Translations under genes and position numbers: made by a program
NCBI RefSeq assembly: GCF_032444005.1
Contig: NC_091282.1
Location: 661,974,001-662,038,000, forward strand
Source: Ranitomeya imitator
Lineage: Eukaryota
Direction: 5' to 3'
DNA: 64,000 nt
The notes under the pieces: model-generated
Database searches by the model: none
The model's input: the letters and a program-made list of their open reading frames with translations, nothing else
What the model was told of the DNA's origin: nothing
Shown here: in pieces, positions 1-64,000 of the stretch
How the letters are laid out: each line of letters opens with the position of its first letter
Numbering within the stretch: position 1 is the first letter of the stretch

Positions 1-13300: not shown

Positions 13301-16300
13301 GCAAATGCAACATGACACCTGCAGACCATTCCATCTAAGTCTGCATTTCAAACGGTGCTCCTTCCTTTCCGAGCTCTGCCATGCACTCAAACTGTGGTTC
13401 CCCCCCACATATGGGGTATCAGCGTACTCAGGACAAATTGGACAATAACGTTTGTGGTCCAATTTCTCCTGTTACCCTTGGGAAAAAAAAAATGCGGGCT
13501 AAAACATTTTGTGGAAAGAAAAAATTATTTTTTTAATTTTCACAATGCTACATTCTAAACTTTAGTGAAACAATTGGGGGTTAAAAGTGCTCACCACACA
13601 TCTAGAGAAGTTCCTTAGGGGGTCTTCTTTCCAAAATGGGTTTCCACTGTTAAGGCACGTCAGGGGCTCTCCAAATGCGACATGGCGTCCGATCTCAATT
13701 CCAGCCAATTTTGCATTGAAAAGTCAAATGGCACTCCTTCCCTTCCGAGTTCTGCCATGCGCTCAAACAGTGGTTTATCCCCATATATGAAGTATCAGCG
13801 TACTCAGGACAAATTGCACAACAACTTTTGGGGTCCAATTTATCCTGTTACCCTTGGGAAAATAAAAAATTGGGGGCAAAAAATCATTTTTTGTGAAAAT
13901 TAATATGAAATTTTTTTTTTACGGCTCTACATTATAAACTTCTGTGAAGCACTTGGAGGTTCAAAGTGCTCACCACACATCTAGATTAGTTCCTTAGAGG
14001 GTCTACTTTCCAAAATGGTGTCACTTGTGGGGGTTTCCACTGTTTAGGCACGTCAGGGGCTCTCCAATCGTGACATGGGCTCCGATCTCAATTCCAGCAA
14101 ATCTTGCATTGAAAAGTCAAATGGCGCTCCTTCCCTTCCGAGCGTTCTGCCATGCGCCCAAACAGTGGTTTACCCCCACATATGGGGTATCGGCGTACTC
14201 AGGACAAATTGTACAACGACTTTTGTGGTCCAATTTCTCCTGTTACCCTTGGTAAAATGAAACAAATTGGACCTGAAGTAAAAATTTTGTGAAAAAAAAA
14301 GTTAAATGTTCAATTTTTTTTAAACATTCAAAAAATTCCTGTGAAGCACCTGAAGGGTTAATAAACTTTTTTAATGTGGTTTTGAGTACCTTGAGGGGTG
14401 CAGTTTTTAGAATGGTGTCACTTTTGGGCATTTTCTGTCATATAGACCCCTCAAAGTCACTTCAAGTGTGAGGTGGTCCGTAAAAAAAATGGTTTTGCAA
14501 ATTTTGTTGCAAAAATGAGAAATCGCTGGTCAACTTTTAACTCCCTAACAAAAAAAATTATGTTTCCAAAATTGTGCTGATGTAAAGCAGACATGTGGGA
14601 AATGTTGTTTATTAACTATATTATGTGATATAACTCTCTAATTTAAGGGCATAAAAACTAAGAGTTTGAAAATTGCTAAATTTTCATGATTTCCGACAAA
14701 TTAGTTTTTTTCACAAATAAATGCAAGTCATATCGAAGAAGTTTTACCACTATCATGAAGTACAATATGTCACGAGAAAACAATGTCAGAATCACCAGGA
14801 TCCGTTGAAGCGTTTCAGAGTTATGACCTCATAAAGGGACAGTGGTCAGAATTGTAAAAATTGGCCCTGTCACTTAGGTGAAAACAGGCTTTGGGGTGAA
14901 GGGGTTAAACCAGATAGTCATACCACACAAAAACATTAATAAATAACATTTCCCTCATGTCTGCTTTACATCGGCACCATTTGTAAAATGTTCTTTTGTT
15001 TTGTTGGCATTTTAGAAGGTTTAACCTCTTAACCCCCAGAGCTTTTTTCATTTTTGCGTTACAGTTTTTCGCTCTCTTCCTTCCCAGAGCCATAACTTTT
15101 TATTTTTTCCGTCAATATGACCATGTGAGGGCTTATTTCTTGCGGGACGAGTTGTACTTTTGAACGACACCTCCGAGTCTCGCAGGTGAAATCCCTCCTC
15201 TGGCGCCGGTACTTGGGAGTGGAGCGTGCAGCTCCATGTGTTGCTGTGCGGCCGCACGCTCCGGAGTGCCAGCGCTAGAGGGATTTCACCTGCGAGACTC
15301 GGCCGTATCTCGCGTATGTGTGATCCCGGCCTTAGTTTTGCCATGTTTTGAAAATGAGAAAAAATTGAAAGTACAATCCCACACTTGTTTTTTTGTTTGG
15401 CTTTTTTGCTAGGTTCACTAAAAGCTAAAACTGACCTGCCATTATGATTCTACAGGTCATTACGAGTTCATTGACACCAAACATGTTTAGGTTCTTTTTT
15501 ATCTAAGTGGTGAAAAAAAATTCCAAGCTTTGTGTAAAAATAAATAAATAAAAACGATTGTGCCATTTTCCAATACCCGTAGCGTCTCCATTTTTCGTGA
15601 TCTCGGGTTGGGTCGGGGCTTATTTTTTGCTCACCGAGCTGACATTTTTAATGATACCATTTTGGTGTAGATACGATCTTTTGATCGCCCGTTATTGCAT
15701 TTTAATGCAATGTTGCGGCGACCAAAGAAAAAACGTAATTCTGTTGTTTTGACTTTCTTGCAACGCCGTTTAGTGATTATGTTAATCCTTTTTTTTTCCC
15801 TTGATAGATCGGGCGATTCAGAAAGTGGAGATACCAAATATGTTAATGTTTGATTTTATTTTTATTGTTTTATTTTGAATGGGGCAAAAGGGGGGTGATT
15901 TGAACTTTTATATTTAAAATTTTTTTTTCTTTACTTTTGGCATGCTTCGAGACTAGAAGCTGCCACAACCCGTTCGGCTCTGCTACATAGAGGCGATGTT
16001 CAGATCACCTCTACATAGCAGATTTACTCCACTTGCTATGATTGCCGACCACTGGGTGGCGCTCACAGCAAGCCGACACTGACAACCATAGAGGTCTCCA
16101 AGAGATCTCAGGTTGTCATGCCAACACACCGGTGACCCGCGATCACGTGACGGGTCAATGGTATACATATTTCCGGAAGCGCAATTTAAATGCTGCTGTC
16201 AAGAGTTTGACAGCGGCATTTAACTGGTTAATTGCGGGCACATGTGAGCCATTCAAAACAGCTGACATGTCCCCGGAAAGATGTGGGCTCACTGCCGGAG

Positions 16301-19300
16301 CACACATCAAAGGAAGGGAGTCCGACATCAGCGTACTATTACGCTCGATGTCGGAAAGGAATTAAAAATGTAGCAGTAATTTTTCATTTTTTCAAGGAAA
16401 TTAAAATGTATTTTTCTAGGGACCTGTTCAGGTTTGAAGTGACTCTGGCGGTTCTATATATTGGAAACCCCCAAAAGTGATGTCATTTTAAAACCACACC
16501 CCTCAACGTATTCAAAATTGCTTTCAGCTTGTTCATTCATTAACCTTTCATGTGCTTTCAGGAATTAATGCAAAGTGGCATAACAGGAATGAAAAAGTTA
16601 ATTTTCACCAACTGAACAGGCCGCTGTAGCTGGAAGACTAAGGCCACTATTTGGCTGTGAACTGCCATGGCAAACATCAGGACCGCGGAATCAAGATCTC
16701 AGGGTGCCAATGGGGTTAAAGAGGGAGCCCCCACACTGTTAACCATCTAGATGCCGTAGTCACTAATGACAGCAGCATTTAAGGGGTTAAACAACCATAA
16801 TCGGTGCCTCCTGCCGTCTCAAACTCAAAAATATTTTCCGGATCCGTGCTTTCCTTGACCGCGACACCACTAAAACGCTAGTGCATGCCCTTATCTCCCG
16901 CCTCGACTACTGCAACCTCCTACTCTCTGGACTCCCCTCTAGCACTCTGGCACCTCTCCAATCCATCCTAAATTCTGCTGCCCGACTAATCTACCTGTCT
17001 CCCCGCTATTCCCCAGCCTCTCCCCTATGTCAAGCCCTTCACTGGCTTCCTATCGCCCAGAGACTCCAGTTCAAAACCCTCACAATGACATACAAAGCCA
17101 TCCACAACCTGTCTCCTCCATACATCTGTGACATGGTCTCCCTTGACTTACCTACACGCAACCTCCGATCCTCTCAAGATCTCCTTCTCTACTCCCCTCA
17201 TCTCTACTTCCCACAACCGCATCCAAGACTTCTCCCGTGCCTGCCCCATACTCTGGAACTCTCTACCACAACATATCAGACTCTCGCCTACCATAGAAAC
17301 CTTCAAAAAGAACCTGAAGACCTACCTCTTCCGACAAGCCTCCAGCGATCCTGAAGTTACTGAACCGCCACACAACTTGCCCTACCCTCTCCTAGTGTTT
17401 CATCACCCATCCCCTGCAGACTGTGAGCCCTCGCGGGCAGGGTCCTCCCTCCTTATGTACCCGTGTGCCTTATTTGCTCATGTTTAAATGTATTTGTCTA
17501 TACTATATTTGCCCCGTATTCACATTTAAAGCGCCATGGAATAAATGGCGCTATAAAAATGTATAATAATAACAATAACAACAATGATCGTGGCTGATGC
17601 AGCAAGTTGTCAGCTATAGTGTAAATCTAAAAGCTACAGGATTGCCACCTGTATGGGGATGCTAGTCTCTTATCACAGGTCAGTAAAAAGACGTATTGGT
17701 GGTCACTAAGGAGTTAAATGAAGCAGCTTGGTTTGTGATACTTCTTGTTATTTGTTTTACAAAACTTTATTGACATGCTTCGGTATGAATTACATGCATT
17801 TTTGTAGTGGAAATTCACTAAAAACGCAAGTGCGTTTTTTACCTACGGAATTTCCGTATCTAATGCAAGTCTATGGGTAAAATCCGCACAGAAAAGTCAG
17901 CGTACCCTCAAGAGAAACGGACATGCTGCAGATTTGAAATACATGCCCCGCAGGTTAATTTAAACAGCATTAAAAAGAAGCACAGTGGGAAGATTTCGAT
18001 AAATCCCATCCACTTAGCTGGAACTGTTAAGACGCTGTGTTTTTCACACAGCAAAAATATATCAAAAGCTCATGGTGGGAATGTAACCTGACACCCCGAA
18101 GCTGCACGCACTATTCTGGTGCAGTCACTGTGTTCATCCTGTATACTACAGAGCTGCGCTCACAATTCTGCTGGTAGTGACACCCAGTTACCTGAGCATC
18201 CTGCTGGAGGTGGTGATGCAGTATCTGAGAGTGCGGCTGCTGATGTGGAGCCAGAATGTGCATGAATGGAGCCGGGGGATATGCCGCCGCAGTGGCCGGG
18301 TTCATGGGGCCACCACTGCCCAGAGCGGAGGGCAAGTTAAAGGAGGTGGCGGGGGTCCCAGTGTGGAATCCCTGCTTCTCGAATGATTGCTGTGAGGAGA
18401 GGATACAAGCTGTGAGTATCCAGCCCCTAAAGTAAAAGCCCCATCTTCCCAGCAGGGGACAGCAGCGCTCCTCCAATCACCTACCTGCGTCTTGGAATAG
18501 ACTGAGCCAGAGATATCCGGCACACCGGTGTTACTGGAGGTGACAGACACGCCTGTAGGGACAGCAGAGGAGCATGTGCTGAGCAAGTCCGGCTGTACCC
18601 CTCTACCCTGTATGTAGGCATGATCAACCCCTTCTACACCTGGCACTCAGCAACCCAATAACTGGGGCAGGTGGAAATTAGGCTGGGGTACGGGATTAAT
18701 GCACGAGGATACAGAGGGGTCAAGCTGGGGCCTAAAGGAGTGGAGGATTAGGAGATGGCTGCTATATAAGAGAGGAAGAGGCAAAGCGGGGCGGGCAAGA
18801 GGGCAAAGAAGCAGAGAGCACTTACCAGCGCCGGGTCCATTGGTGCAAGCAGCAGCAGGTTTGCTCTGAGCAGCAGAAGCCCCACTAAATGCACCCTTAC
18901 AGAAATCACCCACGCTGGAAACCTGGCCCAAGTCCTCAAAGCCTGCGAACAGACACAGCCCTCAGCATGGGAAGGGATCCCGGGGACCCCCCACCCATGC
19001 CTCCCCCACCACAAGCCGAGCCCCTCCGACGTCACAACACAAGAGGCCGCTGCAGAGACCCCACAGCTCGGGACCTGCTGCTGCTCGGACCACCAGCGGG
19101 GGGCAGACGCTCTGCTACAGGGAAAAGTTAGGACACAGGCACAAAAGAGCAGGAAGGGGGTGCGGAGAAGGGGGCAATCACTGCTCACCCCAAATCTACA
19201 TCTCACCCCCAGGAGTCTGTCAGAACATGGGTGGCATCTCCTTACCGGTGCTGTAGGCATGAGAGCCGTAACTTGGCGCTTGCTGGAAGGCGCCAGCAGT

Positions 19301-22300
19301 TGTATTCACCCCGACATTGACTCCGTGCTGTTTTGATGTGGTAGGTGCCACCTGGAGGGGAGACAAGAGGTGTACAGAGCCTATGAGGGTGAGGCGGCAT
19401 CGGCTGCCTGCGTGGTATCATGCCCGTTTGTCCAGGAAAGGGGTCCTGTAGGGAGTGACGGGGAGCCCACACAGATGGTAGGCAGGCGACGCCGGGACAT
19501 ACCTGGAGGCGTAGGAAGGAAGATACAGCCGCTGCCATCCACCATGTGTCACCTACAGTCACAGGGGTCAGACCCCGCATCCACCCACTCATCCCCCCCA
19601 ATAAAGGACGGCTCGGAAAGAGCAGATGGGCCACACTTTATTGAAAATACTTTTATTAAGTATCAAGATTTGTACAAATCAGGCAACAAAGATGAATTAT
19701 CACAAGCCCGGCATGGTCGGCGGCGAACGGAGACCCTCCATTAGGGACCTCGTGGTTGAACGGAGGCAGCAGCAATCCACTGGGGGCCCGTATAGGAAAC
19801 ACCAGCCCTGACCACACTCTGGTCCACCCTTGCCCTCCAATCAATGCTACGCTAAACACAGAATGGAGGTCCAGACGTCCAAAAAGCAGACTCCCCCTAA
19901 AATACATCCGAGGTGCCGGACCCCCCCCCCAAGGCCAGGTGTCCATTCCAAATCCGCAGGACTTCTGACAGTTCACCACTGCCCGTATACAGGGGCTTCA
20001 TGTCCGAACCACAGGAATATAGGGCGGCTCGTGTGTATAAGATGCTATGTTCAGGGGCTTCCCATCTCCCCCTCCCCAAAAACAGCTTTGGGTGACACCG
20101 TTTACTAACGGAAATGGGAACTCACTGGGAATACGGCGGGTCCATACTGGAAGGTGCTTGGCAGACCCGGTACCCCGGTGTAGTAGGGAAGACTTGTGTA
20201 GCTGTAACCGGGCGGCAGCGCAGGATTCAGGAATGTCTGCTGTGTGGTGTGGTGACCCTGCGTCTGGCTCTGCTGCGGCTGCGCCAAGGTGGTAGCTGGA
20301 GCCGGGGAAGAGGCGTCTCCACGACCGAACTTTGAGAGATCACCTAAAAGGAGGGGAAAAGAGAAGGTAGTCATCAGCAACTGGCCAGAAAAATGGAGGC
20401 AACTGCCCTGGGGGCCAGGCACACTCCCACTACAGGTACACCTACCAGAATAGGGGTTACTTGTCAGGCTGGCGTCTCTCCCAGTGAGCGCGGTGCTGGG
20501 TGTGGGGAAAGGGATGCTGTAATAATCCTACAAAGCAGAGAGCAGAGCAGTCAGTTAACCGGAAGTGGAGAAACTGGCCCGGGGGTGGTGTGGAGGTCCG
20601 CAGTGCATCACTCACCAGGGGAAACCTTGTCTGTAACATCTGCAGGTCATCATAGCCATAGACCTGGGGCTGGAAACACAACAGCGTGCATGTTAATTGC
20701 CGACCGCGGTAAAGGTGCCTGCCCCTCTTCTGCATTACCAGCCATCACTCCCACCATTCTCTCCTCTCTTTCCCAGCAAGAACTATTTCATGAGCATTGC
20801 AGCCAGCTGTCAAATGCTGTATAAAGCCAGACAGAACAGTTCCATAGGACAACAGCAGCAGTGTACAGGAACCACCACAGACCTACAAGAACTTACGGGA
20901 TAAGCGTGTAACAGACCGGGAGCCATAATGTATGGGTTTGGTAACAGCGGTGCAACACCAGGCGGTAAGTTTGGAGGTGCTTTACCTGCGAGACGCAAAA
21001 GACAAAAGGGTTAATATTGCACAGCCTGGCACACAGGCTGGCATAGGGCACAGTGGCAGGTGCAGTACCTGACGTGGTGGCTATGGAGTTTCGAGCAGAG
21101 GGAGCAATGGTGGAGCTGGTGCTGAGCCCCAGGCCGAGGCTGCTGACGCTGAGGGAGGAGGACACGGGTGCAGCGCTGGCGATGGTACTGGGCACCGTAG
21201 AGAAGGTGGCAACTGAATGTAGGCTAACATCGCTCTCCACATTGGTGTGCTGCTCAGAAAGAGACAGGTACATTATGGAATACATAACATGTAATCGATG
21301 CGGTGTACAGGTGTACGGATGCTGTGGCCAGCGGGCACCACGTGGGTGGCCACATGACAGCAGATCCAGCTGCTCTAGCATGTACTGTCCCCCTTCAAGG
21401 CCATGGGAGCAGCCAGAAGGGTCAACTTACATGCAGGACACGGGACAACAACTCACCAGAGGTGTGGACGATGAGGTTCGTACTGTGGAGGATACAGGCG
21501 TCTGGTGCTGAGGGGGTAACGTACTGTAAGAGACAAGAGGAGAGGCAGCTATTGTGGTTCTGTCTCTGGGGGGGGGGGGGGGGTGGCCTTGGGATGCCCA
21601 CTCTTGAACACACTACCTGCTAAGCTGAACTGAGACCGGGTTCTGCAGCTCCTCAGTGTGGCTCAGGTTGCTCAGCTGAGACTGGTGGGGTCCGGCGGTG
21701 GTCAGTAAGGAGGACGCAGACACGGAGTCGCTGAGGGAGACTATGCTGCTGGAAGCAGACGATGAATCGGCTTTAATTGTGGGGGCTGAGGGAACTGGAA
21801 GAAAAAAAAAAAAGTGGAGGTTAGGGTAGCCATTGTGCTGTATTATCGCTGTACAGACCAGTCCCAGGCACCACACCACACGTGACACCTCATATGACCG
21901 CTCTGATTACTGTACGACACACTGTCCCCCCTTTATGGCTACATACAGCCAGAAAGGGTCTACGGGTGTCCGTTGCCATCGTACCCCAACAAAAGGAGGA
22001 CATACCTTCTCCTGATACAGGAGTCTGCATGGCGGACGTCTGCGAGCTGTAGCCACTCTACGAGGAGAGAAGAGACACGACATAAAGGACCAATCAGGCA
22101 GTACGTTATCTTTGCAGATGTAGTGACCGCCCACAGACCAGACAGCCAGGACACTGGACTGACAGCCGTGGAGGGCACACTTAATATTGCATGCGCTGTC
22201 CCCCCCTGATGGCCACAATTGCTACCAAAAAGGGTCTACTGTCATGCTGCAGAGAAGAACATCCCCGCACTGTGTTTCCAACATACAGTACCTTGGACTG

Positions 22301-25300
22301 GCTGAGCTCCTTCTGTGGTGAGGAGGTGGTGGAGGAGATAGGGTAGCGCCGGGTCTGCGTGGACCTCTGTTCATATAAGGGGCCCTGAGTGCTGCTCTGT
22401 GAGGTAAATGTTGTGGTCTGGATGCCGCTTCCTTGGTATGCAGACTCGGGACTCTGACTGCTGATTGCACTGCTGGAAGATTCACTGCAAGAGATGGCAC
22501 CTGTTATACCCACAGCAGACTGCGATTACCATCACCTCCTGAGAGGCAGCCCCCAGCCCAACCAAACACCCCCCCCCCCCCAATGACCGGACAGCAAGAA
22601 CCCCCCCCTTCGGTAGCAGAAGATGTTAGCTGGTAAAGAGACACAGACCATGGAGGAAGTGATCAGTGGTGTCGTCCACAAGCCATACTGCCTTTGCCGC
22701 TATAGATAGCATTTAAAAGATACACTACTGCCGTGCACCAGCTCCCTCGTGGCACACCAAATGTCACACCTTGCCGGGCTGGTGTAGAGACTGCTCTGGG
22801 CCTGGGTCACAGTCGTGTTGGTGGTCGGAGAGGACTCATACTCTGGGAGGTCTGGCTCAGACCCAAACTGCAAAGCACCAAACTGTAGATTGAGCCCCGC
22901 CATATCGGCTGATCCCGGCATCTCCACGGCCAGAGCTGGAATCTGCAGAGAAACAGGAGATGTAAAGAAGAGGATANNNNNNNNNNNNNNNNNNNNNNNN
23001 NNNNNNNNNNNNNNNNNNNNNNNNNNNNNNNNNNNNNNNNNNNNNNNNNNNNNNNNNNNNNNNNNNNNNNNNNNNNNNNNNNNNNNNNNNNNNNNNNNNN
23101 NNNNNNNNNNNNNNNNNNNNGGGAATACTGGCCACAATCTGGTTAGTGGGGGCCTAACCTGTCCTGTAGATGCCATGTAACCAGATACACACAGACAACC
23201 ACTACCTTTGACGTAAGGGATGTTTTCTTCCTCTGCACTTTCATCTTATGGTGGGCCGGTTGCGGACTTCCCGACTGATTTTCAGGCGACACTGGGGACA
23301 TCTGGGGGGGATGGTTCGTTTTGCTCATCAGAGGGGAGGATGGGCACACCGGCATTGCAGAGGGAGAGCTGGTGGCGGTTGCCTTCTCTTGCAGGTACAC
23401 GTCCATCATGGTGGAGGCTGGGGAGAAGCTCTGGCGCTTGGTGAAGGGATCCGATGAGCTCTTCAGATCTGTGGGGAGAGATCACTTTTAGTGAATCGTC
23501 CCCTCATGTCCAGACGAGCCCAGGATAGAGAAGTCTTACCGAACTGCCCCAGGGCGGAGGTCTGCGCCGAGGAGCCCAGGTCCCAGGATGTGGCACCGGA
23601 GTCCGAGTTCTGAGCGGCAAGATGTGCCAGGGCCTGTGCAGTCTTAAACTGCTCCAGGAACTGAGATCCCGTGGTGGTGCCGCCCTTGGGCTCTCCCTCA
23701 CCAAAGCCCTTACTCAGCATACTGACCTGCAAAATAGGAGCACGGTTACCAGGACAGCTGGACAAGGGCCTGCAACATGCAGAGCGGACAGGAACGTTGT
23801 AGTGCCCCCACACAATAGTCAGCCAGAAAGTGACAGGCAGTGGTGAGAGGCAACAGTTCTTATTGCATGCGCTGTCCCCCCCTAATGGCCACACAAAGCC
23901 AAAAGGGGTCTACTGGCATGCTGCACGGCACAGACCCGTACATGGTGCAGACTACAGCGACCTCAGAATGGTAATCATGGAAACAAATGGCAGAAAAAGC
24001 CTACCCAACTTATAGCACAGCTCTCCAGATACATCTGATCCAGTCACACCCAGAGCTGCGCATACACAGGACACCATACATATAAGCAGTAGTAACCTGG
24101 CGGTGATACTTGCCATGCTGCTGTGGGAGAAGGAGTTGCCAGGACTGGCCTGGGATAGGGAGCTCTGCTTGGAGTTGCTGAACACGAGGGGCTGGGATAG
24201 GGTGGGGTTCTGTGCAGGGTCCAGACTGGAGGCCTCGTTCTCTAGGGATGACGGGCTCTTCCCTAGTAAAACTGCCAGGTCGATCCTGTAGAGAGAGCAA
24301 ATGGAGGCTGTGTCACGTATAAGGGACCCCAGCATGTAGGGACCACTTCTCAGGCTGCCAGTTACTCACCTCTGGCCCGCAGTGATCGTCACACTCTCAG
24401 GGGCAAGGGGTACAGAAGAAACACTGGACGCTGTGAAGATCTTTGTTTCAGAAAGCTGAACAAAATTAAAAAAAAAGCTCATGACCCGACTCATCTGCTG
24501 GCAGAGTTCACCTGCAATGCTGCAGAATTCTATGTGGGATTTGCACTCACATCCTCATTCCAGTCCTCGGTCCCCCACTCCTCTGTGGCTGTCCTCCAGG
24601 CACCTGGTAAAAAAAAAGCACATGGAAGGGGAATTATACAGGTAGGCAGAAGTCCCCAGACCCATTCCGGCAGCAGTCACCCCCAGATTTGCAAAATTAA
24701 CACACATGCCATATCCAAATTGAAAAATATTAACGCCCTGGAGCGATGAGTAATCCAGAGTGACACCACACCATGAGATGACACCAGTGTCTGCCACAGG
24801 GTAGAAGCCTCTGTTCACAGAGAGGACTAATCACATTGAGTCTTCTCTCCACTCACACCCAGAGCTGCGCTCACAATTCTACTGATTCCACTGTCTTGAA
24901 GAGAGGTTCATTAACTTCATTACTCCCATCCCTAAAAGAACCACCCAAATCTCTAATGTACTCCCCATGAGTATAGCCTAGGGTCTCCCCACTTTTTCCT
25001 GTGTATGCAGCTTTGGATGTAACTGGAGTAGACTATTATATTGCCATAGAAAAAAAAAAAAAAAGCAGAAAATACATTAATCAAGTCAAGAACTGTGAGC
25101 AGCCATGACCCCAGTCACCCCCGCAGGCACTGTACAGAGTGCCACTGGCCAGAGGACATGCCACGTAGGGGCCACTACCAGCGGCAGTCATTTGTCCAGA
25201 GCGAACTACAAGTTCCAGAATCTGCACACACAGTGAGGGCAGCTGCAGAGGGGTGCAGTCCATGCTGTCCACACACAGCCCGGCCCCGTGCAGGGAGGGA

Positions 25301-26877
25301 CAGGTTAGGAGGGAGATAAAACACACAACAGTCAGAAGTACGAGGTTGTCAGGGGCAGTGAGTGCACCTGGATATGTCATACCAGGAGCAGTGGAAAATT
25401 TTCGGGGATAATCTGACCCCTCACCCCCAATGAAATCAAGTCCTGAAACAAAAAGGGAAAAAAAACAAAAAAACAAAACAAAGACAAATCAGATTGAGCT
25501 GAAGAACAGGCGGTTCCCCGAATCTCCTCACACCCCTCCTCCCCATACGTGGCCACAGCATCACCACCCTCGGTGGTCGCATGGTAGGGGCATAAGGACC
25601 GCAGGGGGGCAGTGGGACATACTTGTTCCATCATCCGGCTCAAAGCTGGCAGCGTTATTCCAAGTGCTGCTGTTCCCGTAGTTGTCCTCAGTGCTGGAGG
25701 GCTCAGCATAGTCTGCGGGGTTAAAGGTCCTGGAAGAAAGGGTCCGAAATAATCAAGGGACGTGTCAGACAGAATCACACATGAGCACAAACGGTCGGGC
25801 ACACGTACCCCATGCCCTGCGCAGAGAAGCGGCCGCCTCTTCTTCCTGATCCACCTAACCAGAAAAAACAAACAAAGAATAGCATTAGAGCCCGGAGGAG
25901 CCGCCCGTCTGTCACCTGTGGGGGCCTGAGGACATGGGCACAGACCTCTGCCCCGGCCACGCCCTCGGCGTCCTCTCTCTGTGCCTCTGCCCGAAGAGCC
26001 GCCAGATTTGCCACCTTCCAAACCGTTCTCCTGTGCCCGGACTGCAAGAGGAGAAAGTATCATGGTCAGTCGGCAGGACACAGACTGACAGGCTGCAGCA
26101 GTCACTTGGTTAGTACCAGTCACTCACACTCTCTGCCGCGGCTCGCGCCGCGCCCTCTCCGCGGTGCCCCGCCACGCCTGCGGCTGTAGTCGCGCTCTCT
26201 GTCACGGTTCTCTCGCGATTCCTCGCTCTGTTCGGCCTGCCCTGTCTCTTTCTGTCCAGACACTCCTTTCTTCTTACCCACCATCTCCCAGGAGTGCTGT
26301 AGGGGGTACAACACAGCATGTCAGGGGGCACAGCCAGAGTGGCAGCCATTACAGACACATCTCTCTCGTGCATCGCTCACCGTGTCGGGGTTCCCCTCCA
26401 GCAGGACATTGATGGCGCGGTTCAGATCGCCATTGCAGTCGTGAAGTGCAATCACACACTCGTCCTGGTTCTTCCCCGTGATGTCGATTAGCTGAGGAGA
26501 GAAAGATGGAGGTGAACAGAGGGGCAAAGGCAATGTCTGCAGAATGGGATGCAACAGAGAATCATGACACCAAACCACAGGATAAGGAGAGGTCAGCGCT
26601 GATGCTATAACAAATACTCAGCTCTGGCCACACACTCACCTGTTTTACTTCTTCCTCAAAGTCAGCGTCATTCTGGTCCGAAATCATCTGTGCCAACCGG
26701 ATCTGCTCTGCGGTGGCCTAGACAGGGAGAGGAGACATCAGTAGGATAGGGAATGTGTGAGAGGGGATGCTGCCCCTGGGGAACTGCCATTACCTGAGGC
26801 CTTTGCTTGTGCTGCGTCTGGTTCTGTGTCTGTTCCCAGGTTCCCCGGGTGCGGGTCGTGGCCACCGAGGTCATCAT
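10360..26877 (-). CDS. UBAP2L: Ubiquitin-associated protein 2-like (stress-granule scaffold), ~1107 aa without the cassette exon
   Basis: Coding exons 26794-26877, 26640-26717, 26381-26491, 26128-26296, 25946-26041, 25809-25854, 25623-25729, [cassette 25383 or 25368-25442], 24551-24603, 24370-24455, 24114-24285, 23540-23726, 23206-23468, 22770-22942, 22292-22484, 22006-22057, 21617-21794, 21457-21523, 21069-21249, 20897-20985, 20616-20669, 20446-20527, 20126-20343, 19246-19351, 18826-18942, 18485-18552, 18192-18389, 10360-10455; phases consistent, 3324 nt. UBA domain (LIDITGKNQDECVIALHDCNGD), RGG tract, QFGALQFGSEP, PQVYGYDDLQMLQTRFPLDYYSIPF and terminal YSWGSN match recalled human UBAP2L. 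Confidence 0.96.
11364..14904 (+). mobile_element. Non-autonomous piggyBac-like DNA transposon with internal ~385-bp tandem units and a short telomere-like tract
   Basis: TTAA|CCCCTTCGTGAC ... GGTGAAGGGG|TTAA; internal repeats containing catatggggtatc recur at ~13020, 13409, 13786 and 14180; (GGGTTA)-like tract at ~12822-12870; no transposase ORF. Strand is relative to the other copies only. Confidence 0.8.
15020..17717. mobile_element. Composite TTAA-ended repeat region interrupted by an L2 fragment
   Basis: ttaacc-type left end and ggtcactaaggagttaa right end; 16690-16800 and 17590-17717 match 40623-40853 in reverse orientation. Confidence 0.5.
16803..17585 (+). mobile_element. 5'-truncated L2 (CR1/L2 clade) LINE, RT C-terminus plus 3' tail
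   Basis: HALISRLDYCNLLLSGLP...LQSILNSAARLIY...LHWLPIAQRLQFKTLTMTYKAIHNLSPPYI is the typical L2 ORF2 end; it ends in ggcgctataaaaatgtataataataacaataac. Confidence 0.9.
21309..21434 (-). ncRNA. SNORA58: H/ACA snoRNA, SNORA58-like, copy 1 (UBAP2L intron 21250-21456)
   Basis: 5' hairpin GCATGTAAGTTGACCC...GGGGGACAGTACATGC, H box AGAGCA, 3' hairpin GGATCTGCTGT...ACAGCATCC, ACA box plus 3 nt. Confidence 0.75.
21847..21973 (-). ncRNA. SNORA58: H/ACA snoRNA, SNORA58-like, copy 2 (intron 21795-22005)
   Basis: ACGGACACCCGTAGACCC...GGGGGGACAGTGTGTCGT, H box ACAGTA, 3' hairpin CAGAGCGGTC...GACTGGTCTG, ACA plus 3 nt. Confidence 0.8.
22116..22247 (-). ncRNA. SNORA58: H/ACA snoRNA, SNORA58-like, copy 3 (intron 22058-22291)
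   Basis: GCATGACAGTAGACCC...AGGGGGGGACAGCGCATGC, H box ATATTA, 3' hairpin, ACA-TCT end. Resembles recalled human SNORA58 (GCATACTCGTAGACC...AGGGGGGACATTG). Confidence 0.82.
22977..23120. other. Assembly gap (144 N) inside a UBAP2L intron
   Basis: Run of N; the flanking exons join in phase. Confidence 0.99.
23795..23921 (-). ncRNA. SNORA58: H/ACA snoRNA, SNORA58-like, copy 4 (intron 23727-24113)
   Basis: GCATGCCAGTAGACCCC...AGGGGGGGACAGCGCATGC, H box ATAAGA, 3' hairpin, ACA-ACG end. Confidence 0.82.
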
Positions 26878-27419
26878 TTACAGTATATACAAATAACAGT
26901 ATTTACAAGTTACAGCTCTGTAGGGGAAGCAGAGAGGGTTAAAGCTGGGGACCCCAAAAGGCCAGCAGATCTATACAATACTTATCCTGTATGATACCCC
27001 CCTAGGACTGGGCTGCTAGCATGGCCTCATATACCTGGAGCATACCCCCTCCCCTCCAGCACCAGGCCCAGAATGGGCCGAGAGCGCCCCCTGCAGGACC
27101 CAAGTCCTACATCAGGTGCAGACGCAGCATTCATAGAGAGCAGAGTATTGGCAAAACCATGTGACAGCACACAGAGGATCACCGTGGCCACTGCTGTATA
27201 ACTGATTTAAAAAAAGGAAAATAAGCTGTGCCAACAACACAGTGCTGCTCACACGACACGTCACGCAGAGGATTTTGACATGAGAGGGATAAGCCTCACA
27301 GTCTTACGTTACCCGGTGTCCCCCGCACGACAAGTCGTCTAACGTGATGTGTGACAACAGGTGCAGGACAAGAGTCGGCCACGGCTATATAAGGAGCTGT
27401 TTCTCCTGTCACTGTATCC

Positions 27420-28860
27420 TATCAAGGGGGGTCCTCACCACAAACCCCGAGGGGACACAGCACATGGGGGGTCCTAAATGCAAACCCCAATGGGACACCA
27501 CACAGAAGTGGGGGGCTGGGGTCCTCAACGCAGACCTTGAGGGGACACAGCACAGGGAAGAGGGGGAAGTCCTCAGCAAAGACCTCCAGGGGACCCTCAC
27601 TGAAGACCTCGACAGGACACAGCACACGCGGATGGGTCCTCATTGCAGACCCCTAGGGGACGGGGGGTGTCCTTACCGCAGACCCCGAGTGGACTCAGCA
27701 CAAGGTAGGTCCTAAATGCAGACCTCGAGTGGACACAGCACAGAGGTGAAGGGCCTGAGGTCCTAAACGCAAACCTCGAGGGGACATGGGGCTCATCGCA
27801 GACCCCAAGGGGACATAACACAAGGGGGCGCTCACCATAGACCTCGAGGGGACACAGCACAAAGGTATCCTCACCACAGACCCCGAGGGGACACAGCACA
27901 GGGGGGTCCTAACCCCAGACCCCAAGGGGCATACAGCAAGGGGATCCTCACCGCAGACCCCAAGGAGACAGCACAGGGGGGTTCTCACCGCAGGACCTGT
28001 GAGGACACACCCCAAGACGGGGGTGTTCTCACCGCAAACCTCAAGGGGACACTCCCCAAACGGGAGGGTTCTCACTGCAGACCCCAAAAGGCAAACAGGA
28101 AGGGGGTCCTCACCGCACCGCAGACTCCAAGAGGACAGCACGGGGGGGGTCCTCACCGCAGACCCCAAGGGGACACAGCACGGGGGGGGGGGGGGGGATT
28201 GGCCTCACCGCAGACCCTGAGGGGCAAACAGCAAGGGGGATCCTCTCCGCAGACCCCAAGGGGACACAGCATGGGGGGGGTCCTCGCCGCAGACCCCAAG
28301 GGGACACAGCACGGGGGGGGGGGGATTGGCCTCACCGCAGACCCTGAGGGGCAAACAGCAAGGGGGATCCTCTCCGCAGACCCCAAGGGGACACAGCATG
28401 GGGGGGTCCTCGCCGCAGACCCGGAGGGGCAAACAGCAAGGGAGATCCTCTACGCAGACCCCAAAGGGACACAGCACGGGGGGGATCCTCACCGCAGACC
28501 CCAAGGGGACACAGCACGGGGAGTCCTCACCGCAGACCTCAAGGGGACACAGCACGGGGGGGGGGGGGGGTCCTCGCCGCAGACCCTGAGGTGCAAACAG
28601 CAAGGGGGATCCTCTCCGCAGACCCCAAAGGGATACAGCACGGGGGGGGGGTGTCCTCACTGCAGACCCCAAGGGGACACAGCATGGGGGGGTCCTCACC
28701 GCAGACCCCAAGGGGACACAGCACGGGGGGTCCTCACCGCAGACCCCAAGGGGACACAGCACGGGGGTCCTCACCGCAGACCCTGAGGGGCAAACAGCGA
28801 GGGGGATCCTCTCCGCAGACCCCGAGGGGACACAGCATCGGGGGGGGGGGGGGGGGTCAT
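27420..28860. repeat. G-rich ~35-40-bp minisatellite in UBAP2L intron 1
   Basis: ggggtcctcaccgcagaccccaaggggacacagcacggg repeats with variants. Confidence 0.92.
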
Positions 28861-29207
28861 CCTCGCCACGGACCCCGACACATTACGGGGGATGAACTAC
28901 AAGTCCCAGCAGCCCGTGCCATCACTGCTGGGAGAGATTACCCAGGACTGATCTCATCCAATAAGGAGTTTGGAAAAAAGACCGGAAAAACCGGCGACCC
29001 AGGCGGCAACCGCCGCTACTCCAGCCCGAGGCTTCACCCGGCCTAATAGGCCGCAGCGCGGGAGAAGCCGCGGAGACGCATTGTGCTCTCGGACCGCCAC
29101 GGTCGAAGCCCGGGTCGCTCTCCCAGCAGACTACTACCGCCGTGCCTCCGCCACCGACATTATATTAACCCCCTCCCACCGAGCTTCGAGAAAAGCTCCG
29201 TCCTCAC

Positions 29208-29430
29208 CTGCGGCTCCTCCGCTCTGACACCACGTGACCGCACTTCCGCTCCGCCCCCTCTCACGTACGCTAGGCTGCGCCAAGACGCGTCCAGGATGCG
29301 TTTCACAGGGCTGTGCGTTCCACAACTCGATCTTGGAAGTGATTGGATAGCTGATGGCAAGGGCGTGGTTTGCGGATTGAAAGGGTCACGTGACAAAGAC
29401 GGAAAAAATAATTAAAAACGAAGAAAAAAG
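29208..29430. promoter_or_regulatory. Bidirectional CpG-rich promoter for UBAP2L and C1orf43, including the probable non-coding UBAP2L exon 1
   Basis: Minus-strand donor CAG|GTGAGG at 29208/29207; E-boxes CACGTG at 29231 and GTCACGTGAC at 29385; ETS ACTTCCG at 29242; reverse CCAAT at 29341; GC box GGGCGTGG at 29361; C1orf43 ATG at 29431. Confidence 0.75.
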
Positions 29431-32400
29431 ATGGTGAAGACACAGCACAAAGAGAGTAACTGGCTGTCCGGGGTCAACGTGGTGCTGATCATGGCCTACG
29501 GCAGCCTGGTGAGGAAGAGGACGGGAGAGCTGTACGGGGAGGTTTCCCAGGGCACCAATACAATGGGCTGCTGTCTCACTGCACCCAAACCCTCATAACT
29601 GTCAGCACCACATAAAGCACTTGGAACAGTCAGCAAGCAGGAAGGAGGGCTGGCAAACGAGCAGGGGGCTGTGCGGAGGGGACAGTGAGAGAGAAAGCAG
29701 GGGGCTGTGTGGAGGGGACAGAGAGAGAAAGCAGGGGGCTGTGCGGAGGGGACAGTGAGAGAAAGCAGGGGGCTGTGCGGAGGGGACAGTGAGAGAAAGC
29801 AGGGGGCTGTGCGGAGGGGACAGTGAGAGAAAGCAGGGGGCTGTGCGGAGGGGACAGAGAGAGAAAGCAGGGGGCTGTGCGGAGGGGACAGAGAGAGAAA
29901 GCAGGGGGCTGTGCGGAGGGGACAGTGAGAGAAAGCAGGGGGCTGTGCGGAGGGGACAGTGAGAGAAAGCAGGGGGCTGTGCGGAGGGGACAGAGAGAGA
30001 AAGCAGGGGGCTGTGCGGAGGGGACAGAGAGAGAAAGCAGGGGGCTGTGCGGAGGGGACAGTGAGAGAAAGCAGGGGGCTGTGCGGAGGGGACAGAGAGA
30101 GAAAGCAGGGGGCTGTGCGGAGGGCCCGGGACAGTGAGAGAAAGCAGGGGGCTGTGCGGAGGGGACAGTGAGAGAAAGCAGGGGGCTGTGCGGAGGGGAC
30201 AGTGAGAGAGAAAGCAGGGGGCTGTGCGGAGGGGACAGTGAGAGAGAAAGCAGGGGGCTGTGCGGAGGGGACAGTGAGAGAAAGCAGGGGGCTGTGCAGA
30301 GGGGACAGTGAGAGAGAAAGCAGGGGGCTGTGCGGAGGGGACAGTGAGAGAGAAAGCAGGGGGCTGTGCGGAGGGGACAGTGAGAGAAAGCAGGGGGCTG
30401 TGCAGAGGGGACAGTGAGAGAGAAACCAGGGGGCTGTGTGGAGGGGACAGTGAGAGAGAAACCAGGGGGCTGTGTGGAGGGGACAGTGAGAGAGAAAGCA
30501 GGGGGCTGTGCGGAGGGGACAGTGAGAGCGAAAGCAGGGGGCTGTGCGGAGGGGACAGTGAGAGAGAAAGCAGGGGGCTGTGCGGAGGGGACAGAGAGAG
30601 AAAGCAGGGGGCTGTGCGGAGGGGACAGTGAGAGAGAAAGCGGGGCTGTGCGGAGGGGACAGTGAGAGAGAAAGCAGGGGGCTGTGCGGAGGGGACAGTG
30701 AGAGAGAAAGCAGGGGGCTGTGCGGAGGGGACAGAGAAAGCAGGGGGCTGTGCGGAGGGGACAGAGAGAGAAAGCAGGGGGCTGTGCGGAGGGGACAGAG
30801 AGAGAAAGCAGGGGGCTGTGCGGAGGGGACAGTGAGAGAGAAACCAGGGGGCTGTGTGGAGGGGACAGAGAGAGAAAGCAGGGGGATGTGCGGAGGGGAC
30901 AGTGAGAGAGAAAGCAGGGGGCTGTGCGGAGGGGACAGTGAGAGAGAAAGCAGGGGGCTGTGTGGAGGGGACAGTGAGAGAGAAAGCAGGGGGCTGTGCG
31001 GAGGGGACAGAGAGAGAAAGCAGGGGGCTGTGCGGAGGGGACAGTGAGAGAGAAAGCAGGGGGCTGTGCGGAGGGGACAGTGAGAGAAAGCAGGGGGCTG
31101 TGCGGAGGGGACAGTGAGAGAAAGCAGGGGGCTGTGCGGAGGGGACAGTGAGAGAGAAAGCAGGGGGCTGTGCGGAGGGGACAGTGAGAGAGAAACCAGG
31201 GGGCTGTGCGGAGGGGACAGTGAGAGAGAAAGCAGGGGGCTGTGCGGAGGGGACAGTGCGAGCGAAACCAGGGGGCTGTGCGGAGGGGACAGTGAGAGAG
31301 AAAGCAGGGGGCTGTGCGGAGGGGACAGTGAGAGCGAAACCAGGGGGCTGTGTGGAGGGGACAGAGAGAGAAAGCAGGGGGCTGTGCGGAGGGGACAGTG
31401 AGAGAAAGCAGGGGGCTGTGCGGAGGGGACAGTGAGAGAAAGCAGGGGGCTGTGCGGAGGGGACAGAGAGAGAAAGCAGGGGGCTGTGCGGAGGAGACAG
31501 AGAGAGAAAGCAGGGGGCTGTGCGGAGGGGACAGTGAGAGAAAGCAGGGGGCTGTGCGGAGGGGACAGTGAGAGAAAGCAGGGGGCTGTGCGGAGGGGAC
31601 AGAGAGAGAAAGCAGGGGGCTGTGCGGAGGGGACAGAGAGAGAAAGCAGGGGGCTGTGCGGAGGGGACAGTGAGAGAAAGCAGGGGGCTGTGCGGAGGGG
31701 ACAGAGAGAGAAAGCAGGGGGCTGTGCGGAGGGCCCGGGACAGTGAGAGAAAGCAGGGGGCTGTGCGGAGGGGACAGTGAGAGAAAGCAGGGGGCTGTGC
31801 GGAGGGGACAGTGAGAGAGAAAGCAGGGGGCTGTGCGGAGGGGACAGTGAGAGAGAAAGCAGGGGGCTGTGCGGAGGGGACAGTGAGAGAAAGCAGGGGG
31901 CTGTGCAGAGGGGACAGTGAGAGAGAAAGCAGGGGGCTGTGCGGAGGGGACAGTGAGAGAGAAAGCAGGGGGCTGTGCGGAGGGGACAGTGAGAGAAAGC
32001 AGGGGGCTGTGCAGAGGGGACAGTGAGAGAGAAACCAGGGGGCTGTGTGGAGGGGACAGTGAGAGAGAAACCAGGGGGCTGTGTGGAGGGGACAGTGAGA
32101 GAGAAAGCAGGGGGCTGTGCGGAGGGGACAGTGAGAGCGAAAGCAGGGGGCTGTGCGGAGGGGACAGTGAGAGAGAAAGCAGGGGGCTGTGCGGAGGGGA
32201 CAGAGAGAGAAAGCAGGGGGCTGTGCGGAGGGGACAGTGAGAGAGAAAGCGGGGCTGTGCGGAGGGGACAGTGAGAGAGAAAGCAGGGGGCTGTGCGGAG
32301 GGGACAGTGAGAGAGAAAGCAGGGGGCTGTGCGGAGGGGACAGAGAAAGCAGGGGGCTGTGCGGAGGGGACAGAGAGAGAAAGCAGGGGGCTGTGCGGAG

Positions 32401-35400
32401 GGGACAGAGAGAGAAAGCAGGGGGCTGTGCGGAGGGGACAGTGAGAGAGAAACCAGGGGGCTGTGTGGAGGGGACAGAGAGAGAAAGCAGGGGGCTGTGC
32501 GGAGGGGACAGTGAGAGAGAAAGCAGGGGGCTGTGCGGAGGGGACAGTGAGAGAGAAAGCAGGGGGCTGTGTGGAGGGGACAGTGAGAGAGAAAGCAGGG
32601 GGCTGTGCGGAGGGGACAGTGAGAGAGAAAGCAGGGGGCTGTGCGGAGGGGACAGTGAGAGAGAAAGCAGGGGGCTGTGCGGAGGGGACAGTGAGAGAAA
32701 GCAGGGGGCTGTGTGGAGGGGACAGTGAGAGAAAGCAGGGGGCTGTGCGGAGGGGACAGTGAGAGAGAAAGCAGGGGGCTGTGCGGAGGGGACAGTGAGA
32801 GAGAAACCAGGGGGCTGTGCGGAGGGGACAGTGAGAGAGAAAGCAGGGGGCTGTGCGGAGGGGACAGTGCGAGCGAAACCAGGGGGCTGTGCGGAGGGGA
32901 CAGTGAGAGAGAAAGCAGGGGGCTGTGCGGAGGGGACAGTGAGAGCGAAACCAGGGGGCTGTGTGGAGGGGACAATGAGAGAGAAAGCAGGGGGCTGTGC
33001 GGAGGGGACAGTGAGAGAGAAAGCAGGGGGCTGTGCGGAGGGGACAGTGAGAGAGAAAGCAGGGGGCTGTGCGGAGGGGACAGTGAGAGAAAGCAGGGGG
33101 CTGTGCGGAGGGGACAGAGAGAGAAAGCAGGGGCTGTGCGGAGGGGACAGAGAGAGAAAGCAGGGGGCTGTGCGGAGGGGACAGTGAGAGAGAAAGCAGG
33201 GGGTTGTGCGGAGGGGACAGTGAGAGAGAAACCAGAGGGCTGTGTGGAGGGGACAGTGAGAGAGAAAGCAGGGGGCTGTGTGGAGGGGACAGTGAGAGAG
33301 AAAGCAGGGGGCTGTGTGGAGGGGACAGTGAGAGAGAAAGCAGGGGGCTGTGTGGAGGGGACAGAAAGAGAAAGCAGGGGGCTGTGCGGAGGGGACAGTG
33401 AGAGAGAAAGCAGGGGGTTGTGCGGAGGGGACAGAGAGAGAAAGCAGGGGGCTGTGCGGAGGGGACAGTGAGAGAGAAAGCAGGGGGTTGTGCGGAGGGG
33501 ACAGAGAGAGAAAGCAGGGGGCTGTGCGGAGGGGACAGTGAGAGAGAAACCAGAGGGCTGTGTGGAGGGGACAGAGAGAGAAAGCAGGGGGCTGTGCGGA
33601 GGGGACAGTGAGAGAGAAAGCAGGGGGCTGTGCGGAGGGGACAGTGAGAGAGAAAGCAGGGGGCTGTACGGAGGGGACAGTGAGAGAGCAGGGGGCTGTG
33701 CGGAGGGGACAGAGTGAGAAAGCAGGGGGCTGTGCGGAGGGGACAGTGAGAGAAAGGAGGGGACTGCGGAGGGGACAGTGAGAGAGAAAGCAGGGGGCTG
33801 TGCGGAGGGGACAGTGAGAGAGAAAGCAGGGGGCTGTGCGGAGGGGACAGTGAGAGAGAAAGCGGGGCTGTGCGGAGGGGACAGTGAGAGAGAAAGCAGG
33901 GGGCTGTGCGGAGGGGACAGAGAGAGAAAGCAGGGGGCTGTGCGGAGGGCCCGGGACAGTGAGAGAAAGCAGGGGGCTGTGCGGAGGGGACAGTGAGAGA
34001 GAAAGCAGGGGACTGCGGATGGGACAGAGAGCAGGGGGCTGTGCGGAGGACAGAAAGAGAGCAGGGGGATGTGAAAGAAGACAGTGAGTGAGCAGAAGGC
34101 TCTGCGGGGGAATAGCGAGCGAGCAGGGGGCTCTGCGGGGAACAGCAAGCAAATGGGGCTCTGTGGAGGAAAAGCAAGCAAGCAGGGGGGCATGCGGGGG
34201 GAACAGTGACTGAGCAGGGGGCTGTGTGTGGGAACAGTGGGAGAGGGAGCTTGGGGCTGTACAGGGGAAGAGCGAGCAGGGGGCTGTCTGTGGGAACAGT
34301 GGGAGATGGAGCCGTGCAGGAGGACACTTGATGAGCAGGGGGCTGTGGGAACAGTAGGAGAGGGAGCTTGGAACTGTGCAGGGGGGGGGGGGGACTGGGT
34401 GAGTGAGCAAAGGGTTGACAAAGTGTTTGAGAGAGCGGGGTGTGTCAGAGGGCAGTGGGCAATCGAGCAGGGAGCTGCATGGGAAGGGATGGCGAGTGAA
34501 CAGGGGAGCCACATAGAGGGGACAATGAATGAGTATGGGTCACCTGGCTGCACTGATGTCGAGCTGTTAGCAGGATTCCGGATTACTGGCAGGTCACTGT
34601 ATTATTTAACCCTTTGCTCTCTTCAGCTGTTCGTCCTCATGTTCATCTTTGTGAAGAGACAGATCATGCGATTTGCGATGAAGTCTCGTCGAGGCCCCCA
34701 CGTGCCTGTAGGACATAATGCACCCAAGGTAAACACTCTAAATGTTGCGGTCAGTTGGATGTGCTCACCTATCTTCTCTCCTTCTCATCCCCTCTCCCAT
34801 CGCCTCTCTCCTCCACGTTTTCCAGTGGGGAATGCACAATTCCTTTTTTGCAGTGATGTTGCTCCCCTCTTTATTCCAGTGATGTTGCTCCTCTGCTTCT
34901 TCCAGTGGTGTTGCTCCCATTTTTTCCTGAGTGGGGTGTGCTCCCTTTCTCCAGTTGTGGGCCCTCCCGACTAATCTCTCTGCCATGTTTCTTCTCTTTT
35001 ACTGCAGGACCTGCGGGAGGAAATTGATAACCGTCTCTCTAAGGTGCAGGACATAAGGTTTGAGCCACAACTCCTGGCGGAGGGGGACGAGCGGATGCTA
35101 CAGCTGGGCTCTCCAGGTGAGGATGGGTGCCACAACCACCACCACCATGTTGGGCATCTTCTTCTCCCATCGGGTTTTCCCGTAACTCTTCGTGTCTGTG
35201 TCTTCCAGGCGGCTACAACTACCTTTACAGGATGAAGACACTGGATGCTGTGAAAGAGTCAGGTAATTGCCCTCCTAGCGATTAGAGAGAAGCAGCTCCA
35301 TACAGCCCTGAGCCGTGGTGTCAGGACTCCGGGTCGCACTCTTGAAGGGCTGTTAAAGTGTATCAGAGCTAGGTGAGAGATGTGCCATAGTCGTGATTGC

Positions 35401-36233
35401 AGCATCTTTCACTAGTACAGATGAGGGGCCTCATTCCTTGTTCTCTTGGTGGCGCCATCCACTCATCATCTCTCCATCCTTCCTTGTAGACATCCCCTTT
35501 CAGGAGAACGGAAAATTCCCCAAATCTTCAGTGGGGAAGAACTTCCAGGCCTACCTGCTGGAAATGACCAACGCCAGCTCACCCTTCAAAGGGGTGCGGA
35601 AGACATTATTGGACTCCCTGACGGAGGGTTATGACTCTGCACGGTACGGCACTGGGGTAAGAGCTTCCTCCTCATGGACGCTACTTAGGTTATGTCTCCT
35701 GGTAATAGGGGACGCTATAACCGCACCACGGCAAACGACGTATGGCACTGACTCAGGAGCTGAGCTCGCCCATAAAATATAGTTGCCAACAGGTTGGGAG
35801 GAGGTAAATGGTCACTTTGGGTGGGATTTCCACAGACAGGTGGCCCAGACCACCGCCATGGCGTGACTGCTTCATATTTATTGTATCTTCCAGGTGTACG
35901 GGAGGCTGGAGCACGAGAAGTTCATGGAGGCGCTGGCAGAGTTATCGGCATTGTAAGGCACCTTTTCACAACCAGCGTCACAGTGTGTATCATTGAGCTG
36001 CATTATTGACCCCTACTTTCTCTTTCTTCACCAGTGTTCAGACCAGGGAGGCTGGAAGCCACAGGCACCGCCATTCTGCTGTCAAGGACCTGACTTCGTC
36101 TCCTGAGTCCGCTGGGACTCCTACCATCCAGGTGACCTACCTGCCCTCCAGCCAGAAGAGCAAGAGACCCAAGCACTTCCTGGAGCTGAAGAACTTCAAA
36201 GACAACTACAACACCCTAGAGAGCACCTTGTGA
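29431..36233 (+). CDS. C1orf43: C1orf43 / NICE-3 homolog, 255 aa, 7 exons
   Basis: Exons 29431-29508, 34627-34728, 35008-35116, 35209-35262, 35490-35656, 35894-35952, 36035-36233; GT-AG, 768 nt. SNWLSGVNVVLIMAYGSL, IFVKRQIMRFAMKSRRGPHVPVGHNAPK and TIQVTYLPSSQKSKRPKHFLELKNFKDNYNTLESTL match recalled human C1orf43. Confidence 0.96.
29650..34030. repeat. Homogeneous 34-36-bp purine-rich minisatellite in C1orf43 intron 1
   Basis: gggacagtgagagagaaagcagggggctgtgcggag, ~120 copies; the 1500-1700-aa ORFs are stop-free repeat readings. Confidence 0.97.
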
Positions 36234-37075
36234 GGATGGCCACATCGGGGTTCTCCGGCATGGGGAGGTCTTACTCATGTCTATGAGTCAGTTGGTGCAT
36301 GTTGGCGTATTCACTCCACTTACTGGTGTCTCCTCCGAAGCTCAATTGGAGAGACGCCAAAAACTTGGCGGACGTCATCGATATAGCGGAGTGTTGTCCT
36401 ACCAGACTGAAACATGACCTGGATTTCTCTGCATGACTCATCTCCAACAGACCTGTACATAGTGACAGACTTCTGGGACCCCCACATTGTGTATATACAG
36501 GGTCTCCTGCCATATACAGAAGGAGCAGACGGGAGGGGATGTATTATCAATGTACACTATTAAATAAGATAAACTAATGTGACCTGTATGTATTCATTAC
36601 TAAATATGCACACGAGCAGTATTATACTATTTATATTATTTGTGACAAAGTCACTGGCAAAGTGCTGGAGGAGAGATACGTTTCACTGAGGCTATTAGCT
36701 TCAGTGATTTGAAACCCAGAAGTTTGCTCCAGCACATTATGTGTTGAGAGTGGTTAATAGGCCATTTTAAGGACTGAGTTTTTTTTTTTGTGGATAACTG
36801 TAGAGCTGGTGGGAGGTTGTCCACCTTATCTCCACCAAATCGTATAGTCTGTGGTTTAAATAGCCTCCTGAGGCATTCAATGTTCAGTGTGTCTGCAGAT
36901 TCTAACTCCAGAGACGTGTTTGTGCTAACCTGAACTGTGTGGATCCCTGCTACCACAAGGACTGTGCTTTGTATTACCACTCTGTTTTGTTTTCCTATTT
37001 TTCCCCAAAGGGCTATGTTTATTTGTACTTCACCATGATTCATGCCGCATATAAAACTGACCAGTGAAGATCTTA

Positions 37076-37478
37076 GGCTAGGTTCACATTGCGTTTGGGC
37101 GATCCGTTTAACGGATCCGTTACTTAGCTTCATTAACGCTATGTAACGGATCCGTTAACGCGCCCATAGACTTCCATCATTGTAACGCATCCTAACGCAT
37201 GTCAAAACCGGCATGCGTTAGCGATGATGCGTTACTTTGTGATACACCGTCGAACGTGGTCTACCGCGTTTTCGGGTACATTAGGTCTAACACACAGTGA
37301 GCGGACACGTTTGCGGTGCGTAGACCTCTATTGCTAACGCATGCCAATGCAATGGTACCATGTGTTAGTGCATGCGTTAGCACGATTGTTGAAAAAAAAG
37401 AGATTTTGTGCATCAGCATTACACATCTATTTAACAGATCTGTTAAACGATTGGCACTAATGCGATGTGAATCCAGCC
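37076..37478. mobile_element. Harbinger-like MITE (older copy)
   Basis: GGCTAGGTTCACATTGCG...GCGATGTGAATCCAGCC; TTA/TTG flanks. Confidence 0.7.
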
Positions 37479-37549
37479 TTGAAGAGACAGCGTTCCCATG
37501 TCTACCTCCATGTACAGATGAGTAAGTCGATCTACCACATCTTCTACAT

Positions 37550-40130
37550 AGAGGGCAGTATTATAGAAGTTATATTCTTGTATATATGAGCAGTATTATA
37601 GTAGTTATATTCTTGGACACAGGGGCAGTATTATAATAGTTATATTCTTGTACATATGAGCAGTATTATAGTAGTTATATTCTTGTGCATAGGGGGCAGT
37701 ATTATAGTAGTTATATTCTTGTACATATGAGCAGTATTATAGTAGTTATATTCTTGGACACAGGAGCAGTATTATAGTAGTTATATTCTTAGACATAGGA
37801 GCAGTATTATAGTAGTTATATTCTTGTACATAAGGGGCAGTATTATAGTAGTTATATTCTTGTACATAAGGGCAGTATTATACTAGATATATTCTTGAAC
37901 ATAGGAGCAGTATTATAGTAGTTATATTCTTGTACATATGGGGCAGTATTATAGGAGTAGTATTATAGTAGTTATATTCTTGTACATATGAGCAGTATTA
38001 TAGAAGTTGTATTCTTGTACATAGGGGCAGTATTATAGTAGTTATACTCTTGTACATAAGGGGCAGTATTATAGTAGTTATATTCTTGTACATAAGGGGC
38101 AGTATTATACTAGATATATTCTTAAACATAGCAGTATTATAGTAGTTATATTCTTGTACATATGGAGCAGTATTATAGTAGTTATATTCTTGTACATAGG
38201 GGGCAGTATTATAGTAGTTATATTCTTGTACATAGGGGCAGTATTATACTAGATATATTCTTGAACATAGGAGCAGTATTATAGTAACGCAAAAGAGGGG
38301 AGAAGCCAGCGCAGCCTAAGGTTAAGACGCAATACATAAAATGCAAATGCACATATTAATTTCTAACTGTATTTTCAAAATGAGACATTTAGCAAACAAT
38401 TGATCAATTCTTTGAGCCACCCCGCCTCTTCACGGCAATCTCATATTGGGGCAGTCGTACACTACGTTTTTTATATTCGCTGTGCCATAAAGTCCTCCTA
38501 AGTGAACTAAAAGCAAGACCACATTAAAAGCATGCTGTACCTGGAGCATTACTGAGTCACCCCCATGGCGCCAGAGTAGGCAAGCGAGGATAAAGGTTGA
38601 CCAGGTCCAGACAGACATTTCAGATCCAACCTCCACACTGCCCATCCAGAACCACAGATAAAGAGTGAGACAGGCTGAGACACAGGTGCATAATTAAACA
38701 AAGCCGGAGGCAGGGCAGGGCTGCTGTGTGTGTGTACAGCAGCCTATCAATCACTGAGACACAGAAAGAATGGCGCACATAACCCGGCGCGGCGCACGGC
38801 AACAGTGGTGGTCAGCCACTTACCAATAACAGAGCAAAAAAGGGGAGAAGCCAGCGCAGCCTAAGGTTAAGACGCAATACATAAAATGCAAATGCACATA
38901 TTAATTTCTAACTGTATTTTCAAAATGAGACATTTAGCAAACAATTGATCAATTCTTTGAGCCACCCCGCCTCTTCACGGCATTCTCATATTGGGGCAGT
39001 CCTACACTACGTTTTTTATATTCGCTGTGCCATAAAGGCCTCCTAAATGAACTAAAAGCAAGACCACATTAAATGCAAGCTTAGTATTATAGTAGTTATA
39101 TTCTTGTACATAGGAGCAGTAGTATAGTAATTATGTTCTTGTACACGGGGGAAGTATTATAGTAGTTATCCAAAATAGAGAAAAAAGCAGCAACACGCCA
39201 TTTACCGTGTCATAAAAATCTAAGTCCTTTATTTAAGAAAGCTTTTCATGGACAAGGTTTTTGATGGCAGGACGAATACAGGTATGCAGGCAAAAGAACA
39301 GGACTATGGCCGTTTCGCGTTTAACGTGTCCAGATGGTATATTCTTGTACATAGGAGCAGTATTATAGTAGTTATATTCTTGTGCATAGGAGCAGTATTA
39401 TAGTAATTATATTCTTGTGCATAGGAGCAGTATTATAGTAGTTATATTCTTGTGCATAGGAGCAGTATTATAGTAGTTATATTCTTGTGCATAGGGGGCA
39501 GTATTATAGTAGTTATATTCTTGTACATAGGAGCAGTATTATAGTAGTTATATTCTTGTGCATAGGAGCAGTATTATAGTAGTTATATTCTTGTGCATAG
39601 GAGCAGTATTATAGTAGTTATATTCTTGTGCATAGGGGGCAGTATTATAGTAGTTATATTCTTGTACATAGGAGCAGTATTATAGTAGTTATATTCTTGT
39701 GCATAGGAGCAGTATTATAGTAGTTATATTCTTGTGCATAGGGGGCAGTATTATAGTAGTTATATTCTTGTACATAGGAGCAGTATTATAGTAGTTATAT
39801 TCTTGTGCATAGGGGGCAGTATTATAGTAGTTATATTCTTGTACATAGGGGCAGTATTATAGTAGTTATATTCTTGTGCATAGGGGGCAGTATTATAGTA
39901 GTTATATTCTTGTACATAGGGGCAGTATTATAGTAGTTATATTCTTGTACATAGGAGCAGTATTATAGTAGTTATATTCTTGTACATAGGGGACAGTATT
40001 ATAGTAGTTATATTCTTGTGCATAGGGGGCAGTATTATAGTAGTTATATTCTTGTACATAGGGGCAGTATTATAGTAATTATATTCCTGAACATAGGGGG
40101 CAGTGTTATAATAGTTATATTCTTGTACGT
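37550..40130. repeat. ~32-bp AT-rich satellite interrupted by two insertions
   Basis: gcagtattatagtagttatattcttgtacataggg repeats; non-satellite inserts at ~38286-39080 and ~39170-39338. Confidence 0.95.
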
Positions 40131-42879
40131 ATGACCGGTATTGTTTTTATATATATAATGATTCACTGACACAGTGTATGAAGGGAGATAGGTGTCACTG
40201 CATATACTACAGTCAGTGATGTAGAACCAGATCATTTTTGCCTCCAGCATGCTAAGTACTGAGAGGGTTAATTTTAAAGTTACAATGGGCTGGTTTTATG
40301 TGAGCATGCATAGAGTGGGAGGGAGGGTGCTCACCGTATTCCCTCTTGCGGCATGTGTACTAGCAGGACCTGCAGTGATGTCACGATCATGTGATCATCA
40401 CATGGTCCTGGTTAGATACCTGGACATGAGGGACAGTCTGTGTGGTGTGTTGTGAGAGGGAACACTCTTACTTGGCTCCAGGAGGAGCGGAGGACATTGC
40501 CAGGTGTCTGCAGGTGGAACCTGCAGAGAAAGGACCCTGTGGCACTTTGTTTGTTTTGTTTTCTGTTAAGCCAGGAAGGTTCTGCTTCTGTTTTCCTGAA
40601 CCCTGCCTTGGTCTATGCTGACTTTAACCCCTTAGTGACCACCAATACGTCTTTTTACTGACCGGTCATATAAGAAAGTAGCATTCCCCAACGGGTGACG
40701 ATCTTATATCTCTCAGCTGTACACTATAGCTGACAACTTGCTGCATCATGCATTATCAGTGTTGGTACCGACAATAGTCGCTTCATCCCTTAAATGCTGC
40801 TGTCAATCACTACAACATCTAGATGGTTAACAGTGTGGGGGCTCCCTCTTTAACCCCTTAGTGACAGAGATAATTTGGTACTTAATGACCGAGCCAATTT
40901 TTATAATTCTGACCACTGTCACTTTATGAGGTTATAACTCTGGAACGCTTCAACGGATCCCGCTGATTCTGAGATTGTTTTTTCGTAACATATTGTACTT
41001 CATGTTAGTGGTAACATTTCTTCGATATTACTTGCGATTATTTATGAAAAAAACGGAAATATGGCGAAAATTTTTAAAATTTTGCATTTTTCAAACTTTG
41101 TATTTTTATGCCCTTAAATCAGAGAGATGTGTCACGAAAAATAGTTAATAAATAACATTTCCCACATTTCTGCTTTACATCAGCACAATTTTGGAAACAA
41201 CATTTTTTTTGTCAGGGAGTTAGAAGGGTTAAAAGTTGACCAGCAATTTCTCATTTTTACAACACCTTTTTTTTTTAGGGACCACATCACATTTGAAGTC
41301 ATTTTGAGGGGTCTATATGATAGAAAATAACGAAGTGTGACACCATTCTAAAAACTGCACCCCTCAAGGTTCTCAAAACCACATTCAAGAAGTTTATTAA
41401 CCCTTTACGTGCTTCACAGGAACTGAAACAATGTGGAAGGAAAAAATTAACATTTAACTTTTTTTTGCAAACATTTTAATTCAGAACCATTTTTTTTATT
41501 TTCACAAGTGTAAAAACAGAAATGTAACCATAAATTTTGTTATGCAATTTCTCCTGAATACGCCAATACCCCATATGTGGGGGTAAACCACTGTTTGGGC
41601 GCACCGCAGAACTTGGAAGTGAAGGAGCGCCGTTTCAATGCAGAATTGGCTGGAATTGAGATCGGACGCCATGTCACGTTTAGAGAGCCCCTGATGTGCC
41701 TAAACAGTAGAAACCCCCCACAAGTGACCCCATTTTGTAAACTAGGCCCCTTAAGGAACTTATCTAGATGTGTGGTGAGCACTTTTAACCCCCAAGAGCT
41801 TCACAGAAGTTTATAACGTAGAGCCGTGAAAATAAAAAATCGTATTTGTTTACACAAAAATGATCTTTTCACCCACAAATTCTTATTTTTACAAGGGTAA
41901 CAGGAGAAATTAGACCACAAAAGTTGTTGTGCGATTTCTCCTGAATACGTCGATACCCCATATGTGAGGGTACACCTCTGTTTGGGCGCACCGCAGAGCT
42001 TGGAAGTGAAGGAGCGCCGTTTTACTTTTTCAATGTAGAATTGGCAGGAATTGAGATCGGACGCCATGTCGCCTTTGGAGAGCCCCTGATGTGCCTAAAC
42101 AGTGGAAACCCCCCACAAGTGACCCTATTTTGGAAACTAGACCCCCCATGGAACTTATCTAGATGTGTGGTGAGGACTTTGAATGCCCAAGTGCTTCACA
42201 GAAGTTTATAATGCAGAGTCGTGAAAATAAAAAAAGATTTTTTTTTCCACAAAAAAGATTTTTTTAGCCCCCAAGTTTTTATTTTCACAAGGGTAACAAG
42301 AGAAATCAGACCCCAAAAGTTGTTGTCCAATTTGTCCTGAGTATGCTGGTACCCCATATGTGGGGATAACCACTGTTTAGGCGCACGGCAGAGCTCGGAA
42401 GGAAGGAGCGCCGTTTTGGAATGCAGACTTTGATAGAATGGTCTGCGGGCGTTATGTTGCGTTTGCCGAGCCCCTGATGTACCTAAACAGTAGAAACCCT
42501 CCACAAGTGACCCCATTTTGGAAACTAGACCCCCCAAGGAACTTATCTAGATGTGTGGTGAGAACTTTGAATGCCCAAGTGCTTCACCAAAGTTTAGAAT
42601 GCAGAGTCGTGAAAATAAAATCATTTTTTTTCCACAAAAAAGATTTTGTGGCCCCCAAGTTTTTATTTTCACAAGGGTAACAGGAGAAATTGGACCACTA
42701 AAGTTGTTGTCCAATTTATCCCGAGTACGCTGATGCCCCATATGTGGGGGTAAACCACTGTTTGGGCGCACGGCAGAGCTCAGAAGGGAGGGAGCACCAT
42801 TTGACTTTTTGAGCGCAAAATTGGCTGTCCTGTTTGGAGACCCCCTGATGTACCTAAACAGTGGAAACCCCCCAATTCT

Positions 42880-43830
42880 AGCTCCAACCCTAACCCCAAC
42901 ACACCCCTAACCCTAATCCCAACCCGATCCATAATCCTAATCACTAACCCTAACGATAATCACAACCCTTACCCCAAAACAACCCTAATGTCAACCCTAA
43001 CCATAACCCTAATCAAAACCCTAAATCCAACACACCCCTAATCCTAATCTCAACCCTAACCTCAAACCTAACCCTAATCCCAATACACCCCTAATCACAA
43101 CCCTAACCTTAACCCTAATCCCAAACCTAACCCTAATCCCAAGCGTAACCCTAATGCCAACCCTAATCCTAATACCAACCCTAATCGAAACCCTAACCCT
43201 AATCCCAACTCTAACCCTAACTTTAGCCCTAACTTTAGCCCCAACCCTAACCCTAAGGCTACTTTCACACTTGCATCGTTTGGCATCCGTCGCAATCCGT
43301 CGTTTTGGACAAGAAACGGATCCTGCAAATGTGCCCGCAGGATGCGTTTTTTGCCCATAGACTTGTATTGCCGACGGATCGTGACGGATGGCCACACGTC
43401 GCGTCCGTCGTGCACTGGATCAGTTGTGTTTTGGTGGACCGTCGGCACAAAAAAACATTCAATGAAACGTTTTTTTTGTACGTCGCATCCGCAAATTTCT
43501 GACCGCGCATGCGTGGCCGTAACTCCGCCCCCTCCTCCCCAGGCCATAGATTGGGCAGGGGTTGCGTGAAAAACTACATCCGCTGCCCACGTTGTGCACA
43601 ATTTTCACAACGTGCGTCGGTATGTCGGGCCGATGCATTGCGACGGCCCTGTACCGACGTAAGTGTGAAAGAAGCCTAACCCTAAATTTAGCCCCAACCC
43701 TAACCCTAAATTTAGCCCCAACCCTAACCCTAAATTTAGCCCCAACCCTAACCCTAAATTTAGCCCCAACCCTAACCCTGAATTTAGCCCCAACCCTAAA
43801 TTTAGCCCGAACCCTAACCCTAACCCTAGC
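42880..43830. repeat. Interstitial telomere-like array (degenerate CCCTAA, with a 24-bp ccctaaccctaaatttagccccaa variant)
   Basis: Directly visible; split by a MITE at 43257-43676. Confidence 0.9.
43257..43676. mobile_element. Harbinger-like MITE inserted into the telomere-like array
   Basis: GGCTACTTTCACACTTGC...GTAAGTGTGAAAGAAGCC with TAA duplication. Confidence 0.85.
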
Positions 43831-45105
43831 CCTAATTTTAGCCCCAAGTGCTCTTCTCCTGCCGGCCGGCAGATGGCGATAGATGGCAGGTGCACTGCGC
43901 ATGCGCCCGCCATTTTCTTTTCCCCGGCGGCCAGGAGGAGCAGCAGGAGGACCCAGGGACACCGGTGAGTATGATAGGGTCCCCGAATCCCCCTATTTCT
44001 CTGTCCTCTGATGTGCGATCACATCAGAGGACAGAGAATTACACTTTGCTTTTTTTTTTTTTGCGGTCACCGGTAAACAGTTAATTACCGGCAATCGCAA
44101 AACAGGGGTCGGTAAAACCGACCCCGATCATGTTCTTTGGGGTCTCGGCTACCCCCGGCAGCCAAGACCCCAAAGATTCTCCCGGCCGGCGGGCGGGCGC
44201 ACTGCGCATGCGCCCGCCATTTTGAAGATGGCGGCGCCCATCGGGAGCCACGAGGAGCACCGGGGGAGACAGGTAAGTATTGGGGGGCTTCCTGGGACCC
44301 CATTTCTCTGTCCTCTGATGTGCGATCACATCGGAGGACAGAGAAATTAAAAATAAATCGCGGGTTTTTTTTTGCGATCGCCGGTAAACGGTTAATTACC
44401 GGCGATCACAAATGCGGGGTCGGTAAAAAAAAAACCCGAATCATGTTCTCTGGGGTCTCGGCTACCCCCGGCAGCCGAGACCCCGGAGAAAATCCGACTC
44501 TGGGGGGCGCTATTTACTTTTTCCACAGCGCCTTTAATTAACGGCGCTGTGGTTTAAGTACCCTTAGCGGCCGCCGTTAAAAGGCATATCGGCGGTCGTT
44601 AAGGGGTTAAACCCATCAGCATCCTGGGATCTTGATCGTGTGGTCCAAATGTCTGCGATGGAAATTCATGGCCAAATAGCGGCCTTAAAGTCTCGCGACT
44701 ACAGCAGTCTGTTCAGAAGTTATCAACATTTTGGTGGTAAAAATAAACTATTTCATTCCTGTTATGCCACTTTGCATTAATTCCTTAAAAACACCTGAAA
44801 GGTTAATAAACTACCTGAAAGCAATTTTGAATATGTTGAGGGGCACAGATTTTAAATTGGTATCACTTTTGGAGGTTTCCAACATATAAGATCCCCAAAG
44901 TCACTTCAAAACTTAAAAGGTCCTTAATTTACAAGTTTTGTAAATTTCCTTGAAAACACGAAAAATTACTTCTACATTTTTAAACATACTAAAATTCTAA
45001 CAAAATAAAACAACATTTTCCAAATGGCACTGATGAAAGCAGACATGAGGGAAATATTATTTATTAATGTTTTTTGTGTTTCATGACTAACTGGACTATT
45101 ATATT

Positions 45106-46318
45106 ACTAGATGGTGGCCCGATTCTAACGTATCGGCTATTCTAGAATATGTAGGTAGTATACAGCACAGGCTATGTACTATATTGCACAGTGACGTAGT
45201 ATATAACACAACCGACGTAGTATCTAACATAGCTACGTAGTATGTAACACAGCGTACGTAGTATATAACATAGCCACGTAGTGTATTGCACAGGTATGTA
45301 GTATATTGGTCAGCCACATAGTATATAACATAGCCACGTAGTATATTGTAGAGGTACGTAGTATATTGCATAGCTACGTAGTATATTGCATAGCCACGTA
45401 GTATATAAAGTGTATTGCACAGGTATGTAGTATATTGGTCAGCCACATAGTATATAACAGAGCCACGTAGTATATTGCACAGTCGACGTAGTATATAACA
45501 GAATTGATACAGCCACATAGTATATTGCACAGCTACGTAGTATATAACACAGAGCACGTAGTATATTGCACAGCCACGTAGTATATTGGACAGTCACGTT
45601 GTATATTGCACAGTCACGTTGTATATTGCCCAGCTACATAGTGTATAGCACAGAGATGTAGTATGTAACAGAGCCCACGCAGTATGTAACACAGCCAACG
45701 TAGTATATAGCAATGTGGGCACTATATGCATGGTTAAAAAAGACAAAATAAAAAAATAAACATATACTCACCTTCCGAAGTCCTGGCGCCTGTGTGCGGT
45801 GCACGCGGCAGTTTCCGGTCCCAGAGTTGGCATGAGCGCAGGACCTGTGATGACGTCGCGGTCACATGACCGTGACATCATGGCAGGTCCTTCTCGCATA
45901 GCATCCTTGGCATCGGAACCTGCCGCTTGCACTGCCGAGGACAGCAGGCGACGTCGGAGGGTGAGAAATTATTTGTAACATTAGATCGTTTTACTATTGA
46001 TGCTGCATACGCAGCATCAATAGTAAAAAGTTGGTCACACAGGGTTAATAGCTGCGGTAACAGAGTGCGTAACACCGCGGTCCATTACCACTGGCATTAA
46101 CCCTGTGTGAGCGCTCAGTGCTGACTGCAGGGCAGTAAATCAGCGGCCATTTCGCTGCCAGACTGTGGCCGTCGCTGAATGGTCATGGCAATAGTCGTGG
46201 GCGTTTTGCCACGACCAATCAGTGACTTGGATTTCCATGACAGAGGCTGCGACCAATGAATATCCGTGACAGACAGAAAGACAGACGGAAATGACCCTTA
46301 GACAATTATATAGTAGAT
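45106..46318 (+). mobile_element. Non-autonomous element with internal ~22-bp tandem array, possibly Helentron/HINE-like
   Basis: Starts ACTAGATGG, has a gtagtatattgcacagccac array at ~45180-45710, ends gacccttagacaattatatagtagat. No TIR seen; family assignment is inference. Confidence 0.5.
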
Positions 46319-48425
46319 ACCACAAGTTGCAAATTTTTTGCCAGTTTTGTAAAATTTCTGATATTTTTATAAATAAACGCAGAAAATAATGACAAATTTA
46401 CCATTATCATAAAGTACAATATGTCAGGAAAAAAGTGTCAAAATCAATGGGATATGTTTAACCCCTTTACCCTCGAAGTGGTTTGCACGTTAATGACCGG
46501 GCCAATTTTTACAATTCTGACCACTGTCCCTTTATGAGGTTATAACTCTGGAACGCTTCAATGGATCCCAGTGATTCTGACATTGTTTTCTCGTGACATA
46601 TTGTAGTTCATGATAGCGGTAAAATTTCTTTGATATGACTTGCGTTTATTTGTGAACAAAAATGGAAATTTGGCGAAAATGTGGAAAATTTCGCAATTTT
46701 CCAACTTTGAATTTTCATGCTCCTAAATCATAGAGATGTGTCACACAAATCCTTTATAAATAACATTTCCCACATGTTTCCTTTACATCAGCACAATTTT
46801 GAAACCAAAATGTTTTTTTGTTAGGAAGTTATAAGGGTTAAAAGTTGACCAGCAATTTCTCATTTTTACAACACCACTTTTTTTTAGGGACCACATCACA
46901 TTTGAAGTCACTTTGAGGGGTCTATATGATAGAAAATAACCAAGTGTGACACCATTCTAAATACTGCACCCCTCAAGGTGCTCAAAACCACATTCAAGAA
47001 GTATATTAACCTTAAGGTGCTTCACAGGAATTTTTGGAATGTTTAAAAAAAAGAATGTAACGCCCAAGAGACCGGGGTACCCAGCACCGGACCAATGGGG
47101 TCTGTCTCTTGAGGGGGGTGTCACGGGTGGCTTGACCCGGTGCTGTGGCCTCAGGCAATGCACAGTGTAAAGGGTATCGTGAGGGAACAGGCACTTACTT
47201 GATCAGCAGCAGGTTCTCCCAGCGGTGATGATCCCAATCCTGGATAGATGGCTATTGTCCAAATGAAAGACTGAGGCACTGAAACGTTTAACCAGTTTAC
47301 TTTAACAAAAAAGGATTTACAACCAGTCCTGTCACCGGAGTCTGTAGGGAACTCTGAGTTACTTTTACCCTGCCGGGGTCTTCGCCTCTTATTGTACGCA
47401 ATATCTGTGTGGCCCTGCTGCTGTATGTGAACTGGCTGCCGGCCCAATCTGTCCCCTCCGGGTCCTGGTTCGACGGGCAACCCGAGTCCTTTTATCGGCT
47501 TACCCCCTCCAGGAGTACCGCTGAACTCTGTGTCTGTTGCTGCGTCCGACCCTAGTGAAGCTGATATCACCTCACATTTTTCCGGTTGCTGTATTATATG
47601 TAATGAATACAGCCACGGATCCGGTATCCGTCTTTGCGCCTGTTCTGGGTAGTGATTAATGCTACCCAGTTCTCACAATGTCCTTTTTCTCTATCCCTCT
47701 TCTCCTCAGGCCGGTGATTTAGGCCTGGTAACAGTCACAGGGCTGTTAGAGATTCAACTGTATGACCTCTCACTTTCAGCTCCTTAGCCCAACTGCCAGT
47801 TCTTCTCTCAGACCAGAATGGATCAAGGGGAGTCTCTGGAGCTCCCCCTTCTGGCCGGAGGTGGTAGTGCAGTCTTGCTATTTTAGTATTTGCATTTACT
47901 GTCAGTAACTATTTTTGTGGCAAATACCCCTAGGGGTGCCACATTCCCCCTTAGTTAAGAACAGTACTCCGGGACTGTGGGACAATAACATTTTGAAATA
48001 ACAATTAATATGTACAGAGTCTTAAAAATGAAAAGTTACAAAAACCACTCAAGGAAACAAAAATATAGTTCTGTAAAAAGTCACTTCAAATAGCGTCCAT
48101 TAATACAGTTCTATCCTTGAAGGTATTAGGAAAGGCACTGTACTTAGTGTCCAGGAATTTAGTTCCATTTTTCCAACGGAGTTATCAATATAAAGTCTAA
48201 AGAAAGTTCAAAAAGAGCAAAAAGCAAAGTTCAAAAAGCAGTCTTTCCGGAGCTTTGATTTAGTGCCTCCGGGCTGATAAAAAGTTCAAGAATATGCAAG
48301 AAGTTCATACAGACAAGTCTCTGTAGGCACTGGGCTTAAACGTTGCAGACTGATAACAATGACTATACTACATTTTCTGTTTAACTATAGACGGCATAAC
48401 ATATATACAATTCACATTATGAGCT

Positions 48426-51400
48426 TTATAGTTGGTAATCTGCATACCTGGCCGGTAATTGACCCTGGGTACTACGCTGTGATCTACGTAATAGCGGTGT
48501 CTCTTCATGTGGTGTACTACTGTCTACTGCGGATGTAGTATCTGCCCGCTCTGCTAAAGATAATTCCACGACTATGGAGTTGGCAAGTCCACCGTGAATG
48601 GGATTACTCTGACCAGGAATCTGTTCTTCCTGGCCTGGAACCTCCTGTAGTACGGGGCCAGCCTCTTCCTGTCTTGGGACTTCTGGTATTGGGTTCGGTG
48701 TTGGGTAAAAGGCCACCATGGGAACCACTACTGCACCATGGTATGTTAGTAGGGTTTTGGGAAAGTCTCCTATACAGCTGTGATACACTTCCTCTTCTTT
48801 TTCCTTTACTGGTTGAACCTGTATGGGTTGAATAACTTCTGGTTCTGGCTGGACAACGTCTGGCTCTTTCAATGCTTCCGGACATAATTTAAGATTGTCT
48901 CTTGACACTAGTACAGATGTTAAGCCTCCGTTTTTGCTAATGAGACACATTTTAGGATTATCCACTCTTGTTGGTAAAACTGTGTAGGGTACGGCTTCCC
49001 ACTGATTGTCCAGTTTATTGGTTCGACGATTTCTCTTGAGCACTTGGTCACCCGGTCTTAATGGGGTCGCTAGAGCATTCTGGTTGAAAGTTCGCTCTTG
49101 TCTTTCTCTAGTTTGCTGAAGGCTTCTTTCCACACTCTCTTGCACTTGGCGATACTGCTTTTGCCGTATCATATCCCAATTGGAGTCTTGGACTTCTGCG
49201 TCTGGTTTCAGAATTCCCATTTCTAGATCGATTGGTAATTGGCCGGGTCTTGCACGCATAAGGTAAGCTGGGGTGCAATTGGTGGAACTCACCGGGACAT
49301 GATTATACAGATCCACCAAGTCAGGCAATTTCTCTGGCCATTGATTCCTTTCTGCCTCAGGTAAAGTCTTTAGTAGTTCTATTACAATATGGTTCATCTT
49401 CTCGCATAAGCCGTTTGTTTGTGGATGATAGGCCGTCGTCCGGATCTTTTTGCAACCATACATATTACAGAATTCTCTGAAGATCTCTGATTCAAAGGCT
49501 GTACCTTGGTCGGTGAGAACCTGTTCCGGATATCCATGGGGTCTACAAAAGTACGTTTGGAATGCTTTGGCTGCTGTTTTTGCTGTCAGATCTTTTACGG
49601 GTACTACTACCAAGAAGCGTGAATAATGGTCCACGATGGTCAAGGCATAGACATAGCCAGACCGGCTTGGTGTCAACTTCACGTGGTCAATGGCTACAAG
49701 TTCAAGTGGTTGAAAAAATGTTGCAGTAATCCGATCATCTGTATATAACCTGTGTGAACCGTTTTTTACATCTTTTACTAGCACTTGCGGATTACTGCAA
49801 CATTTTTTCAAACTGAGTGTTTTTGGTTTTACTATTCTCTTTTGTGTCTTCAGGTTTCTTGGTGGTGTGTGAACATGATCATACAGACTTGTTCACTGTG
49901 CAAGTAGCCCATGTGTTCCTGTTTCCATAATTGTTCTCTTGTGTCTACAAGACTGGGGAGTTCCACCACTCCTCTTGGGCTATCTGCACAAAAGCTGTTC
50001 TACCCTGTATGCACACATGGATTTTTCCTCTCTGAACCCTGTTCACACAGGTTATATACAGATGATCAGGTTTTTAAATACATCAGATAGGGATTGCATA
50101 CATTAGTTAGGACTGCTCTGATAAGGGTATACCGTGAAGATTGGTAGAGCAGCTTAGTATACATTTTTTGCAAAAAACGTATCAACCAAATACCCTGTTT
50201 TTTACATCTTTTACTAGCACTTGCGGATTACTGCAACATTTTTTCAAACTGAGTGTTTTTGGTTTTACTATTCTCTTTTGTGTCTTCAGGTTTCTTGGTG
50301 GTGTGTGAACATGATCATACAGACTTGTTCACTGTGCAAGTAGCCCATGTGTTCCTGTTTCCATAATTGTTCTCTTGTGTCTACAAGACTGGGGAGTTCC
50401 ACCACTCCTCTTGGGCTATCTGCACAAAAGCTGTTCTACCCTGTATGCACACATGGATTTTTCCTCTCTGAACCCTGTTCACACAGGTTATATACAGATG
50501 ATCAGGTTTTTAAATACATCAGATAGGGATTGCATACATTAGTTAGGACTGCTCTGATAAGGGTATACCGTGAAGATTGGTAGAGCAGCTTAGTATACAT
50601 TTTTTGCAAAAAACGTATCAACCAAATACCCTGTTTTTTACATCTTTTACTAGCACTTGCGGATTACTGCAACATTTTTTCAAACTGAGTGTTTTTGGTT
50701 TTACTATTCTCTTTTGTGTCTTCAGGTTTCTTGGTGGTGTGTGAACATGATCATACAGACTTGTTCACTGTGCAAGTAGCCCATGTGTTCCTGTTTCCAT
50801 AATTGTTCTCTTGTGTCTACAAGACTGGGGAGTTCCACCACTCCTCTTGGGCTATCTGCACAAAAGCTGTTCTACCCTGTATGCACACATGGATTTTTCC
50901 TCTCTGAACCCTGTTCACACAGGTTATATACAGATGATCAGGTTTTTAAATACATCAGATAGGGATTGCATACATTAGTTAGGACTGCTCTGATAAGGGT
51001 ATACCGTGAAGATTGGTAGAGCAGCTTAGTATACATTTTTTGCAAAAAACGTATCAACCAAATACCCTGTTTTTTACATCTTTTACTAGCACTTGCGGAT
51101 TACTACAACATTTTTTCAAACTGAGTGTTTTTGGTTTTACTATTCTCTTTTGTGTCTTCAGGTTTCTTGGTGGTGTGTGAACATGATCATACAGACTTGT
51201 TCACTGTGCAAGTAGCCCATGTGTTCCTGTTTCCATAATTGTTCTCTTGTGTCTACAAGACTGGGGAGTTCCACCACTCCTCTTGGGCTATCTGCACAAA
51301 AGCTGTTCTACCCTGTATGCACACATGGATTTTTCCTCTCTGAACCCTGTTCACACAGGTTATATACAGATGATCAGGTTTTTAAATACATCAGATAGGG

Positions 51401-54400
51401 ATTGCATACATTAGTTAGGACTGCTCTGATAAGGGTATACCGTGAAGATTGGTAGAGCAGCTTAGTATACATTTTTTGCAAAAAACGTATCAACCAAATA
51501 CCCTGTTTTTTACATCTTTTACTAGCACTTGCGGATTACTGCAACATTTTTTCAAACTGAGTGTTTTTGGTTTTACTATTCTCTTTTGTGTCTTCAGGTT
51601 TCTTGGTGGTGTGTGAACATGATCATACAGACTTGTTCACTGTGCAAGTAGCCCATGTGTTCCTGTTTCCATAATTGTTCTCTTGTGTCTACAAGACTGG
51701 GGAGTTCCACCACTCCTCTTGGGCTATCTGCACAAAAGCTGTTCTACCCTGTATGCACACATGGATTTTTCCTCTCTGAACCCTGTTCACACAGGTTATA
51801 TACAGATGATCAGGTTTTTAAATACATCAGATAGGGATTGCATACATTAGTTAGGACTGCTCTGATAAGGGTATACCGTGAAGATTGGTAGAGCAGCTTA
51901 GTATACATTTTTTGCAAAAAACGTATCAACCAAATACCCTGTTTTTTACATCTTTTACTAGCACTTGCGGATTACTGCAACATTTTTTCAAACTGAGTGT
52001 TTTTGGTTTTACTATTCTCTTTTGTGTCTTCAAGTTCAAGTGGTTGTTTGGTGATTATGGGCTGCAGTGGTGCTCTTTGGTTCTTTTGATCGTTTCTTCT
52101 GAGGTTGCATGGGCCACAATTTCTGCACCACTGTTCGATTGATTTTCTCATCCCGACCCAATAAAATCTTTCTCTTAGAAGTACTTCTAACTTTTTCCAA
52201 CCGAAGTGACCAGCACCATTATGGTAAGCTTCGAGGACCATCTTGACATCTTGTTTAGGCACGATAATCTGCCAAACCAATTCATGTGTTTTCGGATTGG
52301 TGTACCTTCTACAGAGCTTCCCTTGATACAGGAACATTTTGCCTCTCTCTTTCCAGAGTTGATGCGTCTCTTCTGGGGCATCCTCATCGGGATATGCACT
52401 TTGCTCAGTTAACAATTCCTTCACCAACTTCACAGCCGGATTGCTGTCTTGGGTGTCAGCCCATCTATGGTGTGCTAACGGATTTAAATTCACCTCTTGT
52501 TGTTTCTGATAGGTACTTGACTGATGATGTTTTGCCTTGGGATGATGGAAGGCTGGTAGTTCAATTTCTTCAAGCTCCCCCATTTCTTCTTCTACATCTC
52601 TCAAGTGTGGCATCCGGGATAGGGCATCGGCATTTCCATTCTTGCGACCTGCTCGATACTTGATCTTGAAGTTGTAATTAGATAACCGGGCTATCCATCG
52701 CTGTTCTAACGCACCTAATTTGGCTGTGTCCAGGTGGGTCAACGGATTGTTGTCAGTATAGACAATAAATTCTGCAGCGGCCAGATAGTGTTTGAAACGT
52801 TCAGTCACAGCCCAAACTACTGCCAGTAGTTCCAATTTGAAGGAGCTGTAATTTTCTGAATTTCTTTCAGTAGGCCGGAGCTTTCTACTTGCAAAGGCGA
52901 TGACTTTCTCCCGACCTTCTTGCTTTTGTGACAGCACCGCTCCTAGTCCCACATTACTGGCATCGGTGTAGAGGATGAAAGGTTGATGGTAATCTGGGTA
53001 TGCCAGAACCTCTTCTCCGGTTAGTGCCTTCTTTAGTTGTTCAAAGGAGTCTTCCCTTTTGTCGTTCCACTGAAAAGGAGGGTTTCGGTTTGAAGGTTTC
53101 TTCGTCTGCCCTACCAAGGTGTCTTGCAAGGGTGCTGCCAACTTGGTAAATCCTTTTATAAATCTGCGATAGTAACCCACCAATCCCAGGAATTGTCTCA
53201 CTTCTTTTGCGCTGGTAGGTCTTGGCCAATCCCTTATGGCGCTTATTTTCTCGGGATCTGGTGCTACTCCCTCCGAACTCACGATGTGTCCCAGGTACTG
53301 TACCTTTGGCTTGAGAAGGTGACATTTGGATGGCTTGACTTTCATGCCATACCTGGATAAGGCTTCGAACACTTCTGCCAGGTCTATTAAGTGTTGTTCG
53401 TAAGTCTTTGAGTAGACGATCACATCATCTAGGTACAGGAGGACGGTCTCGAAGTTCTTGTGTCCGAGGCAGCATTCCATCAGCCGCTGGAAGGTACCGG
53501 ATGCGTTGCAGAGTCCGAACGGCATGCGATTAAATTCACATAGACCCATTGGTGTGGTGAATGCCGTCTTTTCCTTATCTCGCTCAGCCACAGGGACTTA
53601 CCAATACCCGCTTGTTAAGTCTAAGGTGGAAAAATAAATAGCAGATTTCAAAGCAGTTAAGGACTCTTCTATCCTAGGCAAGGGGTAGGTGTCTTTATGG
53701 GTGATGTTATTAATCTTCCGGTAGTCTACGCACATTCTCATGGTTCCGTCCTTTTTTTTGACAATCACTAGAGGGGCCGCCCAGGGGCTACAGCTGTCTC
53801 TTATTACCCCGGCCTGTTTCATCTCCCTCAGCATATCTTTTGCACATTGATAGTGAGCGGGCGGTATGGGTCTATATCTTTCTTTTATTGGGGGATGGTC
53901 ACTGGTGGGGATTGTGTGTTCTACCCCTTCTATCCGTCCGAAGTCCAATGGGTGTTTACTGAAGACTTGTTCATATTCCGTCACTAGCCTATACACCCCT
54001 TGTTTTTGATGGGTAGGTGTTGAATTTATGCCCACGTGTAGCTGTTGGCACCAATCCTCCATTTCTCCATCTGAGCCATTGCCTTCCACCTGACAGGTTG
54101 GTTCTAAGGGCTCAATGGTTGTGATGGCATTGTTGTCAACAGTATATAGCTTTGCCATTGTAGCATACCTTGGCAAAGTAACCTCTTCCTCTCCACAGTT
54201 CAAAAGTCGTACCGGCACTCGTCCCCGGTGTACCTCGACTATCCCTCGTGCTGTGAGTATAGTGGGCCTGCTGTCGGTGTACACTGGTTCTATTAAGGCT
54301 TGATAATCTCGTCCCTTAGTACCAATGGCTGCTCTACACCATACCAGCATTTCTGTTTTTGGTGGGATTACAATAGACGTTGGATCACTTACCCTCACAC

Positions 54401-54896
54401 TGCCGATTTCTCCACCTGCAACTTCTACCTGTTGCCTTAACATCAATACTTTTATTTCCCTCCGGAGAACTCTCTGCTGGCAGGATTGGGCAGTTTCAGC
54501 AATTTGCTGTAAGACAGAAATGACTTCGGAAAAGCAGTTCTCTAACACATTCATTCCTATCAATACAGTTGGTTCACAGTTCCGCCGGTCAACATCAACA
54601 ACAATTATACCCTGTTTCTTCAATTCTACTTTACCAATCTTTATGGTCATCTCCCTGAATCCTAGTTTCGGTACCAACTTACCATTACTGGCCCATATAT
54701 CTAGTTCAACATCAGAGGGCCCTTTATCAATATCTGCATCAGCCCAGTACCTCTTATAAAGGATATACGGTATAGATGAAATCTGGGAACCTGTGTCCAG
54801 CAAAGCGTTGAGGGGCATTCCGTCCAGCACGATAGGGATAATGGGTCGTCCTCCGATGTACCTGTCGTGCCAGGGTGTTGGGCCTTGAAAGTTCAT
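48426..54896 (-). pseudogene. pol: Gypsy pol (PR-RT-RNaseH-integrase), disrupted by one TAA (53598-53600) and the 49713-52030 insertion
   Basis: Protease LLDTGS, RT CVDYRKIN...YPLP...LDLTSGYW*VPV...YLDD, RNase H LYTDAS...YTDNNPL, integrase HHCC (HNGAGH...CRNCGPC) and core VAIDHV...TDQG...GLCEKMN. One frame throughout once the insertion is removed. Confidence 0.93.
49761..52030. repeat. 5.2 near-identical head-to-tail copies of a 436-bp unit
   Basis: tcttttactagcacttgc recurs at 49771, 50207, 50643, 51079, 51515 and 51951. Confidence 0.97.
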
Positions 54897-55933
54897 TCCT
54901 GCGAAGCGGCCCGCATTCCCAGGGGATTCCCGTTTAAATCACAATCTCGTGCAAAGTGGCCTGGCTGCTGGCAACGGCGGCAAATGGGCTGTCCATCCGG
55001 TTGGTAGCGGTCGCGGGGTCGTCCTCTCCATGTCGGGTATCTCCGGGGTCTCATCCATGGAACACCTTCTCTACGGTTTGACAACTCCATCTTGGGTCCT
55101 CTCATCTCCTGCATGGTTTTAGCCATTGAAGCAACAACATCAGTTAAAGAGTCAAGCTTTTGTTGAAGAGCCTCATTAGTACTGGGCCCCAGGGGCTTAG
55201 CAATGGCCCCGGACATAGCTGATGTCACTGGTACTCCATGTTGTTGAGGAGCCTTTGCCATGAGTTGCGCAGGATCCTGATCCCGAGGTGCCTCTGCCAG
55301 CTGGAGACGTATAACGCTCTCCTTTAATTGGGCAAATGTCAATTCAGGGTTCTTAAAAACAAGCATGCTCACATGCCCCCGGTGAGAAGGGGTGTAGAGT
55401 CCCTCAATAAATTGATCTCTTAGCAGTTTATCCGCTCCGGTGTTAAAAATGGGTTCAGCCAGTGTAAGTGATTTAAGGGCTTCCTGCAGGTTTAAGGCAA
55501 AGTCTCTCACGCCCTCATTAACTTTTTGTTTGCAATTAAAGAATCGTACTTTAGCTTTGCTGCTGGCAGTGGTTTCAAATGTAGCTTTTAATCCAGCAAA
55601 TATGCGTTCAACAGTGCCTTTTAGATCAGCTGCCCACGCTGTGACTTCTCGCTTAGCATGGCCACTTAACTGCATCATCAGGAGACTAACACGCTGAACT
55701 TCACCCACAGGGAACATGTCAAAATGGGCCAGCATCTTTTCTCTGAAATCATCAAGGGTATTAGGCTCACCTTCATACATTGGAAGCCATGGGCCACCCG
55801 GGGTATATGGCATCAGCACCGGCATGATGGGCGCCACTCCTTGCACCGCTGCGCTACCGGACTCTCTATCGACACTCTGTCTTTCAGCTGCATTAGCGTC
55901 GCCGGGTGCTGCGGCGTCTCCGTGCTGCGACAT
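54893..55933 (-). CDS. gag: Gypsy Gag, 346 aa, with CCHC zinc knuckle
   Basis: Intact ORF after the PBS; LRDQFIEGL motif and CRRCQQPGHFARDC. Confidence 0.9.
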   Translation of the reverse strand: MSQHGDAAAPGDANAAERQSVDRESGSAAVQGVAPIMPVLMPYTPGGPWLPMYEGEPNTLDDFREKMLAHFDMFPVGEVQRVSLLMMQLSGHAKREVTAWAADLKGTVERIFAGLKATFETTASSKAKVRFFNCKQKVNEGVRDFALNLQEALKSLTLAEPIFNTGADKLLRDQFIEGLYTPSHRGHVSMLVFKNPELTFAQLKESVIRLQLAEAPRDQDPAQLMAKAPQQHGVPVTSAMSGAIAKPLGPSTNEALQQKLDSLTDVVASMAKTMQEMRGPKMELSNRREGVPWMRPRRYPTWRGRPRDRYQPDGQPICRRCQQPGHFARDCDLNGNPLGMRAASQE

Positions 55934-58900
55934 ACTGTGCCCCCTTAGTTAATCCGGACCCTTCCGGTCCTCCGCTTCCGTCGGGATAGTGTAGATTCGT
56001 TCCGCTGTGCTGCAGGATCGATTTTCCCCTTGCTCTGATGTCAGAGCGCTCAGCTTGGTGCCGCCCACAATGACACGCCCCCTGCTGCTCCCACCCACCG
56101 CGCTCTATAATGGCGGATTCTGAAGTTTTTCAGTTAGACTGGGGCTCAGGTGATGGCGTAGCTCAATTAACAGTCTCGTGCCTAACGGTTATGAAGTGAT
56201 TACCTCAGGGGATGGCGGCCATCTTTACTCCATTATAACCAATGGGGAAAAGTCACTTTCAATAGTTTTCAATGGGGAATGGATTTTTCTTTAATAAAGT
56301 CAATTTTCAAGATTTTTCATCCAAGTTTTCACAGTTTTGGGCTCCAATCACGGCACACAATACCCGGTATACAGGCTGGCTAGATCCTGTTCGTGACGCC
56401 AATTGTAACGCCCAAGAGACCGGGGTACCCAGCACCAGACCAATGGGGTCTGTCTCTTGAGGGGGGTGTCACGGGTGGCTTGACCCGGTGCTGTGGCCTC
56501 AGGCAATGCACAGTGTAAAGGGTATCGTGAGGGAACAGGCACTTACTTGATCAGCAGCAGGTTCTCCCAGCGGTGATGATCCCAATCCTGGATAGATGGC
56601 TATTGTCCAAATGAAAGACTGAGGCACTGAAACGTTTAACCAGTTTACTTTAACAAAAAAGGATTTACAACCAGTCCTGTCACCGGAGTCTGTATGGGAA
56701 CTCTGAGTTACTTTTACCCTGCCGGGGTCTTCGCCTCTTATTGTACGCAATTTCTGTGTGGCCCTGCTGCTGTATGTGAACTGGCTGCCGGCCCAATCTG
56801 TCCCCTCCGGGTCCTGGTTCGACGGGCAACCCGAGTCCTTTTATCGGCTTACCCCCTCCAGGAGTACCGCTGAACTCTGTGTCTGTTGCTGCGTCCGACC
56901 CTAGTGAAGCTGATATCACCTCACATTTTTCCGGTTGCTGTATTATATGTAATGAATACAGCCACGGATCCGGTATCCGTCTTTGCGCCTGTTCTGGGTA
57001 GTGATTAATGCTACCCGGTTCTCACAATGTCCTTTTTCTCTATCCCTCTTCTCCTCAGGCCGGTGATTTAGGCCTGGTAACAGTCACAGGGCTGTTAGAG
57101 ATTCAACTGTATGACCTCTCACTTTCAGCTCCTTAGCCCAACTGCCAGTTCTTCTCTCAGACCAGAATGGATCGAGGGGAGTCTCTGGAGCTCCCCCTTC
57201 TGGCCAGAGGTGGTAGTGCAGTCTTGCTATTTTAGTATTTGCATTTACTGTCAGTAACTATTTTTGTGGCAAATACCCCTAGGGGTGCCACAAGAACATT
57301 TAACTTTTTTCACAAAAAATTCAGTTCAGATCCAATTTGTTTTATTTTACCAAGGGTAACAGGAGAAGTTGGACCCCAAAAGTTGTTGTACAATTTTTCC
57401 TGAGTACGCTGATGCCCCATATGTGGGGGTAAACCACTGTTTGGGCGCATGGCAGAGCTCGGAAGGAAAGGAGCGCCATTTGACTTTTCAATGCAAAATT
57501 GGCTGGAATTGAAATAGGACGCCATGTCGTGTTTGGAGAGCTACTGATGTGCCTAAACAGTGGAAACCCCCCACAATTGACCCCATTTTGGAAACTAGAC
57601 CCTCTAAGGTACCTATCTAGATGTGTGATGAGCACTTTGAACCCCCAAGTGCTTCACTAAAGTTTATAATGTAGAGCCATGAAAATAAAAAAAATCATTT
57701 TTTTCCCACAAAAATGATCTTTTAGCCCGCAATTTTTTATTTTCCCAAGGGTAACAAGAGAAATTGGACCCCATATGTGGGGGTAAACCCCTGTTTGGGC
57801 GCACGACAGAGCTTGGAAGGGAAGGAGCACCGTTATACTTTTTCAACACAGAATTGGCTGGAATTGAGATCGGACGCCATATCGTGTTTGGAGAGCCCTG
57901 ATTTGCCTAAACAGTGGAAACCCCCCCAATTCTAACTGAAACCCTAATCCAAACACACCCCTAACCCTAATCCCAACCCTAACCACACCCCTAACCCCAA
58001 CACACCCCTAACCCCAACACACCCCTAATCCCAACCGTAAACGTAATCCATCCCTAACCCTAACTTTAGCCCTAACCCTAATGGGAAAATGGAAATATAT
58101 TTAAAAAAATTATTTTATTATTTTTCCCTAACCAAGGGGGGTTTGATTTACTATTTATAGCGGGTTTTTATGTTTGGCAGCTGTCACACGCTAAAAGACG
58201 CTTTTCATTGCAAAAAATAGTTTTTGCGTCACCACATTTTGAGAGCTATAATTTTTCCATATTCTGGCCCACAGAGTCATGTGAGGTCTTGTTTATTGCG
58301 GGACGAGTGTGACGTTTTGATTGGTACCATTTTTGGGCACATGACATTTTTTGATCGCTTTTTATTCCGATTTTTGTGAGGCAGAATGAACAAAAACCAG
58401 CAATTCATGAATTTTTTTTTTTTTTTTTTTGGGGGGGGGGGGATTTATACCGTTCCACGTTTGGTAAAATTGATAAAGCAGTTTTATTTTTTGGTTCAGT
58501 ATGATTACAGCGATACCTCATTTTTCTTTTTTTTAAGTTTTGTAGCTTTTATGCAATAAAAACTTTTATATAAAAAAATAATTCTTTTGCATCGCTTTAT
58601 TCTGAGGGCTATAAATTTTTTTATTTTTCTGGTGATGGAGTTATATGGCTGCTTGTTTTTTGCGGGACAAGATGACGTTTTCAGCGGTACCATGTTTATT
58701 TATAGTTGTCTTTTGATCGCGTGTTATTCCACTTTTTGTTCGGTGGTATGATGATAAAACATTGTTTTTTTGCCTTTTTTTTAATGGTGTTCACTAAAGG
58801 GGTTAACTAGTGGGACAGTTTTCTAGGTCGGGTCGTTACGGACGCGGCGATACTAAATATGCTGGCAACACTGTGTGAGAAAATTCTCACGCAGTATTGC

Positions 58901-59679
58901 TGTAAAGCGAGAGAATGAACTCAGGTAACCTCTTAAGCGATGCACTGCAGGAGCCTTATCTGTGCCAGTGCCTCACAGGAGGCTTATAGAGCAGTGATGT
59001 CACCCAATGTCACTGTTCTATAGGGGAGATCACCGTGGGACACTCGTTATTAATTGGACTGCATCAGACCAGGGAGTATACTGTTGGTTTATTATTTTTT
59101 ATCTTTTGCAGGTGATCGATGGCTTCGGGGAATTAGGAGTGGTTGTAAGTATGGTGAAATTAAGAAAATTTAAAATACTTTTTTCTGGCTGTGTCTTTTT
59201 TATAACTCTTTCACTACTATAGGATTAGTAATGGATAGGTGTCTTATTGACGCCTCTCCTTTACTAACCGGGCTTAATGTCACCTTACAGTACAAAGGTG
59301 ACATTAACCCCTTATTACCCCATATGCCACCGCTACAGGGCAGTGGAAAGAGAGAGGCTAAGTGCCGAAATTGGCGCATCTTACAGATTCGCCATTTCTG
59401 GGGCGGCTGGGAGCTGGTATTTGTAGCCAGGGGGGGCAATATCCATGACACCTCTCTCTAGGCTATGAATATCAGCCTTCAGCTGTCTGCATACCCTTTC
59501 TGGCTATTATAGGAGGCCCAACATAATTTTTTGGGGGGTCCCCCTATTTTAATAGCCAGTAAAGGCTAAATATACAGCTGCGGCCTGATATTCATAGCTT
59601 GGGAAGATGCATGGGTATTAACCCCTTCCCAGACTATAAACATCGGCCCCCAGCCGTCTGCTTTTGAGTCGCCCGCCAG

Positions 59680-60590
59680 GGCCTAGGAGTACTCGGTGCT
59701 GGGTCTGGTACTTAAAGGGATGTGTCACGGCAGCGGCGACTCGGTCCGTGGCCTGGGTGCCCAAGTAAAAGAGATAGTCTTTAAAGGGGCTTTGTGAATA
59801 AAGTTTGTGACGCCACCTATGGTTCTCGGTTAGATATGACTGACGCTGCTTAAAGGGGTCCACTGGGGTGATGTTATGGCAGCTAAGATGGTATGGCTTC
59901 CCACAGGTGAAGCTGGATCCCCAGGGCTCCCGGTGTATAGTTGAAGATGGTGGGTGGTGTAGCAAGAAACGGAGGGCACAGGTCTGCAGTCTCTTTACCT
60001 GGTTTACTGATGAATTCAGGCAGCCACAGGCCAGGGTACCGGATCACAGGTCCAGGTATGGTCCGGCTGGCTTGGAAGCAAGTTGGGAGTCCTCCTTACC
60101 AGGTGGGGTTAGAAGCCTTCCTTCTAGCGCTGTGGTGTAGTCCCTTGCTGCCTTAAGCCTCTCACAAGGTCCTCATGTGTTCTCTCTGTCCTCCAGGTTG
60201 GTAGGACACTACCCGTACGACAGGTAGCTCGAGCCTTTTTACAGGGTCTCTGTCACGACCTGGGCTCTATGCGCTACTGTGTCGTCATGTGTAAGGGCGG
60301 ACAGGTGACTTGTAATCCAGCTGTCCTACCAATTTCTGCTGTGAGCCGTGGAGTCCTTCACAACCTCGGTCTTACGGCTACCGGTGTCTGCGCTCAGTAG
60401 GGAGGTAGCCCAGTCGCAGTTTACTCTCCAGTTCTTCACTCTCCTGTGTTCCACTATCCCTACACGCTCACTACAGCTTATTCTCTTCCCTGTTCTATCT
60501 CCTTCCAGAAGCTGCAGCACTTCTCGTGGCTGCATGGCCCCCTTCTTCCTCTCTGCCTCAGACTGCTCCAGGTCCAATACCCCTGCACAG
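59680..60590. mobile_element. Probable degraded or solo LTR fragment of another LTR element
   Basis: tgtcacggc..., aataaagtttgtgacgccacc and general LTR-like composition; no paired LTR or TSD found. Confidence 0.4.
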
Positions 60591-60823
60591 AGAGAGATAA
60601 ATTTAGTCTAAAGAGGTTTCGCAGGTACCCATTCAGATGAAGACGTTTATTCTCAGCGAGGAAAGGCAAGTGTAGGACCTGGGACAGAAGTAGCGGTCGA
60701 TCAAATAACTGACGATATGACACCCACAGATGTGCTGAAATAGTAATAATTAAAAGGTTGTGCAAAATGTGCAAATACAAGAGGACCACTACTTAATCAT
60801 GAATGGCAGACCATTCGGTGTAA

Positions 60824-61140
60824 GGCTACGTTCACATTAGCGTTGCGCGCCGCTGCGTCGGCGAAGCAACGCACGACGCACAAAAAAACGCGCGCAAACG
60901 CACGCAAAAACGCTGCGTTTTGCGACGTGTGCGTTGTTTTTTGACGAAAATCGGACGCACGAAAAATGCAACATGTTGCATTTTCTTGCGTCCGACGCTA
61001 GCGTCGGAAACGACGCACGTGTTGGAAAACGCAACAAAAAAAACGCACGCGTCCCCCATGTTAAACATAGGGGCGCGTCGCCGCTGCGTCGCCGACGCAA
61101 CAGCGACGCACATTAGCGGAACGCTAATGTGAACGTAGCC
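60824..61140. mobile_element. Harbinger-like MITE
   Basis: GGCTACGTTCACATTAGCGTT...AACGCTAATGTGAACGTAGCC with TAA duplication. Confidence 0.88.
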
Positions 61141-61146
61141 TAAGAG

Positions 61147-62579
61147 TGAAAAAAAGAACCTAAAGTATGGAAATCAAGATTATGATAAAACCCTACATGG
61201 GTGTATAAAGAATACCCAGGTAAAATAATAAAAAATATATAAAAATATAAAACCAAGGAAAGGTACAATGAACTAAAATGCCTTTATTACATAAATATAT
61301 ATATATTATACAGGGCAACAATAGGCAACCACAAAAAGTGTGCCTGTAACTGGAGGACAGAATAATAAAAATAGCAGCAATATAGTAACGGACACAGAGA
61401 GGGCTAGGTGTATATAAAAAAGAAAGCAAAAAATATACAAAAAAATAGAAATAAAGAGCAATATATATATGTATACTATGTATATAGATGGCAATATTAG
61501 TATAATATCCGTATGTAGAAAAATGGCCGTATAATAGAGGGAAAGGATGGGCACTGAGCAGGCTAAATGAGGGCTATGTAGAAAAATTATATATAAAAAA
61601 TATATATATACTAATGAAAGTGTAATTTAAGAACACATAACGTGTAAAGTGTCCACAATGGAAAAAGGTGCAAATAAACGTGCAATATAAAGCAAATCAG
61701 GCTAGAAGTACAAAAGGACTACTAAGTGATCAAACACCAGTAAACACACAACGTGTAGGAGTGGTGAAAAAATGAGCCCAAGATCACAGAAGCTGCTCAA
61801 TGTAGAAATGACCATACGGCCACCAACGATAATTACCTCTGCCAACTAAGTGTCCGGTCCTCCAGGTACAACAGAGGTAATTATCGTTGGTGGCCGTATG
61901 GTCATTTCTACATTGAGCAGCTTCTGTGATCTTGGGCTCATTTTTTCACCACTCCTACACGTTGTGTGTTTACTGGTGTTTGATCACTTAGTAGTCCTTT
62001 TGTACTTCTAGCCTGATTTGCTTTATATTGCACGTTTATTTGCACCTTTTTCCATTGTGGACACTTTACACGTTATGTGTTCTTAAATTACACTTTCATT
62101 AGTATATATATATTTTTTATATATAATTTTTCTACATAGCCCTCATTTAGCCTGCTCAGTGCCCATCCTTTCCCTCTATTATACGGCCATTTTTCTACAT
62201 ACGGATATTATACTAATATTGCCATCTATATACATAGTATACATATATATATTGCTCTTTATTTCTATTTTTTTGTATATTTTTTGCTTTCTTTTTTATA
62301 TACACCTAGCCCTCTCTGTGTCCGTTACTATATTGCTGCTATTTTTTTGCTGCTATTTTTTATTATTCTGTCCTCCAGTTACAGGCACACTTTTTGTGGT
62401 TGCCTATTGTTGCCCTGTATAATATATATATTTATGTAATAAAGGCATTTTAGTTCATTGTACCTTTCCTTGGTTTTATATTTTTATATATTTTTTATTA
62501 TTTTACCTGGGTATTCTTTATACACCCATGTAGGGTTTTATCATAATCTTGATTTCCATACTTTAGGTTCTTTTTTTCA
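61147..62579. repeat. Near-perfect long inverted repeat (~700-bp arms, 30-bp spacer)
   Basis: 61147-61841 is the reverse complement of 61872-62579, apart from a ~15-bp local duplication in the right arm. Confidence 0.95.
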
Positions 62580-63159
62580 AGTGTAGGACCTGGTATAAGA
62601 GAGATGCTCTAATGTGGCTACCAGGTACACATAAATTGGCCAATTTATGCGCTAAACGCTCTCGTTTTTTCATATTTCTAGTGCAGTAATGCAGTTCAAT
62701 TTTCATGTTTGCAGGTTTTAGCGTCGGAGTGTGCTGCCTTATTTATTTGACTTTGCTCCAGTCTGCTGTCTGGCACTCACTGACTGAACTCAACTCTCTT
62801 TCCCTCCAGAGCAGAATATATCAGAGCTCCCCCTTCTGGCCTGGAGTATGAACATGTTGCATGCTTATGATTACCTGATAAGAGAGATCCTTCCTCTCTT
62901 CCAAGCGTGACATCACTCTCCTGAGGAAAGCAATGCCACTGTGACAACCAGGAACCTAGGGTGTCACACTTTCCCTCTCTGGTGCAGAAAATTGCGCGGG
63001 TGCCCACGCCATTTTTTTTTTTCAATTTTTTTTAAATTAAACAGATATTGCGCTTAATAATGCAGATTTTGGGTGTCTTTAACTCTTTATATACCATTTT
63101 ATTATGTTTATTACTAAACATCGGGCTTGGTATCTATCTATCTATAGATATATCTATCC

Positions 63160-63240
63160 ATCGACTGTTGTGTTTGAAACTGTTAAACTGTAAAGCGCTG
63201 TAGAATATGTTGGCGCTATATAAATAAAGATTATTATTTT
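63160..63240 (+). mobile_element. Short L2-type 3' tail remnant
   Basis: ctgtaaagcgctgtagaatatgttggcgctatataaataaagattattatt, similar to the 3' end of the L2 at ~17530-17570. Confidence 0.6.
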
Positions 63241-63567
63241 CCATTATCTATCTATCTATCTATTTATCTGTGTGTGTAAACATTATTCTTCAATGGAGTA
63301 TGTATATGAAGAGGTTGGACAAGAAATGACATCACAATTCTTTTTTTTTTGTTCAATAATAGATCTTTATTTAGCTTTCAAAAAGGCATACAAATCTGCA
63401 TGAAAATCCGCATCAAAAATGCATAAAAAAGTGCATCAAATCCGCACTTGCATTTTCTGTAAAGAGAGGAATAATCTGCACAGAAAATTCCACAGGCAAA
63501 TCTGCAACGTGTGCACATACCCTAATAGAGTCAGGAAGTGATGTCACATTTTCAACTTCTGTTGACT

Positions 63568-63581
63568 GTTTCCATGGTAAC
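63568..63581. promoter_or_regulatory. RFX X-box
   Basis: GTTTCCATGGTAAC fits the GTTNCCATGGNAAC consensus; a strong donor AAA|GTAAGT follows at 63595. Confidence 0.7.
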
Positions 63582-63750
63582 GCTCCTGGGGAAAGTAAGT
63601 ACAGGAAGAGCACTGATACAGAATAGACCTGACTGCAGGTGCTCGTATAAATGTTCTCTGTATTATCATCACTACAAAGTATAAATCACTGCCTCCCACT
63701 CTTCTGAAATACTTTGTGCTGCTTTGCTGTTTGATCCTTTGGTGCTCAAG

Positions 63751-63948
63751 ATGCTGAGATCTAGGACATTGCATGACTCAAGAAACATTACCGAGGTGAC
63801 CAGAACATAATGAGAAAAATTAATTCTATTTAGTTAAAAATAATATATATTTCAATTATATGTATTTTTATATAAATTTGTTAATATTTGCTGTCTTCAT
63901 ACTCTAGAGAGAAGAGATCCTAAAGGACACAGAGATAGAACTAGAACG
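63751..63948 (+). CDS. Putative first coding exons of CFAP141/C1orf189 (runs off the window)
   Basis: Exons 63751-63795 (MLRSRTLHDSRNITE) and 63908-63948 (REEILKDTEIELER, phase 2) with GT-AG sites. Supported by synteny and the X-box; direct sequence similarity is weak. Confidence 0.42.
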
Positions 63949-64000
63949 GTAATAAATATTATGTGACGTGTTATAGACAGAGGTGATGTCACTGCTGTAA

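What the first reader, a model, noticed from the sequence alone, without database searches (positions are those of the whole stretch)
49697..52046. 436-bp x 5.2 array with an inverted cap and a 16-bp target-site duplication inside a Gypsy integrase: candidate rolling-circle or retrozyme-like retro-insertion
Seen in sequence: CAAGTTCAAGTGGTTG occurs at 49697-49712 and 52031-52046, and deleting the insert plus one copy restores ITKQPLELVAIDH in frame. The insert is two short inverted pieces of the unit (49713-49733 = reverse complement of 49788-49808; 49734-49759 = reverse complement of 50041-50066) followed by 5.2 almost identical units; I saw one variant base, near 51105. The unit has no ORF, has a T-rich junction end and is self-complementary (TGTGTGAACA/TGTTCACACA, CCATGTGT/ACACATGG, CTGCTCT/AGAGCAG, ATACATTTTTT-GC-AAAAAACGTAT). 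Established: long TSDs, 5' inversions and tandem copies mark target-primed reverse transcription by Penelope-like and non-LTR elements, and metazoan retrozymes are tandem arrays of circular-RNA monomers. Inference: a structured ~436-nt circular or multimeric RNA was reverse-transcribed several times round and inserted in one recent event. I see no canonical hammerhead core, so any self-processing motif would be non-standard.
Basis: partly seen in the sequence, partly recalled or inferred. Interest (0 to 1): 0.78.

Follow-up and report, generated by a model that had tools for sequence, protein, structure and literature searches.

The report
Tandem frog retroelement with pseudoknot domain
A very young 2.3-kb block of five identical copies of a 436-base non-coding repeat was pasted in one event into a frog Gypsy element, most likely by reverse transcription in the style of Penelope-like retrotransposons; it has no hammerhead ribozyme, but each copy carries a conserved folded RNA domain shaped like a hepatitis-delta-type ribozyme.

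Summary
The insert lies between the zinc-finger and core domains of a Gypsy integrase.

The best reading is a single target-primed reverse-transcription event of a non-autonomous, tandem-forming retroelement. The layout is that known for Penelope-like elements (PLEs). An RNA circle is neither shown nor needed.

The scan has already noted this repeat family at other loci of the same poison-frog genome (s1-279618, s1-312567, s1-288107, s1-288126, s1-288119). Those notes called it ribozyme-free. I could not re-check those loci.

New here:
- Each unit holds an 84-nt domain (u353-u436) that recurs in an otherwise dissimilar 545-bp-unit insertion in this window (38289-39081, minus strand).
- Seven base pairs keep pairing through changes on both sides.
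- The topology is that of an HDV-like double pseudoknot (P1, P1.1, P2, P3, P4).
- Both insertions end 90-93 nt downstream of the domain.
- The direct array starts at the first base after the domain.

Against a ribozyme: no Rfam match, C-G instead of the G.U wobble at the predicted cut, and no test of cleavage.

There is no hammerhead.

The parts
49697..49712 (.). left copy of the 16-bp target-site duplication
   Evidence: identical to 52031-52046; only two copies in the window
49713..49733 (-). inverted cap piece 1, reverse complement of unit positions 28-48 (match runs 3 nt further into the duplication)
49734..49759 (-). inverted cap piece 2, reverse complement of unit positions 281-306; followed by one orphan C at 49760
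49761..52030 (+). direct array, 5 full units of 436 bp plus 90 bp; one variant (G>A) at 51105
52031..52046 (.). right copy of the target-site duplication; first 6 nt match the continuing unit at 5 of 6 positions
50549..50632 (+). conserved pseudoknot-capable domain (unit positions 353-436). P1 50549-55/50582-88; P2 50560-66/50626-32; P3 50567-69/50579-81; L3 50570-78; P1.1 50574-75/50589-90; P4 50595-50618. Same domain in every unit at 50113-50196, 50985-51068, 51421-51504, 51857-51940
47056..57292 (-). host Gypsy (Ty3) element: LTRs 47056-47943 and 56404-57292, gag, protease-RT-RNaseH-integrase; also carries an in-frame stop at 53598-53600
38289..39081 (-). second, older non-coding insertion of a related family: 1.45 copies of a 545-bp unit (248-nt repeat, 297-nt middle, 248-nt repeat), 12-bp duplication inside a 35-bp satellite; carries the same domain at 38925-38999 and 38380-38454

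Best explanation
This is one young insertion of a non-autonomous, non-coding retroelement that spreads as head-to-tail multimers. A sense (+ strand) RNA holding several 436-nt units was copied into DNA at a staggered break 16 bp wide. Synthesis was primed from the nicked bottom strand at the right end, helped by a short match between target and RNA. First-strand synthesis ran through five units and stopped at the first base after a folded domain. The other target end (...GGTTG-3') primed on the same sense RNA through a 3-nt match, copied 21 nt, jumped about 158 nt upstream, copied 26 nt, added one C and was joined to the first strand. That gives the small inverted cap. The enzyme comes from elsewhere, most likely a Penelope-like element, less likely a LINE. 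Each unit carries an 84-nt conserved domain with the topology of an HDV-like ribozyme. I infer that this domain is the functional core of the family. It would either bind the reverse transcriptase and set the 3' start point about 90 nt downstream, or cut the RNA. Shown: the anatomy, the junction matches, and the conservation and covariation of the domain. Inferred: the RNA intermediate, the order of steps, the enzyme, and any catalysis.
For: The 16-bp duplication and the single reading frame across the flanks show one clean insertion. The ends have no terminal inverted repeats, no poly(A) and no ORF. The cap pieces are templated by the + strand and start from a 3-nt match with the target 3' end. 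The right junction matches at 5 of 6 positions. Partial or multiple tandems with an adjacent inverted 5'-truncated copy are the published signature of PLE insertions. Non-autonomous PLE derivatives that give multicopy head-to-tail insertions without a hammerhead are described (PMC8557442). Animal non-LTR retrozymes are tandem repeats related to PLE pseudo-LTRs, with duplications longer than 4 bp. A covariance model built from the 436 unit alone finds only the two copies of the 545-bp unit elsewhere in 64 kb (E 3.8e-6 and 1.4e-4). In that alignment 96.5% of cells pair, against 36-55% when partners are slid, and 7 pairs change on both sides. RNAalifold recovers P1, P3 and P4 by itself. Two G.U pairs in P1 of the 545 unit work only on this strand, so the helix is kept at RNA level in the sense orientation. 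P2 is 7 bp and 6 bp of Watson-Crick pairing (p 0.018 and 0.045). Both insertions end 90-93 nt after the domain. The insertion is young: 1 difference in 2,270 bp, inside an element whose LTRs differ at 5 sites plus 1 indel in 888 bp.
Against: The mobility of the family therefore rests on this window's two insertions and on unchecked scan notes. No Penelope-like reverse transcriptase or matching 3' end was seen. The cap is only 47 nt, far shorter than the inverted copies typical of PLEs, and there is no 30-40-bp tail. The covariation rests on two lineages only and on an alignment fitted to the structure. The domain alone is not unusually stable (z about 0).
Confidence: 0.7

Rival explanations
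1. One reading: a 436-nt monomer RNA circle, made by self-cleavage and ligation, was reverse-transcribed several times round (rolling circle), and the multimeric cDNA was inserted.
For: All five unit junctions are identical with no added bases. The right junction lies inside the unit with a 5-of-6 match, as expected for priming on a circle by annealing. A delta-shaped domain could supply the cut, leaving ends that a tRNA-type ligase can join, as shown for retrozymes.
Against: A second insertion of a related family ends at the same distance (90-93 nt) from the domain, which points to a set 3' end rather than a free choice of start on a circle. The predicted cut (5' of P1) coincides with neither end of the insert. 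Cleavage and circles are untested. The fold of the whole unit is only mildly better than shuffles (z -2.6), unlike rod-like circular RNAs.
Confidence: 0.17
2. Same retro-insertion, but the enzyme is a LINE (CR1, L2, RTE or R2-like) rather than a Penelope-like element. HDV-like ribozymes are known from LINEs, not from PLEs.
For: HDV-like ribozymes sit at the 5' ends of R2, RTE, L1Tc and their short non-autonomous derivatives. Inversions at the 5' end by twin priming, and duplications of 7-20 bp, are classic for LINE insertion (established knowledge of L1). Scan notes report young CR1 in this genome (unchecked).
Against: Head-to-tail multimers as the normal insertion product are a PLE trait. There is no poly(A) or microsatellite tail. 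The first nick is not at a TTTT/A-type site (sequence). [quoted passage not shown]
Confidence: 0.22
3. DNA-level event: an extrachromosomal circle or rolling-circle replication product of a 436-bp satellite was captured at a staggered double-strand break. Polymerase-theta end joining made the short templated inverted pieces.
For: Microhomologies of 1-5 nt lie at every junction, there are short templated insertions in inverted orientation, and there is one orphan base. All of these are typical of theta-mediated joining (established knowledge).
Against: A clean 16-bp duplication needs a 16-nt stagger, which random breaks seldom give. The inverted pieces are copied from the + strand near the left end of the insert, the strand that resection would remove from an incoming duplex. 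A second family with the same conserved RNA-level domain also sits between a 12-bp duplication and ends at the same distance from the domain.
Confidence: 0.08
4. The insertion is real, but the copy number or the perfect identity of the units is an assembly or polishing artefact.
For: Five letter-perfect 436-bp units are the kind of stretch that assemblers can collapse, expand or homogenise. No reads could be laid on it.
Against: 2.3 kb is well within a single long read. One unit keeps a private variant (51105). Both junctions are unique sequence.
Confidence: 0.07

Closest known systems
Animal non-LTR retrozymes (Cervera and de la Pena 2020, PMC7229834; Li, Clavereau and Pollet 2026 preprint, 10.64898/2026.07.22.740005)
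   Same: Non-coding, AT-rich tandem units of a few hundred bp. They are dispersed as short arrays (most families up to about 7 units), have duplications longer than 4 bp, are present in all sampled amphibians, and are thought to ride on Penelope-like elements.
   Different: Their defining type I hammerhead is absent here. A delta-shaped domain stands in each unit instead. Circular RNA is not shown.
Non-autonomous Penelope-like elements, e.g. MRC1 and other Chlamys derivatives of Chlamydomonas (Craig et al. 2021, PMC8557442)
   Same: [quoted passage not shown]
   Different: Those are algal, and are tied to their partners by shared 3' ends. Here the partner is unknown, the host is a vertebrate whose canonical PLEs all carry hammerheads, and the inverted copy is only 47 nt.
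HDV-like ribozymes of retrotransposons (R2, RTE, L1Tc/NARTc; Eickbush 2010, Ruminski 2011, Sanchez-Luque 2011, PMC3185411)
   Same: Order of strands P1-P2-P3-P3'-P1'-P4-P4'-P2'. P1 of 7 bp, P3 of 3 bp abutting P1, a possible 2-bp P1.1, and a C followed by N-A-A in the strand before P2'. It resides in a mobile element and its short derivatives.
   Different: C-G instead of the G.U wobble at the cut. L3 is purine-rich (GUGAAGA), not C-rich. P1.1 is drawn from positions 5-6 of L3. It is repeated once per tandem unit and lies about 90 nt from the 3' end, not at the 5' end of an element. No Rfam hit and no assay.
L1 twin priming (Ostertag and Kazazian 2001; recalled, not read here)
   Same: An inverted segment at the 5' end, primed by the second target end on the same RNA, with a small overlap between the inverted and direct parts. 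The duplication is 16 bp.
   Different: No poly(A), no TTTT/A nick site, a tandem product, and an extra internal jump within the inverted part.

Membership tests
Animal non-LTR retrozyme | type I hammerhead ribozyme in each tandem unit | tested here: not met
   Rfam at E up to 10 over more than 3 units, both strands: none. Own cyclic descriptors: no core with at most 1 mismatch, including forms without helix III; 2-mismatch hits at shuffle level.
Animal non-LTR retrozyme | non-coding tandem units of about 50-970 bp, low GC, duplications longer than 4 bp | tested here: met
   436 bp x 5.2, GC 0.39, longest ORF 59 aa, 16-bp duplication; ranges.
Animal non-LTR retrozyme | expressed as linear and circular monomer RNA | not testable with these tools
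Penelope-like-element-type insertion (non-autonomous) | partial or multiple head-to-tail tandem with 5' truncation | tested here: met
   5.2 units here and 1.45 units in the 545-bp family; feature as described.
Penelope-like-element-type insertion (non-autonomous) | inverted 5'-truncated copy directly at the 5' end | tested here: inconclusive
   Present, but only 21 + 26 nt and in two non-adjacent pieces. It could equally be twin priming by another enzyme.
Penelope-like-element-type insertion (non-autonomous) | 3' end shared with an autonomous PLE of the same genome | not testable with these tools
Penelope-like-element-type insertion (non-autonomous) | 30-40-bp tail extension at one end | tested here: not met
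   No extra segment between array and duplication at either end, apart from the cap.
HDV-like self-cleaving ribozyme | nested double pseudoknot: P1, P2, P3 (3 bp), P4, P1.1 (1-2 bp) | tested here: met
   All five can be drawn in the 436 unit and in both 545-unit copies. Generalised descriptor: 1 hit per unit at the same place, 4 of 300 shuffles. P1, P3 and P4 supported by covariation. P2 p 0.018 and 0.045. The descriptor was written after seeing the 436 fold.
HDV-like self-cleaving ribozyme | G.U wobble closing P1 at the cleavage site | tested here: not met
   The first P1 pair is C-G in all copies.
HDV-like self-cleaving ribozyme | catalytic C in the strand joining P4 to P2 | tested here: inconclusive
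   A C followed by N-A-A precedes P2' in both families (alignment), but spacing to P2' differs by 3 nt and nothing shows that it is catalytic.
HDV-like self-cleaving ribozyme | match to curated models (HDV, CPEB3, drz families) | tested here: not met
   No Rfam match at E up to 10 in either family, nor at gathering level in the window.
HDV-like self-cleaving ribozyme | self-cleavage 5' of P1 | not testable with these tools
   Needs in vitro transcription of a dimer. Neither end of the insert lies at the predicted cut.
L1-type (poly(A)-dependent) retro-insertion | 3' poly(A) and a TTTT/A-type first nick | tested here: not met
   The insert ends in ...GTGTCTT. The bottom-strand nick site reads ACTTG/TAGCC.
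Cut-and-paste DNA transposon or Helitron | terminal inverted repeats with a fixed short duplication, or A/T insertion without duplication | tested here: not met
   No terminal inverted repeat at the right end; 16-bp duplication.

The most novel reading that the evidence does not exclude
The 436-bp and 545-bp repeats are 'delta-retrozymes': tandem, protein-free retroelements of frogs in which a divergent HDV-like ribozyme (C-G at the cut, purine-rich L3) replaces the hammerhead. It would cut multimeric transcripts into unit-length RNAs that are circularised or used directly as templates. That would be the first delta-type ribozyme found as the repeating core of a tandem retroelement, and a genomic source from which delta-like circular RNAs could arise.
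Probability: 0.2. Interest if true: 0.8.

Novelty: new variant of a known kind. Interest (0 to 1): 0.55.

Why it matters
Hammerhead retrozymes are so far the only known protein-free tandem retroelements of animals, and their ribozyme is what defines them. This family shows the same way of spreading without a hammerhead. It keeps a different folded domain under RNA-level constraint across two diverged families, at a fixed distance from the 3' end.

If the domain cleaves, ribozymes in such elements are interchangeable modules, as proposed for infectious circular RNAs. Delta-type ribozymes would then gain a new genomic niche.

If the domain does not cleave, it is a candidate recognition element for a Penelope-type reverse transcriptase, whose template rules are unknown.

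Either way the locus is a clean, dated natural record of how satellite-like arrays are seeded at new sites.

Tried and rejected
- Hammerhead: Rfam and two descriptors of my own, including forms without helix III, found nothing above chance. An exact CUGAAGA on the minus strand at the right junction has no helix II or GAAA and is taken as chance.
- First HDV descriptor: my first, strict version gave no hit, because it fixed P1.1 at L3 positions 2-3 and put P4 directly after P1.1. It was replaced by a looser one.
- Homology outside the domain: between the 436 and 545 units it is not significant; alignment scores fall below the shuffle mean. The apparent shared CTCTTTTG near both 3' ends is therefore not used as evidence.
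- mir-27 match: noise (E 6.5).
- Other copies in the window: none.
- Scan notes by sequence: blank, which means nothing here.
- Exact look-up of seven unit ORFs in the protein collection: none found.
Neither was retried. So there was no read support, no RNA evidence, no other loci and no empty-site copy of the host element.
- Scans of the bacterial, viral and metagenome collections were not run, because a frog repeat is not expected there.
- Minus-sense template: rejected. The cap would then need a chimeric RNA, and the domain's G.U pairs work only on the + strand.
- Complex prediction and structure tools: not relevant.
Full report
**Observation**

The finding is accurate. The 16-mer at 49697-49712 recurs at 52031-52046 and nowhere else in the window, and cannot be extended on either side. 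The insert between the two copies consists of:
- 21 nt that are the reverse complement of unit positions 28-48;
- 26 nt that are the reverse complement of unit positions 281-306;
- one orphan C;
- five complete 436-bp units plus 90 bp.

I number the unit from 49761 (u1). The only difference among units is G>A at 51105. No ORF in a unit exceeds 59 aa.

The flanks are the two halves of a Gypsy integrase on the minus strand. Pfam puts Integrase_H2C2 just before the break and the rve core from residue 2 after it. The frame phase fits a simple insertion with a 16-bp duplication. I searched the two protein pieces apart and sent no joined sequence to any tool.

**Host element and age**

The host is a complete Gypsy element at 47056-57292. 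Its LTRs are 888 and 889 bp long and differ by five substitutions and one indel. It has a 4-bp duplication (AGAA), and a further in-frame stop at 53598-53600.

I used the anuran rate range of 1-3 x 10^-9 per site per year quoted in PMC12822217. With it, the LTRs put the host insertion at roughly 1-3 million years. The array must be younger than that. It shows one change in 2,270 bp and identical duplications.

**Junctions**

- The inverted piece next to the left duplication matches the unit for three more bases (TTG) into the duplication.
- The two inverted pieces overlap by one base.
- At the right end the unit would continue CAGGTT where the target reads CAAGTT.

All inverted sequence is templated by the + strand of the unit and starts from the 3' end of the top target strand. 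This is what twin priming on a sense RNA predicts. The first strand is primed at the right nick. The second target end primes internally on the same RNA, copies 21 nt, skips about 158 nt upstream, copies 26 nt, and the two cDNAs are joined.

A DNA-level capture with polymerase-theta joining can also make such scars. It does not explain the clean 16-nt stagger, and it would need as template the strand that resection removes.

The ends have no terminal inverted repeats, no poly(A), and no TTTT/A-type nick site.

**What is known**

Penelope-like elements insert with heavy 5' truncation, as partial tandems, often with an inverted 5'-truncated copy at the 5' end. Non-autonomous derivatives without a canonical hammerhead that give multicopy head-to-tail insertions are described in Chlamydomonas (PMC8557442).

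Animal non-LTR retrozymes are tandem non-coding units carrying type I hammerheads. Their duplications are longer than 4 bp. They occur in all sampled amphibians and are related to Penelope pseudo-LTRs (PMC7229834; preprint 10.64898/2026.07.22.740005).

The present insert matches that style but lacks the hammerhead:
- Rfam at E up to 10 over more than three units on both strands gave only noise.
- My cyclic descriptors found no core with at most one mismatch, even without helix III.

**Earlier scan notes**

The genome is a poison frog. The scan has already noted arrays of 431-, 436-, 437- and about 500-525-bp units at other loci. Follow-ups read them as ribozyme-free Penelope-style insertions (s1-279618, s1-312567, s1-288107, s1-288126, s1-288119). 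One note proposes a delta-like fold in a 519-bp unit (s1-312544). I could not read those loci, so they remain leads.

**New result: a shared domain**

A weak BLAST hit of the unit led to a second non-coding insertion in this window, at 38289-39081 on the minus strand.
- It holds 1.45 copies of a 545-bp unit: a 248-nt repeat, a 297-nt middle part, and the 248-nt repeat again, the two repeats 97% alike.
- It lies between a 12-bp duplication inside a 35-bp satellite.
- The pattern GGACTGC, 10-22 bases, CCGTGAAG occurs only in the five 436-bp units and in this element, with zero expected by chance.

A covariance model built from the 436 unit alone (92 nt; helices P1, P3, P4) finds, in 64 kb on both strands, only the two copies in the 545-bp element beyond itself. 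The E-values are 3.8e-6 and 1.4e-4, with full-length alignments.

In that alignment:
- 96.5% of cells pair, against 36-55% when partners are slid by 1-3 columns.
- Seven pairs change on both sides and stay paired.
- Two pairs change on one side to G.U.
- RNAalifold recovers the three helices on its own.

The G.U pairs work only on this strand, so the constraint acts on a sense RNA.

Caveats: there are only two independent lineages, the alignment was fitted to the structure, and the domain alone is not unusually stable (z about 0). Similarity outside the domain is not significant.

**Shape of the domain**

In the second unit the pairings are:

| Element | Coordinates |
|---|---|
| P1 | 50549-55 with 50582-88 |
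| P2 | 50560-66 with 50626-32 |
| P3 | 50567-69 with 50579-81, abutting P1 |
| L3 | GUGAAGAUU |
| P1.1 | AG in L3 with the CU after P1 |
| P4 | 50595-50618, with one internal mismatch |
| P4-P2 joining strand | contains C-N-A-A before P2' |

This is the strand order of HDV-like ribozymes. The 545-bp unit allows the same drawing. P2 is seven and six Watson-Crick pairs (p 0.018 and 0.045 against shuffled tails).

A generalised descriptor hits once per unit at the same place in both families, and in 4 of 300 shuffled units. I wrote that descriptor after seeing the 436 fold. The independent part of the test is therefore the 545-bp unit.

Against a true delta ribozyme:
- The pair at the predicted cut is C-G, not G.U.
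- L3 is purine-rich.
- P2 is not in register between the families.
- No curated model matches.
- Upstream GG can pair with the CU of P1.1.
- Neither end of the insert lies at the predicted cut.

**Position of the domain**

Both insertions end 90-93 nt downstream of the domain. The direct array of the 436-bp insert begins at u1, the first base after the domain (u436).

The first fact suggests a template with a set 3' end, or a start point measured from the domain. The second fits a reverse transcriptase that stopped at the foot of a folded domain. Each is a single observation, and both were noticed after the fact.

**Verdict**

This is a real, very young, single-event retro-insertion of a non-autonomous tandem retroelement. 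It is of Penelope-like style and has no hammerhead. I put the overall reading at about 0.7, and Penelope rather than LINE as the partner at about 0.5.

The circular-RNA version is possible but has no support. The conserved delta-shaped domain is the point worth following up. I give it about 0.2 of being a self-cleaving ribozyme and rather more of being a protein-recognition element.

**Not done**

Noticed in passing
window 38289-39081 (minus strand): Older non-coding insertion of 1.45 copies of a 545-bp unit (248-nt repeat, 297-nt middle, 248-nt repeat; repeats 97% alike) between a 12-bp duplication (TACTATAATACT) inside a 35-bp satellite. It carries the same conserved domain as the 436-bp unit.
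   Followed up: yes
window 39165-39338: A further stretch of about 170 bp of unique sequence interrupts the same 35-bp satellite just beside the 545-bp element. Its nature is unknown.
   Followed up: no
window 53598-53600 (minus strand): The host Gypsy pol carries an in-frame stop inside the reverse-transcriptase domain (Pfam RVT_1 is split between the two ORFs). The copy was therefore already broken apart from the array insertion.
   Followed up: partly
window 12872-14269, 41493-42802, 57340-57896: Three arrays of one 395-bp tandem family, the first in opposite orientation. The second and third are each followed by degenerate telomere-like (CCCTAA)n tracts (42886-43256, 43675-43828, 57925-58064), suggesting a composite mobile unit.
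   Followed up: no
window 29660-34049: 4.4-kb array of a 36-bp purine-rich unit (about 125 copies) with extreme GC and AT skew. It creates spurious ORFs of up to 1,685 aa on the minus strand.
   Followed up: no
window 1-3186: 74-bp satellite, 43.5 copies, 93% matches, running off the left edge of the window.
   Followed up: no
window 21309-23921: A first-stage note (s1-271927) places SNORA58-like snoRNAs here. An Rfam scan of the whole window at gathering thresholds returned no family at all, so any such copies score below the curated cut-off. An assembly gap lies at 22977-23120.
   Followed up: partly
window 49863-49900 and the same place in each unit: A 38-nt hairpin in the unit resembles the mir-27 precursor only at noise level (14 bits, E 6.5).
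   Followed up: yes
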